Positions 1-64,000 of a DNA stretch of 64,000 bases are shown piece by piece; within the stretch, counting starts at the first letter, position 1; every line of letters starts with the position of its first letter. The position numbers were made by a program, and so were the translations under genes. The notes beneath the pieces were generated by a model. That model saw only the letters and a program-made list of their open reading frames with translations, did not search any database and was not told the origin of the DNA. The stretch comes from a virus (taxonomy: Duplodnaviria; Caudoviricetes): positions 3,050-67,049 of the IMG/VR virus record IMGVR_UViG_3300015050_001236; one strand, written 5' to 3'.

Positions 1-136
1 GCGCGGCCTTCTCGGCGCTCTCGCGGTCGTTGGCCCGGGCGAGCACATTGCCGAGGGCGTCGACGGCGATGAAGTCGCTGCCGAGGTTCTCGGTCCAGCT
101 GTTCTGCTTGATGGTGGTCGGGTCGATCGAGGTCAT
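1..136 (-). CDS. Hypothetical protein, runs off left edge (MTSIDPTTIKQNSWTENLGSDFIAVDALGNVLARA...)
   Basis: Translated by hand; ATG at 136 with AAGGA RBS; open to position 1. Confidence 0.6.
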   Translation of the reverse strand, partial: MTSIDPTTIKQNSWTENLGSDFIAVDALGNVLARANDRESAEKAA

Positions 137-196
137 CGTGTCAGTCCTTCTTGGGGTATCCCGGCTCGGGGTCAACGCGCGGTAGGGCTGTTCGGC

Positions 197-523
197 TCAG
201 ACGCGCTTCCAATAACGCTTTGGCGGGTTGAGGTCGCCCCACGGATCGGGGGCCTTGATCAGGATCTGGAGGTCGATGTTGGTCGGCTTCAACGATCTGG
301 CGCGACTCTTCTGGGCGGTGATGTAACCGCGCTTCTTCAACTCGCGGATGGCCTGGATCACCGTGGTCGACGAGCACATGCACGCATGGCTGAGCTCGAC
401 CTGGCTGGGGCTGACGCCGAAGTCGAGCCAGCACTCGCGGATGGCTTCGTAGACCTTGGCGTGGAAGGGTCTCAGTGAGGGGTCGATCTTGGTCGGCACT
501 GGTGTCTTTATGCCCAACAACAT
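197..523 (-). CDS. Winged-helix protein resembling the LexA N-terminal DNA-binding domain, no peptidase domain
   Basis: VYEAIRECWLDFGVSPSQVELSHACMCSSTTVIQAIRELKKRGYITAQKSRARSL matches the LexA_DNA_bind pattern (G.PPS..E......S...V...L..L..KGYI.R....AR.I). Confidence 0.6.
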   Translation of the reverse strand: MLLGIKTPVPTKIDPSLRPFHAKVYEAIRECWLDFGVSPSQVELSHACMCSSTTVIQAIRELKKRGYITAQKSRARSLKPTNIDLQILIKAPDPWGDLNPPKRYWKRV

Positions 524-552
524 GGAGTGTTGAGCTGGACCTTACACTGCCC

Positions 553-699
553 TCACTGAAACGGCAAGACGCCGTCGGCCGGGCCGGGCATGTAGGTGCT
601 CGTGTCATGGCTGCGCGGCAGGATGGCGCCGAGGGCCGGCGCCAGCAACGTCAGCACCACCACAATGATACCGGCGATCGCCGCGGCGTGGTCGGTCAT
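553..699 (-). CDS. Small single-TM membrane protein
   Basis: ATG at 699 overlaps stop of upstream ORF; hydrophobic AAIAGIIVVVLTLLAPALGAIL. Confidence 0.55.
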   Translation of the reverse strand: MTDHAAAIAGIIVVVLTLLAPALGAILPRSHDTSTYMPGPADGVLPFQ

Positions 700-926
700 C
701 GGTCCTTGAACCCGTCGCTCTCCGGAATCACGGCCAGCTGCGCTTCGGCGTCGCGCGTCGGGGCGACGTGGTTCTCTTCGCACCACTTCAGGAGACTGCG
801 GCGACCGCCCGTCCATGCGGCCACCATGTCCCAGCTGCCGTCGGGCTGGAGCTTCTGCACCGCCCACCTCGACCCGGACCGCAGCGCCCGGGTCTTCCTG
901 TCGAGATCGATCGTGCGCTCGGTCAT
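696..926 (-). CDS. Hypothetical protein
   Basis: 76 aa, coupled ATGA overlaps with both neighbours. Confidence 0.7.
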   Translation of the reverse strand: MTERTIDLDRKTRALRSGSRWAVQKLQPDGSWDMVAAWTGGRRSLLKWCEENHVAPTRDAEAQLAVIPESDGFKDR

Positions 927-1387
927 GCCGCGCCCGGCGGATCTTCGTCGTGGCCGGGCAGGACGCCGGCGTCATCCTTGACCCCGAAGGCGAGACTGCC
1001 CGCGACGCGCAGCTGGGCGTAGTACCACGCCTTCCGCTCGTCGCTGTCGTGCTGGTCGAAGATGCTCCACGCCTTCACCCGGCCGGTCGGCCAGATGACG
1101 ACGACCGCACAGGCGTCGTCGTCGACGCCGCGCATGACGGCGTTGCGGGCGAAGCTGGGCGTGCTGTGGTGCACGAGCTGCCGCGGCGTGATGTCCTCGT
1201 CGAACTCCGGGTCCGGCTCGAGCCGCTCGACCCAGCCGCCGCGGACGCTGTCGTCCCTGCTCTCGCACATCGAGCACTCGGTGCTGCCGTCGCTGTAGAG
1301 CATGAAGTCCTGGCTACCACAGTTACCGCAGGTCCAGACCTGTGGCTCCTCGTCTTCCTTCGGGTGGAGGGTGACGACGTTGGTCAT
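923..1387 (-). CDS. Hypothetical protein with Zn-ribbon (CGNC...CSMC)
   Basis: Two CxxC pairs; AAAAGGA RBS upstream. Confidence 0.7.
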   Translation of the reverse strand: MTNVVTLHPKEDEEPQVWTCGNCGSQDFMLYSDGSTECSMCESRDDSVRGGWVERLEPDPEFDEDITPRQLVHHSTPSFARNAVMRGVDDDACAVVVIWPTGRVKAWSIFDQHDSDERKAWYYAQLRVAGSLAFGVKDDAGVLPGHDEDPPGAA

Positions 1388-1446
1388 GGGGTGTCCTTTT
1401 CGGTTCGGCAGGTTCGAGGCTACCGCCGGTCGCTGGTGGGGTGCAA

Positions 1447-1495
1447 GCCCCGATATCGGTGGGCCGATATCGAACCGGGGTTTCCCGGTTCGGGG
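1447..1495. other. Two abutting 9-bp hairpins closed by CCCC/GGGG
   Basis: CGATATCGG-tggg-CCGATATCG and CGAACCGGG-gttt-CCCGGTTCG. Confidence 0.7.
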
Positions 1496-2368
1496 TCACA
1501 GCTTCTCATCGAGACGCTGCATCGCTTCGACAGGCACGAACCAGCCTCCTTCGACCGGTTGCCGCTGCGCTTGCAGCTGCTCGACGGCACGACGCAGTTG
1601 GCCGAGCCGGCCTTGCGGTCTAACAGGCTCGCCCGGAGTTACGCGAGGGCGGCCGCGGGTGCCGCGCGCGGCAGGTACGTCATCCGGGTGGGGCGGCAAA
1701 TGCGACCATGTCGCGCGTATTTTGACGTAGTAGATGTTCCTGCGGTCTACGCCGTGCGTTTTTGCTATTTCGTCGAGCGTTCTAGGATCGCGGCGTATCG
1801 CGCGCACCGCGTCTTCTGTAAGTTTGGCGGAGTGGTTGGCGGCGCCGCGTTGGGCGGTTCTGTCAGCGACAACGAAAGGTAGCCCGGGCCAGCTACCTTT
1901 CTTGAACAGGTTGCCGATAGTTCCGGTTCCGACACCGTAGTCGGCAGCGATTTCTCGGTAGGGTCGTGTGTCCAGCCGGATGGCGAGCACCTGTTCTTCG
2001 GTTAGCTTGGCGGCGTAGTGCTTGCTGCCGCGCTGCACGCGACCTTTGCGCGCCATGTCGGCGGCGTTGTCTGCGTCGGTGCCTTCGAACAGGTGCGCCG
2101 GATTGCAGCAGGCCCGGTTGTCGCAGGTGTGACATACGCACAAGCTGCGGTTCTCCGAGTAGCGCCCGATCGGCCCCTTGGCGAACACATAGGCCCAGCG
2201 ATGCGCACGATCGATGATCTTCTGGCCGTAGAAAAAAGCGTAGCCGGCGGGCTCGAGTTCACCGGTCCAGGGCCAGCACTCGTCGGGCTCTCGGCGGTCG
2301 ACGCGCGAGTTGAACCGGTGCTCGACCATTTCGCGTTTCGGATGAAGCAGGATATCGTTGATTGGCAT
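1496..2368 (-). CDS. HNH homing endonuclease (HNH_3-like) with two C-terminal AKLTE..V.AIR helical repeats
   Basis: AHRWAY...VCHTCDNRACCNPAHLFEGTDADNAADM; AKLTEEQVLAIR and AKLTEDAVRAIR; AGGAG RBS. Confidence 0.85.
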   Translation of the reverse strand: MPINDILLHPKREMVEHRFNSRVDRREPDECWPWTGELEPAGYAFFYGQKIIDRAHRWAYVFAKGPIGRYSENRSLCVCHTCDNRACCNPAHLFEGTDADNAADMARKGRVQRGSKHYAAKLTEEQVLAIRLDTRPYREIAADYGVGTGTIGNLFKKGSWPGLPFVVADRTAQRGAANHSAKLTEDAVRAIRRDPRTLDEIAKTHGVDRRNIYYVKIRATWSHLPPHPDDVPAARGTRGRPRVTPGEPVRPQGRLGQLRRAVEQLQAQRQPVEGGWFVPVEAMQRLDEKL

Positions 2369-2744
2369 CTGGCAGCTCCTAACTGCTGGGTTGCTCTGGT
2401 CGGTCGGGGGTGTGGAGCCCCTGACCGATTTTTATTTTTTCATATATTTTTCAACTTTTCAACTTAATTCGTATATCGGTGCGGGAAAGCGAGCCAAAAG
2501 GCATGTCTATACCCAGGCAAGTACCTAGCTCAGCCCATGGTCCTCCCCCACCCCACCCCCACCTCGCCTATGACGATTTCCGCCGGCCGCCTCCAGGTCG
2601 GCACCTGCCACCTGCCAGCATCGACGGCCGGCCGCTGCCGGCGTGCTGCCCGGCAGGCCCGAGCGCGGCGTGCGTCATCCGTAACCAATGCGTTACGCAT
2701 GCGCGCAAACGATTGGCCTGGCGCACCCCATCGGTTTCAAGTTG

Positions 2745-3323
2745 CTACTTGGCAGGCTTGCGTCGGCGGTCGGCCGGTTGCAGCGTGACTGCCGGCTGCG
2801 CCGGCTTGGATGTCGCGCGCCCTTCGATAGTAACGGACAGTTCGTCCAGGCGCTTGCGTAGCTCCGCGTCAATCTCCTCGGGGCTGCGCTGGCGTCGCTC
2901 GACCACGGTTGTTTCGCGGAACAAGTCGATACCTACCGTCTGACCTAGTAACTTGTAGGCTCCCAGCTGGACGCTTTCTTTGGTTGCATGCTGCGCTAGA
3001 CGTGCTACACCATTGAGTATCCACTCTCTTGTTAAGAATGGGGCAAGAGTTGATTGTTCATCCCTCTTAGCTTGCAACTGGCGCAGCTTTAGTTGCACGC
3101 GCGGCTCGTTGAGCATCTTGCTCGCGTTGACGCCAACCGACGCGTCATCGCTGCCCGTTCCAAGCCCGGCTTGCCGGTAGGCATTGATCGCCGTTAGCCC
3201 GGAAAACACATAAGACACAAACACTTGCTGCGCTGGCGTGAGTCCGTCGAGCGCGTCGTTCGGGTCGAGCTGCACGGTGTTCAGTGGCTGGAAATTCACA
3301 GGTTGCAACCTGGCAAGTGTCAA
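2745..3323 (-). CDS. terS: Terminase small subunit (start uncertain)
   Basis: LTPAQQVFV.YVFSGLTAINAYRQAG...VNASKMLNEPRV fits the Terminase_2 pattern. Confidence 0.75.
   Translation of the reverse strand: MTLARLQPVNFQPLNTVQLDPNDALDGLTPAQQVFVSYVFSGLTAINAYRQAGLGTGSDDASVGVNASKMLNEPRVQLKLRQLQAKRDEQSTLAPFLTREWILNGVARLAQHATKESVQLGAYKLLGQTVGIDLFRETTVVERRQRSPEEIDAELRKRLDELSVTIEGRATSKPAQPAVTLQPADRRRKPAK
3299..3312. promoter_or_regulatory. Perfect 14-bp palindrome CAGGTTGCAACCTG, possible operator
   Basis: Directly visible; follows a minus-strand TTGACA near the terS 5' end. Confidence 0.4.
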
Positions 3324-3434
3324 AACCTAACTTCGCCTGTATCGCGGCGGATCACAGCGCCACGTCAACCGGGCGCAACCGCCTGCATACCCGCGCCTTT
3401 CGATGGTAGCAACATGCTACTTGAAGCAGGTCGC

Positions 3435-3463
3435 TTGACAAACGTCTGACTTAGATGGATGGT
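3435..3463 (+). promoter_or_regulatory. sigma70-type early promoter TTGACA-N17-GATGGT
   Basis: Consensus -35, 17-nt spacer, nAnnnT -10, at the head of the plus-strand early genes. Confidence 0.55.
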
Positions 3464-3517
3464 TAGCAGGTAGAAGGCATAACTGATTTGCCGTAACCCC
3501 TTGAGGAACCGAACCAA

Positions 3518-3757
3518 ATGACCGCTATCGTGATCCATCAATCCGGTAAAAACGCTGACGCCTTCCGTGTGGCCAGCTACGGCAACGGTCTGTCCTACGC
3601 CTTCAATTTCGGCGAGAACGGCAGTCCGTCGCGTGACCTGTTCATTCAAGGCGACGACGCTACCGCCTTGCGTGACGCATTCGACGCTGCAGAGACGCGC
3701 GACCCTGAGAAACTGACGCACGACATCTGGCTAGACCTGCTCGACCCGTACCTGTGA
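3518..3757 (+). CDS. Early hypothetical protein
   Basis: AGGAACCGAACCAAATG start context; YGNG..Y and FIQGDDA motifs. Confidence 0.75.
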   Translation: MTAIVIHQSGKNADAFRVASYGNGLSYAFNFGENGSPSRDLFIQGDDATALRDAFDAAETRDPEKLTHDIWLDLLDPYL

Positions 3758-3767
3758 CAGTCGAGCC

Positions 3768-3795
3768 AAGCGGCGCACCCTATCCTGCGCCGCTT
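3768..3795 (+). other. Intergenic hairpin H1
   Basis: AAGCGGCGCA-ccctatcc-TGCGCCGCTT, 10 bp perfect. Confidence 0.7.
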
Positions 3796-3800
3796 CACTA

Positions 3801-4066
3801 GACCGCCTGCAACCCCAAAGGAACCGAACCAAATGAGCTTTTACAAAGAATACCGCGACGCCTTCAACGCCGCTTGCGACCTTGCCCGCACCCGCCAGCG
3901 TGAGATGGGGCTGGAACGCGTCGACGGCCCGCTGGAAAAGGGTTTCCGCGTCATCAGTCTGCCCAAGCCTGAAAACCGTTACGGCCACGAATTGCGTTGC
4001 CAAGTCGTGAGTCCGACCGATCCCCGCATGGCCTGACCCGACCGCCTGCAACTCCAAAGGAACCGA
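3801..4066 (+). repeat. 27-bp direct repeat (GACCGCCTGCAACYCCAAAGGAACCGA) at 3801-3827 and 4040-4066 flanking one gene
   Basis: One mismatch between copies. Confidence 0.8.
3833..4036 (+). CDS. Early hypothetical protein
   Basis: Start motif upstream; 67 aa. Confidence 0.75.
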   Translation: MSFYKEYRDAFNAACDLARTRQREMGLERVDGPLEKGFRVISLPKPENRYGHELRCQVVSPTDPRMA

Positions 4067-4074
4067 GGAACCAA

Positions 4075-4479
4075 ATGATCTCCGCTGAAACCTATGCCGT
4101 CTATCGCGCCGCTTGTGACAAGGCTGAGGCCTACCGCCAAGCTAACGCTACCTTCAGCCGTGGTGGCTGGTCCAGCATGTCGGCGGAACTGGCTGCGCAC
4201 CCCGACTATGCCGGGTGCACTAACGACATGCGCGGCGCCATCGAAGAATATGAACTCAACCGCGACCAGCCCGACGCTTTCTCGGCCTACATCACCGACA
4301 AGGGCCTGACCCTCTGGACTGGCGTGCCGATCGGCAAGGTCACCGGGTGCGGCACATGGCGCCGTAACAACTTCGGCGGCAAGTGGCGCGCTGTTAACGT
4401 TCGCGCGGCATGGGGTCAGGCGTATTACGGCCGCGAATACGACTCCCGTCAGTTGGTCAACCTCCGCCGTGTCGCCTGA
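4075..4479 (+). CDS. Early hypothetical protein
   Basis: ATG 4075 after AAAGGAACCGAGGAACC; 134 aa. Confidence 0.75.
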   Translation: MISAETYAVYRAACDKAEAYRQANATFSRGGWSSMSAELAAHPDYAGCTNDMRGAIEEYELNRDQPDAFSAYITDKGLTLWTGVPIGKVTGCGTWRRNNFGGKWRAVNVRAAWGQAYYGREYDSRQLVNLRRVA

Positions 4480-4494
4480 CACGCCTCAGGCTCG

Positions 4495-4522
4495 AGCCTT
4501 GCCGCGGCAACGCGACAAGGCT
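4495..4522 (+). other. Intergenic hairpin H2 with GCAA (GNRA) tetraloop
   Basis: AGCCTTG-c-CGCG-gcaa-CGCG-a-CAAGGCT. Confidence 0.7.
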
Positions 4523-4570
4523 TTAGCAAGCGGCGAATCCCTCGCGCTTGAACCGGAAGGAACCTGAACC

Positions 4571-4960
4571 ATGCCACGTAAAACCCCTGAAAGCGTTCTC
4601 ACTCTTGTCCGCGCTGACTTCGGCGTAGCGGACGCCTACGCCCTGCGCCGTATCGCCATGCAGCTGCACCGCTGGCATGAGCTCGAATGCGGCGTCGAAA
4701 ATGGTGGCGTCGAGCGCGATGAGACCACGGGCAAATGCTACTGGTATTCGTCGCACTCCGGCCGGCGCACGCCAACCGCAGACCGCGAGACCGGTGCCCT
4801 GAAGCGCCTGGCGTCGATCATGGCGCGCTATCCGCACCTCAGCCACTACGTGCAGGGCGATCCGCGCGGCGCCGCGCTGTATATCCTCCGGCCGGGCGAC
4901 GTTCCGCCGGGCGCTGACGCTGACGCCTATTACTCGCGAGGGCTTGCCGTCTACCAGTGA
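4571..4960 (+). CDS. Early hypothetical protein (QGDPRG.ALY motif)
   Basis: Start motif; 129 aa. Confidence 0.8.
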   Translation: MPRKTPESVLTLVRADFGVADAYALRRIAMQLHRWHELECGVENGGVERDETTGKCYWYSSHSGRRTPTADRETGALKRLASIMARYPHLSHYVQGDPRGAALYILRPGDVPPGADADAYYSRGLAVYQ

Positions 4961-4969
4961 ACCCTGCCT

Positions 4970-4994
4970 GGTCGCGGCCCGTGTGGTCGCGATT
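4970..4994 (+). other. Intergenic hairpin H3
   Basis: GGTCGCGGCC-cgtgt-GGTCGCGATT, 10 bp including G-U pairs. Confidence 0.55.
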
Positions 4995-5056
4995 GGCCAA
5001 GGCTCGATACCGCCGCTTTGGAACCCGCTGAACCCTCTCTGAAAGGAACCTGAACC

Positions 5057-5548
5057 ATGCCTTTGACCGAACGCCGCAAAGCCGATCGTGCCCAGATGGC
5101 GCAAGCCGTCATCGCGCTCGCGACCGAGCTGGGCGCCACTGCCCGGCTCGAGCCTGAAGGCGAGTCGCTATCGCCCCATGAGGTGAACGTGCACATCCGC
5201 GCCGCTCGCGGCTTGTGCGTCACTGCCTCATTCGACGGGCAATCCCCTCAGCCTGACGTGCACGTCATCAGCTGGCACATGGCGAGCGACGTCGACACCT
5301 GCCTGGCTGACACCTTCACCCGTGCCGGAGAGCCGAACCGCTACCACTTCCGCAAGGCAACAGCCGTCGCCTATGGCTTCGATAACCTGTTGCATGTGCT
5401 GCGCACCGGACTTGAGCTCGCCGCGTCAGGTGAAGCCTTCAGCGCCGAACGGGAAGCCGCCGCCATAGCCAAGGCGGGCGAAACCGCCGCCGAGCGCAAT
5501 GCCCGATACGACGCATGGCGTTCCGCGCCCGTGGCAGGCCAGCCATGA
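5057..5548 (+). CDS. Early hypothetical protein
   Basis: GAAAGGAACCTGAACCATG start; 163 aa. Confidence 0.8.
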   Translation: MPLTERRKADRAQMAQAVIALATELGATARLEPEGESLSPHEVNVHIRAARGLCVTASFDGQSPQPDVHVISWHMASDVDTCLADTFTRAGEPNRYHFRKATAVAYGFDNLLHVLRTGLELAASGEAFSAEREAAAIAKAGETAAERNARYDAWRSAPVAGQP

Positions 5549-5700
5549 CCATCCTTTACGCCATCCTCGCCCTGACCTTCCCGCCCTGCGCCTGGGAAGA
5601 CAGCACCAACTGCCATTGGGATGCGCTGGCGCGCGGCAATCATGTCGGCCAGAGTTTCGTATCCCTGAACGGCGTGGCCTTCTACGGGCCGCGCTGGTGA
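5545..5700 (+). CDS. Small Cys-containing protein (PPCAWEDSTNCHWDA..GN..G.SFV)
   Basis: ATGA overlap; hydrophobic N-terminus. Confidence 0.7.
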   Translation: MTILYAILALTFPPCAWEDSTNCHWDALARGNHVGQSFVSLNGVAFYGPRW

Positions 5701-5754
5701 CCTGATCGACTGCAGGGCGCGTCAACCGCTGGCGCGCCTCAACCGTCGATCAGG
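5701..5754 (+). other. Intergenic hairpin H4 with internal loop
   Basis: CCTGATCGAC/GTCGATCAGG outer stem, GGGCGCG/CGCGCCT inner stem. Confidence 0.7.
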
Positions 5755-5780
5755 ACGGACCACGAAAGGAACCCTGAACC

Positions 5781-6032
5781 ATGCCTGCCCTGCATTCCGA
5801 ACCAACCACGACCGCCGGCCTCTTGATGTCCCTCTGCGCCAGCCTGCCAGATCCCCGTTGCCCGATCGCGCGCCGCGCCGCTCGCGTTGCCGCTCGGCTA
5901 AGTGAAGGAGCTTCGACCCGAGCCGATCGTCGCGATGCGGCCGACCTGCTCGCCTCGCTGCTCTCGATGGCCGACGCCGGCCTGGCTATGGACGCCGATG
6001 GCCTGCTCTCGTCCGACTTCGACGATGAGTGA
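5781..6032 (+). CDS. Hypothetical protein
   Basis: Start motif; 83 aa. Confidence 0.65.
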   Translation: MPALHSEPTTTAGLLMSLCASLPDPRCPIARRAARVAARLSEGASTRADRRDAADLLASLLSMADAGLAMDADGLLSSDFDDE

Positions 6033-6222
6033 ACGGCTCGTCACCGTGGACGCACGCGACAGGGTCTGGCTCAGGTCAGACCCTACCGTCGAGCTCGTCC
6101 CCAGCTTCCGCAACTGGCGCCGCTCGAAAAAGCGCGCATGGTGGAGGTGTCACCGCGGGCGCACGCCTTTAGGGCCTTGGCAGCTGACTACCGCTCTCGC
6201 CATCGCTGCCGCGGATCTCTGA
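6025..6222 (+). CDS. Hypothetical Trp/Arg-rich protein
   Basis: Overlaps upstream stop; 65 aa. Confidence 0.45.
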   Translation: MSERLVTVDARDRVWLRSDPTVELVPSFRNWRRSKKRAWWRCHRGRTPLGPWQLTTALAIAAADL

Positions 6223-6244
6223 CCGCGGCGGCGGGGCCAGCACA

Positions 6245-6360
6245 TGGAACAGTAACACCTCTCTAAGGTCCCCAGCTTTTAAGTTACTACCTTCTTATTA
6301 ACGTTCTTACTGTAACCTTTAGAGTCTCATACTACTCCATAGCTAAGAGATATAGCCGGA
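6245..6360. other. AT-rich non-coding tract, candidate origin or unwinding element
   Basis: Sharp drop in GC; recurring GTAAC/GTTAC and TTCTTA words; no ORF. Confidence 0.4.
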
Positions 6361-6478
6361 GAACAAGGGGAAAATCGCCCCTGAAAGTTTACGCCGACCG
6401 ACCGATCCGGGCGGCGGCATCGGCAGCAGTGGATTTCCTTACGCCAGCTTAGTACGAAGCCGCCTGGCTATGTTCGCG

Positions 6479-6507
6479 TTGACAGCCGCCCAAAAAGCGG
6501 CTATACG
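6479..6507 (+). promoter_or_regulatory. sigma70 promoter TTGACA-N17-TATACG with an inverted repeat spanning the spacer
   Basis: ttgacAGCCGC-ccaaaaa-GCGGCTatacg. Confidence 0.7.
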
Positions 6508-6544
6508 CCTTCACAGACCGACTTCCTAAGCACGGAAAACCGCC

Positions 6545-7453
6545 TTGCCGTTGGTATCTGATAATACCCTGGCCGACATTCGCCGCCTCATCGAGTACGA
6601 TCCCGATGACGGGTCGCTACGTTGGCGCGAGCAGCGATCACCGCGCGTTCTTGCCGGCGACTTCGCCGGCAGCTGGGTCGAGCGCGACAAGCGCCTTGTC
6701 ATCAGCGTTAACGGCCGGTCCCTGCCCGCGTCGTCTATCGCGTGGTTTCTGGCCCACGGCGAGTGGCCCGACGGCCCGGTCAAGTTGGAAACCAACGCCG
6801 ACCGCGACCCGATGACCATCCCGCTCGACGACATGTATCTGGCCGAAGAGCACCTGTCGGAGAACCCGGCCGCCGCCTACATGCGCGAGTATCGCCGCCG
6901 CCAGCGCGCAATCGCCCGCACGTCCTCGAAGGTCAAGGGGGTGCGCTGGAGCCGCCATCAGGAAGAGTGGGAATGCTACTCGCCCCGCAACGCCAGCACG
7001 ATATACGCTCGGTTCAGGAAAAAGCGCGACGCCGAGGCGTACCAATACCGGTTGCTGGCGGCGCTGGCGTGGATTGACCGCAACCCCCCGCGCATCGTGC
7101 TTCCCGGCGACGACCAGATATTCGCTGTCGGTGACAAGCCCAACGGGCGCCAGGCCATGTCGCTGGCCGAAGCCAAGCTCTGGTTCGCCAACGCCCCGAG
7201 CGGCCTTGTCTATCGCGAAGGGCCTTTCCCCGGCGCGCCGGCTGGCTATCTCGTCGAAGCGCTGACCACAAACCGACCGCAGGTGCGCGTTCACGGGAGG
7301 CACTACGCCGCCGCTTCGATTGCGTGGTTCATCGCCCACGGTGAGTGGCCACGGCGTAAGGCCATCGTCTTCAAGGACGGAAACGTCCTGAATACGCGGA
7401 TCGACAACCTCGTCCACCGCGGTGCGCTCGACGACGACACCGAAGAAGACTGA
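6545..7453 (+). CDS. Protein with two degenerate HNH-endonuclease-like domains around an AP2-like segment
   Basis: YDPDDGSLRW...ASSIAWFLAHGEWP and AAASIAWFIAHGEWP...VFKDGNVLNTRIDNL; central KGVRWSRHQEEW. Confidence 0.7.
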   Translation: MPLVSDNTLADIRRLIEYDPDDGSLRWREQRSPRVLAGDFAGSWVERDKRLVISVNGRSLPASSIAWFLAHGEWPDGPVKLETNADRDPMTIPLDDMYLAEEHLSENPAAAYMREYRRRQRAIARTSSKVKGVRWSRHQEEWECYSPRNASTIYARFRKKRDAEAYQYRLLAALAWIDRNPPRIVLPGDDQIFAVGDKPNGRQAMSLAEAKLWFANAPSGLVYREGPFPGAPAGYLVEALTTNRPQVRVHGRHYAAASIAWFIAHGEWPRRKAIVFKDGNVLNTRIDNLVHRGALDDDTEED

Positions 7454-7491
7454 ACCAGCACGACCCCCGAACGAAAGGAACCAGAACCCAA

Positions 7492-8040
7492 ATGCCCTCC
7501 TCCTACCGAGACAACCCCGACCCGGGCTTCCGAGGCTCGGCCGCCGATTACAGAGCCCGCCTCGAGCCCGCCGTGGCCGCTACCGAGCCAGCGCCAGCGC
7601 CCGCCTATCGCAGCGTTGAAGCTGAGGCCATGTTCAGCATCGCCATCTCCCTCAAGCGCATCGCGGACAGCCTCGCCCAGCTGACGTCCGCCACGCCGAC
7701 GCTGATGTCCGCGCTCGACATCAACGGCCCGGCCGCCGCGTCGGCAGCCATCAAGGCCGCCACCGCGCAGCCGCCCGACGTCAACAGCAGCACGCACTCC
7801 GCGCGCAGCGCCGGCTACGGCGGACCAGCGGAGTTTACCGGGCACGCGCCGCGGACCGACGACAACCCGTGGATCGACTGGCCCAGCGGCGAATGCCCGG
7901 TGCCCGACGGGACGCGTGTCGAGGTCCGCTGGAACGACATCCACGGGCAGCGATGCCACCAGACGATTATCGCCGATGACGTCGTTCGTTTTGCGGGTCG
8001 TAAGTCCGCCAGCAACATCCAGTACCGAGTGACCAAATGA
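7492..8040 (+). CDS. Hypothetical protein (C-terminal W..W.G.ECPVP.GT.V.V.W module)
   Basis: Start motif CGAAAGGAACC; 182 aa. Confidence 0.7.
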   Translation: MPSSYRDNPDPGFRGSAADYRARLEPAVAATEPAPAPAYRSVEAEAMFSIAISLKRIADSLAQLTSATPTLMSALDINGPAAASAAIKAATAQPPDVNSSTHSARSAGYGGPAEFTGHAPRTDDNPWIDWPSGECPVPDGTRVEVRWNDIHGQRCHQTIIADDVVRFAGRKSASNIQYRVTK

Positions 8041-8180
8041 CCCGCCTCCTCTACCGAACCCTCGCCCACCGCCACTTCGACACCGCGGCGACGATCGCCC
8101 TCTTCTTCGTCGCCCTCGCCCTGCTCGTCCTCAGCGTCGAGCACAACTGGCCGCGGCTCGTCGCCCGGCTGCTGGAGTGA
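8037..8180 (+). CDS. Small membrane protein (MTRLLYRTLAHRHFDTAATIALFFVALALLVLSVEH...)
   Basis: Translated by hand; ATGA overlap; one TM. Confidence 0.55.
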   Translation: MTRLLYRTLAHRHFDTAATIALFFVALALLVLSVEHNWPRLVARLLE

Positions 8181-8185
8181 CCGCC

Positions 8186-8569
8186 ATGGCCCGCAAGCAA
8201 GCCCACCATATCCTCGTCCCCGACGCCGACAGCGCCACCGAGCTTCGACCGTATCTCGCTGGCGATTCCGAGTTCGTCACCTGGATCGCCACCCGGCGCA
8301 CCGAGGCCCAGCGGCAGGTCGACGACCTGACCAAGGAGATCGAGGCCCTCGAAACCGACGCCAGCCGCATCCGCGCCGACGCCGACACGGCCATCGCGCG
8401 CCTCGAGGTCGACATCCAGGCGCGTCTCGCCCGCCGCGATGAGCAGCTCGACATTCTCGTGCGCGCCAACGCCGCGCTCGACATCCAGACGCCACCCAAC
8501 CGCCCGGCGCCGCGGCTCACCGAGCGCCCGGCCGACGCCCAAGCCCTCGATACCACTGGGGAGAGGTAA
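8186..8569 (+). CDS. Coiled-coil hypothetical protein
   Basis: Heptad-rich QVDDLTKEIEALETDASRIR. Confidence 0.7.
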   Translation: MARKQAHHILVPDADSATELRPYLAGDSEFVTWIATRRTEAQRQVDDLTKEIEALETDASRIRADADTAIARLEVDIQARLARRDEQLDILVRANAALDIQTPPNRPAPRLTERPADAQALDTTGER

Positions 8570-8570
8570 G

Positions 8571-8879
8571 ATGGGGGAGGTAAAGCACACGCCGGGGCCG
8601 TGGCAGCTAGTTGCGGCCGATGACTACGAAATCCATTCGGACGCGGTCCCAGAGGCGTTCCCGCACCATTGCAAGGGTGATGATTTAGGGCGGTTCGTCG
8701 CACTGATCGGCAACCGAGCCGATGACTTCGGGCGGGCCAACGCCCGCCTGATCGCCGCCGCGCCTGAGCTGCTGGAGGCACTGCGCGAACTGCTGGATCT
8801 GCACGTCGCGCACCACAACAGTATCGAACACGCAGCGGCGCGCAAGGCCATCTCCAAAGCCGAAGGACGCACCCCATGA
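8571..8879 (+). CDS. Hypothetical protein (HTPGPW...ANARLIAAAPELLEAL family)
   Basis: Very common phage motif pair. Confidence 0.8.
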   Translation: MGEVKHTPGPWQLVAADDYEIHSDAVPEAFPHHCKGDDLGRFVALIGNRADDFGRANARLIAAAPELLEALRELLDLHVAHHNSIEHAAARKAISKAEGRTP

Positions 8880-9169
8880 TTACCCCTGAAGCTCACGCCA
8901 GGATCACCAAGATCATCTGCCCGAGTTGCGGCGGCACTGGCGTTTGGGACTTGTTCCGAAGTCTCGGCGCCGTCTGCAACTGGTGCGAGGGCGCCAAGCG
9001 GCTCCCTGTCGATCGCGCTATCGACTACGCGGAGCATGTCTACACCATCGCGGTCGGCGGCTACGTTGCGGGAGACCACGACAAGTCAGACGCTGACCGG
9101 ATGAAGGCCAAGGCGGAAGCGGTCTACGCCCTCTGCCGGCAGGTCCCATCGTGGAGGGCGGCAGCATGA
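8876..9169 (+). CDS. Hypothetical protein with CxxCxGxG Zn motif
   Basis: CPSCGGTG...CNWCEG. Confidence 0.7.
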   Translation: MITPEAHARITKIICPSCGGTGVWDLFRSLGAVCNWCEGAKRLPVDRAIDYAEHVYTIAVGGYVAGDHDKSDADRMKAKAEAVYALCRQVPSWRAAA

Positions 9170-9438
9170 CCCCTGAAGCTCTATCCAAATTGAGAGATAG
9201 GTTGATGAAGCGCGCGGATGAAGACCGCAAGTGCGCCGAAAACAACGAGGCCGTGGCCGAGGCGCTGTCCGACCAGATGGCGATTTTCGAGGCCCGCACT
9301 GGCGGCCACAACGTCTACGCCGTTCGCATGGCTGTTGACCACGCGCGGCAAGCAAAGCGCGACCGGCAGTATGAAGCGGACCTCCGCGAAGTCCTCGCCC
9401 TCGTCTCCGCCCTATCCCAACCAGGTGTTCAATCATGA
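9166..9438 (+). CDS. Hypothetical protein
   Basis: ATGA coupling on both sides. Confidence 0.65.
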   Translation: MTPEALSKLRDRLMKRADEDRKCAENNEAVAEALSDQMAIFEARTGGHNVYAVRMAVDHARQAKRDRQYEADLREVLALVSALSQPGVQS

Positions 9439-9644
9439 CAGACGTTCCGACTGACGTGAAGCCCGCTCTGGACCGCTGCCACCCGAGCCACGTCACCCGC
9501 ATTTCGATGGACGCGAGCAGCTACGACGAAATCTGCGTCAACTGCGGCGCTACCGACCATATCGGGGGATGGGGCGCGCTCGCGAAGCCATGCCCGAAAC
9601 GTCCGCGCGCCCTCCAATCTCACAGCACTGGAGACGACAAATGA
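9435..9644 (+). CDS. Small Cys/His protein
   Basis: CH.SH...DEICVNCGATD...GWG.LAKPC. Confidence 0.65.
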   Translation: MTDVPTDVKPALDRCHPSHVTRISMDASSYDEICVNCGATDHIGGWGALAKPCPKRPRALQSHSTGDDK

Positions 9645-10510
9645 CCGCTCTTGACGGCCCCGATTTTGCGTTCCCTATGGAAGATGCGCCGAAGGACGGT
9701 AGCATTCTTCGACTGCTGGTGAAGTTCGACCGCAAGTCCGCAGCGGGGGCTTTCGAAGACACGGCAGAGCCGTCGTGGACAATCGGAACGAACAACAAGG
9801 CCAACACAGGCGAGGATCGATGGGATATCGTCGGCTGGTCGTGGGAGCAGGACGTATTCTGCCATGCCCACGGGGCCACGGCTATCGGCTGGCTGCCGTT
9901 CCACACTGAAAGCAGCGAACCGGCCGCCCTTCCGCCTCCCGCCGCCACCCCCTCACCCCCACCCGTTGCAGATGACGTGTCAGAAAGCGGGGAGTTTGTG
10001 CTGGTGCCGCGCGAGCCGACTGAGGCGATGATTGACGCGGCGCGCCACTTTCTCGAACCGGCAACCGAGCGAATAGGCCGAGCGGCGTGGAACGCCATGA
10101 TCGCCGCCTCCCCCTCTCCCCAGCACATAGGGGATGCTGGTGGGGTGGAAGTCACGGACGCGCTCGTGCAGCGCTTCATGGACAGCTTATTCGGCGAATA
10201 CACCGACCCCGGCAATACCGAGACATGGGTGAGCCCGAACTGGATGGAGACCAAGGCCCGCGTTCGCGCTGCCCTCTACGCCGCCCTCCCTCCTGCTCGG
10301 GTGGAGGCGGGGGACCGCGCTGCCACCATCGAAGAGTGCGCCAAGGTTGCCGATGCGCAGGCAAAGGCACAGAGCGAGTTCCAGAAATCGGCTTACGGCA
10401 GAGGGGACGATATCGGCGGGCACGGGCACTGGAAAGCGCAGTGTGAACTGCTCAGCCTTGCCGCAAAGCTTCGCGCCCTGTCCGCCCTCCAATCGGAGCA
10501 GCCGAAATGA
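9641..10510 (+). CDS. Mosaic hypothetical protein, DUF551-like N-terminus
   Basis: PMEDAPKDGS...W..GW; VLVPREPTEAMIDA; ATIEECAKVAD modules. Confidence 0.65.
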   Translation: MTALDGPDFAFPMEDAPKDGSILRLLVKFDRKSAAGAFEDTAEPSWTIGTNNKANTGEDRWDIVGWSWEQDVFCHAHGATAIGWLPFHTESSEPAALPPPAATPSPPPVADDVSESGEFVLVPREPTEAMIDAARHFLEPATERIGRAAWNAMIAASPSPQHIGDAGGVEVTDALVQRFMDSLFGEYTDPGNTETWVSPNWMETKARVRAALYAALPPARVEAGDRAATIEECAKVADAQAKAQSEFQKSAYGRGDDIGGHGHWKAQCELLSLAAKLRALSALQSEQPK

Positions 10511-10941
10511 CGCACCTCACCCAAGACGAGGCAGAACTGGTTGCGAGGCTGCGCGCCAGCGGAACGAGGGACGCCAGATGCGGCGGCGTCTATATGTCGA
10601 TCTGCGACACGGCCGCTGACGCAATCTCCCGGATAGCTGAAGAACGGGGCGCAGCACTGGCCGAAGCCGAACGAAATGGCATAGCGGCGATAGAGAACGA
10701 CGAGGCAGCTACTGCTTGGGCCGCCCGCGCCACCGCCGCAGAAGCAGCACTCTCTCAGATGAAGGAGGCGCTGAAGCCGTTTGCCAACTTGGCGACAGTG
10801 GTGCTCAGCGAGGCCCCGGCTGATGCCGAGTTCATCGTCGTCTACACGGACAGTGAGCAGAAGCAGTGGGCGATGCGGCTAGACGATCTGCGTGCCGCAT
10901 CCCGCGCCCTCGCTCAACAGCCCGACAAGGAGGGGGTATGA
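10507..10941 (+). CDS. Hypothetical protein
   Basis: LVARLR...ICDTAADAI...EALKPFA motifs; coupled overlaps. Confidence 0.7.
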   Translation: MTHLTQDEAELVARLRASGTRDARCGGVYMSICDTAADAISRIAEERGAALAEAERNGIAAIENDEAATAWAARATAAEAALSQMKEALKPFANLATVVLSEAPADAEFIVVYTDSEQKQWAMRLDDLRAASRALAQQPDKEGV

Positions 10942-11090
10942 AGCTCCGAACCAAAGTCGCGAAATGGGGCAACAGCCTCGCTCTGCACCTGACCAAGGAG
11001 ATGCTGGAGGGCGCTGGGCTCAAGCAGGGTGACCGCGTTACCATCACCCTTGAGAACGGCAGCATCGTCATTCGCAGGGCGTTGCCATGA
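10938..11090 (+). CDS. AbrB/MazE/SpoVT-family DNA-binding protein, orphan
   Basis: MKLRTKVAKWGNSLALHLTKEMLEGAGLKQGDRVTITLENGSIVIRR; AAGGAGG RBS. Confidence 0.8.
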   Translation: MKLRTKVAKWGNSLALHLTKEMLEGAGLKQGDRVTITLENGSIVIRRALP

Positions 11091-11305
11091 CCACCGACCC
11101 CTGGCAGCCCCTCCCGGACACGACCCCGCTCAGCCTCGCGCAGACCACCGACCACACCTGCAAGTGGCCGCTCGGCGAGACCACGCCCTGGACCTTCTGT
11201 GGCCAGCCCGCCACCGAGGGCAAGCCCTACTGCCCGGCGCATTGCCGCATCGCCTACCGCCCGATCGACCTGTCGATCAAGCTGCGCCCGCCGAAGGGCG
11301 CCTGA
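11087..11305 (+). CDS. gcrA: GcrA C-terminal (sigma70-interacting) domain-only protein
   Basis: CKWPLGETTPWTFCGQPATEGKPYCPAHCRIAY matches GcrA CKWPIGD...F.FCG....G.PYC..H..VAY. Confidence 0.8.
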   Translation: MTTDPWQPLPDTTPLSLAQTTDHTCKWPLGETTPWTFCGQPATEGKPYCPAHCRIAYRPIDLSIKLRPPKGA

Positions 11306-11319
11306 AAGGAACCAGAGCC

Positions 11320-11604
11320 ATGATCAAATCCGAAATTGGCGTGCTCAACGGCGTCAAGATCATCGAGAGTCTGCACGCCACTAAAACCGTGGAGGATTGG
11401 TCGCGTGTCCGGTCGCCGAGTCGAGCCGCCCGGCGACTGAAGCGCGGTTTCCGCCAGAACATCGTCAGGCGCGAAGAGCCGGCGGCGTTCCAGATCGGCA
11501 CCCAGATGATCGTACATCCGGCCATCCTTTCGGAGATCAGACGCGTCATGGCCAGCCGCATTGATGGCGAAATTATGCGCGCGATGTACGCCGGCATCCG
11601 CTGA
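11320..11604 (+). CDS. Hypothetical protein (DWSRVRSPSRA.RR motif)
   Basis: GAAAGGAACC start motif; ATG 11320. Confidence 0.7.
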   Translation: MIKSEIGVLNGVKIIESLHATKTVEDWSRVRSPSRAARRLKRGFRQNIVRREEPAAFQIGTQMIVHPAILSEIRRVMASRIDGEIMRAMYAGIR

Positions 11605-12228
11605 ATGGTCACCAGCCCCAACCGACCGCCCAAGAAGGAGCCGATCAAGCGACGGCGGAAAAACAAACGCTCCAAGAAGAAAGACCGCAAGACCGGCAAG
11701 CCGATCGCTGCCTCCACTGGCCAGCCCGACAGGAGAGGCCGCGCCGTCGCTGTCGACACGGTGCGCGTCAACGCCACGCTGCAGGGTAAGACGTTGGTCT
11801 TCGCCATCAGCGAGGACATCATGGACCGGCTGATCGAATTGCATAACCGCGTCTTCCGCGGCTACATGGTCGGCATTCCCGAGGCGCGCCGGCAGCGCAC
11901 CATGCGGATGCTCTTCGTGCGCTTCATCGACATGGGCATGCCCGCCGTGCTGATCCGCATCGAGGAGCCGACCTTCGACCCGAAGGGCCTCAAGATCTGG
12001 CGCCCTCCGCACTCCCGCCGCTGGTTCGTCCAGATCCGCGCTCGCCGCATCGGCGTGCGCGACGGCGTTGCGCCCCAGGCGCTGGAGCATATCTGGATGG
12101 ATCAGTCCGCCGCCGATCGCGGCCTGATCCTGATCTTCAACGACGCCGACATGCTGCATGTCGGCCCCAAGACCGACATCCGCAAGCTGTTCGGTCGATC
12201 CGCCGACCCGTGGGATTTGCGGGCCTGA
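11605..12228 (+). CDS. Hypothetical protein with very basic N-terminus
   Basis: KKEPIKRRRKNKRSKKKDRK; typical codon usage. Confidence 0.65.
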   Translation: MVTSPNRPPKKEPIKRRRKNKRSKKKDRKTGKPIAASTGQPDRRGRAVAVDTVRVNATLQGKTLVFAISEDIMDRLIELHNRVFRGYMVGIPEARRQRTMRMLFVRFIDMGMPAVLIRIEEPTFDPKGLKIWRPPHSRRWFVQIRARRIGVRDGVAPQALEHIWMDQSAADRGLILIFNDADMLHVGPKTDIRKLFGRSADPWDLRA

Positions 12229-12250
12229 ACCTCGAAAGGAGATTGAACCC

Positions 12251-13192
12251 ATGACCAAACTGCACGAGATGCTCGCCGTCATTGCCCGGCAACGCCACGA
12301 CACAATAACCGAAGCCCTGGACAGTCCGTATACGCTGGCGTCGCTGACCGACGCGCAGCTCGTCAAGGTCCAGGCATTCATCACGTCGTTCTACGCCGAC
12401 CCGATCACCGGGGCGCTGCCCGAGAAAGGAACCAGAACCATGCCCACCAGGAAAGAACGCCTCGCCGCGCTCGAGATCGCGCAGCAACTCAACCAGGAAC
12501 GCATCGCCGACCTGATCGTCACGGTCGGCAAGCTGACGACCGGCGTCGAGCGCCTGACCGACACGATCCTGCGGACGCAGGGCGTCGTCGACAAATGGGC
12601 CGACCACGTCATCGCCAAGGATTCGCTGCTCGCCGAGATGTCGCAGCGGGTCGACCACGCCGAGCGCAAGCTCAACGAGCTCACGACAGCCTTCGCCCTG
12701 CACAACAACGCCGTGGTCGACGGCCAGGCCATCCTCGGGCGCGAGCAGGCGGCGCTCGCCGCGCGGCTCGACAAGCTCGAGCGTCTGAGCGAACCGCAAG
12801 TACCGCAGCCGTTCGTCTGGCCGCACTGGCCCACCGGCGAATGGCGTGAAGGCGATCCGCCCCCGCAGACGACGCCCTTCCCCGCCGGCGCTGCCACGAC
12901 CGTCGACGAGGTCCTCGCTGCCGTGCCGCCCGCCGACGACGGCCCGCCACGGCGCGGCGATCGCGTTCGGCTGGAAGGGGCGCTATCGACCGGCGGCTTT
13001 TCGATCCTGAACGGGTGGTACGACGTGGTCGGGTTCAGCCGAGAGTCGCCTATCTTCCAGGTGACGTCTGACGGGCGCGCGTTGTTCTGGCTCTACAACG
13101 ACGCGGCAGGGGTCAAGGAAATCCGCCGCAGCACCGCCCAACCCCAGCGCCCGGCCATCGAGCCGGTCGACGACAAGGACATCGACGTATGA
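12251..13192 (+). CDS. Coiled-coil hypothetical protein with a second in-frame start at 12440
   Basis: Start motifs at 12233 and 12424 in the same frame with no stop between. Confidence 0.65.
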   Translation: MTKLHEMLAVIARQRHDTITEALDSPYTLASLTDAQLVKVQAFITSFYADPITGALPEKGTRTMPTRKERLAALEIAQQLNQERIADLIVTVGKLTTGVERLTDTILRTQGVVDKWADHVIAKDSLLAEMSQRVDHAERKLNELTTAFALHNNAVVDGQAILGREQAALAARLDKLERLSEPQVPQPFVWPHWPTGEWREGDPPPQTTPFPAGAATTVDEVLAAVPPADDGPPRRGDRVRLEGALSTGGFSILNGWYDVVGFSRESPIFQVTSDGRALFWLYNDAAGVKEIRRSTAQPQRPAIEPVDDKDIDV

Positions 13193-13482
13193 AGCTCTGG
13201 GGCGATATGACGGCCCTCGAGCAGGCCAAGGCCGCCGTCTACCTGGTGCGCGAGCGCGGCATGACTTACACGCAGGCGGCTGAGCAGCTGGTCGCCAGCA
13301 AGGGTGCCATCGCCGGAGCGCTTCACCGCGCCCCGGTGACGCTCAAGCGCTCGGAGGCCCAGAAGCGCCAGCAGAAGGCAGGCGACACCAAGTCGCGCTG
13401 GACCGAGAACCGCCTCACCGAGTCGTGGGCGGTCTGGCGCGAACGGCGGCGCGCCGAGCGGCAGCGGGAAATGACGGAGTGA
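13189..13482 (+). CDS. HTH protein resembling the GcrA N-terminal DNA-binding domain
   Basis: GMTYTQAAEQLVASKGAIAGALHR vs GcrA GLSASQIAKQLGGVTRNAVIGKVHR. Confidence 0.55.
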   Translation: MKLWGDMTALEQAKAAVYLVRERGMTYTQAAEQLVASKGAIAGALHRAPVTLKRSEAQKRQQKAGDTKSRWTENRLTESWAVWRERRRAERQREMTE

Positions 13483-13520
13483 AAAAACAGAAGGCCGCCC
13501 CGGGGAGAGGCGGCCTTCTG
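13482..13520 (-). terminator. Rho-independent terminator, minus strand
   Basis: 12-bp stem CAGAAGGCCGCC/GGCGGCCTTCTG followed by U6 on the minus strand. Confidence 0.85.
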
Positions 13521-13575
13521 CCGAAAGGAACCGAATCCGTTACGACTCGATGCGCCGGAGAACCACTTCCAGCAG
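13482..13575 (-). ncRNA. Candidate ~90-nt trans-acting antisense sRNA
   Basis: Own promoter and terminator; two hairpins; unpaired GUUCCUUUCGG complementary to the phage start-associated motif. Confidence 0.65.
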
Positions 13576-13579
13576 TTGC

Positions 13580-13608
13580 AATATGCTACTTCATTCAGAG
13601 CCTGTCAA
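13580..13608 (-). promoter_or_regulatory. sigma70 promoter TTGACA-N17-CATATT
   Basis: Near-consensus, 17-nt spacer; -35 overlaps the stop codon of the upstream gene. Confidence 0.75.
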
Positions 13609-14414
13609 TTGGCCCGAGCACCCGCCGCGCGCCGGCGCGGCGCTTCGGCCCGCCGCGGATTGACACCCCCGGTGATCTGGCCGCGGCGCTTGGTCACCAT
13701 GTCGAGCAGCCGCTGCTTGTCGGCGATCTCGCCCAGGTCCTTGATGAACGTCATCATATCGGGGTTCTTGCGCGGCAGGGCGTCGACCTGCTCGGTCGAG
13801 GTAGCCTCGGCGAGGAAGGTCTCGATCTCGCCCATCACCGCCTCGATCAGGTCGGCGGCCTTCTCGCCCGAGTCGTAGAGGTCGATAAAGATAGGCAGGC
13901 CGTCGGCTTCGCGCCGGGCGATGACGTTCAGGGCGGGCTCGTCCTCGGGCTCCTCGACGTACTCCTGCTCGGGTTCGTCGGTCGAACTGCGCCACTCGGG
14001 CTCGAGCGTGTCGTCGTGACCGTTCATCGGGCCGCCCTGCTGCAGATCCGGGCGGGCCGGCGCCTCGGCCGCCTGCTGCACCTGCGGCGGCAGCCGCCCG
14101 AACAGCATGAACACCAGCGCCACCTCGGCCTGCAGCCGCGCCGACAGGCTGACATGCGGTAGGCCCTGCGCGATGCGCGTCGTCAGGCCGTCGAGGCGTT
14201 CCATGGCGTCGGGCGACGGCCCGACCATGACGTCGAAATGCACGAGCACCGAGGCGTCGGGCGTTGCCACGGCGCTGACTTCCTTCAGGTAGCAGTGGTG
14301 CCCGGCCTCGCGCATGTCGGCCAGCAGGCGCTCATAGGGCGGCGCGTCGGGCGCACTGCCGATCTGCTTGAGGTAGGCGATGACGTCGGGGATGACTTGG
14401 GTCTTGACGGCCAT
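13605..14414 (-). CDS. Hypothetical protein (269 aa)
   Basis: ATG 14414 with AAGGAGG RBS; typical codon usage. Confidence 0.75.
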   Translation of the reverse strand: MAVKTQVIPDVIAYLKQIGSAPDAPPYERLLADMREAGHHCYLKEVSAVATPDASVLVHFDVMVGPSPDAMERLDGLTTRIAQGLPHVSLSARLQAEVALVFMLFGRLPPQVQQAAEAPARPDLQQGGPMNGHDDTLEPEWRSSTDEPEQEYVEEPEDEPALNVIARREADGLPIFIDLYDSGEKAADLIEAVMGEIETFLAEATSTEQVDALPRKNPDMMTFIKDLGEIADKQRLLDMVTKRRGQITGGVNPRRAEAPRRRAAGARAN

Positions 14415-14433
14415 GTCGGCTGTCCTCCTTGGG

Positions 14434-14643
14434 TTAAAGGTCTTTCCACGGGTCGAGCTTCGCGACCTTCGCTGCCTGGTCGGCATGCATCGATTCCTCG
14501 AGCTTGTTGACGAGCTTCTCGGCGGGGCCTTTCGGCACGCCGTTCTTCCGCCAGCGCCACAGCGTGACGACGCTGATGCCAAGCGACCGGGCGAACTGCT
14601 CGTGTGTCATTCGACGCCAGTGGCGCAACTCTTCCAGATCCAT
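14434..14643 (-). CDS. Cro/XRE-type HTH regulator
   Basis: LEELRHWRRMTHEQFARSLGISVVTLWRWRKNG. Confidence 0.8.
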   Translation of the reverse strand: MDLEELRHWRRMTHEQFARSLGISVVTLWRWRKNGVPKGPAEKLVNKLEESMHADQAAKVAKLDPWKDL

Positions 14644-14666
14644 GCGCCGCTGTCTAGCATGGCGAA

Positions 14667-14722
14667 TTGCACCGTGCAACGAAGGATTGCATCTTGACAT
14701 AGAAATCGACGCGGCGTATAAG
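14667..14722 (+). promoter_or_regulatory. sigma70 promoter TTGACA-N17-TATAAG (14694-14722) with upstream inverted repeat TTGCAC-C-GTGCAA (14667-14679)
   Basis: Directly visible; divergent from the HTH gene. Confidence 0.8.
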
Positions 14723-14724
14723 CA

Positions 14725-15175
14725 CCGGCATCAACTCAGGAGAAGGGACCTTTCCCGGGCGAGCTACGGCGTCCGACTAAGCCAGAGACAGACGATCGGG
14801 CCTTCTCCGCGCCGGCATGACGAGGCTGCTTCCCTCGGGCGTACATAGCACCCGCAAATCGTTTGATCCGTAGCAACAAAATTCGCTGGCGCTGCAAGAG
14901 CAACAGCAGCGAGCGGAGGGCGTGGTTGAAAGTAGGCCGCCCAGCTCAGGTTGTCTGATGGAAATACACCTTGCCGGAAAAACCACGATACCCGGCATAA
15001 ATCAGACGCTCTTCAAGAACTTCCGACGACCCGAAAGACGCGCAGAAACCAGTAACCCGCCCCCGATCTGGCAAGCGCATCGACAAGGGTCCGGAGGCCA
15101 AGGCGCCGGGAGGAACGGGCTGCACCCTTCCCTCCTCCCCCAGGTCCGGTCCACCCGGCGCTGACGTTTTCTCTT
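14725..15175 (+). ncRNA. Candidate ~450-nt structured RNA or leader
   Basis: No credible ORF; many nested stems; CCUCCUCCC motif; U-rich run after the last stem. Confidence 0.5.
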
Positions 15176-15193
15176 CGAAAGGAACCCAGAACC

Positions 15194-15379
15194 ATGTCAC
15201 GCCACGAAGCGATCTGGAGCGACGGCAAGACGACCGTCCAAGGGACGTGGGAGTACTACCGTCCGTCCGACAAATTCATTATCTGGCTCGACTCCAAGGA
15301 CCCGGTCACCGGCAGGCAGCGGGTCGTGGAAACGCACGGCGACGTCCCGGAATGGGGAAAATGGAAGCGCGTACCATGA
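15194..15379 (+). CDS. Small Trp-rich hypothetical protein
   Basis: CGAAAGGAACC start motif. Confidence 0.75.
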   Translation: MSRHEAIWSDGKTTVQGTWEYYRPSDKFIIWLDSKDPVTGRQRVVETHGDVPEWGKWKRVP

Positions 15380-15513
15380 CCCTCCTCGAGCGCCTCGACA
15401 TCCTCCGCGTCAAGCTCGTCCAGTCGCTGCGCTACGAACAGCCGCGCGCCTGGGTGAACGTCGACGTGTGGGCTCCCAGCGGCCGGCGCGCCGTGCAGAT
15501 CTTTTTCGACTAG
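15376..15513 (+). CDS. Small hypothetical protein
   Basis: ATGA overlap; 45 aa. Confidence 0.55.
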   Translation: MTLLERLDILRVKLVQSLRYEQPRAWVNVDVWAPSGRRAVQIFFD

Positions 15514-15524
15514 GAGGCTTTGCC

Positions 15525-15854
15525 ATGGACTTGCCGTCGTGGGCGCGAGTTGGCGCCAAGGTCGTGTGCGTGGACGACACCTTCACCCACCCTACGCACG
15601 GCGATTACGCGCGACCGATTAAAGGGCGAACGTATACGATCCGCGCGGTCGCTGCTGACTACTGGCCCGGCTGCATGTGTATTCGGCTGGTTGAGCTACA
15701 GAACCCTGTGCTGGATTGGGCCGGGGGTCCGCCAGGCGCCGCCGTATTCGCCGAGGCCGCGTTCGACATCGTTCGCTTCCGCCCGCTCGTCGACCGGCAG
15801 ACCGACATCGCCACGCATTTCGCCCACCACCTCAAGCAGCCGGAGAAAGTCTGA
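15525..15854 (+). CDS. Hypothetical protein (GAKVVCVDD...YTIRAV...RFRPLV)
   Basis: AGGAGG RBS. Confidence 0.75.
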   Translation: MDLPSWARVGAKVVCVDDTFTHPTHGDYARPIKGRTYTIRAVAADYWPGCMCIRLVELQNPVLDWAGGPPGAAVFAEAAFDIVRFRPLVDRQTDIATHFAHHLKQPEKV

Positions 15855-16069
15855 TGAGCGGACGCAATGAACTCGTCGATCTGGCGCTCTACGTCCACCA
15901 CGAGACCGACGCGGCGTTCCGTGTCAGCGACGACGGCAAGGACGCCAAGGCCGTGTGGCTGCCGAAGAGCCAGATCGAGCTCGTGCCCGACGGCCCGCCC
16001 AAACCCGGCGCCTACACCGCCGTCGTCACCATGCCAGTCTGGCTGGCGCAGGACAAGGAACTGATCTGA
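15854..16069 (+). CDS. Small beta-rich protein (HETDAA...VWLPKSQIE...MPVWLA.DK.L)
   Basis: Coupled TGATG; recognisable phage family. Confidence 0.75.
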   Translation: MSGRNELVDLALYVHHETDAAFRVSDDGKDAKAVWLPKSQIELVPDGPPKPGAYTAVVTMPVWLAQDKELI

Positions 16070-16326
16070 TGACTGAGACCAAGGGTCTGCCCGTTCAGGG
16101 CTACAAGCCGACGCAGCCCGACTGGGCGATCGCGCTCGTCAACGAGAACAAGGTGCTCGAGGAGCGCGTCCTGCGCCAGATCGACGCCCATGTGCGCAAC
16201 CTCGACAGCCGCGAGATCAATCAGCGCCACGTCGCGCTGGCCCGCACCGAGATCGAGAGCGCGTTCATGCACCTCAACCGCGCCGTGTTCCAGCCGCAGC
16301 GCATCAAGCTGCCGGAGGACGAGTGA
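16069..16326 (+). CDS. Acb2/Tad1-like helical hairpin, candidate immune-signal sponge (anti-CBASS)
   Basis: VQGY...IALVNENK...QRHVALARTEIESAFMHLNRAVFQP resembles Acb2 IKGYR...MNRVK...[24 protein letters not shown]. Confidence 0.65.
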   Translation: MTETKGLPVQGYKPTQPDWAIALVNENKVLEERVLRQIDAHVRNLDSREINQRHVALARTEIESAFMHLNRAVFQPQRIKLPEDE

Positions 16327-16490
16327 GCACCGTCTACCACGGCCTCTGCGCCGGCGGCCCGAAGGACAAGCAGACGCACGCCCAGCAGGACAGCCGCAAG
16401 CTCGCCGCCGAGGGCGGCTACTACGTCTTCGTCGCTGGCCGCGGCACGCAGCCCTCGACCTGGCGCTGGATCGCCGAGGAGAAGAAATGA
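16323..16490 (+). CDS. Small hypothetical protein (GLCAGGPKD...YVF...W.W)
   Basis: Translated by hand; GTGA overlap. Confidence 0.55.
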   Translation: MSTVYHGLCAGGPKDKQTHAQQDSRKLAAEGGYYVFVAGRGTQPSTWRWIAEEKK

Positions 16491-16678
16491 CCGAGCGCCT
16501 TTATCGGCTCGAGGAGATTACCGGGATTTTGGGTCAAGCGCTCGCGCGGGTGAATCGCCACGACCTGCTGACCTTCGAGCGCCCGTTCAACCTGTTCCTC
16601 GACGACGTCGTGCGCCTCCTGAAGGAGCCGCCGCGCCCGCCCGAGGCGCCCGCCGACTTCGCCAGCCCGAACGATTGA
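16487..16678 (+). CDS. Small hypothetical protein
   Basis: ATGA overlap; 63 aa. Confidence 0.55.
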   Translation: MTERLYRLEEITGILGQALARVNRHDLLTFERPFNLFLDDVVRLLKEPPRPPEAPADFASPND

Positions 16679-16813
16679 AAGTGAGGTGAGGCCCTCTGGA
16701 GACTCCGAAGACCGGTGACTTCCCCCACCACATGACACACGGCCCTCGGCAAGGACATTGAACCTTGCCGGGGGCCGGCGCATTGTAGGGGTAAGCGTCA
16801 GGAGGCGCGAGCC

Positions 16814-17005
16814 ATGGTAGAAGGTCTCATCGGACTCATCGTGCTGGTCGTCATCGTCGGCATCGTGGCTTACGTCGTCACGCTGCTGCTCGACATGCTG
16901 CCCATGGACGCCAGCTTCAAGCAGATCGCCAAGATCCTCGTGATCCTGGTCGCTGTCCTGATCGTGCTGTTCCGGGCACTGCCGCTGATCGGCGTGTCGC
17001 TTTAG
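16814..17005 (+). CDS. Two-TM small membrane protein
   Basis: AGGAGG RBS; two long hydrophobic helices. Confidence 0.8.
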   Translation: MVEGLIGLIVLVVIVGIVAYVVTLLLDMLPMDASFKQIAKILVILVAVLIVLFRALPLIGVSL

Positions 17006-17514
17006 TCGAAGCGAGCGAACTCTCCGTAATGCGCGACAGCCGCTTTCTTCCACGCCTCGTGCGCGGCTAGTTCGCTGTCGTACATGCCGAGGTACTTGCG
17101 TTTGAACACCGCAATCCAGTTGCCGCGTGCTTTACGGAAATAGGCGCCGCGCATGTTCGTATGCTGCGCCCAACGACGACGATTGGCCATGTTTCTATCG
17201 TAGGTAGCCTCGCGCAGGTTGCCTTCGCGGTTGTTCGTTCCTACGCCATCACGATGATCGATGATCGTGGTAGGCCAGCGCCCATAGAGAATCGCCCAGA
17301 CTACCCAGTGTGCCATGTATCGCTGGTACTGATAGTCGATCCGTATGTAACCTTCCCCGCTGACGTTACCCGCAGGTGACCCCGCTGGGATGGAGTTCGA
17401 CGGCGAGATGCGCCAGAATAGCTGCCCGGTTTCAGGGTCGTATCGCCACACTTCTCGAGCGTGTTCCGGACTTATGAAACCGCCGATCGCTGCGCTAATT
17501 CCGGCCACCGTCAC
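17002..17514 (-). CDS. HNH-AP2 homing endonuclease
   Basis: YDPETGQLFW...AHWVVWAILYGRWP..IDHRDGVGTNNREGNLREAT; AP2-like GAYFRKARGNW...YLGMYDSELAAHEAW; GTG start overlaps helicase stop; low GC. Confidence 0.85.
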   Translation of the reverse strand: MTVAGISAAIGGFISPEHAREVWRYDPETGQLFWRISPSNSIPAGSPAGNVSGEGYIRIDYQYQRYMAHWVVWAILYGRWPTTIIDHRDGVGTNNREGNLREATYDRNMANRRRWAQHTNMRGAYFRKARGNWIAVFKRKYLGMYDSELAAHEAWKKAAVAHYGEFARFD

Positions 17515-19025
17515 ACGCTCCTGATAGCCGAAATTATTTCGGTTTGGTTTGCATCTTTGGAGCTTAAGACATCGACGATGCGTTCGTCTATAGTGTCCAG
17601 CGCGATTATGGAATGCGAGTAGCACGCACGGGCCTGGCCCTGCCTATCTACCCGACCGTTTAACTGGATCCAACCCTCAAGCGCCCAGGGGGTAGCGTAC
17701 CAGCAAACATGGGAGCCCCCTGCTTGGAGGTTGAGCCCGTGCCCGGCTGACGCCCAGTGGAGCGCCATCACCGGCAGCTCGCGTTTGTTCCAGCGGTCGA
17801 TGTTCTCCTTGGCCTTGACCGAGGACAGGCCCTGGCCGAGGTACGCCACATTCTTCCAGACGCGGCGGATCGCCTCGAGGTCCTCGGCGAACTCATAGGC
17901 CACCAGCAGCGGCTCGCGCCCCATGTCGTCGATCAGGTCGGCGAGGGCGTGCTGCTTCTCGTCGTGCAGGATGTGCGCCTTGCCAGCCTCATCGTAGATG
18001 AAGCCCGACGTGATCTGGCGCAGCTTCATCGACGCCGCCGCCGCGGACATGGCGACGATGTCGTCCTGCCCGGCGATCTCGATCGCCATGCGCTTCTCCA
18101 TCTCGACGTAGGCGGCGCGCGCGGCGGGCGGCAGCTCGACCACGATCTGGCCGTGCTGCATCGAGCGCTGGTAGCTCAGGTCCTTCTCGTCGACCTTGAA
18201 AGCGACGGTGTTAAGGTCCTTGGTGAGGAGGTCCTGCGCGCCGAGTTGCAAGCGCCATGAGAAGCCCATGTAATCGGCCGGGGCAAAGAACTTCTGCCGC
18301 CAGCTATGGAAACTTTTCCCCCAGAGCTTGCCGCCGTCGATGATCTGCACCTGGGTGAACAGGTCCTCGAAACCCTCCGGCGCCGGCGTAGCGTTGAGAC
18401 CGATCGCCAGCTTCGCTTCCTTGGTGTGCTTGCGCACCGCCTTGTAGCGCGGCGACTTGGGGTTCTTCAGCTTGCCGATCTCGTCGAACACCCACGCATC
18501 GAACGGCGATTCGCCGGGCGCGTAGAGCTCGCATAGCCAGAGCAGGTTCTCATAGCTGGTGACGTGCACGGCCTTGGGCGGCGCTGCCCGGCGCAACTCC
18601 TTGTTGACGCGCCGCTCGTCGGCCACGAGCTTGCCGAGCTTCTCCTCAGCGACGCGGCGCTTGACCGTGTCGACGATCTTCGGCACCCGGCTTTCGAGAT
18701 GCGTCCGGCTGCCCCACAGCAGGCGCGATTGCTTCCACAGGCTGTCGGCCCAGCCCGACGGCTCGCCGCCCCACTCGACGACCGGACGGCCATTGAGATG
18801 CGACCACTCATCGCGCTCCTGCGCCCACACCAGCTGCGCCACGCGCAGCGGCGCGAAGACGATCGGGCAGGCGATCACGCCGTCGTCCATCATCTCGGCC
18901 AGCGCCGTCCACGCCGTCGCCGTCTTGCCAGCGCCAACCGGCATCAGCGCCAGGCTGTGGTCGTGGTTGTAGAGCCAGTCGATGGCGTTCTGCTGGTACT
19001 CGTGGAGGTCGGCGTAGCCCTTCAT
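17511..19025 (-). CDS. SF2 (SNF2-like) DNA helicase
   Basis: Walker A PVGAGKT, DEIG, NATP, GHGLNLQ, GRVDRQGQ. Confidence 0.9.
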   Translation of the reverse strand: MKGYADLHEYQQNAIDWLYNHDHSLALMPVGAGKTATAWTALAEMMDDGVIACPIVFAPLRVAQLVWAQERDEWSHLNGRPVVEWGGEPSGWADSLWKQSRLLWGSRTHLESRVPKIVDTVKRRVAEEKLGKLVADERRVNKELRRAAPPKAVHVTSYENLLWLCELYAPGESPFDAWVFDEIGKLKNPKSPRYKAVRKHTKEAKLAIGLNATPAPEGFEDLFTQVQIIDGGKLWGKSFHSWRQKFFAPADYMGFSWRLQLGAQDLLTKDLNTVAFKVDEKDLSYQRSMQHGQIVVELPPAARAAYVEMEKRMAIEIAGQDDIVAMSAAAASMKLRQITSGFIYDEAGKAHILHDEKQHALADLIDDMGREPLLVAYEFAEDLEAIRRVWKNVAYLGQGLSSVKAKENIDRWNKRELPVMALHWASAGHGLNLQAGGSHVCWYATPWALEGWIQLNGRVDRQGQARACYSHSIIALDTIDERIVDVLSSKDANQTEIISAIRSV

Positions 19026-19225
19026 TCGGGCGCCCGCTCGTTCTCAGCCTTCAGCCCTGCCAGCGCCGAGCGCAGCCTGTCAGCCGCGGCGATCGTGGCG
19101 CGCGACAGCAGCCCGCCATTGCCCCCTACCCACTGCCCGGCCACCATGCTGCCGACATCGTCGGCCTGCACGGCATCGACCAGGCCTTGCGCGGCCTTGA
19201 CCACGGCGCCGATCTTGTCGCTCAT
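19022..19225 (-). CDS. Hypothetical protein (MSDKIGAVVKAA...)
   Basis: Coupled between neighbours. Confidence 0.6.
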   Translation of the reverse strand: MSDKIGAVVKAAQGLVDAVQADDVGSMVAGQWVGGNGGLLSRATIAAADRLRSALAGLKAENERAPE

Positions 19226-19350
19226 CAGAGCCACCCCACGGCGATCATCGTCAGCACGATGATGCACCCGATCAGCACCAGCGCGAAAGCGCCGACCACC
19301 CATACGATTGCACCCTCGGGGCGGTAGTGTTCGTTGTCATCGTCGTTCAT
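19225..19350 (-). CDS. 41-aa membrane peptide (MNDDDNEHYRPEGAIVWVVGAFALVLIGCIIVLTMIAVGWL)
   Basis: Translated by hand; overlaps both neighbours at start and stop. Confidence 0.55.
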   Translation of the reverse strand: MNDDDNEHYRPEGAIVWVVGAFALVLIGCIIVLTMIAVGWL

Positions 19351-19643
19351 CGGTCCAGTTCCTTTCTCAAAGCCAGTTCAAACTCGGCGTCGGAGGCTAT
19401 CAGGTAGCACCCGAAGCCGAGCCGTTCGAGTGTCACTTTCCACTGCATCTGCTGGGCGCTGACCCGCCCACTGCCGAGGCGCTTGGTCTCGACATAGAAG
19501 ACGTTGGCGCCGGGCATCAGCACGGTACGGTCAGGAAACCCCCGCACGCCCGGGATCGCCAGCTTCAGGGCCAGCCCGCCGAGGTCCTCGATGCGCTTGA
19601 CGCAGCGGGCCTCCAGCGCGCTTTCCAGTTCCTTGCGGGTCAA
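19347..19643 (-). CDS. VRR-NUC domain nuclease
   Basis: LESALE..C...GGLALK...GVRGFPDR...YVETKR...S.QQ; GGAGG RBS and TTG start. Confidence 0.85.
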   Translation of the reverse strand: MTRKELESALEARCVKRIEDLGGLALKLAIPGVRGFPDRTVLMPGANVFYVETKRLGSGRVSAQQMQWKVTLERLGFGCYLIASDAEFELALRKELDR

Positions 19644-19727
19644 TCTGTGCCTCCAAGAATATGGACTGTTGACTAGCATGGATCGCTATGATAGGTCAAT
19701 GCTTATCGAACCGAGGACCCCCAAGTA

Positions 19728-19940
19728 ATGCCCCTCTACGATCTCGACAAAGGCGACAAGATCGACATCCACATCACGCTCTACGCTTCCGAGCGCGATA
19801 TCCTCGATGCCCTGTGCCTCAAGTTCAACTGCTCCCGTGCCGCCGTGATCGGCGTGCTGCTCGACGACGCCGCCGACATCGACCTCGCCGGCCGCGTCCC
19901 TGAACCCATCAAGCCCGGCGTCCGGCCGCGGCGCGCCTGA
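19728..19940 (+). CDS. Possible ribbon-helix-helix regulator
   Basis: IHITLYASERDILDALCLKFNCSRAAVI. Confidence 0.5.
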   Translation: MPLYDLDKGDKIDIHITLYASERDILDALCLKFNCSRAAVIGVLLDDAADIDLAGRVPEPIKPGVRPRRA

Positions 19941-19953
19941 AAGGAACCAGACC

Positions 19954-20394
19954 ATGACCGACGACATGCTCAAGCAGAACCTCGCCCTGCCGACCTGGGA
20001 CCCGCTGCTCGGCTACACCGTGACGCTCACCGAGACATGGATCAAAGTGCACGGTAGCGCGCTGAAGATCGACGACCTGCCGACCGTCATCCGCACGATC
20101 TACGGCGCGCTGCGCGCCGCTGACGGCCCGGTTCCCGCTGTGGCCTCGGCCGTGCCCGCCAGAGAGCCGTTGACGGCCAAGCAGATCCGCGACTCGATCA
20201 CCGACGACGCGCTGATCAGCTTCGAGGACGGCAAGCCCTACCGCTCGCTGAAGCGCCACCTCTCGGCGCGCGGGCTGACGCCGGCGCAGTACCGCGCGAA
20301 GTACGGCCTGCCGAATAGCTACAAGATGGTCGCGCCGTCGTACAGCGCCCGCCGCTCGGCGCTGGCCAAGAAAATCGGGCTCGGGAGGAAGTGA
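19954..20394 (+). CDS. mucR: MucR/Ros family regulator (xenogeneic-silencer type)
   Basis: SITDDALISFEDGKPYRSLKRHL...LTPAQYRAKYGLPNSYKMVAPSYS.RRS.LAK.IGLGR. Confidence 0.9.
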   Translation: MTDDMLKQNLALPTWDPLLGYTVTLTETWIKVHGSALKIDDLPTVIRTIYGALRAADGPVPAVASAVPAREPLTAKQIRDSITDDALISFEDGKPYRSLKRHLSARGLTPAQYRAKYGLPNSYKMVAPSYSARRSALAKKIGLGRK

Positions 20395-20582
20395 TGGCGG
20401 CCCTTCCGCGCTACTATGAGGACACGCATCTCGAATCGCGCAACTACCGCATCCTCGACCGGAAGCGCGGCAGCCAGACGGTGCTGGCCGAGGTTTACGA
20501 CCCCGAAATGGCGGCGCGCATCGTGCGCCTCCTCAACGCCGACGTCGAAGCTGCCGCGCGTCAGGGCGCTGTGGTGCCGTGA
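20391..20582 (+). CDS. Small hypothetical protein
   Basis: Coupled overlap; 63 aa. Confidence 0.6.
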   Translation: MMAALPRYYEDTHLESRNYRILDRKRGSQTVLAEVYDPEMAARIVRLLNADVEAAARQGAVVP

Positions 20583-20683
20583 TGTTCGATCTGTTCGACA
20601 TTCTCGCCACAGCCAGCGCGTGCTTTCTGATCGGACTGGTCTGTGGCGTCGCGCTGCTCGACAACATGCGGAGCAAAGATTGA
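20582..20683 (+). CDS. 33-aa hydrophobic peptide
   Basis: Translated by hand: MFDLFDILATASACFLIGLVCGVALLDNMRSKD. Confidence 0.45.
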   Translation: MFDLFDILATASACFLIGLVCGVALLDNMRSKD

Positions 20684-21855
20684 CCGAACTCGCCATCGCC
20701 CACAAGGACCGCGCGCACTCAGCCGTCGGCGGCTCGTCCGCCAAGCGCGTGCTGAACTGCACGGCGAGCGTCAACCTCTGCGCCCAGTACCCGAACGTCG
20801 AGACGGAGTTCGCGGCGAAGGGCACGGCGCTGCACGAGGCCATCGACCTGATCTTCCAGGGCAAGACCCGGGACGATCGCGACGTGGTCGGCCTGAAGTT
20901 CAACGGCTTCACCATCACCGAGGACGACTATGAGCAGGCCATCCGGCCGGCGCTCGAAATGTGGGACGCCCTCGACAAGGAACTCGGCGGCATCGAATAC
21001 TTCAACGAGAAGCGCGTCGTGTTCCCCGAGATCGACGGGGCCTTCGGCACGGTCGACATGGTCGGCAAGGCCAAGGACCGCTCGATCGTGTGGGATTGGA
21101 AGTTCGGCGCCGGCGTGGCGGTCGAGGCGGAAGAGAACGCCCAGCTGATGTACTACGCCTACGCCGCGGCCAGCACGCCCGGCACGGCCGAACTGTTCGA
21201 CCGCAACAAGCCGATCGAACTGTTCATCGCCCAGCCGCTGGTGCGCGACGGCGAGCCGTTCACGCGCTGGGTCACGACCTGGATGCAGCTCGAAGCCTTC
21301 GCGCTCGAACTGCGCCGGGCCGTCGAGATCAGCCAGACGCCCGAAGCCGAGTTCCGGATGGGCGACTGGTGCAAGTTCTGCAACGGCAAGACCGGCTGTC
21401 CGCTGTTCCAGAATCGGGTCGAGGAGGTTGGTCTGCTGACGCGCGAGCAGACCGAGGCCGAGCTCGCCCGCTGGCTACCCTATGCCGACCAGATGCTGGA
21501 GTGGGGCAAGAACGTCAAGGACGCCGCCCACAAGCTGCTCGAGGACGGCGGCACGCTGCCCGGCTGGAAGCTGGTCGCCGGCCGCGCCACGCGCAGCTGG
21601 AAGGACGAGGAGAAAACCCTCAAGTACCTGGCGAAGGTCGGCCTCCCAGCCGCCGAGCGCCATGTCAAGAAACTGATTTCACCGAAGCAGGCCGAGGACG
21701 CCTTGAAGCGCAACGGTCTTCCTGCTCAACTACCCGATACGCTGGTCGACAAGGTGTCGAGCAGCACGACCTTGGCGCCCGAGAGTGACAAGCGCACTGC
21801 TATCACGTTCGCTCCGAGCGCCTTCGCACTGCTCGCCCAGAGACTGGGCAAGTAG
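20680..21855 (+). CDS. DUF2800 / Cas4-like PD-(D/E)xK exonuclease
   Basis: HS..GGSS..R.LNC, GT.LHE, GTVD, WDWKFGAG, WCKFC....CP; TTG start overlaps upstream stop. Confidence 0.85.
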   Translation: MTELAIAHKDRAHSAVGGSSAKRVLNCTASVNLCAQYPNVETEFAAKGTALHEAIDLIFQGKTRDDRDVVGLKFNGFTITEDDYEQAIRPALEMWDALDKELGGIEYFNEKRVVFPEIDGAFGTVDMVGKAKDRSIVWDWKFGAGVAVEAEENAQLMYYAYAAASTPGTAELFDRNKPIELFIAQPLVRDGEPFTRWVTTWMQLEAFALELRRAVEISQTPEAEFRMGDWCKFCNGKTGCPLFQNRVEEVGLLTREQTEAELARWLPYADQMLEWGKNVKDAAHKLLEDGGTLPGWKLVAGRATRSWKDEEKTLKYLAKVGLPAAERHVKKLISPKQAEDALKRNGLPAQLPDTLVDKVSSSTTLAPESDKRTAITFAPSAFALLAQRLGK

Positions 21856-21903
21856 ACCGTGGAGGCAGTCGCCTCCGCGTAACAGGCTAAAAGGAAACTG
21901 AAA

Positions 21904-22656
21904 TTGGCTGACACTAAAATCGTATCGTTCGGCTCAGGCGCCGGGCTCATGTCGCGCGACCAGCTGGGGTCTTTCCTCAACAGCGCGGCCGCTGCAATCC
22001 CCGCCGGCAATGGCGGCAAGCAGTTCCTCAAGATCAGTGACAAGGACGGGGCGTGGACCTACGGCGCCGAGGAAACCGTCGTCGAGGACGACTCGCTCTG
22101 GGCCGTCAACCCGCTGTCGTTCTTCCACGGCTACATCGCCTGGCACGACGCCAAGGTGGAAGGCGAGGTCCGGCTGCCGGTCACTCGTCCTCTCCCGCCT
22201 GTCGCGTCGCTGCAGTCGGTGCAGGCGCAGAACGGCTGGCAGGACCAGTACGGCTTCGACCTGATCTGCATCACCGGCGAAGACGCCGGCATCGCCTGCG
22301 AGTACAAGGCGTCCAGCACCGGCGGCAAGCGCGCTATCGGCACGCTGACCAACGCCATCAACTCGCAGTACGCCGTCAACCAGGACGCGATCGTCCCGAT
22401 CGTCCGGCTCAAGGACGCCAAGTATTGGGACAAGAAGTACAAGAAGGACCAGTTCCCTCCTGTCTTCGAGATCGTCGAGTGGCGCACGATGGACGACAAC
22501 TCGGCACCGGCCGCCGCTGAAGAGCCGAAGGCCGCTGGCAAGGCCGCCGATCCGGCACCCGAGCCCGACGCCGCCGAGGAAGAAGCGCTGGCCAAGGAAT
22601 ACGCGGCCACCGCTGAAGCCGAGGCTGCTACCCCCCGCCGTCGCCTGCGCCGGTAA
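21904..22656 (+). CDS. Putative ssDNA-binding/annealing protein
   Basis: FLKI..KDG.W.YG...WAVNPLSF.HGYIAW; acidic C-terminus; position after DUF2800. Confidence 0.55.
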   Translation: MADTKIVSFGSGAGLMSRDQLGSFLNSAAAAIPAGNGGKQFLKISDKDGAWTYGAEETVVEDDSLWAVNPLSFFHGYIAWHDAKVEGEVRLPVTRPLPPVASLQSVQAQNGWQDQYGFDLICITGEDAGIACEYKASSTGGKRAIGTLTNAINSQYAVNQDAIVPIVRLKDAKYWDKKYKKDQFPPVFEIVEWRTMDDNSAPAAAEEPKAAGKAADPAPEPDAAEEEALAKEYAATAEAEAATPRRRLRR

Positions 22657-22659
22657 GCC

Positions 22660-22944
22660 ATGACCGGCAAGTACACGGAACGCGTGGGCGGCAACGCCGC
22701 CCCGGCCCTCAAGGCGTTCATCGAGCGGGTGGAAAGGCTGACCGAAGAGAAGGACAGCCTGTCCGCCGACATCCGCGAGGTTTACGCCGAGGCCAAGGGC
22801 AACGGCTGGGACCCCAAGATCATGCGGATCATCGTCCGCCGTCGCAAGATGGACGCCGCCGAGCGTGCCGAACAGGACGCCCTGATCGACACCTACGCGA
22901 CGGCCCTCGGCATGGCGGCCGAGGAAGTGCCCGACGACGAGTGA
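22660..22944 (+). CDS. gapR: GapR-like (DUF2312/UPF0335) nucleoid-associated protein
   Basis: LKAFIERVERLTEEKDSLSADIREVYAEAKGNGWDPKIMR.IVR.RKMD..ER.EQ. Confidence 0.9.
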   Translation: MTGKYTERVGGNAAPALKAFIERVERLTEEKDSLSADIREVYAEAKGNGWDPKIMRIIVRRRKMDAAERAEQDALIDTYATALGMAAEEVPDDE

Positions 22945-22950
22945 GCCATG

Positions 22951-22974
22951 GGGCCGGCGGTTCGCCGCCGGTCC
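22951..22974 (+). terminator. GC hairpin with UUCG loop (possible terminator or processing site)
   Basis: GGGCCGGCGG-ttcg-CCGCCGGTCC followed by tctc; weak U-tract. Confidence 0.45.
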
Positions 22975-22999
22975 TCTCCTGCCTCGAAAGGAACCCACC

Positions 23000-24115
23000 A
23001 TGCCAGCCTATTACAGCGAGTTCGACAAGAATGCCGCGGCGTGGCTGCGCGAGCTGATCAAACGCGGCCTGATTGCCGATGGAGAAGTCGATGAGCGAGA
23101 CCTCTGGGACGTCACCCCGAACGACATCCGAGGCTTCACCCAGGTTCACCTCTGCGCCGGGATCGGCGTCTGGAGCTACGCCCTCCGTCGCGCCGGATGG
23201 CCTGACGACCGGCCCGTCTGGACCGCAAGTTTCCCGTGCCAGCCTTTCAGCGCGGCAGGCGCGCGAGGCGGGTTTGCTGACGAACGCCACCTCTGGCCCG
23301 CCGGCCAGCACCTCATCAGCGAGTGCCGCCCTGACGTCGTCCTTGGCGAGCAAGTATCGAGCAAGGACGGCCTCGTCTGGTTCGACCTTGTATCGACTGA
23401 CTTGGAAAGAGCGGGCTACGCCGTTGGGGCGGCTGATACCTGCTCTGCGGGCGTCGGCGCCCCGCATATCCGGCAAAGGCTATACTGGGTGGCCGACGCC
23501 AAACTGCCCGCGCAACCACGACAGCGACCTGTCGGCGGGGCGGTTGTACGCGACGAAGATGCAGCGGGACTTGCCGGAAACGGCGTGGTTGTCAGACTGG
23601 ACCGAGACACCGGTGACGCCCGGATGCTTCAAGGACACGGAACTTCTGCCGATCGCGGGCTGGGGCACCCCGAACGCCTCGGCGCCGGGCGGGACACCGG
23701 AACAGGCGCCGGCGCGCAAGGAGGGCACGGGGGCGGGCATGTCGGTGACGACGCTCGACCATCAGGTGCAGTTGTCGGGCTGGCCGACGGTGCGCGCGAC
23801 CGACGCGGAGAAGAACGTCCGGACGCTGGAGGGCAGCCTGTCGGAGATCGAGCGGAAGGGCTCGCCACAGGACTTGGCGCAGGCGGCAGCGATAGCCGGC
23901 CCGGCCCGACTAACGGCCTCTGGCGAGATGCTGACTGGCTCTTCTGCCGGGATGGAAAGTGGCGGCCAGTTGAACCCGGCACATTCCCGCTGGCTCATGG
24001 GGCTCCCGCGCGAGTGGGACGTCTGCGGGGTTACGGCAATGCAGTCAATGCCGAAGCGGCAGTCGCGTGGATCGAAAGCTATCTCGAAGCCCGCGCCGAT
24101 CTCGCTGCCGCCTGA
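23000..24115 (+). CDS. C5-cytosine DNA methyltransferase, alpha-type polypeptide lacking motif IX
   Basis: CAGIG (I), FPCQPFS (IV), GEQV (VI), RQRLYWVA (VIII), RLRGYGNAV (X). Confidence 0.85.
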
Positions 24116-24155
24116 AGCCCCCAAGCCGCGGTTCTTTTTCGGACGGTTGTTCTGA
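23073..24155 (+). CDS. Nested +1-frame ORF, probable beta polypeptide of the C5-MTase (motif IX-like); true start uncertain
   Basis: Three GW(P/G)T(P/V) repeats; [18 protein letters not shown]. Confidence 0.65.
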
Positions 24156-24156
24156 C

Positions 24157-26352
24157 ATGCCCTTCGTCTTCCAAGACTTCGAGACCCAGTCGAACGCCGA
24201 CCTGCCGATCACCGGCACGATGCGCTATGTGCTCGACCCGAGCACGCGCGCCCTGCTGTGGTCGTGGTGCATCGACGAGGACCCGGTCAAGCTCTGGTGC
24301 CCCGACCTCAGGGGCGAACTGGTGCCCGAGGTGTGGGCCTACGTGAAGAGCCGCATGGCGGCGATCGGCGAGTGCCCCGCCGAGATCGTCGAGGCAATGC
24401 AGCAGCCGGGCTACTACGAGATCGGCTGGAACGAAGGCTTCGACCGGGCCGTGCGCCAGCAGGTCGTGACGCCCGACCACGGCTGGCCCCGGCTGGAGAT
24501 CGAACAGACTCTCGACGCCATGGCGCAGGCCCAGGCCAGCAACCTACCCGGCAAGCTCGACTGGGCCGGGCGCAAGCTCGGCCTCGGCAACAAGACCGTT
24601 GGCGGAACGGGCAACATGCTCCGCTTCGCGCGCCGGCAGGAAGCCCTGCCCGGCTCGCCCGCCGACATCGAGGCGCTGATGGCCAAGGGCCACCCCCGTG
24701 CACGCGCCATCGAGATCGCCATCGAAGCCTGGGACCTCTACCTCACCTACTCCGTGCAGGACACCGACCTGCTGCGCGCCGTGTGGAAGACGACGCGACC
24801 ACTCGATGCTCAGGAGTGGCAGGAGTACTGGGTCAGCGAGCGGATCAACGACCGCGGCATGTTGGTCGACCTCGACGTCTGCGCCGGCGCGGCCGCCTAC
24901 CGTGAAGAGGAGGCGCTGCACGTCGTCGAGCAGATCAAGGAGATCACCAACGGCCAGATCGCCGGGCCGACCTTCACGGCGCAGATCAACACCTGGATTT
25001 ACGACCGCCTGCCCGACGACCTCGCCGAGACGATGGTCAAGGAGCGCGACGCAGAGGGCTACGTGACGCGCCTGACCGGCGACAAGAACGTCATGGCGCG
25101 GCTGATCGAGGATATCGAGGTCAGCGCCACGCCGCCCGAGGACGCCGTGCTCGACCTGCTCGAGGTGCTCGAATACGGGCGCTCGTCCTCGGCGGTGAAG
25201 TTCGAGAAGATGCTGAACCAGACCGTCGATGGGAGGCTGTCGGGTTCTTACGTCTTCAACGGCGCCGGGCAGACAGGCCGCTACTCGTCCCGTGGGGTCC
25301 AGATCCACAACCTGCCCCGCGACTATTTGAAGAACGAGCTCGACGTGCTCGACCTTGTTGCCGGCGGCGTACCGATCGAGCGCATTCGCGAGGTCGGCCC
25401 GGTGTCCGCCACGCTCGCCAAGCTGATCCGCCCGACCTTCATTGCGCCCGAGGGCAAGATGCTGGTGTGGGGCGACTGGTCGGCGATCGAGGCGCGGGTC
25501 AACCCGTGGCTGGCCGATACGCGCGATGCCGAAGAGGCGGTGCTGACGCCGTTCCGGCAGAGCGACGTCGACGATTCGTTCCCCGACGTCTACATCCTCA
25601 ACGCCGCGGTGGTGTTCAACATTCCGGCTGACATCCTGTGGGAGCGCTACAAGAACGGCGACCCGGATGCCAAGTCAATGCGCCAGGCCGGGAAGGTCAT
25701 GGTGTTGTCGCTCGGCTTCCTCGGCTCGGTCGGCGCGCTCAAGAAGATGGCCAAGGGCTACAACATCCGGCTGACCGACGACGACGCCCGGCGCTGGGTC
25801 GACGGCTGGCGTGATCGCAACCGCTGGGCGCGGCGCTTCGGCGACAAGGCGCAGGAGGCCGCCTTCACGGCGATGGCCAATCCGCTGTCGCTGCAAAAGG
25901 CAGGCAAGCTGACCTACCAGTACGCCCCCGACCTGATGGGCGGCACGCTGATCTGCTTCCTGCCCGACCGCCGGCCAATCGTCTATCCGATGGCGCGGAT
26001 CGTCAAGGAAGAGAAGTTCGACAAGATGCAGGACGCCATCACCTACGTCCACGGCATGGGCCGCCGGTCACTGTGGAACGGGCTGCAAATCCAGGGCGGC
26101 ACGCAGGCCACGGCGGCGTCGATCCTGCGCCAGACGCTGGTTCGGCTGGAGACTTCCGAGACCGAGGCCGAGGTCGTCGGCCACACACATGATGAAGTGA
26201 TTGGCGAGGTCGATGCTACTAAAGCCAGTGGCTTTGCCAAGCGCCTCCTTGACGCTATGGTGACGGGCTTTCCGTGGACAGAGGGGCTGCCACTGGCCGC
26301 GGAAATCTCGACGGCGTGGTGGTACACCAAGAACCCGCCGAAGACGCACTGA
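24157..26352 (+). CDS. polA: Family A DNA polymerase with 3'-5' exonuclease
   Basis: ExoI DFET, ExoIII YSVQD, motif A DWSAIEAR, motif B RQAGK...L, motif C HTHDE. Confidence 0.92.
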   Translation: MPFVFQDFETQSNADLPITGTMRYVLDPSTRALLWSWCIDEDPVKLWCPDLRGELVPEVWAYVKSRMAAIGECPAEIVEAMQQPGYYEIGWNEGFDRAVRQQVVTPDHGWPRLEIEQTLDAMAQAQASNLPGKLDWAGRKLGLGNKTVGGTGNMLRFARRQEALPGSPADIEALMAKGHPRARAIEIAIEAWDLYLTYSVQDTDLLRAVWKTTRPLDAQEWQEYWVSERINDRGMLVDLDVCAGAAAYREEEALHVVEQIKEITNGQIAGPTFTAQINTWIYDRLPDDLAETMVKERDAEGYVTRLTGDKNVMARLIEDIEVSATPPEDAVLDLLEVLEYGRSSSAVKFEKMLNQTVDGRLSGSYVFNGAGQTGRYSSRGVQIHNLPRDYLKNELDVLDLVAGGVPIERIREVGPVSATLAKLIRPTFIAPEGKMLVWGDWSAIEARVNPWLADTRDAEEAVLTPFRQSDVDDSFPDVYILNAAVVFNIPADILWERYKNGDPDAKSMRQAGKVMVLSLGFLGSVGALKKMAKGYNIRLTDDDARRWVDGWRDRNRWARRFGDKAQEAAFTAMANPLSLQKAGKLTYQYAPDLMGGTLICFLPDRRPIVYPMARIVKEEKFDKMQDAITYVHGMGRRSLWNGLQIQGGTQATAASILRQTLVRLETSETEAEVVGHTHDEVIGEVDATKASGFAKRLLDAMVTGFPWTEGLPLAAEISTAWWYTKNPPKTH

Positions 26353-26402
26353 ACGACAGCGACACGCCCGCTTCAACGGCGCGCACAGGAACCGAACCAA
26401 CC

Positions 26403-26924
26403 ATGGGCAAACGCAGTGACTTCGTTCGCGTCGAGCGCGACTACTACAAAACCCCCTACGCCGCCGTGCCTGCCCTGCTTCCGCATCTCGAACCGAACAC
26501 GCGCTTCTGCGAGCCGTGTGCCGGCGACGGCACGCTGATCGACCACCTGACGAAGCACGGGCACGTCTGCGCCAGCGCCTGGGACATCGAGCCGCAGCGC
26601 GAGGACATCGCGCAGCACGACGCCCGGCAGCGGCTGATCGGCAACATCGACTGCTTCGTCACCAATCCGCCATGGGCGCGGCCGATCCTGCACGAGTTGA
26701 TCGTAGCGCTGTCGAACCAGCACCCGACGTGGCTTCTGTTCGACGCCGACTGGGCGCACACCCGGCAGGCAATGCCCTACCTGCCGCGTCTCAAGAAGAT
26801 CGTGGCCGTCGGTCGGCTGATCTGGATTCCGGGGACCAAGATGACCGGCAAGGACAACTGCGCATGGCACCTGTTCGAGCACGGCTGGAACCGCCCGGCG
26901 ATGTTCTACGGACGGCAAGCATGA
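26403..26924 (+). CDS. Small amino (N6-A/N4-C) DNA methyltransferase, orphan
   Basis: DYYKTP, motif I EPCAGDG, motif IV TNPPW. Confidence 0.85.
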   Translation: MGKRSDFVRVERDYYKTPYAAVPALLPHLEPNTRFCEPCAGDGTLIDHLTKHGHVCASAWDIEPQREDIAQHDARQRLIGNIDCFVTNPPWARPILHELIVALSNQHPTWLLFDADWAHTRQAMPYLPRLKKIVAVGRLIWIPGTKMTGKDNCAWHLFEHGWNRPAMFYGRQA

Positions 26925-29284
26925 CGCTCGACCCCCACGCCGACCGAACAGCCCTGCGCCTGAAGCTCTACGAGAACGGCTTCACACCGCTCCCGAACAA
27001 GCGAAAGATGTGCCTGCTCCCCGGATGGAGCACGATCAAGGTCACGCCCGAGGAGATCAACTCCAAGGGCTGGGCGAGGTCGAAGGCGTTCCTCGATACC
27101 GGCATTCGCTGCGGCGACATTGTGGCGCTCGACTGGGACATTGATGACCCCGCCCTCCTGAACGAGCTGCTCGACGCTGTCGTCACGCAAGGCCTGGTTG
27201 AGGAGAGCCCGTTCGTCCGCATCGGCAAGCCGCCGCGCGAACTCTGGGTCTTCCGTACCTCCGACAAGATCGGTAAGCGAACGACAGGGCATTTCGTTCC
27301 GCCCGGTTCAACCCCCGAGTTCTCCGGCTACGCCGTAGAGATCCTCGGCGCCGGCTGCCAGTTCGCCGCCTTCGGGCAGCGCGACGACACGACCGCCTAC
27401 GCATGGCCCGAGCAGTCCCTGCTTGACCACCCCTACATGGACCTGCCGGTCATCACCCTCAAGCAGGTCGACGCGCTCAAGGATTTCTGCGCGGCGTTCC
27501 TCGAAAGCCACGGCCTCGAGCGGCGCTCGCCCGGCGGCGGCACCGACGGCGGCTACACCCACGCCTACGACCTGACCGCCGAGATGGAGTTCGACGTCCA
27601 GGAGATCGGCCATCTCACCCTCGCCGAACTCGAAGCTGCCCTGCGCGCCAATCCCGAAGAGACGCTGCGCGTCACCGTCGACGCCTTCCGCCCGACCTCC
27701 GGCAGTTGGGCGGGCATGGCGAGCCTGCTCGGCGGTGCCATCTGCATCTCCGACCACGGCACCTACACCAGCCACTTCCCAGAGGACCTCGACACCCGCC
27801 GCTCGATGGCGGAACTCGGGGCCATGCTGGCGCAGCGCGCCATCGACAACCCGACACCACAGCCAGACGTGCCCGCCGCGCCGTCGAACCTGAGCGCCGA
27901 CCTGCTCGACCCGGCCGAGCCGTTCGACGACAACCTGCTCAAGGCCCTCGACCGCTACGTCTTCGACATGAAGAACAACGTCGTCTACGACCTGCAATCG
28001 TCGCTCAGCGCCATGCCGGTGCAGCATTTTGCCAACGCCATGGCGCAGCACTACCGGGAAGAACAGGGTGCGCAGGGCGGGCGCAAGGTGGTTCGCCTCA
28101 CCGACCAGTGGTTGCAGCACCCGAAACGGCTGAACGTCATGGACGTGCAGATGCGACCCGACAAGGGCATACCTTTCTACACCGAGGACAACGAGCGCTG
28201 CCTCAACACCTACCGCCCGGTCGTGCTGCCCGAGACCGGCGACCCATCGCTCGGCTTCGACTTCCTCGAACGCCTGCTGCCGATCGAGAGCGAGCGCCGC
28301 TACTTCACCCAGTGGCTGGCGCACAAGGTGCTCAACCCGCACATCCGCGGCACCGGCATCGTCATGGTGGCGCACGATACCTACGGCACCGGGCGCGGCA
28401 CGCTGGTCTACCTGCTGCGCGCCATCGTCGGCAACAAGCTGGTCAAGGAAGTCGATTTCTCCACCCTGACCGGCAAGACCTACCAGTCGCAGTACAACGA
28501 GTGGATGGTCGACAGCCTGTTCGTCGCGGTCAACGAGGCGCAGGAGCTGCCCGCCACCGGCAGCAAATGGCAGGCCCGGTCGAACGCCTACGAGAACCTC
28601 AAGGAGATCATCGACCCGGGCAAGCAGCACATCGACGTGAAGCGCAAGGGCGCGAAGAACGGCCAGGCCCGCACCTTCGCCTCGATCCTCGTGTTCACCA
28701 ACCACGGCGACTCGATCATCCTGCCCAAGGGCGACCGCCGTCTGTCGATCCTTGAAAACGGTACGCCGCCCGGCGAGGCGTTCTTCAAGGTCTTCTACGA
28801 CTGGCTGTCCGTTCCCGCCAATGTCGGGGCCTTCGTCGCCAGGCTCAGGCAGACCGACCTGTCCGACTATTCCGCCTACACCGCGCCACCGATGACCGCT
28901 TCGAAGAGCGAGATGATCGACGCGGGGATGTCGGACCTCGACCGGGTGTTCAACCGCGTCATGGCCAACTTCACCGACACGCTGCTGGTGCGCGAACAGG
29001 TCCTGCTGCGGATGGAGGACGACATCGCCGACTCCTCGGTCGAGATGCCGGACGACTGGAAGCGCATGATCGACCTCAAGCTGGCACGCGCCACGCGCAA
29101 GCTGCCCGACTACCTGCCGACCCGCGTTCGGGTGGACGGCAAGCAGCACACCGTCCGGATGGTCGGCCGCCCGGATGCCAAGGCTTTGCAGGACGCCGAT
29201 GGCGTGCTAGACGAGGTGCTGCGGAACGGCCCAGTCGTGCGTTCGATCAAGAGCGGCAACGTCGTGGCCTTCCCGATGAGATGA
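26921..29284 (+). CDS. Prim-Pol primase fused to a D5/SF3-like helicase
   Basis: N-terminal GF.PLP...PGW...GIRCG..VALDWD; C-terminal GTGRGTL, VNEA, LVFTNH. Confidence 0.85.
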   Translation: MTLDPHADRTALRLKLYENGFTPLPNKRKMCLLPGWSTIKVTPEEINSKGWARSKAFLDTGIRCGDIVALDWDIDDPALLNELLDAVVTQGLVEESPFVRIGKPPRELWVFRTSDKIGKRTTGHFVPPGSTPEFSGYAVEILGAGCQFAAFGQRDDTTAYAWPEQSLLDHPYMDLPVITLKQVDALKDFCAAFLESHGLERRSPGGGTDGGYTHAYDLTAEMEFDVQEIGHLTLAELEAALRANPEETLRVTVDAFRPTSGSWAGMASLLGGAICISDHGTYTSHFPEDLDTRRSMAELGAMLAQRAIDNPTPQPDVPAAPSNLSADLLDPAEPFDDNLLKALDRYVFDMKNNVVYDLQSSLSAMPVQHFANAMAQHYREEQGAQGGRKVVRLTDQWLQHPKRLNVMDVQMRPDKGIPFYTEDNERCLNTYRPVVLPETGDPSLGFDFLERLLPIESERRYFTQWLAHKVLNPHIRGTGIVMVAHDTYGTGRGTLVYLLRAIVGNKLVKEVDFSTLTGKTYQSQYNEWMVDSLFVAVNEAQELPATGSKWQARSNAYENLKEIIDPGKQHIDVKRKGAKNGQARTFASILVFTNHGDSIILPKGDRRLSILENGTPPGEAFFKVFYDWLSVPANVGAFVARLRQTDLSDYSAYTAPPMTASKSEMIDAGMSDLDRVFNRVMANFTDTLLVREQVLLRMEDDIADSSVEMPDDWKRMIDLKLARATRKLPDYLPTRVRVDGKQHTVRMVGRPDAKALQDADGVLDEVLRNGPVVRSIKSGNVVAFPMR

Positions 29285-29303
29285 CCTTGCCGAGGTTCGC
29301 TGA

Positions 29304-29912
29304 ATGGCCGTCAACCGAGCAACGCTCGAACTGATCAAAGACTTCGAAGGCTGGCGTGCCGCCGCCTACCCCGACCCGGCCACCGGCGGCGAACCGATTA
29401 CTATCGGATACGGCCACACATCTGCCGCTGGCCCGCCGGAAGTCAGCATGGGCATGAAGCTCACCCGCGCCGAGGGTGAAGAGATTCTCCAGCGCGACTT
29501 GCAGGCCGTCGAACGATCTGTTCGCGCCGCGGTCACCGCGCCGCTGAACGAGAACCAGTACGGGGCGCTTGTCAGTTTCACCTTCAATCTTGGCGCTGGC
29601 AACTTGAAGAAGTCGACGCTGCTCAAGAAGCTCAACGCGCTCGACTACGCCGGCGCAGCTGGCGAGTTCGGCAAGTGGAACAGGGCCGCCGGCAAGGTGA
29701 TGGCCGGGCTGACCCGCCGCCGCGCCGCTGAGCGCGCGCTGTTCCTGCTGCCTGCAAGCGTAGCGGTTCCGCCGCCACCGCTGCCCGAACCCGAGGACGC
29801 CATTGCGCCGCCGCCCGAGCCGATCAACTTCCGCCCGACGCTCGCCGGCTGGGGCCTGCTGCTGGTGCTGGCCGTCGCGCTCGCTGGCGCGGCGTGGATT
29901 CTGTTTACGTGA
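29304..29912 (+). CDS. GH24 lysozyme (endolysin) with C-terminal TM helix
   Basis: IKDFEG...YPDP.....TIGYGHT; FTFNLGAG; GLTRRRAAE; Pro linker then WGLLLVLAVALAGAAWILF. Confidence 0.9.
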   Translation: MAVNRATLELIKDFEGWRAAAYPDPATGGEPITIGYGHTSAAGPPEVSMGMKLTRAEGEEILQRDLQAVERSVRAAVTAPLNENQYGALVSFTFNLGAGNLKKSTLLKKLNALDYAGAAGEFGKWNRAAGKVMAGLTRRRAAERALFLLPASVAVPPPPLPEPEDAIAPPPEPINFRPTLAGWGLLLVLAVALAGAAWILFT

Positions 29913-29925
29913 TGAGGTTCCGACC

Positions 29926-30240
29926 ATGAAGTTTCTCAACGCCGCGACGCTGATGACACTGCTGCGCTACCTGCTGCAGGCGGTCGGCGGGGTGCTCGTC
30001 GCCAACGGCAAGTTCGACCCGGGTGCCTGGGATACCATCTCCGGCGCCGTGCTCGTGCTGCTGCCCGCCCTGTTCGGCGTGCTGGCCAGCAACGCCGACA
30101 AGGCCGTGATCAACGGCAAGACCGTGGCCGTCAAGAATTTGCCGCAGACGACGCAGGATGCCGTGAAGGCCAGCGTCAAGGCGGCCCCGAAGGCCGCGAT
30201 CTTTGAACAGCTATTCGGCGTCTTCTTCAAGAAGACCTGA
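29926..30240 (+). CDS. Putative holin or other membrane protein
   Basis: Two TM segments, directly after the endolysin. Confidence 0.55.
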   Translation: MKFLNAATLMTLLRYLLQAVGGVLVANGKFDPGAWDTISGAVLVLLPALFGVLASNADKAVINGKTVAVKNLPQTTQDAVKASVKAAPKAAIFEQLFGVFFKKT

Positions 30241-30349
30241 TACTCGTGCCTGCCCGAGCTGCCCGAATCAGCTCACCGCCTGAACGGCCTGCGCCCGCCT
30301 GCGCTGCAACCATGCATCGTCAGAAACCGTTCCGAAGGATGAGAAACAG

Positions 30350-30577
30350 GTGCCCCCGGTGGCTGCATCAGACGCCCAGTTCGAAGCGTTGCGAGATCGT
30401 GTCGTGAGCCTCGAGCAAAAATACGCCGTGCGAGAGGAGACTCTCCGCGTCATCGATACGCGTTTGGGGCGGATCGAGACGACGTTGTCACGCATAACCT
30501 GGTTGATCATCGGGGCCATCGGCTCCGGTGCAATGGCCTTCATCATCAATGGGGGGATGCGTGCCCCGGGCATATAG
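30350..30577 (+). CDS. Coiled-coil plus C-terminal TM protein (lysis-associated)
   Basis: RVVSLEQK...LGRIETTL then WLIIGAIGSGAMAFIINGG. Confidence 0.65.
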   Translation: MPPVAASDAQFEALRDRVVSLEQKYAVREETLRVIDTRLGRIETTLSRITWLIIGAIGSGAMAFIINGGMRAPGI

Positions 30578-30974
30578 GATTGTCGACAACTACCTCGCCC
30601 TGATCCTGCTGGTGCTGCTCATGTTCCTGCCCGTCTACGGGCCGCTCATGACGCAACTCGAAGGGCAACTCCTGCCCGTCACGTCCAAGGTGACGATCAT
30701 CGCCGATGAAGCGGCGCCGGGCGGGGGCCGTAACATCCGCTTCAGCTACGTCAAGCACCGGGCCTGCGAGATCGTCGGCACCTCACTGCGTATCGGCGAG
30801 CAGGAGGTTGGCTTCGAGCCGGCGGTCAACGACAACATGCCGCGCACCCGGCTGCCCGGCCAGCAGGTCTCGCGGCTATGGCACGTCAGCGCCGACGACC
30901 TGACGGGCATCGAACTGTGGTTCACGCACCGCTGCCACATCTTCTGGCTGACCTCGACGCAGGTCTTCCCTTAA
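30577..30974 (+). CDS. N-terminal TM periplasmic protein (start approximate)
   Basis: YLALILLVLLMFLPVYGP then beta-rich domain with two Cys. Confidence 0.55.
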
Positions 30975-33900
30975 GGACGGTTCGCCACTGCGCTCTTCCG
31001 GGTGAAGTAGAGCTTCGTCATCTGCGCCATCAGCCGATCCTGCGCCTCCTTGAGGCGCTTCTCGATCTCGCGCTTGCGCGGTTCCGGAATGTTCTCGTTC
31101 TCGCGCAGGTCGCGTAGCTGCTTGCGCAGGTCCTGTAGCGACTTGTCGGCGTCCTCGAAGGCATCGATCAGCTGCACCTCGACGGGCTGGCTCCTGATCT
31201 TGGCGCGCGCCGCTTCGATGTTGCCGTCCTCCTCGAACAGCTTCATCTCGGCGGCGACGGTCTTCACTTCACCGGCGACCTGGTAGTAGCGCTCGGTCGC
31301 GCCGCGGTTGCTAATCGACCCGACGACGCGCCGGGCGAACGGGATGTCGCCGATCTCGATATCGGCGAAGTCGCCCTGCAACGCCTGCGGGCCGGTCTCG
31401 GTGGCGAGCTTGGCAACGCGCTGGGTGAACTTGCCGACCGCGCCGGTGGCGTAGTCGAGCGCGTATTGCAGTACCTCGGGCGAGATATCGGCCGCGCCCT
31501 TGCGCACCTCATTGCCGCCCGTCACACTGTTCAGCCACGCCGCTGTATCCTTCGGGATATCGCCGGTGTTCGACCAGTATTTCTGGCTCTCGGGCACGGG
31601 CAGGCCGAAGCTCGGCCGCTCGGGCACGATGTCGTTGCCGGCGAAATCCTTGTTGGTGATGATGTCGACGAAGGGATCGGCGATGGTCGGCGCGATGAAG
31701 TTCCAGATGCTCTGCACCCCGCCGAGCGGGTTGAAGGCGCTGGCGAAGGTCATCACCGAATCGACAGCCGAACTCATCGGGTTGCGCACCGGCGAGCCGG
31801 AGAGCCCGGCGCTCATGTTGCGACCGAGATTGTAGAAGGCGTTGAAACCGTAGGGCATCGGGATGGCGATGTAGCCCTTGTCGATGCCGATCGACTTGAG
31901 CAGGCCGAGCGGGTCCATCAGGACAAAGTTGGTCTCGAGCACGTAGTCGGGGATGTCGTCGTAGTCGGTGACGCCGTTGTCGTCCTCGTCGCCCGAGATC
32001 GCCCGGTTGAGCAGGTCCTGCAGCACGCCCATGACCACGACCGCCGCGACGATCTTCTGCACGCGCTTGCTCTTCAGCCCGTTCATCAGCACGGCGGTGC
32101 CCTGCGTCGAGGCGTTGTAGAACAGGTACATGGCGTTCATGAAGCCCTTGAGCTCGCCGCCCTTGTTGAAGTTGATCGTCAGGTTCTTGGCGAGGTAGGC
32201 CGACTGCGGGATCGTCGCACCGGCTTCGCGCGCCGCGCGGTAGGCGCTGAGGCGGAAAGCGTTTTCGGCCACCTTGTTGTAGTCGCCGACGAACTTGCCG
32301 ACCTTGCTGATATGCTCGAACGCCTTGCGCGCCGTGACGTTCAGCCCGGTCGCGGTGACGCTGCGCCGGATGCCGCGCACCTGGGTCTCAAGGTCGTGGA
32401 TGCCGAGGAACTCGGTGGTGCCCCCTGCCTTCTGCATTTCGAGGAAGGTCTTCGCCCAGTCGCCTTCGGCGATCCCGTCGCGCAGCACCTCGCGAATGCC
32501 GGCCATTGCCTTCGGGGCGTTGCCGAGAATCTTCCGGCCCAGCTGCGGGATGTCGTATTGCTGCGCCAGGATGCCGGCCGTCTGGGCGTCGCGCGCCAGG
32601 TTGGAGATCAGGAACTCGGGGTTCCACGCGGTGTTGATCGTGGCGAGATAGCGGTTCAGCATGCCCGCCTTGTTCACCAGCCAATTGACGATGTCGTTGC
32701 TGGTCGTCACGTAGTCGGACTTGATGGCGCGTGCCAGCCGGGGATCAACGACCTTGGCGATGATCTCCTTGCCTTTGTACTTGGCCGTGACGATGTCGGG
32801 CGCCTGCCGGTAGCTCGGATCGCCGGCGGCGTGGATCATGCCGTTGGCGCCAGCGACCAGCCGCGTCGGGGCGGTCTTCAGGATCTGGCCGAAGCCCGCC
32901 TGCGGGTTCTCTTGAAGGAGCCGCAGGAAACTCAGCGCCACCTGGTTCTTTTCGGCGCGGATCACCGCCTCGGTGTTCTGCAGGAACAGGTGCCCGAGCA
33001 GGTCGCCAGCCTTGCGCGTGCGACCGGTCACCGACCGGTCCTCGCGGCCGCCAACGGAGAAGCCCTTGCCCGAGCGGGCGCGGGTCTGGTTCTCGGTCGG
33101 CTGGTCGGGGTCGAGGTCCTCTTCGGCAAAGCCGCGCAGCGGCACGTAGTGCTGGTACGGCGACTCGGTGTCGGGCGAGATCAGTCCGCCCTCGATACGT
33201 GTTGCGGTGGTGTTGGTGGTGATGCGCCGGGCCAGCGCTTCGAGCGCCATCATCTCGGGCATCTTGCCGTCGAGCGCCACCTTGTCGAGGATCGCGCTCG
33301 CCTCGGCGTCGCTCATGCCGCTCGGGCTTTCGGCCACCGCGCCGCGTGTGCGCAGGTAGGCGTTCCGCTCCGGCGCGTGGCGGGCGTAGAGGTAGTCCTC
33401 GAACTCCTTGGGCGTGATCTTGCGCGGCCCGTCATGCGCCGCCTTCAGCGCTTCGAGCAGCGGCAGCTGCAATTCCTGCTCGCGCTCCCTGATCTGCTCG
33501 AACACCTTGCCGTGGTAGAGCTGCTCCAGCATGTAGGTGTCGTTGAGGTCGGTGACGCTGCCGCCGTTCGCCTTGATCTGCTCGATCATCTCCTTGATCG
33601 ACAGCATCTTGTCCTGCATCTTGACGCGCGCGTCGAAGATGCTGGGCAGCCCGAGCACGCTGCGCTTGGACCGGCCGAGGCTGTTGATGAAGCGCCCGAC
33701 CGCGCCCTCGGTACGCTGCTGCAGGATGTTGAACACGCCGTTCGGCGGATCGCTCGGCACACGCTCGCCGAACGGGGCGTTGAGGCTGTAGCGGATGTCC
33801 GGGTTGGCGATGTCGTACTGGCCGTTGTTGTTTACCGCGGACTTGATCTGCGTCGGCTCGAAGGCGACCCAGTTCTCGCCGTCCTGAACGCCGTCGTAGC

Positions 33901-36900
33901 CTTGGCGCATCAGCGCCTGGCGCCCGCCTTCCGGACTCCCCGCTTTCATGCCGGCGAGCAGCATCGTTTCGCGATCGGCGGGGTTCTGGATCGACAGGTA
34001 CACCGGGTAGACGGTCGCGGGTTTCCCTCTGCTGCCGACGGTGCCGAACTTCTCGGCGACCTCGCGTTGCGGAGTGAAGTAGGTGCCCGCCACCTCGGAG
34101 AACTCGGTCTTGCCCTTGAACTCGGTGATGCCCGAGACCGGGCTGCCGTGGTGCATGACCAAAGGCCGTCCGTTCTCGTCGACCACTTTCGAGTCGCCGA
34201 ACCACCGGCGGAACTCTGGCGAGCCGACCGAGTAGCGCGGCCCGCGCACCGACGGGTCGAACTCCTGGAAGCCGCCATTCGGGAACGCCACGCGCACACC
34301 GTCGGGGCCTTCGAGTGCCGTGATCCGCCCGAGGCCTTCGGCGCGCTTGGGGTAGAGCACGACGGGGATCGGGCCGGCCTTGCCCATGAGGGCTCGAGCC
34401 GCGAACGTCCCGTCCGACTGCACGGCGCGGACATTGCCCGCGTAGCCATCAAGCACGAGGCTCGGGTATCCGGCGAACTTGTAGCCCGCGTCGATCGACG
34501 CGTTGTAGACCTCCTGCTCGGGGTTGGTCGCGCCGTCGGTCAGCGCGAGGAAATCGTCGGGCGACAGGTAGACCAGCGCCGCGCCGCGGTCGCCGGTGCG
34601 CGCCATCTGCAACTGGTGCTCGGCCAGTTCGCCGCCAAAATACTGGTTGCCGGGCCGGGGGTTGGTCAGCGCCGGGCTGGCCGTACCGGGCTTGCTCAGC
34701 GCCCCGCCCGGACTGCGGTTCGGATTGCCGTAGAGGCGGCCACCGGGGAGGTCGTCGGCGAACTTGGAGAACTTCGGGTTCTCTTCGAGGATGCTGATGC
34801 GGCTGTCGTCATAGATGACGTAGTTGCGCGTGCCGTCGCCGGTCGCCCGTGAAGCCCCGTCCAGATAGCTGTTGCCCGGTATGCCTGCTTGGGCCAGCGC
34901 CCGTGACGCGGCTTTGTTGCCGCTGAAGTCGCTTGAGTCAGACGCAGTGTCGACGACATCCCACCCGTACGCTGCCGTCTTTTTCTTCCGCAGTTTTGCT
35001 GACAGCGTGTCGTAGACATCGCGTCCCGACATGTCGTCGATGATGTCGGTGCCTAGAAGGTCGGCCACCTTGTCTCTGATTGCCCGCGTGTGCTCGCGCA
35101 TTGGTTTGTCAAAGTCGAGCAGTTCGTTGTCCTCGGGGATGTCGACCTTGTAGAGGTTGCCTTCGTTGACGTGCAGCTTGATGTTCGGATGCCCGTCGAG
35201 CCACTTCAGCGCAGCGACGTGCGCAGCGCGGTAGGCGTCATCGCCGTGCTTGTCGCGCGCACCGAACTCCAGTTCGTGCTTGACCCGGTCGCGCTTGCCG
35301 TCGTGCAGCGCGAACAGTTCGGCGACCATCTCCTCCGGCACCATGCTCTCGTCCGGCGGCGTCAGGATGGTACGCCCGTCCACCTCGATGCCGCCGCGCC
35401 CAGCCAGCGCCTGACGATAATGGTCGGCGACTTCCTTCTTCCCGGCGAAGTACAACCCATAGCCAAAGGCCTGCGCACCCTCGCCCGTCCCGATCTTGCT
35501 CGACGAGAACTTGTCCACCTTATGCGGCGTGCCGTGGTAGGCGACCATGAGTTGCTTGGCTGCCGCGCGCCCGGCGGCGCTGCGGGGCGAGCGCGCCGCG
35601 AGCACGCCGAGCTTGGCCGCCGCGAAGATGTCGGCTGGAATGCGATAGCCGTGGCCAGATAGGAAGTTGCCCGCGCGCGCCAGCATGTCCTTGATCTGCT
35701 GCCAGACGCGAGCAGCACCCTTCGGCGCGGGCTCGGCGTTCGTCGCCCACAAGGCGAACGCTTCGGCCTCGACCTCCGATAGCTCCATCTTGTCGATGTC
35801 GCGGTTGGTCGCGTTGTTCCTGCGCAGCATGTCGCGCATCGGGCCTTCTTCGGCCCGCAGCAGTTTCCGCTCGCTCTCGTTCAGCAGCTTCCATTGCAGT
35901 CGGTGGAAGGCCTCGTGGTAGGCGGCGCGCGGATTACCCCACTGCGTCGTCATTGCGACGACGTCAGCTGTCGGATCGTAGTAGCCCGTCGCTTCGGCGA
36001 CGTGCTTGCCCCAGCCTTCGTCGAACCGGTTGACGATGATCCGGTCGTGCCACTTGACCTTGTCGAGGCCCGAGACGCGGCGAACGATCTCCTCCAGTTC
36101 GGCCTTTTCGTCCTGCGTCAGCTGCGGCGGCAGCGTATCGACGGCACCCCAACCTGTCGGCGCTTCGTCCAGGTTGACCGCAACGTCAGCCTTCTCGGCC
36201 AGCGCCCAGCCCGGATCGGCCGCGAGCAGGTCGGGCGACAGCAGGAACGCCTTCTGCTCGGCGAACTCCTTCTGCGCCGGCGGCAGGTAGTCGACATCCG
36301 AGGCGCGCGGCACGGTGCCGTCCTTGCGCCGCAGATGCGGGCCGTAGTTGGCCCACGACCCCTGCGCCAGCGTTTCGGTGGCCAGCGCCCGCGCCGCCTC
36401 GGGCGACAGCAGCCGGGCGTGTTCGTGATAGGCGTTGTACTGGCCGCGCGGATCGTCGCGGTAGCCCGACTGGCCGTGCCCATAGATGTCGTGGACGACG
36501 CGCAGCAGGTCGTTGTGCGTCAGGTCGAGCCCGTCGACCGTCTTGACACCCGAGACGTTGTTGAGCGGATGGCCGGCGTTGTCGGCGCCCGGCCCGAACA
36601 TGTCGGCGGTCGGGCGGATCTTCAGCCGCCCGGCCAGCACGTCGTTGAGCAGGTCGGCCGGCGAGGCGTAGGGCGCGCCGTCGCCGGTCCACGCCGTGAC
36701 CTGCAGCGGGCCGAGCCCGTTCCACATGGCGCGCGTCTCGTCGATCAGCGCCCGGTAGGCCTTGGCCACGGCGTTGTTGCCCGGGTCATGCGCAGCGCGC
36801 TGCTGCGCGTCGGCGACACGCGCCAGGTAGCCGACGTCCTCGGGCAGCAGCGTCATCAGCCGGCCGCGCGAGACACCGTTCATCTCCTTGAAGCGATCGA

Positions 36901-39900
36901 CGATGGCCGCCACGGCGGGGCGGTCCATGATCGGCGCGACCTCGTAGGCCTTGCCGGGCGTGGTGCCCAGCACGGTCTTCGGGCCGGAGCGGCCATAGCG
37001 ATCTTCGCGCGCCTGGGCACGAGCCCGCAGGAACTCCCGCGACTTGACGCGCACGGCGTTCTCGTCGCCCGCCGTCTGCGCCGCCGCGACGCCCTGCTGC
37101 GCCGCCTGCATCGACCGGGTGGCACGGGCGCGCGGCTGCTGCGCACCGGGCGGGCTGAGCGCCTCCTCGACCATGCGGCCGGTCTCGATGGCCATGAACA
37201 GGTCGTCGGGCACCGAGCGGATCAGGCGCTTGAACCATTCGACGATCTGGCTGAACACCGTGCCGGGCTTGCCGACGACGTTGCGCTTGTTGGCCGCCCA
37301 GTGCCGGAACGCCTCGGCGATCGCTTCTTCCTCGATCGTGTCGGGGTTCTCGTAGCCGCGCTCGCCGGTGTAGTGGTGCTTGGCCCACTCGAAATAGGTC
37401 TGGCTGGTGCCCGGCCGCTTGGCACGGCGCGCGTAGCGCAGGATGGTGTTCCAGCCTTCGGTCTTCGGCCCGAGCACGCCAGCCTGCCGCAGCGCGTGGA
37501 TCAGTTCGTGATCCATGATCTGCGCCAGCTGGTCGACGACCTGGTCGGTCGTCATGTCGGTCGTCAGGTTGGCGGCCGACAGGCTGAGCAGCTTGTTGAA
37601 ATACATCCCCTCGATGTCGCGCCCGTCGGGCGTCTGCACCGTCGGCTTCAGCGTCACGCGCGCGCCGATCAGCGGCAGCTTGCGCTCGGAGGCCAGCTTG
37701 TTGAGCCGCTTCAGCACTTCCTCGGTGCGCCCGGCCAGGGCCTCTGGCGCGGGCGCGCGGCGTACCGGCTCGCTCTCCAGCTTGGGCGGCACCTCGACGC
37801 TCGTCTGCGTGTACTGCGCCCCGGTGTCGGGGCGGCTCATCTGGTCGGCGGCGCGGCGCATCGCCGCCTCGTCGCGCGACGAGTCGACGATCACCTGCCC
37901 GAGCAGGTTACCACTTTCGTCGTAGCGGTTCTCGAGCACGCCCCAGGCCGTCTCTTCGGCCGGCTCGATGGCGATCTCGGAACGCTTGTCAGTCTCGCCG
38001 GCGCGGATTGACGAGACGCGGCTGCGCGCTTCGGATGCCGAGCCGAAGACGCCGACGGCCTTGCCGTCCTGCCGGACGCGCACCTTGCTGACCGGAATGC
38101 GCCGGACAACGTAGTCCTTGAACGCGCCGTTCGGCACGTCGTCGGGCGTCGCCTGACGTTCCTGCCCGAGCACGTCATAGAGGCGGAAGTCGTTGGGGGA
38201 ACGCTGAACCAGTTGCCCCCGACGAACCATGGCGTCGCGCAGGGCGACGACATCCTTGGTGTTCTTCAGCCCGGTGGCGTCCTTGATTGCCTTGGCGGTG
38301 TAGCGCCCGGCGTTGCGCACGGCGTCGAGCGCCTTGCCGTACTGGTCCTCGGTGTAGGAGGGCTGGTCGGCGATCGGCACGGTGACGGGCTTGGCGTGCG
38401 CCGGCATGGTGTCGAGCACGTCCTTGAAGGCGCGCAACTGCGTCTGCGTCATCCGCATCGGATCGCGCGAACCGGTCGTGCGGTAGGCGAGCTCGCCGAA
38501 ATTGCCGTCGTCGCCGATGATGTTCTTCGCCTTGGCGGCGCGGGTGATGTCGAGCGCCGTCAGCGGATCGGTCGAGGTCGCCGGGCGGCGCGCCGAAATG
38601 ATAGCGTCGATCTGCGCCTGCGGCACCTTGGCGTTGGCCAATTCGTCGATGGTGACCGGCGCGTCGAGCGAGCGCCCGAGCTGGATCCGGCGCTGGTTGA
38701 CGCGCTGCGCCGCCGGCCCGCCGATCTCGTCAGTGCTGAACGTGCCGAGCGGCGTGATCGTTTCGCGCGCCGTCTGCAGCAGTTCCTTGGTCTCGGCCTG
38801 GCGCGAGCGCTGCAACGCGACGCGCGCCTGGTACTCAGCCTCGTCACGCTCGGCACCGGGGCTGCTGATCGTCCCGTCGGGGTTGAGAGTAGCATCGCGC
38901 GGCTTGCCATCGCGGCCGAACTGCGCCTGCAGCGGCTCGTCGGGTGCCAGCTGCGCCTGCCGCCGGTGGATCGGTGGCGGGGCGAACATCTCGGGTGAGG
39001 GCAGCGCCAGCAGCGTGTCCGGCGCGGGCAGCGCCATCTGGTTCTCGATCGGCTCGTCGGCAATGACGGCTTCCGGCGCGACAGGCGTCGCGGGCGTTGC
39101 CTCTGCCGCGGCGGCTTCCTTGCCGCCAATGCTGCGCGCGCCATGCGTGACGGCCGAGACGCCGCTACCGGCCATCGCGCCGGCGGCGCTTGCGACCTTG
39201 ATGCGGTTCAGCACTTCGTCGAGCGTCATCTGCTCGCCGACCACGCCGGCGTCGACCAGCGCCTGCAATGCTTCGGTCGCGCCTTCGGTCATACCCTCGA
39301 CCGCGCCGCCCTTGAGGATGCTGCCGAGCAGCGACTTGCCGCCCTGCGTGATGACCCGCCCGGCTATGGCTTCGGTCGCCGCCTCGGCGGCGGCGTAGAG
39401 CGCGGCGGCCGTCTGCGCCGTCTGGACGCTGCCGCCCTCGTCGCGGACCTTGCCGTACTCGCTGCCGTAGCTGCGACCGGTGAACCACGTCACCAGCGGC
39501 GCCGGGTTGCGAATGGCCACCGAGGCGATGGCGAGCGGCGCCATTTCGGCGATGCTGCCTGTCGTCGCGGCGGCGATCTCTTCCATCGAGCCTGGCGCGA
39601 CGTCGAGCGGTGTCTTGGTTTCCTGCGCGGCGGTATAGCGCAACTGCTGCGCCAGCGATTCCTTGGCCAGCGGCATGGCGAGGGTGCGCTTGATGTCCTC
39701 GGGCAGCCGTCCGCCGAGGCCCCAACCCTGTTCGGTCGCGGCAGCCGGCTGGTTCAGCAGGTCTTCGATGGGCGCGCCGGGCGTGACCTCGAGCGGGGGC
39801 GTCCGCCCCTTCTGGATCGCCGGGTCGATTTCGTATTGCAGCGCCTCGACGACGCCGCGCCCGATACCTGCCTTCGACATGGCGATGTCGGCCGGGAGGT

Positions 39901-40078
39901 TCTTCACCCCGACGGCGGCAGCTTCGGCCATGTTCTGGTAAGGCTTTTCGCCGGTGTCAGCGAGCGACTGCCGCGCGGCGTTCGGGAACTTCTTTTCGAT
40001 GAGCGCCCGGATTTCCGTCTTCGGCATGTCGTTCGGGAACGAGACGACGTCGCCGTTCGGCATGGTCACATTGGGCAT
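30971..40078 (-). CDS. 3035-aa internal virion polyvalent protein (two HExxH peptidase-like, two ART-like YHG/HHG domains, LPD38-like C-terminus)
   Basis: HELIH, HEAFH, YHGTPH..GTGEGAQAFGYGLYFA, HHGSP..GTYFT..VYLSIQNP..GYDG, NFNKGG..LFYNAS.QG. Confidence 0.85.
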   Translation of the reverse strand: MPNVTMPNGDVVSFPNDMPKTEIRALIEKKFPNAARQSLADTGEKPYQNMAEAAAVGVKNLPADIAMSKAGIGRGVVEALQYEIDPAIQKGRTPPLEVTPGAPIEDLLNQPAAATEQGWGLGGRLPEDIKRTLAMPLAKESLAQQLRYTAAQETKTPLDVAPGSMEEIAAATTGSIAEMAPLAIASVAIRNPAPLVTWFTGRSYGSEYGKVRDEGGSVQTAQTAAALYAAAEAATEAIAGRVITQGGKSLLGSILKGGAVEGMTEGATEALQALVDAGVVGEQMTLDEVLNRIKVASAAGAMAGSGVSAVTHGARSIGGKEAAAAEATPATPVAPEAVIADEPIENQMALPAPDTLLALPSPEMFAPPPIHRRQAQLAPDEPLQAQFGRDGKPRDATLNPDGTISSPGAERDEAEYQARVALQRSRQAETKELLQTARETITPLGTFSTDEIGGPAAQRVNQRRIQLGRSLDAPVTIDELANAKVPQAQIDAIISARRPATSTDPLTALDITRAAKAKNIIGDDGNFGELAYRTTGSRDPMRMTQTQLRAFKDVLDTMPAHAKPVTVPIADQPSYTEDQYGKALDAVRNAGRYTAKAIKDATGLKNTKDVVALRDAMVRRGQLVQRSPNDFRLYDVLGQERQATPDDVPNGAFKDYVVRRIPVSKVRVRQDGKAVGVFGSASEARSRVSSIRAGETDKRSEIAIEPAEETAWGVLENRYDESGNLLGQVIVDSSRDEAAMRRAADQMSRPDTGAQYTQTSVEVPPKLESEPVRRAPAPEALAGRTEEVLKRLNKLASERKLPLIGARVTLKPTVQTPDGRDIEGMYFNKLLSLSAANLTTDMTTDQVVDQLAQIMDHELIHALRQAGVLGPKTEGWNTILRYARRAKRPGTSQTYFEWAKHHYTGERGYENPDTIEEEAIAEAFRHWAANKRNVVGKPGTVFSQIVEWFKRLIRSVPDDLFMAIETGRMVEEALSPPGAQQPRARATRSMQAAQQGVAAAQTAGDENAVRVKSREFLRARAQAREDRYGRSGPKTVLGTTPGKAYEVAPIMDRPAVAAIVDRFKEMNGVSRGRLMTLLPEDVGYLARVADAQQRAAHDPGNNAVAKAYRALIDETRAMWNGLGPLQVTAWTGDGAPYASPADLLNDVLAGRLKIRPTADMFGPGADNAGHPLNNVSGVKTVDGLDLTHNDLLRVVHDIYGHGQSGYRDDPRGQYNAYHEHARLLSPEAARALATETLAQGSWANYGPHLRRKDGTVPRASDVDYLPPAQKEFAEQKAFLLSPDLLAADPGWALAEKADVAVNLDEAPTGWGAVDTLPPQLTQDEKAELEEIVRRVSGLDKVKWHDRIIVNRFDEGWGKHVAEATGYYDPTADVVAMTTQWGNPRAAYHEAFHRLQWKLLNESERKLLRAEEGPMRDMLRRNNATNRDIDKMELSEVEAEAFALWATNAEPAPKGAARVWQQIKDMLARAGNFLSGHGYRIPADIFAAAKLGVLAARSPRSAAGRAAAKQLMVAYHGTPHKVDKFSSSKIGTGEGAQAFGYGLYFAGKKEVADHYRQALAGRGGIEVDGRTILTPPDESMVPEEMVAELFALHDGKRDRVKHELEFGARDKHGDDAYRAAHVAALKWLDGHPNIKLHVNEGNLYKVDIPEDNELLDFDKPMREHTRAIRDKVADLLGTDIIDDMSGRDVYDTLSAKLRKKKTAAYGWDVVDTASDSSDFSGNKAASRALAQAGIPGNSYLDGASRATGDGTRNYVIYDDSRISILEENPKFSKFADDLPGGRLYGNPNRSPGGALSKPGTASPALTNPRPGNQYFGGELAEHQLQMARTGDRGAALVYLSPDDFLALTDGATNPEQEVYNASIDAGYKFAGYPSLVLDGYAGNVRAVQSDGTFAARALMGKAGPIPVVLYPKRAEGLGRITALEGPDGVRVAFPNGGFQEFDPSVRGPRYSVGSPEFRRWFGDSKVVDENGRPLVMHHGSPVSGITEFKGKTEFSEVAGTYFTPQREVAEKFGTVGSRGKPATVYPVYLSIQNPADRETMLLAGMKAGSPEGGRQALMRQGYDGVQDGENWVAFEPTQIKSAVNNNGQYDIANPDIRYSLNAPFGERVPSDPPNGVFNILQQRTEGAVGRFINSLGRSKRSVLGLPSIFDARVKMQDKMLSIKEMIEQIKANGGSVTDLNDTYMLEQLYHGKVFEQIREREQELQLPLLEALKAAHDGPRKITPKEFEDYLYARHAPERNAYLRTRGAVAESPSGMSDAEASAILDKVALDGKMPEMMALEALARRITTNTTATRIEGGLISPDTESPYQHYVPLRGFAEEDLDPDQPTENQTRARSGKGFSVGGREDRSVTGRTRKAGDLLGHLFLQNTEAVIRAEKNQVALSFLRLLQENPQAGFGQILKTAPTRLVAGANGMIHAAGDPSYRQAPDIVTAKYKGKEIIAKVVDPRLARAIKSDYVTTSNDIVNWLVNKAGMLNRYLATINTAWNPEFLISNLARDAQTAGILAQQYDIPQLGRKILGNAPKAMAGIREVLRDGIAEGDWAKTFLEMQKAGGTTEFLGIHDLETQVRGIRRSVTATGLNVTARKAFEHISKVGKFVGDYNKVAENAFRLSAYRAAREAGATIPQSAYLAKNLTINFNKGGELKGFMNAMYLFYNASTQGTAVLMNGLKSKRVQKIVAAVVVMGVLQDLLNRAISGDEDDNGVTDYDDIPDYVLETNFVLMDPLGLLKSIGIDKGYIAIPMPYGFNAFYNLGRNMSAGLSGSPVRNPMSSAVDSVMTFASAFNPLGGVQSIWNFIAPTIADPFVDIITNKDFAGNDIVPERPSFGLPVPESQKYWSNTGDIPKDTAAWLNSVTGGNEVRKGAADISPEVLQYALDYATGAVGKFTQRVAKLATETGPQALQGDFADIEIGDIPFARRVVGSISNRGATERYYQVAGEVKTVAAEMKLFEEDGNIEAARAKIRSQPVEVQLIDAFEDADKSLQDLRKQLRDLRENENIPEPRKREIEKRLKEAQDRLMAQMTKLYFTRKSAVANRP

Positions 40079-40087
40079 CGCGCCGTC

Positions 40088-41131
40088 CTACTTGAAATAG
40101 TCGGTGTACGATACCGCTCCGTCAGCCGCTACGCTAGGGGTTGCGCCAAGTACGAGATCGCCGGGCATCAACCCGATCCCGGCCGCCCATTCGTCGGCGT
40201 AGATCGCGCCGTAGGCCGCCTTGATCCGCTGGTACGCTTCCACGCGCGCCTTCTGCTGCTTGTCCGCGGCGGCTGGCGGTTCGTCATACTCCTTGATCGG
40301 GTACTTCTTCTGCGCATCCTCGTAGATCTGGTCGATCTTGTCGGCGACGCGCAGGTCATTAGTCAGCGCATTCGGGTTGTAGGCCGGGTGCGCTGCCTTG
40401 TAGGCCGCCTGCTCTTCGGGCGGCAGGCTCTGGATGTATTCCCATTCGACCACGTCAGCGGGCTTGCGCTCCTGAGTGCTGCGCGCATCGAACTGAGCCT
40501 GATCCTGCGCCAGCTGACGCTCGCGGAAATCGCGGTCCTCGCGCGACAGGTCGAGCGCGCTCTGCGCCTGCCCGACGTCGAGCAGGCTGCGCAGCAGGTC
40601 GGTCTCTTCCTTGCTGGCGAGCTGCATCTGGTCCTGGTAGGAGGTCAGGCCCGCCGTGATCCCCGAGCCGACATTCTTCAGCGTGTTCGAACTGTTGCCC
40701 CCGAGGATCGCGCCGCTGGCGGCGAGCAGCGCCATGGCGCGCGCATTGTCCGCGCCGTCGAGCCCGGCCAGCTTGGTCTGGTAACGCTCGGCGATGTCGT
40801 TGTAATCGACCAGCCCGCCCGTGGCGAAGCCGACGGGGGCAGGCGCGCCAACCGGTGCCGGCCCCGACGTGCCGAGTGCGTCGAGACCGCCAGTCGGCGC
40901 GCCCCCTCCCGCAGCGCTATTACGCGCGGGAACCATATCCTCGACAACCGTCGTGCGCTGCTTGCGCCGGGCAGCCTCGCCCTCGTAGCGCTGGCGCATG
41001 TCCTTGCGCCGGTTGAGTTCGCTCAGCACCAGGTACGGCGGTGCGGCCCCCGACGGCGCGGACACTTCGCCCTGAAGGTGCTCATCGGTGAGCCCCTTGA
41101 GAACGTTCATCTGTTCGATCAGATTGGACAT
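40088..41131 (-). CDS. Internal virion (ejection) protein
   Basis: FATGGLV motif; position in the ejectosome block. Confidence 0.6.
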   Translation of the reverse strand: MSNLIEQMNVLKGLTDEHLQGEVSAPSGAAPPYLVLSELNRRKDMRQRYEGEAARRKQRTTVVEDMVPARNSAAGGGAPTGGLDALGTSGPAPVGAPAPVGFATGGLVDYNDIAERYQTKLAGLDGADNARAMALLAASGAILGGNSSNTLKNVGSGITAGLTSYQDQMQLASKEETDLLRSLLDVGQAQSALDLSREDRDFRERQLAQDQAQFDARSTQERKPADVVEWEYIQSLPPEEQAAYKAAHPAYNPNALTNDLRVADKIDQIYEDAQKKYPIKEYDEPPAAADKQQKARVEAYQRIKAAYGAIYADEWAAGIGLMPGDLVLGATPSVAADGAVSYTDYFK

Positions 41132-41132
41132 C

Positions 41133-42011
41133 TCAGTTGAACAGGTCCCAGATGCCTGCGGCACCGGTGCCGAGGCCGATCAGTTGCGACAGGAAATCAG
41201 GTGCCGGCTCGGTCACCGACGTGGTGGTGTTGGGCGTGATAGGCGTGCCGCTCAGCAGCTGCGAGTAGAGTTGCAGTTGCTTGGCCGGGTAGTCGCGCTG
41301 CGCCGCGAAGTCCTGGTAGGCGAGGTCGAGCCCGGCCTGCTGGCGCTGCTGTGTCTTGGCGCCGACGCTGCTGAGCGCCTCGGCGTTCTTGAACCCCATG
41401 TCGCTCTTGGTCTGGCCGAGCGCGCCGAGCTGGCCGGCGGCGTCGAGCCCAAGTTGCGAGCCGAGACGGCGATTGGTCTCGTCATTCTGGAACAGGCCGG
41501 TGGCGCGGTCGTAAGCCGACTGCAGCCCTTCGGCGTCGATGCCCTGCATCTGCATGTTGAGGTCGCGCTGCGCGAGGCTGTCCTGCACGAAGCGCCGATC
41601 GCCGCCGAACGCCCCGGCCGCGACAGCCGACGCATCGCGCCCGGCCTGCTGCTCCTGGAACGCCTGCGTCGCGCGCTGCTTCTGCACGTCTAGGACGTTG
41701 GTCGTGTAGGGGTTCATGTAGGCCGACAGGTCGGCCTGCGGGATACCCTTGGCGGCGTAGTTAGCAATGCCGCCCGTCGCGCCGATGGCCTGGTCGACTT
41801 CCGGCGTTCCGCCTGCCGCCTGATCGCGGATCATGTCGAACGACGCGTTGGTGTCGCCCGAGAACTCAGCGAGGCGCTGGTTGCCGTATGTGGCGTAAGG
41901 GAGGTTCGAGACGCTCTTGGCCCTGCTGAGCAGGTCCGTTACATACGGCTCACTCCAGTCGGGCAGTTCGCCAGTGGTCGTCGAGGTTGTGACGTCGCCG
42001 CCTTTCGACAA
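41133..42011 (-). CDS. Internal virion / DNA transfer protein
   Basis: YMNPYT.NVLD...AGAFGGDR; Gln/Ala-rich. Confidence 0.7.
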   Translation of the reverse strand: MSKGGDVTTSTTTGELPDWSEPYVTDLLSRAKSVSNLPYATYGNQRLAEFSGDTNASFDMIRDQAAGGTPEVDQAIGATGGIANYAAKGIPQADLSAYMNPYTTNVLDVQKQRATQAFQEQQAGRDASAVAAGAFGGDRRFVQDSLAQRDLNMQMQGIDAEGLQSAYDRATGLFQNDETNRRLGSQLGLDAAGQLGALGQTKSDMGFKNAEALSSVGAKTQQRQQAGLDLAYQDFAAQRDYPAKQLQLYSQLLSGTPITPNTTTSVTEPAPDFLSQLIGLGTGAAGIWDLFN

Positions 42012-42014
42012 TTT

Positions 42015-42452
42015 TCAGTCTCCTGCCAAAGCGGGTACGTCAACTTCGAGTACCATGAAACTCTCGCGCCATCCATAGGGGCGCAGCATGCGCTCCCATC
42101 CGGCACGCCCGGCCAGTTCGACCGCCGAGCAGCCGGCGTCCGCCGCGTAGGCGCGGAAGGTCGCTTGTGCCTCAATCACCCAGGCGTGCATATCGGACCC
42201 TCCGGTGAAGTCCACCACCAGCGTGCGCTTCGCCGGGTACTGCGCCACCCGCGTCACGAACGCCGCCCGGATCGTCCGGTCCTCCGGGTACGATACCCAG
42301 AGCGTCGAGCGCTTCTCGCTTAAGGCGGCGAATAGCGTACTCATGGTGACGCGACCGCCACTCCGCTTTACCGCCGGGGAGAGCAGCGGCGCGACTGTAG
42401 TCCAGACCGCCTTCAGTTCGCTCGTCGGGACGGCGGTCACTGTCCATGTCAA
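42015..42452 (-). CDS. GNAT-fold-like internal virion protein (T7 gp13-like position)
   Basis: LVVDFTGG.DM..W...A...GC..VELAGRAGWERML. Confidence 0.65.
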   Translation of the reverse strand: MTWTVTAVPTSELKAVWTTVAPLLSPAVKRSGGRVTMSTLFAALSEKRSTLWVSYPEDRTIRAAFVTRVAQYPAKRTLVVDFTGGSDMHAWVIEAQATFRAYAADAGCSAVELAGRAGWERMLRPYGWRESFMVLEVDVPALAGD

Positions 42453-44419
42453 CGCCCGCCCGCCCGCTGCTGCAACTCGTCGCTCATCTGCTGCATCTGC
42501 TCGGGGCCGCCCGCGCCTTCCACGGCTTCCACCGGCATGACGAACTCGCCGTTGCTCAGCGCCACCGGCTGACCGACGTCCGTCATGGCGGGCACCATGT
42601 CGTCCTTCGGGCCGCCCGGGCCGCGCACCATCCGGCCGCGCTGGCGCATCTTCATGCCGCCGCGCACCTGTTCGACCAGCGAGGTCAATGCCTCCTCGCC
42701 GAAGGCCTTGACGAACTTCTCCAGCGCGCCCTGCGGATCGGGGCTGTCGCCCTCGATGGCGTCCTCGGCGTCGGCGATGATGCTGACGCGCGGGTCCATG
42801 CCGCCCATCGGCGAGACCTCGCCGCCTTCGGCGTAGCCAACGATGCCGCCGTTCGCCATGCCTGCTGCCTTGCGGAAGTACAGCCACTCCGGGTCGACGC
42901 CCGGATTGTATGGCGGCAGGTTCGGGAACACGACGTTGCCCCAGCGGTCGTAGGTCGGCAGCGAGCCCGTGCCGCCCGTGCCGCCACCGCCATTGCCGCC
43001 CGTGCCGCCACCGCCATTGCCGCCCGGAGTACCCGGCGGAGTGCCGGGCGGAACGATCGGGTTGCTGTGCCGCGACGGGCGCTCTTCCGCGAGGCTGCGC
43101 CACGGCCGTTCTTCGGACGGCCGATAGAGCGGGTTGGTGATCTGCTGGTGCCATGACGGCGTGTCGGTTGCGGCGGACCCGCTGCTGCCGCCGCCCGGCT
43201 TGCCCTTCATGATCTGCCCGCCACCTTCCCAGATGTCGGGGAACAGCGTCTTGACGACGCTGCCGAGCGTGGAGTGCTCGAGCACCTTGCCGCCGCCCTC
43301 GACGACCTTGTCCCAGACGCTCGGCTCTTCGATCGCGGCGGTGACCTCGGTGACGCCGCCGGACGTGGTTGGTGTACCGACCTGGATCACGTCGATGCCG
43401 CCCTCGCCGTTGTCATAGTCAGGGCGCGCACGCGGGAGCGGCACGGATGCTTCGGTGGTGGCTGTCGAAGGTGGCTTGGAGGGCCACATCAGGTCGAGCA
43501 GCGGCTGGTAGTCCGACAGTCGATCGACGGCGTTCGCCCCGAACGAACTGGCGGCCGCGCTCGACGCACCACCGATGCCCGCCTTCTGTGCGGCAGACGT
43601 CCAGCCGCCCGGAATGAACGGCACGGCCATCTCGGCCAGCTTCTTTTCGTGCTCGTCCTTGACGACCTGCAACGGATCGAAGGCCGTGCGGCTTTCGAGA
43701 TCGCGCTGGACGCGGTCGCGGTAAGGCTGGTTCAGGTCATAGCGCAGGCCGTTCCAGTCGATGATGCCTTCGGACGGCACGACCCCGGCGTTGGTGCGCC
43801 GGTCGATCTGGCTCTGCCGGTAGGCATTCTGGTCGGCCCAGAAATCGTCCCATGCGTCGAGCCATGGCTCGCCCACGACCTCGCCGCGGAAGTCCTCCCA
43901 CGTCATGTCGTCGCCCACGCTGTTCATCAGCCCGAGATTGGTAGGGTCCACCGGAGTCCGTGCGCGACCCGGCAACGCCGGGGCAAACAATTCAGCCATG
44001 ATCGAGGGGTCCAGCCCGGCAAGGCTGTCCATCGCGGCTTCCAGCCCGCGACCGGCCGAGCCGGGCGCGGAGAGCCCCGACTTCGATCCCGAGTTGCTGA
44101 CGAGGCTGGCCAGCCCGCCGCTAATTGCGCTGACGGGCGACGATGATCTCGATTCCACCAGGGACTGCGTCGACGGCGTGGACGTTGATACCGGGTTTGT
44201 CGAGGGCGACGTCGACCTCGACGTGTCGGCCAGCGACGCGGTGGGTGTCGAGGGCGTCGCCGCCTTGACTGCCGCGACAACCTTGGACACCGTGGACGCC
44301 TGCGTCGCGGGCTTGCTGACGGACACGTTGCCGGTAGGCGTCGTGGCCTTGACGACAGTGTTGGATACCACGGGTTTCGGCGTGGCCGCCAGCATACCGC
44401 CTTCGCTCAATACGCCCAT
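42449..44419 (-). CDS. Low-complexity internal virion protein
   Basis: Ser/Thr-rich N-terminus; MANGGIVGYAEGG; VRGPGGPKDDMVPA...LSNGEFV.P. Confidence 0.7.
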   Translation of the reverse strand: MGVLSEGGMLAATPKPVVSNTVVKATTPTGNVSVSKPATQASTVSKVVAAVKAATPSTPTASLADTSRSTSPSTNPVSTSTPSTQSLVESRSSSPVSAISGGLASLVSNSGSKSGLSAPGSAGRGLEAAMDSLAGLDPSIMAELFAPALPGRARTPVDPTNLGLMNSVGDDMTWEDFRGEVVGEPWLDAWDDFWADQNAYRQSQIDRRTNAGVVPSEGIIDWNGLRYDLNQPYRDRVQRDLESRTAFDPLQVVKDEHEKKLAEMAVPFIPGGWTSAAQKAGIGGASSAAASSFGANAVDRLSDYQPLLDLMWPSKPPSTATTEASVPLPRARPDYDNGEGGIDVIQVGTPTTSGGVTEVTAAIEEPSVWDKVVEGGGKVLEHSTLGSVVKTLFPDIWEGGGQIMKGKPGGGSSGSAATDTPSWHQQITNPLYRPSEERPWRSLAEERPSRHSNPIVPPGTPPGTPGGNGGGGTGGNGGGGTGGTGSLPTYDRWGNVVFPNLPPYNPGVDPEWLYFRKAAGMANGGIVGYAEGGEVSPMGGMDPRVSIIADAEDAIEGDSPDPQGALEKFVKAFGEEALTSLVEQVRGGMKMRQRGRMVRGPGGPKDDMVPAMTDVGQPVALSNGEFVMPVEAVEGAGGPEQMQQMSDELQQRAGGR

Positions 44420-44433
44420 GGCCAGCCTGCTCC

Positions 44434-44751
44434 TTACGTGGTCGTCACGGTCAGTTCGCCAACCTCGGCGCTGACGCTGAACGATCCCATCCAGATATCA
44501 TCTTCTCGCACCATCGTCAGCACCCCCGCGTTGGCGAACACTTCGCCGGCGCGCAGGCCGTAGCCGCTGGTCGGAAAGCTCTCGGGCGCCAGGTACATGC
44601 CGCTGAACCGCCCGTAGTGAATGCCGAACACATAGGCCTGCATCTGCGACAGCCAGCGGTTCAGCTGGTTCGACCAGTCGAAGGAGAACAGTTCGGCCGG
44701 GCGGGGCGGCGCCGGGAGGATGATCGTCTTGGTGTCGTTGCCGTCAACCAT
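44434..44751 (-). CDS. Virion protein
   Basis: ATG 44751 overlaps nozzle stop; LPAPP...Y..W..QL.R pattern. Confidence 0.65.
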   Translation of the reverse strand: MVDGNDTKTIILPAPPRPAELFSFDWSNQLNRWLSQMQAYVFGIHYGRFSGMYLAPESFPTSGYGLRAGEVFANAGVLTMVREDDIWMGSFSVSAEVGELTVTTT

Positions 44752-46637
44752 CAGCGCTGTCCGTCCGGGGAGGCGTAGAGGCGCGGCACGCCGAGCTGCC
44801 ACAGCGTGCCGGTGGCTGTCGTCTCGATGCCGAACTGCACCGAGCGGGCGCGGAAGCGCTTGTCGACCTTGGCCGTGTACTGCTCGACCGGCAGGGCGAC
44901 CGTGCGATCGACAGGCGCGTCCGGGCCGGTGACGAAGGCCGAGCCGGGGTAGTCGCGCTTTTCGAACGTGTAGTTCACCGCCGGCGCGCCAGCGGTCGAG
45001 CCGAAGAAGTCATTGTCGGGGATCAGCCGCGACACGTACATGAAGTCGCCACCGCTGCCGAGCTCGAACACCGACGACTTGAGGTAGGAGTTCAGCATGG
45101 CCGCGGGCGTGGTCGACTGGTCCGTCGCGCCGATATCGTGCAGGTAGATATAGCCGTCCGGCGCGGTGGCGAGCGGGTAGTCCTCGAACCACGCATCGAG
45201 CCAGGTTGTCCGCCCGGCGCCGTTGTAGTCGCCGTAGTACCAGAGCAGGTTGGACGGGTCCTCATAGTTGCAGATGACGTAGTAGTTGTTCTCGGTGCTG
45301 CCGTTCACCGGCATCAGCCAGATGAACTCGGCGAACTGGCGGTTCACCCCTGCGGTGATCTTCTCGGTCTGCGATGTGTTGAGGATGCTGAAGATATAGG
45401 TGCGGATGTCGCAGGGCATGTCGCGCACGACGCCGTCGTACCACTGGAACCGGCCGTTCGCCATCCACGCGGTGATCGCGCCCGTGCTGGTGGCGGCGTT
45501 CGGGCCGATCAGCTGGATGTTGGTGCCGATACGCGTCTGGCCGAAGGTGAACGGCGGACCGATGAAGCGGAACGAGTGCAGCGTCGTGTCGGTGAAGACG
45601 AGGATTTCGGTCGTCGTCTCGATGGCGCGCAGGAACTCCGAGCCGCCGTCGATGCGCAGGCTGCCGGCCGTGTTGGTGGTGTTGGGCGTCCAGTCGCCGA
45701 GGTTCTCGGCCGTCGCCCAGCGCGCCAGCAGTCGGTCCTGCGTCGCGTCGCCCAGCGGATTGGTGCCGAAGGCGACGGCGTGCCGGTCGTTATCGCTGAC
45801 CAGAATCTGCCGCGCGATGGTCGGCACGTTGCCGGTCGGATAGAGGTCGGCGAGGTTGACGCCGCGCGTCCCGATCGAGCCGCTCATGTCCTTGAAGTAG
45901 ATGGCGCCGTTGCGGGCGTTGAACAGCAGATCCTCGCCGAAATTGTCCTCGGTCCACAGGCGTAGCTGCTCTGTCACAGTGAAGGTGCCGCTGCCGGAAC
46001 CCCAGCCACCGGAACCCCAGCCGCCTGTGCCCCAGCCATCGCCGAGCACGGTGGTGTCGAGGCCGACATTGATCTGGTACTCGGCGACCACCGCCGCGCC
46101 GCCGCCGGCTGTCGCGCCGGCTGTTGCGGGCGTCTGCACCTCGATGGTGTAGTGGTCGGCGTCGACGATCGAGGTGATCTGGTGCTCGGTATTGAACTCG
46201 TCGGCCGGGATGCCGTCGATCGGCCCCGTCGCGTCGGAGAACGTCACGAAGTCGTTGACCACCGAGCCGTTGCCGACATCCGTCACCGTGATGATCTTCG
46301 AGCCGGCCGTGCCGGTCGTGAACGGGTTGTTGGCCATCGGGTCGGTGGTGAGCCGCAGCGGCGTGATGTCGACGAGGCTGTTGCCCTGGACGATGTAGTA
46401 TTTCCAGTTGGTCCCCGCGCCGTAGTAGCGCGAGCCGTTCAGCGTCGACCACGGGAACAGGCTGCGGAACGTACCTTGCGCGACGTCGGCCGTGAACTTC
46501 TGCCAGCCGCCTACGCTCTGCCACGACCCGGTCTTTACCCGCGCGAGATTGCAATCGTACCAACCGCCGGTGTTACCGTAGTCGGTCGTCTCTCGATTGA
46601 TTCCGGGTCGGAACTGGATCTTGATCAGGTCTGGCAC
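44751..46637 (-). CDS. Tail nozzle / tubular protein (P22 gp10-like position)
   Basis: IQFRPGINRETT.Y...GGW.D; beta-propeller-like repeats. Confidence 0.75.
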   Translation of the reverse strand: MPDLIKIQFRPGINRETTDYGNTGGWYDCNLARVKTGSWQSVGGWQKFTADVAQGTFRSLFPWSTLNGSRYYGAGTNWKYYIVQGNSLVDITPLRLTTDPMANNPFTTGTAGSKIITVTDVGNGSVVNDFVTFSDATGPIDGIPADEFNTEHQITSIVDADHYTIEVQTPATAGATAGGGAAVVAEYQINVGLDTTVLGDGWGTGGWGSGGWGSGSGTFTVTEQLRLWTEDNFGEDLLFNARNGAIYFKDMSGSIGTRGVNLADLYPTGNVPTIARQILVSDNDRHAVAFGTNPLGDATQDRLLARWATAENLGDWTPNTTNTAGSLRIDGGSEFLRAIETTTEILVFTDTTLHSFRFIGPPFTFGQTRIGTNIQLIGPNAATSTGAITAWMANGRFQWYDGVVRDMPCDIRTYIFSILNTSQTEKITAGVNRQFAEFIWLMPVNGSTENNYYVICNYEDPSNLLWYYGDYNGAGRTTWLDAWFEDYPLATAPDGYIYLHDIGATDQSTTPAAMLNSYLKSSVFELGSGGDFMYVSRLIPDNDFFGSTAGAPAVNYTFEKRDYPGSAFVTGPDAPVDRTVALPVEQYTAKVDKRFRARSVQFGIETTATGTLWQLGVPRLYASPDGQR

Positions 46638-46640
46638 AGG

Positions 46641-47471
46641 TCAAAACACGAAGTTGCCGCTGCTGGTGAAGGTGTGAATGGTGTAGCCTCCGGACGATGT
46701 GACCGTTCCCCCCGTGGCGACCTGCGCCCCGAGGTAGCGAATGATGACGACACCCGAGCCGCCTGCGCCGGATGTCCGGTTGTTCGTACCGCCGCCGCCG
46801 CCCGCGCCGAGATTGGTCGTGCCGCTGACGGGGTTGGTCGTATCGTTGCCGCCCGCGCCGCCGCCGCCAGAACCGCCCGCCGACACGCCTGTGGAGCGCG
46901 CGCCGCCGCCGCCGCCCGCGTAGGTGACCGACGCGCCGCTGATCGAGGACGCCGTGCCGTTGCCGCCCGTACCGCCGACACCCGATGAGGCGTTGCCGCC
47001 GACTGCGCCCGCGCCGCCGCCCGCGCCGCCGGCGCGCGCAGAGACGCTCGCCGCCGAGGACCCCGTTCCGCCGTTGTTACCTTGCCCGCCCGTGCCCGCG
47101 CCGCCTGCGCCGCTGGTGCTGTTGTCCGCGCCGCCGCCGCCGCCCGAACCGCCGCTGAGCCCTGCCCCGCCGGCGTCGCCGCCGCCGCCGCCGCCAATGG
47201 CCGTCAGGCTGTTGAAGGTCGAGTTGCCGCCGCTGACACCAATGCCTGACGAGACGACTGCCGTGCCGCCCGCGCCGACGACCACCGCATACGTGCCGGA
47301 AGTCAGGTTCACGACCGACCCGGTAAGCATGCCGCCCGCGCCGCCGCCGCCGCCCTTCGACGCCGTTGCCGTGCCGCCGGAGCCGCCGCCGGCGACGATC
47401 AGGTAGTCAATGTCCAGTTCGCGTATCGCGGCGGTGCCCGCCAGTAGCTGGGCGATGATCCCTGCTGTCAT
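46641..47471 (-). CDS. Glycine-rich tail fibre-associated protein
   Basis: DYLIVAGGGSGG...GGGGAGG; GGSGVVIIRY; YTIHTFTSSG. Confidence 0.75.
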   Translation of the reverse strand: MTAGIIAQLLAGTAAIRELDIDYLIVAGGGSGGTATASKGGGGGAGGMLTGSVVNLTSGTYAVVVGAGGTAVVSSGIGVSGGNSTFNSLTAIGGGGGGDAGGAGLSGGSGGGGGADNSTSGAGGAGTGGQGNNGGTGSSAASVSARAGGAGGGAGAVGGNASSGVGGTGGNGTASSISGASVTYAGGGGGARSTGVSAGGSGGGGAGGNDTTNPVSGTTNLGAGGGGGTNNRTSGAGGSGVVIIRYLGAQVATGGTVTSSGGYTIHTFTSSGNFVF

Positions 47472-48472
47472 CAGGTCAGCCCTGCGCCGGAGATCATCCA
47501 GGATGTCGTGGCAATCTTGAGCGCCGTGGCCATGCCGTTGGCGGCCAGCGTGCGCGAGCCTGTCGTGCCCGCGCCGGCGAGGGTCAACGTGTCGGCGGTG
47601 ATGGAGATGGTCACCGTGTTGATCTGGTTGACGAAGGTGATGGCCGTCCCGATCGGGAAGGCGACGTTGGCGTTGCTGTCGATGGTGAAGACGCGCGCGT
47701 TGTTGTCGGCCGTCGGGTGCAGGATGGTCTTCTGCGCGTCGGCCAGCACCGTGGTGTAGGCCGCCGACTGCGAGTTGATCGGCGTGTTCGAATAGAGCGG
47801 GACGCCCTCGACGGCGATGACGCCGGCCGCCGACCGAGAGATCGTCGTGTCGGTGGCCGCCCCGAGTTCGATTGAGCCGACGGTCAGCGCGTTCGAGGTG
47901 CCGAGCGACACCGGCCCGCTGAAGGTCAGCAGGCTGGCCGAGTGGGTAATGGTGTAGTTGCCGGCGTTGAAGTTGATGACGGCGCCCGAGGCGAGGAACA
48001 GGTCCGACCACGCGGTGGCCGAAAGCCCAAGCGAGGTCGCGTCGTTGGTCGTCGGGGTGAAGGCCCCCGAATACATGTCGACGACGTTGGTGCCGTCGCA
48101 GTAGACCCACCGGCCCGTCGTCGCCGGGATGGCGATGCCGGTGCCGGCGGCCGTCTTGACCGTTACGGCGTAGCCGCCGGTCGTCGAGTTCTTGACGAAG
48201 TAGAGCTTGTTCGCCGTGGGCACGACCACGTTGCGCGCCGCTGTCATGGCGCCGGTCAGGTTGACGACGGCGTTGCGTGCCTGGTCGCTGGCGCCGTTGG
48301 TGCTGGTCAGCGTCAGGTTGGCGACGTCGCCCTGCGCCACCGACAGCACGCCGGTGATGGCCTGCTCGAGCAGCGTGCCGAGATTGGTGTTGGTGGTGTC
48401 GCCCCAGGTGCCGGACTGATCGCCGGTGGCCATCAGTTCGAGAAGGAGGGAGGAGGAATAGGTACTGGCCAT
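47471..48472 (-). CDS. Tail fibre protein
   Basis: MASTYSSSLLLELMATGDQSGTWG..TNTNL; LAANGMATALKIATT.W.ISG.GLT. Confidence 0.75.
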   Translation of the reverse strand: MASTYSSSLLLELMATGDQSGTWGDTTNTNLGTLLEQAITGVLSVAQGDVANLTLTSTNGASDQARNAVVNLTGAMTAARNVVVPTANKLYFVKNSTTGGYAVTVKTAAGTGIAIPATTGRWVYCDGTNVVDMYSGAFTPTTNDATSLGLSATAWSDLFLASGAVINFNAGNYTITHSASLLTFSGPVSLGTSNALTVGSIELGAATDTTISRSAAGVIAVEGVPLYSNTPINSQSAAYTTVLADAQKTILHPTADNNARVFTIDSNANVAFPIGTAITFVNQINTVTISITADTLTLAGAGTTGSRTLAANGMATALKIATTSWMISGAGLT

Positions 48473-48479
48473 CAGATCC

Positions 48480-48776
48480 TCATGTTACGACGGGCACCCA
48501 GTTACCGGACGGGGCCGGAGGCACTATGCCCCAAAGGAATACACTACCCACCCGACATTGGGTAGCCACGCCGCTCAACGCTATGGATTGAGCGGTGGTC
48601 AGCGTGCCGAGCGTCCCGGTGGCGCTGACTGTCGTCGGTAGGATCGAGGTGTCGAAGGCTACCGTGAAGCTACCGACCTCGCCGGTGGCGCTGACCTCGC
48701 TGATCAGCACGCCGGCCGTAGCGCCCGTACCCCACTCGCCAGACCCCCATCCGCCGCGGCCCCATCCGTCCGCCAT
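48480..48776 (-). CDS. Small tail-associated protein
   Basis: GWGRGGWGSGEWG; SATG.VG repeats. Confidence 0.65.
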   Translation of the reverse strand: MADGWGRGGWGSGEWGTGATAGVLISEVSATGEVGSFTVAFDTSILPTTVSATGTLGTLTTAQSIALSGVATQCRVGSVFLWGIVPPAPSGNWVPVVT

Positions 48777-48782
48777 TTGCCG

Positions 48783-49229
48783 TCACACCAGTCGGATGAT
48801 GGCGTTGGTGGCGTCGGCCGTCGGGAAGATGATGGTCAGGTCGCCGGCCGCCGCGGACTTGTCGCTGCCGAAGTCGAACACGGCCACGGCCTTGTCCGAC
48901 TTGGTGTCGTTGTAGATGAGGCAGCCCGAGGTGGTGATGGTGACGTTGGTGAACACGAGGTCGGCGAAATCAGTATAGGCCGTGGTGCCGCTCGAGGTCG
49001 GCGTGACATTGGTCAGCGCCGAGCCGCCGGCGGTGTAGTTGGTGCCGCTCGCTTCGTCGGCGCCCATGTCCGAGTAGTTGGTCGTCGCCGCGCCGAAGCT
49101 GCCGACGATCGACGCCTGCGCGCGGAACAGCGCCAGCTTGAACGAGTCGCCGGTGGTGTTGGTAAAATCGTGGGTGGCGGTCAGGAGCTGCGTCTTGAAG
49201 CTCGTGCACATCGCCTGGACAATTGCCAT
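48783..49229 (-). CDS. Tail-associated structural protein
   Basis: MAIVQAMCTSFK...FKLALF...GTNYTAGG..L. Confidence 0.75.
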   Translation of the reverse strand: MAIVQAMCTSFKTQLLTATHDFTNTTGDSFKLALFRAQASIVGSFGAATTNYSDMGADEASGTNYTAGGSALTNVTPTSSGTTAYTDFADLVFTNVTITTSGCLIYNDTKSDKAVAVFDFGSDKSAAAGDLTIIFPTADATNAIIRLV

Positions 49230-49522
49230 CAGAGGTTCCTTACGATCTCGGCGGCCGCGACGTGGCCGGCCTCAATGAGGCGGTTGTACACAGTTGTATT
49301 CTGGCTGCGCTGCGCCTGCACGAAGTAGTGGTGCACCAGCACGGCCATGCGCTCCTGCTGCGCTTCGGCGGCGGCGCGCACGTCGGGCGGGATATCCGGG
49401 CTGATGTAGATCAGCTTGGGCATCAGCATGCGGGTCAGCTCGTCGGGGTTCAGCCCGCGCCCGTTGGTGACGATGGTCTCGATGACGCCCATCTGGGGGC
49501 CTGCATCCACGGAAAGACTCAT
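49229..49522 (-). CDS. Conserved hypothetical protein
   Basis: V.TTNGRG..P.EL...K.I.IS...P..VR pattern; coupled. Confidence 0.65.
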   Translation of the reverse strand: MSLSVDAGPQMGVIETIVTNGRGLNPDELTRMLMPKLIYISPDIPPDVRAAAEAQQERMAVLVHHYFVQAQRSQNTTVYNRLIEAGHVAAAEIVRNL

Positions 49523-50178
49523 GCGGCCTCCGACTTTCGTTTCTCGCCCGAGCGGTAGGTGTCCTTGCGGTCGCGCGACTCGCCGAGGTTCTTCAGCCCT
49601 TGCAGGCCGACAAGGAACCGCTGCTCGTAGGTATCGCCCATGTTGTCGATACCTGCAACACGCTTGAGATAATTGCTCGCCTCGCTGAGCGCGCCGTAGA
49701 GCAGCGTGTCGAAGGCGTTGATCGAGAGCCACGTTCCATCGGGCGAGTCGACCAGCGACTGCGGCCGGTAGAAATAATTCAACTGGCACGGATAGTCGTC
49801 ATCGGGCGTCGGCCCCATGATGACCGAGGTGTAGGTAGCTGCCTCGAACAGTGCGTAGCAGAACGGCTCGCCGACAGCAGTGTCGTCCGGGTAGACCTCG
49901 CGGATGTACTCGACGTCCTTGTTGAGCAGGAACTTCCAGCCGTCGGCTGTCTCGATCGACAGGCTCGACGCTGCGAGGAACCCGTTGGGCAGTTGCAGGT
50001 ACGGGCTGCCGGTGGTCAGCGTCGCCGTCTGGGCGTCGCGAAAATACGGCAGCTGGACGAAAAAGAATATGCGCTCTTCGGCTGCCTGAACGAAACGCGG
50101 AATCTGAGCGACAAAGTCGGCGTCGTCATACGACGTGTATGACTGCACCTGTTCGGTCATTTCCGTGAGGGTCTGCAC
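49519..50178 (-). CDS. Tail tubular / adaptor protein
   Basis: FV.QIPRFVQAAEERI...LLYGALSEA. Confidence 0.7.
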   Translation of the reverse strand: MQTLTEMTEQVQSYTSYDDADFVAQIPRFVQAAEERIFFFVQLPYFRDAQTATLTTGSPYLQLPNGFLAASSLSIETADGWKFLLNKDVEYIREVYPDDTAVGEPFCYALFEAATYTSVIMGPTPDDDYPCQLNYFYRPQSLVDSPDGTWLSINAFDTLLYGALSEASNYLKRVAGIDNMGDTYEQRFLVGLQGLKNLGESRDRKDTYRSGEKRKSEAA

Positions 50179-50340
50179 TTACTTGCGACGCCCCTCGTGG
50201 TAGTCCTCGCTGGCAGCGAAGGCCTTCTTCGCGACCGGCGTCAGCGTTGGCGGGGCGAGCTGCGGGCTGATGCAGTAGCGATCGACGATCTTGTCGGGCT
50301 TGTTGCGGCTCTGCGCCGCGCCCCATCCGCGCTTGATCAT
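50179..50340 (-). CDS. Small virion-module protein
   Basis: ATG 50340; 53 aa. Confidence 0.45.
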   Translation of the reverse strand: MIKRGWGAAQSRNKPDKIVDRYCISPQLAPPTLTPVAKKAFAASEDYHEGRRK

Positions 50341-50459
50341 TTGCGGATCCCCATCTTGGTGTTCTTGCCCGGGGCCGCGGCGGACTTTTCGATCCGCCCG
50401 AGGCCGCCGCCTGCGCCGCCCGTCATCTTGGCGGGCTTCACCTTGACCATGTTCTTCAT
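50337..50459 (-). CDS. Small basic peptide (MKNMVKVKPAKMTGGAGGGLGRIEK...)
   Basis: Translated by hand; AGGAG RBS. Confidence 0.55.
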   Translation of the reverse strand: MKNMVKVKPAKMTGGAGGGLGRIEKSAAAPGKNTKMGIRK

Positions 50460-50471
50460 CGTCGGAGCTCC

Positions 50472-50810
50472 TTAAGCCACAAGAACGGTGATGTTGCCGA
50501 CCTGGCACTGGATGTTCGTCAATGGATTACCTATCGGAAGCCAGCCAAAAAGACCAGTGCTTCCCGGTACGCCGACGTCAGGGCGCGGGTCGAGCAGCGC
50601 CTGCGGATCGTCGATCTTCATGCGGCCGAGCTGCAGCTGCGGGTTGTCGACGTCGAGGCAGACGCTGCAGACGAGCAAGCCGTTCGGCCGCTCGTCAAAA
50701 ATCTCTTCGCGCAGTTCGTTCAGCTTGAAGCTGAACCCGCACCGGTCGCATAGCCCGAGCGCCCACGGAGGGCGGATGGCGCTGGAACGTGTGCCGCCGG
50801 AGTGCGCCAT
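50472..50810 (-). CDS. Conserved Zn-finger protein
   Basis: ALGLCDRCGF..KL.EL...GLLVCSVCLD.DNPQ..LG...DPQAL..PRPD. Confidence 0.75.
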   Translation of the reverse strand: MAHSGGTRSSAIRPPWALGLCDRCGFSFKLNELREEIFDERPNGLLVCSVCLDVDNPQLQLGRMKIDDPQALLDPRPDVGVPGSTGLFGWLPIGNPLTNIQCQVGNITVLVA

Positions 50811-51514
50811 CAGTTCACCCGATAAGACGAGCCGCGCGGCACGATCGACAGCGTGGCCTTCTCGCGATCTTCCATCGACGCGGCCTCCCACGCCTCGCCG
50901 TACTCGCCCTTCAGCGTGTTGACGAGCTCGGGGTCGTCGCGCCGCTTCTTCTGCGCGATGTAGTAGGCCAGCCCGGCGACGAACACCGGCAGGAAGCGGA
51001 ACGGGAAATCGCCGGTGTTGGTGAACGCGCCGGCGTCCTCGATGCGGCGCAGCGCCCAGTAGACCAGCGTGTACGGACCCTGGCTATCAGGCAGCGGCCA
51101 GACATGCGCGACGATGCCATCGGTCAGCCGCTGGTAGAACACCTCGACCGGCCGGCCGGTGATGTTCGGATTGGTACGCGTCGCCTGCGTGCTGACGCTG
51201 ACACGCGTCATGTTCAGGCGCGAGATCTGCGGGGAGGCAGCGTAGGGCGGCAGCTGCACGACCTGCTCGAGCACGTCGACGATGTCGGCGCCGAGCGCGT
51301 ACTCGGCGGTGTTGTAGGTCAGCAGCTGCGTGCGCTCTTCGTAGGTGAACATGTTCAGGCCGCGGTTCGCCCACTCGAGCATCATCAGGTTGATGCTGCG
51401 GCGCGCCGTGCGCATGTCATAGCCGCTGCGGCTTTCGAGGCCCGCGCGCTCGAAGGCCTCTTCGATGGCCTCGACGATGTCCAGCTGGAAGGTTGTCGTG
51501 CCGCTCGTGGTCAT
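50810..51514 (-). CDS. Head-tail connector / adaptor
   Basis: MTTSGTTTF.LDI.E.IEEAFERAG.E.RSGYD.RTARRS.NL. Confidence 0.75.
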   Translation of the reverse strand: MTTSGTTTFQLDIVEAIEEAFERAGLESRSGYDMRTARRSINLMMLEWANRGLNMFTYEERTQLLTYNTAEYALGADIVDVLEQVVQLPPYAASPQISRLNMTRVSVSTQATRTNPNITGRPVEVFYQRLTDGIVAHVWPLPDSQGPYTLVYWALRRIEDAGAFTNTGDFPFRFLPVFVAGLAYYIAQKKRRDDPELVNTLKGEYGEAWEAASMEDREKATLSIVPRGSSYRVN

Positions 51515-51527
51515 CCTGGACGCCTTC

Positions 51528-53678
51528 TCACTTCCCGACCCAGCCGGTGTTGCCGGTCCCGGATTCCTTTACATATAGCGTAGTTCCTGCGCCGCCGTCA
51601 GTACGCGTGTAGAGGGCGCCGATCGGGGCGGTGACAACCCCCTCTGGCGAACCGGTCCCGTTCAGCGCGCAGATCAAGGATTGCCATGTTCCCGGCGTCC
51701 CCGCTGTCGTTGCGCGCCACCCAAAGATAAATGCTGCCGCGCTCGCCGTGCCGGGCGTGTCGTTAAAGGCGAACGCCCCCCGTTCGAACGTCCCAGACGC
51801 GGGCACCGCGTTGTTGGCGTAGACGCCGAGCTTGCCAGCGTAGAAGTCGTTCCGCAGGTTCTTGTTCAGCGCGACGTTACGGCCAGGCAGTTCGCCATTG
51901 GACAGCGCGCCCTCGTACCCGCCGGCCCCGGTAGACCACGAGTTCCACCGGAGCTTGGCTGTCGCGGAAGTCAGGTTGCAGAACTTCGCGGTTGTCGGCC
52001 GCTCGATATAATACGCATCCGCCGGGCGGGCGGCGACTGGGATGCTGTCGAAAACGAGGACGCGATCCCATTCGCCTCCGTTGGCGAGGATGGCGTAATC
52101 CCGGCTGGCGACGATCGGTGTGCCGGTCCCGTAGTAAATCTTGCTGTCGCGCACGATTGCGCCACGAAGGTTGATCCGGGTGTTGGCCACCTTCATCGTG
52201 ACGTTGGTGAACTGAACCCCCGCCCCCGCCCCTTGGGTATCGACTACCAGCGACGTCGGCGTGGGCACGCCCGCGAATGCTGACACGTCATCGGAGATCA
52301 GGCAGTCGGTAAACTGGATGTTGTCGTTGGCCTCCGCTGCCCCGCCATAGAGCGAAGACAGCCTCCCGAAAACCTGGCATCGAACGACGCGGACGCGCGG
52401 CTTATCCAGCCACACGTTCCCGACCATGAGCGTGTCTTCCACGAGAATGTCGTAGGACGTGCCACTATCAGCGACGATCGCGGTGTTGGACCCCGCGCCG
52501 GAAATCAGCTTGGACGCGGTGACCCGCACATCCTGGCAGTACGCGCCGCCTTCCGCCTCGATATCAAGACAGCTTGCTGGCGAACTGCCGAATACCCCGC
52601 TGGCGGTATTGGGCGCAGCACCAGAGTTGGAAAAATTGACGTTCTGGAACAACGCGAGGTTTGCTCCGACCAGCGAAAAACAATTGCGTCCGACGCTGTC
52701 GATGTCGACGTTCTGCACCAGCAGCGGCTTGGCGTCACTGCGGCTGGTCAGCGAGGCGTATGCATACAGGATGCCGTCGAGACACGAGTTGAAAATCAGC
52801 AGGTTGCCCAGCACCGTCTGGTCGCACGCGGACACGCTGATCCCGTAATGGATGCACTGCCGACCGGTGTCGCCCCATAGGCCGCCAAGGTAGGCGACGT
52901 CCGACGAACCGTCGACAATTAGGTCGGTGCAGACGAACATCCCGACATTGCGGGCGTCCACCGCGTAGCCGATATCCGCGCGCTCAGAGGCAAGGATGCT
53001 CGGGCCAGCGATGGGCAGACCTGTTGCTGGGTCGAAAGCGCCGAACCGCATCCCCGACTTGAATTTGATGGTCGCGCCGTTGCCCCGGACGCCGAAGAAA
53101 GAGACTCCGTTGGCGTAGAGCAGCGCCTGCCCGGTGAGGTAGTTCGACCCGCCAGTCGTCTGCAGCCCGCCCAGGTAGACCGCCCCGGCGCGGCATTCAA
53201 CCCATCCGCCGTCTGTCGCGTTGAGAACCGCCGACAGCCCGCGCAATGCGGCGGTGTCGTCCGTTACCCCGTCACCGACCGCCCCGAACATCTCCGGGGT
53301 GCAGGTCTTGCCGGCGAGCCTGCGCACCCACGCGCCCGATACGCCCGTCGGCGCGGACGCCGGCGCCACGTAGACGCCCTGCTGGGTGTCCACTGTCACC
53401 AGCGCCGAGAGGTCCGAGGCGTCCCACTGGAAGATGCCTTCGCGTCCTTCCTCGAGCAGATAGGCCGTCGGGTAGGTTGCCGAGTCCAGCGTAGCCAGCG
53501 CGGTACGCGTCTCGGCACTTGGCATGTCGCTGGCGTTGAGCGCCGCGATTGCTGCCGCGGTGGTGCGCAACGTCGTGTGCCCGCCGCTGCCGTCCGGCTG
53601 GTCGATAGGTACGATCTCGCTGCCGTTGATCCCCGTGGCGGGGGCCAACGGAGCAAAAATGGTGGTGTAGCTCGTCAT
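51528..53678 (-). CDS. Tailspike / depolymerase with pectate-lyase-like beta-helix
   Basis: TPEMFGAVGDGVTDDTAAL; beta-helix-like body; C-terminal GSPEGVVTAPIG.LY.R.DGG.GTTLYVKESGTG.TGW. Confidence 0.85.
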   Translation of the reverse strand: MTSYTTIFAPLAPATGINGSEIVPIDQPDGSGGHTTLRTTAAAIAALNASDMPSAETRTALATLDSATYPTAYLLEEGREGIFQWDASDLSALVTVDTQQGVYVAPASAPTGVSGAWVRRLAGKTCTPEMFGAVGDGVTDDTAALRGLSAVLNATDGGWVECRAGAVYLGGLQTTGGSNYLTGQALLYANGVSFFGVRGNGATIKFKSGMRFGAFDPATGLPIAGPSILASERADIGYAVDARNVGMFVCTDLIVDGSSDVAYLGGLWGDTGRQCIHYGISVSACDQTVLGNLLIFNSCLDGILYAYASLTSRSDAKPLLVQNVDIDSVGRNCFSLVGANLALFQNVNFSNSGAAPNTASGVFGSSPASCLDIEAEGGAYCQDVRVTASKLISGAGSNTAIVADSGTSYDILVEDTLMVGNVWLDKPRVRVVRCQVFGRLSSLYGGAAEANDNIQFTDCLISDDVSAFAGVPTPTSLVVDTQGAGAGVQFTNVTMKVANTRINLRGAIVRDSKIYYGTGTPIVASRDYAILANGGEWDRVLVFDSIPVAARPADAYYIERPTTAKFCNLTSATAKLRWNSWSTGAGGYEGALSNGELPGRNVALNKNLRNDFYAGKLGVYANNAVPASGTFERGAFAFNDTPGTASAAAFIFGWRATTAGTPGTWQSLICALNGTGSPEGVVTAPIGALYTRTDGGAGTTLYVKESGTGNTGWVGK

Positions 53679-53703
53679 TGCCTGGTTCCTTGCCCGCCCA
53701 TTG

Positions 53704-54609
53704 CTACGCTCCGGTGTAACCTTGGGCGTTGAGGTAGACTGCGCCGGTGACTGAAGCCGTCAAGGTGACAAATTCGAGCAGCGTGTTGGTGCTGCCAACC
53801 AACGGGTTGTCAAAGCTGATGCTCGTCATGCCGAGCCCCGCGGTCCCGATATACCCGCGCCACAGAACAGTGCCCCCAGCGCCGTCGCGAATAGCCACTT
53901 CGGTTGCCGCCCCGAGCGCGCCATTCGTCTGGATCGTGATTGCCGAAACATAGTTTCGAACGTTTGCGCCGGCGGCAGTCTTGATGGTGACCGCCGTGGT
54001 GGTGTTCACGATGCCGCTCGCGGCGGCGGCGTACTGCCACCCCGACGGAGGGATGACGATAGTTCCGGTGGTGTTGCCCCTCTGTCGATCCCACCCAGTG
54101 CCGTTGAAAACCTGCGGGACGCTATACCACCCGAGGCTTTGCGAGCTGTTCTGCCCGATGGGGGTCGTCGGGTTAAAGATCCGGTTGTCACCTTGCGTGA
54201 CCGCGCCGCCGCCGATCATCACCGCGCCGGTAGTCGTCAGCCACACGTCACCGCGTTGGCCAGCAGTCCAGGGGCCTAGCCCGTTGGCGTTACTCTCGAC
54301 CTTGCCGCCTATTTTTAGCGGGTTTCCGGTGTCCGTAACGCCCGCGGCTACGTTGCCGCCGGTAGCCAGGAGTCCAGACACCCCGGCGGTTACAGTGTTG
54401 GTGCCCGCAACCTGCGCCAGATTAACGGCACCGGTGCCGCTGATGGTCGCCGATACCGGCAAAGGGTTTCCGGTGCCATACTCTACCCCCGCCGAATCCG
54501 ACAGCACGACGCCCGCGAGATACGCGGGCTCCGTGTTGCCGTTCGACAGCGTGACGTTGGCCGAGTAGCCAAACATCCAGTCGCGCGCGCCGTAATGTGT
54601 TGCCGCCAT
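53704..54609 (-). CDS. Virion fibre/adaptor protein
   Basis: Gly/Thr/Ala-rich beta sequence; N-terminus shared with 55907-56329. Confidence 0.7.
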   Translation of the reverse strand: MAATHYGARDWMFGYSANVTLSNGNTEPAYLAGVVLSDSAGVEYGTGNPLPVSATISGTGAVNLAQVAGTNTVTAGVSGLLATGGNVAAGVTDTGNPLKIGGKVESNANGLGPWTAGQRGDVWLTTTGAVMIGGGAVTQGDNRIFNPTTPIGQNSSQSLGWYSVPQVFNGTGWDRQRGNTTGTIVIPPSGWQYAAAASGIVNTTTAVTIKTAAGANVRNYVSAITIQTNGALGAATEVAIRDGAGGTVLWRGYIGTAGLGMTSISFDNPLVGSTNTLLEFVTLTASVTGAVYLNAQGYTGA

Positions 54610-54647
54610 GGGCTTAGCTCCTTATCAAACCAGTCGTCGCCTGCGCA

Positions 54648-55907
54648 TCAGAAGAACTCCAGCAGCGGCTCGGCGACGCCGATCACCCCCGATGGCACCC
54701 CGCCCCAGACCGTTTCGACGATAAACTGCAGGTAGACCGTGGTGAGGGGGATGACGAAAGCCGGGATCTCCGCCGTGACGGACGCGGGGAACTGCCCGTA
54801 TACGTCACCGCCGGCCGAGGTCAGGACGGTTGCGTTCAGAGTAGTTCCGAACCCTGCGTCAAAGCACTGGCAGTATACGGATAGGGTGGTGAGCGTGGCC
54901 GCTACCGCCGAGCTGCGGATGGGGACACGCGCCCGCACCTTGGTTGTGCCCGGGGTCACATAACTAGCGATCGACCCGCCGAACTGTCGGATGATAATGA
55001 AGTTTCCGGCCGCTCCTCCGAAAGTTACATCCATCCACCGTCGTTGACGGGGCAGGCCCGTGGCATACGCCACAGCACCGGTCACGGCCGTTGCGCCGGT
55101 GCCGACGTTCCAGCTTGCGGGCAGGGTGCCCGACGCGCCGCCGTCGTTCGTGCCACCGGAGCCGGACAGCATCGGATTGACCAGCAATCGGCTGCTGTTG
55201 GCGTTAGAGAACCGGCTATCGATGTTCGAGATCGGGTAGTCGTCCATCACGGCATAATTGCCCGCCTGGGACTCGGCAAAATACTGGCCTTCGGCCATGG
55301 CCCCCGCGCTGTTGGCGTGCAGGTCGTCGTAGCACAGGGACGAGAGCGCCGCGCCTGTTGCGCTGGTCGTGTCCCGGAGCACAGCACCCATATCGACGCA
55401 TTGGAACGAGGGCGAGCTGGACGCCCACTGGCGCCCGCGTTGCATCAACCCGAAGTTCCACGTCGCCAGGCCCTGCTGCAGCGCAGCGGTCATGGTGACG
55501 CGGGGGTTTGCCGTCGTCTTGACCACGCGTGTCACGCCAATTGCCGCGTAGGCGGCTACGAGTTGATCTTCAACAAGAAGAGCCGCTGCTGCGGCCGCGG
55601 CGGAAGTAATGTCGTTTTGCCCGACATTGTCCCAGATTTCGTCGACTGGGCCGTCGGCGAGGATCGCCCCGATCTGGGAATTGAACCCTGCCAACGCATT
55701 CGCGGCAGTCCATCCGCTGCCGGCGATAACGCCGGCCAGCTCGTATGGCCACCCCATCTGAGCGAGCGCCCACACCCACCACAGTCGTGACGAGTAGGTG
55801 CTGGCGGCCGCGACGACATCCTGGCTCGTACCAACGATAAGTAGCCGGCGGCGTGTCACGCCACGGCGGACGACGAGTGGATTGAACGGGGGCGCGAAAG
55901 CAGGCAT
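54648..55907 (-). CDS. SGNH/GDSL-like esterase with C-terminal beta-sandwich
   Basis: Block I VGTS, block III GQND, block V DDLH; lower GC. Confidence 0.7.
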   Translation of the reverse strand: MPAFAPPFNPLVVRRGVTRRRLLIVGTSQDVVAAASTYSSRLWWVWALAQMGWPYELAGVIAGSGWTAANALAGFNSQIGAILADGPVDEIWDNVGQNDITSAAAAAAALLVEDQLVAAYAAIGVTRVVKTTANPRVTMTAALQQGLATWNFGLMQRGRQWASSSPSFQCVDMGAVLRDTTSATGAALSSLCYDDLHANSAGAMAEGQYFAESQAGNYAVMDDYPISNIDSRFSNANSSRLLVNPMLSGSGGTNDGGASGTLPASWNVGTGATAVTGAVAYATGLPRQRRWMDVTFGGAAGNFIIIRQFGGSIASYVTPGTTKVRARVPIRSSAVAATLTTLSVYCQCFDAGFGTTLNATVLTSAGGDVYGQFPASVTAEIPAFVIPLTTVYLQFIVETVWGGVPSGVIGVAEPLLEFF

Positions 55908-56329
55908 CAGGTGTACTCCACCACGTCAACGCTGCCCGTCGCGGCTGACCAGATACCCTTGACGATCCCGGTGTAGCCGGGCGGCAACTCGTAGTAGGTG
56001 TAGAGCCCCGACCCCATCTTGATCTGGTAGACGGAGGCTGTCGGGGTTCCGGCGCCCGGCAGCAGATAGAGGATGGCGGCTGCGTCGTAGTAGAAGGTCG
56101 CGCCCCTGCGCGCCGTGTTCGCGGCGAGGATCGTCACCGCCGTGGCGCTGGCGGCGACCTGGGTAGCCGTGGCGGTCGAGAAAGCCGCGGGGCTGCCGCC
56201 TGTCGGAGTGCCGGCCGAGTCGACCAGCGTGACCGCCTGAATGCCGACGGACCCTGTGCCGGTGCCGTTCGGGTTGGGAACGATCCAGCCAAGCAGCCAG
56301 TCCTTGAGGGAGATATTCGTGGCGGCCAT
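55907..56329 (-). CDS. Small virion protein
   Basis: AANTARRGA...Y.LPPGYTG.V.GIW; shared N-terminus with 53704-54609. Confidence 0.7.
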   Translation of the reverse strand: MAATNISLKDWLLGWIVPNPNGTGTGSVGIQAVTLVDSAGTPTGGSPAAFSTATATQVAASATAVTILAANTARRGATFYYDAAAILYLLPGAGTPTASVYQIKMGSGLYTYYELPPGYTGIVKGIWSAATGSVDVVEYT

Positions 56330-56397
56330 GGCCAAACCTTTCCGAGCAGAAAGTGGTGCGACGGCGCGAGCACGCCGTCGCCTCGAGCGTTGTCAGA

Positions 56398-57366
56398 TCA
56401 GGCCGCGTTGACCGCGATGCCGGTGCCGCTGTTGACCGCCGGGCCGCTGACCAGAACGCCGGTGCCGGTAGCGATCTTGGTGACGTTGAAGGCGCTCGGG
56501 TATTCGACGGCGATCCAGCCGTCGGTCAGGGTGGCGCCGAGGCTGATACAGACCGCCGGGGTCGAGCCGAGATTGGCCGCGACGAAAGACGGGCGCACCA
56601 GGCGCAGCAGGCGCTCGACGTCGGCGCTGGCCGCGGCGCGGATGAACACGCCGGCAGTCCCCGCGAGCTGCCGCCAGAACGAGCAGTCAACCATGGTGCA
56701 GTCGCGCGTCACCAGTCCTGTGCCGACGAGCTCCTTGGTGAGATCGACGCAAGGCCGGATGATGTTGCCGACCAGCAGGTCCGCCAGCGAGCCGAAGGTG
56801 CAGTTGAAGAACTGCGCGCTGTCGCCGTTGAGCACCAGCTCGGCCGCCGTGGTCTCGTCCAGGTCGGTCGACTTGTAGAACTCGCAGTTGTTGTAGAGCG
56901 CGTATTCGCCGCCCTCGCCGACGCAATAGAGTCCTTGCGCCACCGTGCTTGCGTTGATCCACTTGATGTTGGTGAAGGAGTTGCGGACGCCGGTGTTCTT
57001 CATGGTGAACACGTTGGTGGCGCCGGAGGTGGCCGTCAGGCTGACCTTGGCGTTCTGCCCGTACAGACGGCCGTCGGTGCCGTCGATGCCGATGAAGTGC
57101 ACGCGGCTCTTCGACACCGTGAGCATGGCGCTCAGCACATGCGTGGCGCTGCCCATGAGACAGATGACGTCGTCGTTGTTGGTCGTGGCGCGGCTGTATG
57201 CGTATTCGACGGTCTTGAACGGGGAAGTGAGCCCGCCCTGGTTGCCGTCGGAACCGTTGGTGTAGTCAACGAAATACACATTGCCCGGGGTGACGGGGAT
57301 CGTCCCGCCGCCGAAAACCGGGATGCCGAAAGACGAAATTCCGTTCGGAAAATTGGTCAGGCCCAT
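56398..57366 (-). CDS. Virion protein with beta-helix-like domain (post-capsid gene)
   Basis: MGLTNFPNGISSFGIPV; YFVD..NGSDGN.G...PFKT. Confidence 0.75.
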   Translation of the reverse strand: MGLTNFPNGISSFGIPVFGGGTIPVTPGNVYFVDYTNGSDGNQGGLTSPFKTVEYAYSRATTNNDDVICLMGSATHVLSAMLTVSKSRVHFIGIDGTDGRLYGQNAKVSLTATSGATNVFTMKNTGVRNSFTNIKWINASTVAQGLYCVGEGGEYALYNNCEFYKSTDLDETTAAELVLNGDSAQFFNCTFGSLADLLVGNIIRPCVDLTKELVGTGLVTRDCTMVDCSFWRQLAGTAGVFIRAAASADVERLLRLVRPSFVAANLGSTPAVCISLGATLTDGWIAVEYPSAFNVTKIATGTGVLVSGPAVNSGTGIAVNAA

Positions 57367-57464
57367 AGCCGTGTCTTGCTCCATGTACCGCGCGGCAGCC
57401 GGAGTAGCCGAGGGTTGGTTACCTCACCGGGCGGTAGATGCGCGACGGTACGCGCTCGGCGCAG

Positions 57465-57495
57465 AAAAGAAAAGGCCCTCCTTGTGGGAGGGCCT
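57465..57495 (-). terminator. Rho-independent terminator
   Basis: AGGCCCTCC-cacaa-GGAGGGCCT followed by TTTCTTTT on the minus strand. Confidence 0.85.
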
Positions 57496-57527
57496 CAAGT
57501 CAAGGGAGGAGTTGCGTCATCATGCGA
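57465..57527 (-). ncRNA. Candidate ~60-nt sRNA with anti-Shine-Dalgarno ACUCCUCCCUU
   Basis: TTGACG-N17-CAACCT upstream (57560-57532), terminator downstream. Confidence 0.45.
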
Positions 57528-57612
57528 GGGTAGGTTGCGCGTGTTCTTTGCTGGCGTCAACTGTTTCCGTCGAGGTTCGCCGTGCCGGGCTGCGGCTGGG
57601 TCTCGGAAATGA

Positions 57613-57634
57613 CAAGGGCGCCGAAGCGCCCTTG
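57613..57634 (-). terminator. cUUCGg hairpin after the capsid gene
   Basis: CAAGGGCGC-ttcg-GCGCCCTTG then TCATTT. Confidence 0.6.
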
Positions 57635-57663
57635 CTGCTGAACCACGAAGGGCCAGACGATTG

Positions 57664-58587
57664 TCAGGCTCCCGGCGAAGCGTAGGATGCGAGGTAGTCG
57701 GAGACGCCGAAGGCGTATCTTTCGCGCTGTTTATAGCGAATGTTTCCGGTGTCGAAGTCCCCATCCGAATCCTCGGAGACCGGGACGCGGTTGAAATACT
57801 TGAAGCCTTCGGGCACGTCGGTCATCAGGAACCACGCGTCCGGGTCGGTCAGGTAGTGATTCACCGCGAAGCCCTCGGGCACCGAGGCCGAAGTCCGGAT
57901 GGCGTTCACGTCGTTGTTCGCCGTGCCGGGCTGCAGCTGGGTTTCGAGGATGCGGATCGCCGTGTACTGGTTGTCGATCGGCACGATCATCTTCCGGACA
58001 CGAGCCTGGATGAGCTTGCCGCGATCGTCAGTCCACTTGCCGATCTGGATGACGGCGGCCTCGAGCGAAGTCTCGTTGAGGTCGACGGCGACAGACGGGC
58101 GGTTGGAGATCACCGGGCCGGCCACCTGCGGGTGGGCGGTCGAGTAGAGCGGGACGCCGTCGCCGACACCATAGCCACCCGACGCGAGCGCCGTGAAGCC
58201 GGTGTTGAGGATGGCAGCCGCCTTGATCTCCTTGGTGTTGCGCATGGCGCGACCGAGCTCACGCGAATAGCGGGCGCTCAGGGAGTCGTAGAGGTTGTCT
58301 TCGAAGGCTTCCTGCGTCAGCGCGAAGCCCATCGAAATGGTCTCCATGTTGTACGTCGAGGTGTAGCCTTCCTGCGCGGTGTCGAACAGCGTCGCGGAAC
58401 CTTCCTGCTTGGTGGGAGCAGACTGGAAACCGGTAACCTTCTGGTCCTGTTCGAACGAGCGCTCCGAAGAGTGCTCGGTATAGATGTCCATGAACTCCAT
58501 GGGATACTCGTTGTACGACATCCCGAAGAGTGCGTTGAGGCCCGGCAGAAGCTCACGGAGCAGCTGGGCACGAGAAATTGCAGCCAT
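57664..58587 (-). CDS. Major capsid protein (Mu gpT-like family)
   Basis: MAAISRAQLLRELLPGLNALFG..Y; YLTDPDAWF; DFDTGN.RYK.RERY.FG. Confidence 0.9.
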   Translation of the reverse strand: MAAISRAQLLRELLPGLNALFGMSYNEYPMEFMDIYTEHSSERSFEQDQKVTGFQSAPTKQEGSATLFDTAQEGYTSTYNMETISMGFALTQEAFEDNLYDSLSARYSRELGRAMRNTKEIKAAAILNTGFTALASGGYGVGDGVPLYSTAHPQVAGPVISNRPSVAVDLNETSLEAAVIQIGKWTDDRGKLIQARVRKMIVPIDNQYTAIRILETQLQPGTANNDVNAIRTSASVPEGFAVNHYLTDPDAWFLMTDVPEGFKYFNRVPVSEDSDGDFDTGNIRYKQRERYAFGVSDYLASYASPGA

Positions 58588-58600
58588 CTGTCAGTACTCC

Positions 58601-59194
58601 TTAGACGCCGGTCGGGTTGAGAATCTGCTGGTCGCCATTCCAGACAACAAGCACGTCGGTGTACGCGTCACCCGAAGCGTTGGTCGGGCTGTCGAGCAGG
58701 CCGACGATGCGCAGGGGCAGCGTATCCGTGGTGTTGATGCTGGAGGCGCTTAGCGCGTTGCGGCTCTTGCCAATGGCTGCCGAGCCGGCGGTCTGGATGA
58801 TCGCCGCGTTGGCGCCGACATCCGAGTAGGCCACCGGGCCGTTGGCCTGGATCTGGAACACGCCCATCGGGAAGGTGAGGACGCGCGCCTTCGGCACCTT
58901 GGGCCAGGTGGTGTAGCCCGTGGTGGTCGAAGCCGGCCAGTACTGGCTCTCGAACAGGTAGCCGAGCGCCGGGTCGATATACTCGCAGCCGAGGAAGATA
59001 CCATAGGGCGTCAGCGTCGTGGTGCCGGTGTCCTTCTCGATCGAACCATCCGCCGCCAGCTTGACGACGTCGCCGAAGAAGATCGAGGTGGTGTAGCCGT
59101 CGAGGATGGGAACCGTCTCGAAGCCCTGGGTGTTGTAGCCTGCGCCATAGTTCTCAACCGGAACCATGCCGTAGGGGTATGCGGTGCTAGCCAT
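58601..59194 (-). CDS. Capsid decoration / minor capsid protein
   Basis: PYG..PV...IF.GD.VKL...G.FLGC.Y.DP; position before MCP. Confidence 0.65.
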   Translation of the reverse strand: MASTAYPYGMVPVENYGAGYNTQGFETVPILDGYTTSIFFGDVVKLAADGSIEKDTGTTTLTPYGIFLGCEYIDPALGYLFESQYWPASTTTGYTTWPKVPKARVLTFPMGVFQIQANGPVAYSDVGANAAIIQTAGSAAIGKSRNALSASSINTTDTLPLRIVGLLDSPTNASGDAYTDVLVVWNGDQQILNPTGV

Positions 59195-59222
59195 TTAGGC
59201 CTCCTGAAGAATTGGCGTCATG

Positions 59223-59708
59223 TCAACGGGATGATGGCCCGAAGACGACCTTGCGTCGATTCTCCGAAACTTTCCGCATCAGTTCATGGTCGTCGCGCAT
59301 GTAATGCTCTTCGGCCGAGTTCAGACCGTCACGGGTCTTCCTGTCATAGAACTGACGGCGCTGGTCGACCATCTCCTGGGGCATCTTGCACAGCAGCAGG
59401 CCGCCGTGTTCGATGAGTCCGTGAGTCTGGTCACTGCGCCATTCGGCGAGGATCTCGGGATGGTCTTCGGCGCGAACCGCTTCCCATCCTTCCCGACGAC
59501 GTTTCTCAACGTTGTTCTTGTCGTCGGTGCCTCGGCTGGCCGCCCGCACCCATTTGAACGCCCAGCCGTCGCGGGGTTCGGGGTCGGGGATCAGCGTGGG
59601 CTCCACCCACTGCCGCTTGCGTTCGGATTTTTCACGCGTCTCCAGAGACCGCGGCGTTCTGGTGGATGGACCTGCAAGGTCTTCCCAGGGATCGAGGGTC
59701 TCGGTCAT
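59223..59708 (-). CDS. Conserved head-module protein
   Basis: P.P..GW..KWVR...D..N...R.EGWE.V...GGLLLCKMP. Confidence 0.75.
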   Translation of the reverse strand: MTETLDPWEDLAGPSTRTPRSLETREKSERKRQWVEPTLIPDPEPRDGWAFKWVRAASRGTDDKNNVEKRRREGWEAVRAEDHPEILAEWRSDQTHGLIEHGGLLLCKMPQEMVDQRRQFYDRKTRDGLNSAEEHYMRDDHELMRKVSENRRKVVFGPSSR

Positions 59709-60742
59709 TCTGCGCCATTCCCTTCAGCTCGGAGCTTCTTGGCTTTTTCGGCCGCGTAAACGGCCAGTGGAATCCGCATTCGCTGGGCGAGAGCGACTTC
59801 GGAGTTTGTCAGCTCCACGCTGCGCGAGGGGTTGGTGCGCGTTTCACGCGAACCTTCCGCCACCACGTTCGTGCGCCGCGGAGCAGGAGCTGTTTCCCTG
59901 CGGCGCCCGCCGTCGTCATCCGACGGGAAGTCAAGATACTGATGCTCTGGGTACACGGCTTTCAGGCCCTTGTCCAATTCGCGCGTGTAATCAGCCGAGT
60001 TCGGCTGCACGCCGCGCGCCACCAGGTCGTAGTGGAGGCTCATCGCCTTGGCCGTCTTGGCCGAGTCGCGCTGCCACCAGTCACGATTGCGGCCGATCCA
60101 GCGCTCGACGTTCGGGGCGAGATTGCTGGCCGGCTGTTCCGGCTGGCGCTGCGGCTCGACCCGGCGCTCGCTGGCGGTGTCTTCGGCCTTCGGCGTGCGC
60201 GTCACGATCTGCGACAGCTGCGCCGTGGCCGAGCCGATATCGGCCGTTGCCTGTGCGATGGCGGCGCTGTCGCCGTCGGAATGCGCGGCACTCAGCCGGC
60301 GCTTGGCATCCTCGAGCTTGGCTTCCTGCGCCTCCCGCATCGATGCGGCGAGGGCCGATACGCCGGTGCGCTCGCGCTCCCGGAACTGGCGGTTCTCTTC
60401 CTCGCGGGTGCGCGCCAGCGCCACGGCGGCATCGCGCTCGCGCTCGGCGGCCTCACGACCACGCCGCTCGGTTTCCGTCTCGAAGCGCAGGCGATCGATG
60501 CGCTTCTGCACGTTCTTCGACAGGCCGCGCAGGTCGTCTTCCTGATCGAGGATCGACTTGTCGACACGCGTCGGCCGGCCGCGATCTTCCTCGGGCGTGT
60601 CATCGACGATGGTGTAGGCGTTCTGGTCCTCGGCATCGAGGTCGACCACCACGCGCTCCGGCAGGTCGTCGACGCTGTCGGGCAGCTTCTGCATCTTGTG
60701 CCGGTCATTGCCGGCGGGGGCGAAACCCTGGCGTCCAGCCAT
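59705..60742 (-). CDS. Scaffolding protein
   Basis: Acidic coiled coil; VQKRIDRL; V.LT.SE.ALA.R..IPL..YA. Confidence 0.7.
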   Translation of the reverse strand: MAGRQGFAPAGNDRHKMQKLPDSVDDLPERVVVDLDAEDQNAYTIVDDTPEEDRGRPTRVDKSILDQEDDLRGLSKNVQKRIDRLRFETETERRGREAAERERDAAVALARTREEENRQFRERERTGVSALAASMREAQEAKLEDAKRRLSAAHSDGDSAAIAQATADIGSATAQLSQIVTRTPKAEDTASERRVEPQRQPEQPASNLAPNVERWIGRNRDWWQRDSAKTAKAMSLHYDLVARGVQPNSADYTRELDKGLKAVYPEHQYLDFPSDDDGGRRRETAPAPRRTNVVAEGSRETRTNPSRSVELTNSEVALAQRMRIPLAVYAAEKAKKLRAEGNGAE

Positions 60743-61209
60743 CAGAGACCTCCGACCTCGGCGCCGTGCGGCACCGTGCCGACGATCAGGTCGTCACTCA
60801 GCATGCGGTACTCGACCATGTCGCCGCTCTCGGCGTCCTTGGACTTGAAGCGCATGCCGGAATAACGGGAGAACAGCACCGTGTCCCCTACCTTGCACCA
60901 CGGCCCGCCGGGGAACTTGCGCGGATCGGAGTAGCAATCGGAGCCCATCGCCAGCACCTGGCCGACGACAGTGGCTGCGCGCTCGCGTTCGTTGACGGTG
61001 TCGGGGATGTAGACCCCCGAGGCAGTCTGCTGCGCGAAAGTCGGCAGGGCGACCAGCATGTGGTAGCCGACCGGGTCGGGGAGGACCACGACTTCGGTAT
61101 CGCTTTCGTCGCGGGGGCGGTTCGGGGCCAGCGTCTTGGCGAGGCTGGGGTAGCTGGCGCGAAGGTCAGCTTTCAGTGCAGGCGATTCCTTCGCCAGTAG
61201 GTCAGTCAA
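60742..61209 (-). CDS. groES: GroES-like co-chaperonin
   Basis: P.GY.MLV...TASGVYIP...VGQVLAMG...PWCKVGDTVLF.RYSG...YR.L.DD.I.G.V. Confidence 0.85.
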   Translation of the reverse strand: MTDLLAKESPALKADLRASYPSLAKTLAPNRPRDESDTEVVVLPDPVGYHMLVALPTFAQQTASGVYIPDTVNERERAATVVGQVLAMGSDCYSDPRKFPGGPWCKVGDTVLFSRYSGMRFKSKDAESGDMVEYRMLSDDLIVGTVPHGAEVGGL

Positions 61210-61414
61210 GGTCGTCTCCTTGTTTCAGAAGTTCGGCAACTTCCTCATAGAGGTCGTCCAGTACGTTATAACGTGACAGCGCCGCTGTATAGTAGATGCC
61301 CACCTGGTCGGCGGCGAGCTTGTAATCGAGCGGCGCGGAGGCTGCATGCAGCGCGGCGGTGCGCCGGTCGGCGATGTGGCGCAGGATGCGATTGCCGGTC
61401 GGGATTTCAGCCAT
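61202..61414 (-). CDS. Small hypothetical protein
   Basis: Between portal and GroES; 70 aa. Confidence 0.65.
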   Translation of the reverse strand: MAEIPTGNRILRHIADRRTAALHAASAPLDYKLAADQVGIYYTAALSRYNVLDDLYEEVAELLKQGDDLD

Positions 61415-61415
61415 G

Positions 61416-63926
61416 TCAGTTCACCGTCCGGCTCATGGCCGCCCTGGCTTTCTCACGCTCACCGTCGCTCTTGACCCGGGCGACGAGCAGGTCGGCGACT
61501 TTGCCCATCATGCCCTGCCCGAGGTCGGACGCGATCTCGGCGGTGCGCAGCTGCACCTCGTCGGCGTGCGCACCCTTCTGGATCTCGGCGGCGAGCGTCG
61601 AGCGTTCGGTCTCGCTCATCTCCTTGAAGATGGTGAGCAGCACGTCCTTCAGCCGGTCGGCCTCGCGGGCGTCGATCTCGGCCAGCGCCTTGAGCCGCTT
61701 GGTGTCCTCTGCCTTGTCCTTGATGTCGAGGCTGCGGCGCTCGTTCTGGATGACAGGGTCTTCGAGCTGGTCGAGGATGTCCTGCGCCTGCGCTTCGGCC
61801 TTGTTCTTGTCGAGCAGCTTCTCGGCCGCCGCGGCGGCGAGCTGGCTGATCTGGTACTCGACATCCTCGGGCAGCGGCTCGCCGGGCGGCGGCAGCTGCA
61901 CGCCGAGCTGCTCCTCGATCTCCTGCCGGTACTGGAACGCCAGATGCTCGAGCACATGGGCGTTGGCGGCGGCGAGGATGCTCGGCGCCGACGGATTGTT
62001 GGTCAGCATCTTGACGACCTTGGGGTCCTCGGCGGCCGACATGTGGACGGTGATATGCGCGGCGTGGTCCTGGCCGATGCCGGCGCGCACCGGCTTGCCA
62101 GTGAGGATGTCCATGTTCTCGGTGACGGGGTCGCGGGGCAGCACGTCTTCCTCGGGCGGAATGTAGTAGTCGGCCTTCTCCGAGCCGAGCACCGTGATCA
62201 TGTCGCGGTGGACATTCTTCAGGTTGTAGATGTTCGGGGCGGTCTGCGTCAGCTGGATGATGGCCTGCATCACCATGATGCGCTGCGCCATGGTCGAGGC
62301 ATTCGGGTCGGCGACCGGGATGACGTCGACGGCGTCGCCGTAATCCTGGGCGCGCGTCGCCTGCTGGTCGCGGGTTTCGAGCTCGAACGGGTACGGGATT
62401 TCTCCCATGAAGTCCTTGATGATCTCAGCGAGGACCTTGAACTCGGACTTGAAGCTCTCGTAGAGCCGCTGCTGCACGGCGCTCATCACCTTCATCGAGC
62501 GCTCGATAATGGCGAGCGTCGTGCCGACCGGCATGTTCTGCCCGGTCATGTCGGTGATCTTCATGTCGGCGACGGAGCCGAGGCGGCGCCCTTCATCGAC
62601 GATCTGGCCGAGCAGCGCGGCAAGCACGGTGCTCGGCTCGCCGTAGGGCAGCGCGAAGAAACTCTCCTTGAGCGTCCCCATGCCGACCTCGACATCGCGC
62701 CATTCGCCCGGGCCGATCGGTGACGAGTCGTCCTTGATCCGCGCCTGCTTGGTCTTGTAACCGGCCGGCAGGTTGCTCAGCGTCCCGGCGTCGACCAGCT
62801 GGCGCAGGATCGACGTGGCGCTCTCGGTCAGGCCGCCGAGGATGTTGATCAGGCCGATACCGTAGGGACCGAAGCCCGGCATGTACTTGTGCTGGACGAG
62901 GTCGACCTGGCGTTCCATCGCCGCGTCGTTCTCGCGCCAGTTGCGGCGGATGCCGAGAACCTTCTGGCTGATATTGTCGACGGTGATGACATAGGGATGC
63001 GGGCGCTTGTCGGTGACCAGCGGATCGATGCCGTCGAAGAACCAGTCGATATGGCTCTCGTACAGGCGGTGCAGCGCGTCCTCGCCCGTGTTGGCGTCGG
63101 ACTTGCCTTCGATCTTGTCCTTTTCCCGAGTGATCTCGGTGTGCTTGGTCTGGCCCTGCCCGATCTTGACCTCGCGGTAAAAACCGTCGGCCATCATCGA
63201 TTCGATCCAGTTCACCGTCTTCGGCAGGATGATGGCGAAGCGATCGGCCGAGGCCAGGCTGGCCGCGGTGTAGGGCATGACGACATGCTCGGGCAGCACG
63301 TACTCGGCGGCCGGCGACTTGCGCTTGCTGTCAAAGCGCCACTTGCGGAAGGTCGTGCCGGCCATCGGCAGGTTGGTCAGCATCATGTCGGTTTCGGCGC
63401 GGAAGCCGGTGATGCGCTCGCCGAGCTGCCAGTTCATGTCGCGCCGGATGCGCTCGGCCTGCCGCTCCTTCTCGGGGGTGACCTTGCCGACCACCTGGGT
63501 CTTGACCGACCCGGCGGGCGGGAACAGGTCCATCATCGCCTGGGCGTTGAAGCGGATGACGCTTTCGAGCAGCAGCGGATGGAACGCGCCGCAGGCGCCC
63601 TCCCACGGATCGGTGCGCTCTTCGTACTTGAGGCCGAGGAGCTTGAGGCCGCGCGCGTAGGTCTTGCGCCACTCGGCACGGCCGCGCTCGTCTTCCTCGG
63701 TCAGCCGGTAGATCTCGCCGCCGAGCTTGTCGAGTTCGGCCTCGGTGAACAGGCTGGTGAGGTTGGCGTCGAAGGCCAGTTCGGCCGGGGCGTCCGGGGG
63801 TGTCGCGCCGTCGAAGTTGACGATCGCCCCGCCGTCCTCGTTCGGGATGATGGCGGCCGCCGCCGGGTCGAGGAGGTCGGGGTCAGCTGCGGCGATGCCC
63901 TGCCCGGCGAATGCTGCGTCAGCCAT
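61416..63926 (-). CDS. Portal protein
   Basis: GL.LLG...EERT.PW.GACG..HP.L.E..IRF; AGTLSNLPAG.K; ATG 63926 coupled to terL stop. Confidence 0.9.
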   Translation of the reverse strand: MADAAFAGQGIAAADPDLLDPAAAAIIPNEDGGAIVNFDGATPPDAPAELAFDANLTSLFTEAELDKLGGEIYRLTEEDERGRAEWRKTYARGLKLLGLKYEERTDPWEGACGAFHPLLLESVIRFNAQAMMDLFPPAGSVKTQVVGKVTPEKERQAERIRRDMNWQLGERITGFRAETDMMLTNLPMAGTTFRKWRFDSKRKSPAAEYVLPEHVVMPYTAASLASADRFAIILPKTVNWIESMMADGFYREVKIGQGQTKHTEITREKDKIEGKSDANTGEDALHRLYESHIDWFFDGIDPLVTDKRPHPYVITVDNISQKVLGIRRNWRENDAAMERQVDLVQHKYMPGFGPYGIGLINILGGLTESATSILRQLVDAGTLSNLPAGYKTKQARIKDDSSPIGPGEWRDVEVGMGTLKESFFALPYGEPSTVLAALLGQIVDEGRRLGSVADMKITDMTGQNMPVGTTLAIIERSMKVMSAVQQRLYESFKSEFKVLAEIIKDFMGEIPYPFELETRDQQATRAQDYGDAVDVIPVADPNASTMAQRIMVMQAIIQLTQTAPNIYNLKNVHRDMITVLGSEKADYYIPPEEDVLPRDPVTENMDILTGKPVRAGIGQDHAAHITVHMSAAEDPKVVKMLTNNPSAPSILAAANAHVLEHLAFQYRQEIEEQLGVQLPPPGEPLPEDVEYQISQLAAAAAEKLLDKNKAEAQAQDILDQLEDPVIQNERRSLDIKDKAEDTKRLKALAEIDAREADRLKDVLLTIFKEMSETERSTLAAEIQKGAHADEVQLRTAEIASDLGQGMMGKVADLLVARVKSDGEREKARAAMSRTVN

Positions 63927-64000
63927 CAATAGTACCTCTTGCGGCGGGGGCGCGGGATGTCGTCATCTTCCGGCTCGTCATTGGCGGTGCGGATCAGACC
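63926..64000 (-). CDS. terL: C-terminus of probable terminase large subunit (..GLIRTANDEPEDDDIPRPRRKRYY*)
   Basis: TGATG overlap with portal start; acidic then basic-YY tail typical of this position; only 24 codons visible. Confidence 0.55.
   Translation of the reverse strand, partial: GLIRTANDEPEDDDIPRPRRKRYY

Follow-up and report, generated by a model that had tools for sequence, protein, structure and literature searches.

Comparative sequence analysis supports the presence of a structured RNA gene with its own conserved transcription unit on the minus strand of the window, by which we mean the whole 64,000-nucleotide stretch of phage DNA that was analysed. The RNA most likely represents a new family of trans-acting small RNAs (sRNAs) directed against ribosome-binding sites, similar to c4 of phages P1 and P7 but aimed at a tag associated with the start codons of phage genes. 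The evidence comes from the layout of the unit, its conservation in related phages, the covariation of its first hairpin, the predicted exposure of two elements complementary to the tag, and changes in these elements that correspond to changes in the tag.

The candidate RNA gene and its neighbours

The window belongs to a 67-kb uncultured phage of alphaproteobacteria, present in freshwater samples, with a genomic GC content of 65%. The first-pass annotation had described a promoter, two hairpins, a linker and a terminator with six uridines at this locus, and all of these were recovered in place; the terminator stem, which had been given as 12 bp, comprises 16 bp. The features of the unit and of its neighbours are as follows.

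13189..13482, plus strand: gene A, 97 aa, with a sigma-70 region-4-like helix-turn-helix (HTH), convergent; its stop abuts the terminator
13482..13522, minus strand: intrinsic terminator with a 16-bp stem (13522-13486), a 5-nt loop and U6
13522..13535, minus strand: second anti-tag element UUCGGUUCCUUUCG, exact complement of the tag CGAAAGGAACCGAA (0 mismatches)
13529-13523, minus strand: core UCCUUUC inside the linker GGUUCCUUUCG, unpaired in the predicted fold
13530..13551, minus strand: hairpin H2, AUCGAGUC / GUAACG / GAUUCGGU, from the fold
13554..13573, minus strand: hairpin H1, arms GCUGGA (13573-13568) and UCCGGC (13559-13554)
13567-13560, minus strand: H1 loop AGUGGUUC, first anti-tag element, complement of GAACCA
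13580..13585, minus strand: -10 hexamer CATATT, with a 17-nt spacer to the -35 hexamer
13603..13608, minus strand: -35 hexamer TTGACA of the putative sRNA promoter, including the TGA stop of gene B (13607-13605)
13605..14414, minus strand: gene B, 269 aa, without an assigned family or an informative fold; in relatives it invariably lies upstream of the sRNA
14434..14700, minus strand: small HTH protein, head of the leftward operon; its start may be 14643

The putative promoter agrees with the consensus at 10 of 12 positions, a level of agreement reached at just one other site within 8000-20000. In the minimum-energy fold of the window RNA, GAUUCGGU is absorbed into the 3' arm of H2, and therefore the firmly unpaired part is UCCUUUC and not the whole of GUUCCUUUCGG; the earlier description of the linker as unpaired thus applies to this core only. 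The predicted unpaired probability was 1.0 for the H1 loop and 0.95 for the second anti-tag element. The combination of TCCTTT, a strong hairpin and a T-run occurred a single time on the minus strand of the whole genome. When the terminator was read in the plus-strand sense, the hairpin was followed by CCGAAAGG, which contains no U-tract, and the terminator is therefore expected to act on the minus strand only. When both strands of 12500-15500 were searched with Rfam cmscan at E <= 1, none of 4227 families, c4 (RF01695) among them, gave a match, and a tRNA scan was likewise negative.

We also examined the neighbouring proteins and the genome context. Counterparts of the small HTH protein in relatives are YdaS/Cro-like. 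The predicted structure of gene B reached a pLDDT of 75; a Foldseek search with this model returned nothing at E <= 0.001, the best rows including dsRBD domains at E ~0.1, and VIA-align gave generic helical bundles with Z <= 6.9, with Mgm101 at Z 6.0 for the N-domain. These comparisons of a predicted structure support no functional assignment for gene B. When gene A, gene B and the helicase were used as single-protein queries against viral contigs, no close relatives were found, and an exact DNA pattern search of viral contigs gave no match. Cultured phages gave no protein match for gene A or gene B, and the DNA comparison with them gave one match only, of 190 bp, elsewhere in the genome, to Rhizobium phages. 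An alignment of gene B found no relative among 185,579 genomes of prokaryotes, a result that makes a role in prophage immunity somewhat less likely. A search for integrases in the ORFs scanned, a subset of all ORFs, found none. Two other ideas about this genome were dropped: an N4-like reading of the 3035-aa protein, for which PHROGs gave only families of 'unknown function' and no virion RNA polymerase, and an alphaproteobacterial LexA box (GTTC-N7-GTTC) for the repeated GAAC/GTTC, the spacings of which do not fit.

A tag ahead of start codons

The linker had been read as the reverse complement of a motif shared by many gene starts, and this was borne out: the plus-strand copy of CGAAAGGAACCGAA at 13522-13535 has 0 mismatches, and AAGGAACC occurs 15 times in the window against 0.89 expected, a number reached in 0/100 shuffles. 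For the 14-mer tag with up to 3 mismatches, 16 copies were found against 5.0 expected. Twelve plus-strand copies of AAGGAACC lie between 3818 and 22988, and 11 of these 12 have an ATG within 5-11 nt; the copy at 13525 has no start codon within 14 nt, in agreement with its earlier assessment as a poor ribosome-binding site. All three minus-strand copies stand ahead of a start codon, and two of them (49229 and 53678) belong to late genes, so that the motif is not limited to the early and middle genes for which it had been noted. The start codon behind the 14 gene-associated tags is ATG in 13 cases and GTG in one, at 49241.

The tag consensus here is (C/T)GAAAGGAACC. At genes, the tag always has the orientation of the gene, lies 5-11 nt from the start codon and includes the Shine-Dalgarno (SD) core, and it is usually followed by (n1-3)GAACC(A)ATG. 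It is kept throughout the whole phage group, and its core is invariant. The tagged starts on the plus strand are listed below.

3815..3835, plus strand: tagged start CCAAAGGAACCGAACCAAATG of a 67-aa ORF
4054..4077, plus strand: tagged start of a 134-aa ORF
4554..4573, plus strand: tagged start AAGGAACCTGAACCATG of a 129-aa ORF
5040..5059, plus strand: tagged start of a 163-aa ORF
5763..5783, plus strand: tagged start of an 83-aa ORF
7472..7494, plus strand: tagged start of a 182-aa ORF
11303..11322, plus strand: tagged start of a 94-aa ORF
12423..12442, plus strand: tagged start of a 250-aa ORF
15176..15196, plus strand: tagged start CGAAAGGAACCCAGAACCATG of the first gene of the rightward operon, which is divergent to the sRNA operon
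19938..19956, plus strand: tagged start of a MucR/Ros homologue
22985..23002, plus strand: tagged start of a C5 DNA methyltransferase

Several true tags are also preceded by hairpins, and direct repeats of CGAAAGGAACC at 13522 and 15176 bracket the leftward module.

Conservation of the unit in related phages

At least 20 contigs of related phages carry the sRNA unit in the same location, and those that have it downstream of gene B are L003-L017, L019, L021, L022, L024, L025 and L027. It lies at the end of the leftward HTH/gene B operon, where this operon meets the rightward early genes; gene B itself is 33-94% identical among these contigs. The promoter position was kept in 21/21 related units, with a TTGAC(A/G/C) or TTGC(C/A) hexamer 33-47 nt upstream of H1 and, at the same spacing, a -10 hexamer such as TATATA, TATAGA, TAGATA, TAAGTA, TAGCTA or GTAAAC, and all related units end in a terminator with a U tail. 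A covariance model trained on six sequences, drawn from two clades, recovered the units of other clades at the expected places and gave a single full-length match in the window, at 103 bits; with at least 20 members and covariation in H1, the family is big enough for such a model. The sequence of H2 is not conserved, and most relatives have a middle hairpin. The terminator loop is of the UUCG type or another type in relatives, and CUCCCC, which had been proposed as a further anti-SD element, is not conserved and counts for nothing. A further copy of GGTTCCTTTC lies within the promoter spacer in L008, L009 and L019, a place where an RNA seed has no obvious use.

Because the -35 hexamer TTGACA contains the TGA of gene B, the unit at the same time forms the 3' end of the gene B operon, and an overlap with this stop is seen in the window and in L003, L006 and L008. 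The unit may be a cis element, in which the anti-tag stretch at the 3' end of the leftward operon mRNA would fold back on or pair with tagged ribosome sites of its own operon and set their translation or stability, the rightward genes not being its targets. In L008, L009 and L014 the tagged genes are oriented like the RNA, the 17-nt match of L022 (see below) concerns the ORF right after gene B on the same strand, and only a read-through mRNA would include the spacer copies of L008, L009 and L019. We consider this reading unlikely, because the leftward operon of the window has no tagged start (no AAGGAAC on the minus strand in 13600-15200) and because a promoter, needless for a pure 3' UTR, stands ahead of every unit. 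At least one extra ORF lies between gene B and the unit in L004, L005, L013, L021 and L024, and five do in L014; the promoter is kept despite up to five intervening ORFs and is therefore conserved independently of the gene B stop. The unit, first described as self-contained, is so with regard to its promoter, while it also forms the end of the gene B operon.

The motif in the RNA gene could also be a relic, left when the leftward cassette replaced a plus-strand gene that had used it as a ribosome site, with the hairpins and promoter arising by chance. The tag repeats that flank the leftward module and the hairpins before several true tags would fit such a history. It is, however, hardly credible given that the motif is kept in about 20 lineages despite diverged flanking intergenic sequence, and that promoter and helix are conserved, with covariation. 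In addition, the first-pass annotation had held that a plus-strand gene starting behind the motif in relatives would mark it as a relic, and no ATG, GTG or TTG was found within 2-14 nt at 15 of 19 distinct loci; the remaining loci give ORFs of 6-8 aa or unconserved ORFs of 52-63 aa with GTG or TTG starts.

Covariation in H1 and predicted exposure of the anti-tag elements

The H1 count was made on a nine-sequence sub-alignment (A4), as whole-unit MAFFT alignments (A1, A5) misalign H1 between clades; units with loops of at least 7 nt (L003, L008, L009 and L015) or with a different layout (L006, L013, L019 and L025) were left out of it. In this set, 6 of the 7 pairs of the H1 stem changed on both sides; the UGGU of the loop is invariant. 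The covariation score was 0.774, compared with 0.209 in shuffles (0/500), and the pairing was 88.9%, compared with 58.5% in shuffles (0/500) and 25-46% in slid controls. Four features of trans-acting sRNAs, namely an own promoter, a U-tailed terminator, a structure supported by compensatory changes and a conserved single-stranded seed complementary to start regions, can be read in the sequence of this unit.

We then assessed the two anti-tag elements. The seed GUUCCUUU was invariant in the first 11 units; GTTCCTTT was invariant in 11 units with variable flanks, and TTCCTTT in 13. Across 20 units, the mean unpaired probability was 0.80 for UCCUUU and 0.77 for UGGU, compared with 0.35 for all positions. 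In L025, both anti-tag elements are in hairpin loops, in swapped order. The complementarity of H1 loops to tagged start regions was 4.27, compared with 3.46 +/- 0.15 for shuffled loops (maximum 3.99 of 200). The suggestion that this loop is a seed is supported in part: in some clades the loop reads GUGGUG and the match is 3 nt only.

These results bear on two further explanations. A phage protein, for example one of the small HTH proteins, might bind the 10-bp motif as DNA or RNA, at gene starts as well as in this unit, in which case the copy beside the terminator and those in promoter spacers would be binding sites and not RNA seeds. The copy of GGTTCCTTTC between the -35 and -10 hexamers in L008, L009 and L019 is consistent with this, and the authors who described start-associated sequences (SAS) left both a protein and an RNA reader open (PMC3203893). 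We regard a protein reader as quite improbable, since the gene-oriented motif, 5-11 nt from the start and with the SD core, behaves like a ribosome site at the RNA level, and since the copy in the RNA gene is in predicted single strand, in L025 in a hairpin loop, beside a covarying helix. Alternatively, the unit might guard against convergent transcription, as a cis-antisense RNA that leads to cleavage of read-through from gene A, or as a promoter block, and so shield the leftward operon. Its invariable position exactly at the convergence point and the hairpin without a U-tract on the plus strand, where CCGAAAGG follows, agree with such a role. It too appears quite unlikely: a cis-antisense RNA is complementary whatever its sequence, so that the invariant GUUCCUUU and UGGU, their exposure and their identity to the complement of the tag would be left unexplained.

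Changes in the RNA and in the tag

Because the tag core is invariant across the group, the test of covariation between seed and tag is limited to two variant lineages with 1-2 tags each. In L022, the only tag in the sequence examined is GAAAGGAAACC, both RNA elements read GGUUUCC, and the perfect complementarity extends over 17 nt. In the L014 phage, where 10 tags read GGAACC and at least one reads GGAAACC, the RNA has GGUUCC in the linker and GGUUUCC in H1. At the sequence level, tag changes and RNA-element changes correspond in these variant lineages. The expectation that the seed tracks the ribosome-site motif holds for these variants, but not for the seed of L013, which is weakened to GUCCUUUC although the tags read GGAACC, nor for the flanks, which show no co-variation within phages. 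Seed-flank complementarity was 10.6 for own and 9.7 for other phages, a comparison inflated by self copies, and H1 loop complementarity was 4.27 for own and 4.17 for cross comparisons, neither giving a phage-specific signal. When the window was scanned for duplex energy with the linker seed, tagged starts scored -19 to -23 kcal/mol. This places them in the top ~1%, among numerous other sites, and the scan does not discriminate in a genome of 65% GC.

The same data were considered for a general mimic of the 16S anti-SD sequence, which would soak up host messages of the GAAAGGA type and thereby shut off the host, its likeness to the phage tag being secondary. UCCUUUC is common to the RNA and to the alphaproteobacterial 16S tail, and anti-SD sRNAs with broad regulons (AbcR, cuckoo) are found in Alphaproteobacteria. 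We judge host shut-off to be very unlikely, given that the conserved GGUU extension pairs with AACC of the phage tag and not with GG of a canonical SD, and that the extension follows the tag in L022 and L014.

Proposed mode of action

We therefore favour, as the probable function, a trans-acting anti-ribosome-binding-site sRNA that lowers translation of tagged phage messages. The RNA would be ~90 nt long, roughly from 13574 to 13483 on the minus strand; host sigma-70 RNA polymerase would start it at the unit's promoter, the intrinsic terminator would end it, and it might also be released from the 3' end of the leftward HTH/gene B mRNA. Two stretches of it would be left unpaired, the (A)GUGGUUC loop of H1 and the GGUUCCUUUCG linker. 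Together they would complement both boxes of the tag, CGAAAGGAACC-n(1-3)-GAACC(A)AUG, in the order expected for an antiparallel duplex of two parts. The 16S rRNA 3' tail, taken here as the general alphaproteobacterial ...CCUCCUUUCU, shares UCCUUUC with the linker. The positions at which the linker would depart from this tail are precisely those at which the tag deviates from a perfect SD (GAAAGGAACC versus GAAAGGAGG); being extended to match the tag, the linker would form 10-12 bp with tagged messages, compared with ~7 for the ribosome. By occupying the ribosome-binding site of these messages, the RNA would reduce their translation. Most of its targets would head operons in the non-structural half; among them would be the first gene of the divergent rightward operon, the MucR homologue and the C5 methyltransferase. 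The RNA may thus do with RNA what translational repressors like T4 RegA do with protein. As to timing, the tag on two late genes fits a pure 'early shut-off' badly, and the roles suggested in the first-pass annotation, an early-to-late switch, an immunity factor or a carrier-state factor, are hypothetical.

More tentatively, and with doubt slightly outweighing belief, we propose a clade-wide 'private Shine-Dalgarno code', in which one sRNA, a 16S anti-SD mimic extended to the tag, out-competes the ribosome on tagged operon-head messages only and so exerts genome-wide translational control; the same logic would explain SAS in other phages. To our knowledge, phage sRNAs described to date have either a single phage message as their target (c4, sar, OOP) or host genes (DicF, PreS, VpdS). 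A conserved phage RNA directed at a tag common to a dozen of the phage's own starts would add a further level to the control of phage genes, with RNA in the place of the T4 RegA protein, and would give a concrete, testable answer to what reads start-associated sequences. The short seed/tag pair is suited to clean compensatory-mutation tests.

Comparison with known systems

The bacterial sRNAs AbcR1/2 and alpha-r14 'cuckoo' (RF02344) of Alphaproteobacteria, and the C-rich-loop sRNAs RsaE and RNAIII of Firmicutes, act in trans, are made from promoters of their own and end at intrinsic terminators; with exposed pyrimidine-rich seeds they block ribosome sites on a large number of messages. They are chromosomal, with CCUCC- or UCCC-like seeds and host-gene regulons, whereas the RNA described here is phage-encoded, has the seed GGUUCCUUUC, and its proposed targets are the phage's own tagged genes.

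The c4 antisense RNA of phages P1 and P7 (Rfam RF01695; reviewed in PMC12197685) is likewise a small phage RNA that blocks translation, by base pairing of its exposed, structured parts in the region of a ribosome-binding site. There too the complementary elements are two, and between related phages the RNA changes along with its target. However, c4 acts on a single message (icd/ant) in its own operon, is excised by RNase P and serves prophage immunity, while the RNA described here comes with a promoter and a terminator of its own, the shared tag gives it about a dozen potential targets, and the ORFs and prokaryote genomes scanned showed no sign of lysogeny.

The SAS of Cluster K mycobacteriophages lie 3-7 bp before the starts of many non-structural genes (Pope et al. 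2011, PMC3203893). They have a strong ATG bias and one orientation, and combine an SD core with conserved bases unable to pair with 16S rRNA; some Cluster K genomes have a single SAS copy on the complementary strand (PMC3203893). The tag described here is similarly a conserved motif longer than the SD, in one orientation, shortly before many starts. It differs in sequence (GGGATAGGAGCCC in Cluster K versus GAAAGGAACC here) and in host phylum, and, as the Cluster K consensus GGGATAGGAGCCC is not matched, it is an analogue of SAS and not a member. No anti-SAS RNA is known from Cluster K, whereas the single reversed tag copy here lies inside a conserved small RNA gene.

T4 RegA is a protein that represses translation of phage early messages with loose sequence recognition (PMC3014915). 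In both systems, one phage product could turn down many messages through their initiation regions; in the system proposed here, the effector would be an RNA that acts by base pairing.

Organization of the predicted sRNA locus

The sRNA unit lies between the convergent genes A and B of the window, in the following arrangement.

13189-13482, plus strand: gene A, 97 aa, with a weak sigma-70 region-4-type HTH
13608-13482, minus strand: sRNA unit, the candidate gene for a ~90-nt RNA
within the unit, minus strand: hairpin H1, GCUGGA/AGUGGUUC/UCCGGC
within the unit, minus strand: hairpin H2
within the unit, minus strand: linker, unpaired UCCUUUC within UUCGGUUCCUUUCG
within the unit, minus strand: terminator, 16-bp stem with U6
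14414-13605, minus strand: gene B, 269 aa, no family
14700-14434, minus strand: small HTH gene, upstream of gene B in the leftward operon
at 14694, plus strand: near-consensus rightward promoter TTGACA-N17-TATAAG, diverging from the leftward operon

All elements listed by the first-pass annotation (promoter, H1, H2, linker and terminator) were found in the window sequence. The promoter, TTGACA-N17-CATATT, is one of only two sigma-70-like matches within 12 kb, but it is not separate from gene B as had been proposed, its -35 hexamer including the TGA stop codon of that gene. The terminator carries U6 as described, with a stem longer than first reported, and its CUCCCC loop, put forward as a further anti-SD, was not conserved. 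Read on the plus strand, the linker bases give CGAAAGGAACCGAA.

Gene B encodes a conserved two-domain protein, in which an N-terminal alpha-beta3-alpha domain is joined by a disordered acidic linker (residues 114-159) to a C-terminal helical bundle, ending in an arginine-rich tail (consensus PRRRxAAAxRAN). It gave no family match and no informative fold; an RNA-related role is conceivable, since the sRNA always adjoins it. The rightward promoter, whose -35 overlaps what may be the ATG of the leftward HTH gene, is followed by an ORF-free leader of ~450 nt (promoter and leader together at 14694-15193) and a tagged head gene at 15194. The entire leftward module, made up of the sRNA, gene B, the HTH gene and the long leader, is flanked by direct repeats of CGAAAGGAACC at 13522-13532 and 15176-15186, which suggests that tags may act as recombination points for module exchange.

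The window is the part from 3050 to 67049 of an IMG/VR virus record of 67,049 bp, which has terminal repeats and a G+C content of 65%. Its non-structural genes occupy ~3500 to 31000 and point rightward; the structural genes point leftward. An alphaproteobacterial host is indicated by homologues of MucR, GcrA, GapR and Dam-type methylases, present here and in the relatives. The earlier suggestion of a role in immunity or a carrier state finds no support, because a search of 185,579 prokaryote genomes gave no match to gene B and the ORFs scanned included no integrase. The 3035-aa virion protein (30971-40078) did not match N4-type virion RNA polymerase; the PHROGs that it did match, through its C-terminal 870 aa (E 1e-163), are all of unknown function. 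Between a leftward helicase block and a rightward MucR block, at 19669-19699, lie two promoter-like sites (TTGACT... / TTGACC...) that diverge and form a palindrome.

Conservation of the unit in related phages

Judged by its sequence, the unit is a conserved, uncatalogued family of predicted phage small RNAs, whose kept exposed elements mirror the start-associated tag. Gene B relatives (33-94% identity) occur on phage-sized metagenomic contigs, in a convergent layout like that of the window and with an sRNA unit downstream of the gene B operon. Within the unit the order is promoter, UGGU-loop hairpin, variable middle hairpin, G(G)UUCCUUU(C) and terminator. Whatever separates it from gene B, the unit remains where the genes converge: one extra ORF intervenes in each of the contigs L004 and L005, while contig L014 has five, with its unit at L014:5548-5675. 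An automatic pattern search for 'TCCTTT', then a strong hairpin, then a T-run, returned a single site at each locus; in the whole genome, too, that strand had just one. Six units from two clades were used to build a covariance model, which matched the units of the remaining clades where they were expected (L008, L006, L010, L014, L009, L016, L027, L018, L021, L024, L019, L013, L015) and gave a single full-length match in the window; no Rfam family matched.

All 21 units carry, 33-47 nt upstream of H1, a -35-like hexamer, TTGAC(A/G/C) or TTGC(C/A), and beyond a spacer of 16-17 nt a second, A/T-rich hexamer of the TAnnnn type. A purely cis role as 3'-UTR is weakened by this promoter, kept in every unit, and by the lack of tags in the window's leftward operon.

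Structure and exposure of the conserved elements

Between clades, nearly all of the H1 stem sequence changed while pairing was kept. Among nine units of equal loop length, 6 of 7 pairs changed on both sides, and 88.9% of cells were paired compared with 58.5% in shuffles (0/500) and only 25-46% in slid controls. The loop kept UGGU, and GTTCCTTT was invariant in the first eleven units, with variable flanks. In partition-function folds of 20 units, UCCUUU was unpaired with a mean probability of 0.80 and UGGU with one of 0.77, compared with 0.35 when all positions are counted. In a variant unit (L025:957-1085), GGUUCCUUUC and AGUGGUUCC have exchanged places, each within its own hairpin loop, upstream of the terminator, which argues that the sequences of the two elements, not their arrangement, are conserved. 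As the terminator hairpin has no U-tract on the plus strand, the unit could possibly serve as a cis-antisense guard against gene A read-through, although such a guard would not need the conserved seeds.

Complementarity between the RNA and the start tag

We found 15 copies of AAGGAACC in the window, compared with 0.89 expected. Eleven plus-strand tag copies (3818-22988) lie 5-11 nt upstream of ATG, mostly as GAAAGGAACC-n(1-3)-GAACC(A)ATG, and the tagged genes include the rightward operon head (15194), the MucR homologue and a C5 methyltransferase. AAGGAACC also precedes the start codons of two late structural genes on the minus strand (49241 and 53691), so tagging is not wholly confined to early genes. 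The form (C/T)GAAAGGAACC is in use throughout the phage group.

The linker complements the tag over 10-12 nt, and the H1 loop UGGUUC complements its second box, GAACCA. The tag has GAAAGGA in common with a perfect Shine-Dalgarno sequence for a 16S tail ending CCUCCUUUCU, which we take to be that of Alphaproteobacteria and which may not be the host's; against this same assumed tail, the conserved AACC of the tag cannot pair, whereas it pairs with GGUU of the sRNA. Across phages, complementarity of H1 loops to tagged start regions was 4.27, versus 3.46 ± 0.15 for shuffled loops; the match was weak in some clades, with no phage-specific loop signal (own 4.27, cross 4.17). A duplex-energy scan was not selective in the GC-rich window genome.

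Two variant lineages provide a hint of co-variation between tag and RNA. In L022, the only tag in the available sequence is GAAAGGAAACC and both RNA elements are GGUUUCC; in L014, ten tags are GGAACC and at least one is a genuine GGAAACC (TGAAAGGAAACCAAATG), with GGUUCC in the RNA linker and GGUUUCCUUUG in H1. The L022 linker region also shows 17 nt of perfect complementarity to the ribosome site of a 21-codon ORF directly after gene B, the two loci concerned being L022:3247-3263 and L022:4745-4864.

The first-pass annotation had considered a relic RBS, with relatives keeping a plus-strand gene behind the motif. This reading fails: among 19 distinct relatives, 15 lack any start codon in the 14 nt that follow the motif, and the other four give only tiny or unconserved ORFs. 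Reading of the motif at the DNA level gains some colour from an extra GGTTCCTTTC within the sRNA promoter spacer of three phages, but the tag's fixed orientation and fixed distance to start codons favour RNA, as does the location of the seed in predicted single-stranded RNA beside a covarying helix. These spacer copies, in the seed's orientation between -35 and -10 (L008:10774-10806; L009:10995-11026; L019:930-962), would reach RNA only when operon transcription reads through; alternatively, they may bind a protein.

The best-supported mechanism, and in our judgement a fairly probable one, is trans-repression of tagged messages by the sRNA; we infer its transcription, its pairing in vivo, and the sign and timing of its effect.

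Comparison with known systems

The tag behaves like the Start-Associated Sequences (SAS) of Cluster K mycobacteriophages (PMC3203893), which lie 3-7 bp from start codons, are ATG-biased and restricted to non-structural genes, and contain conserved bases unable to pair with 16S. Some of those genomes hold a single complementary-strand copy, and the authors left the identity of the motif's reader open (PMC3203893). The mechanism proposed here would equal that of the c4 RNA of P1/P7 (PMC12197685) and of anti-SD sRNAs. The present unit matches no Rfam family, and its targets would be the common tag of the phage's own genes.
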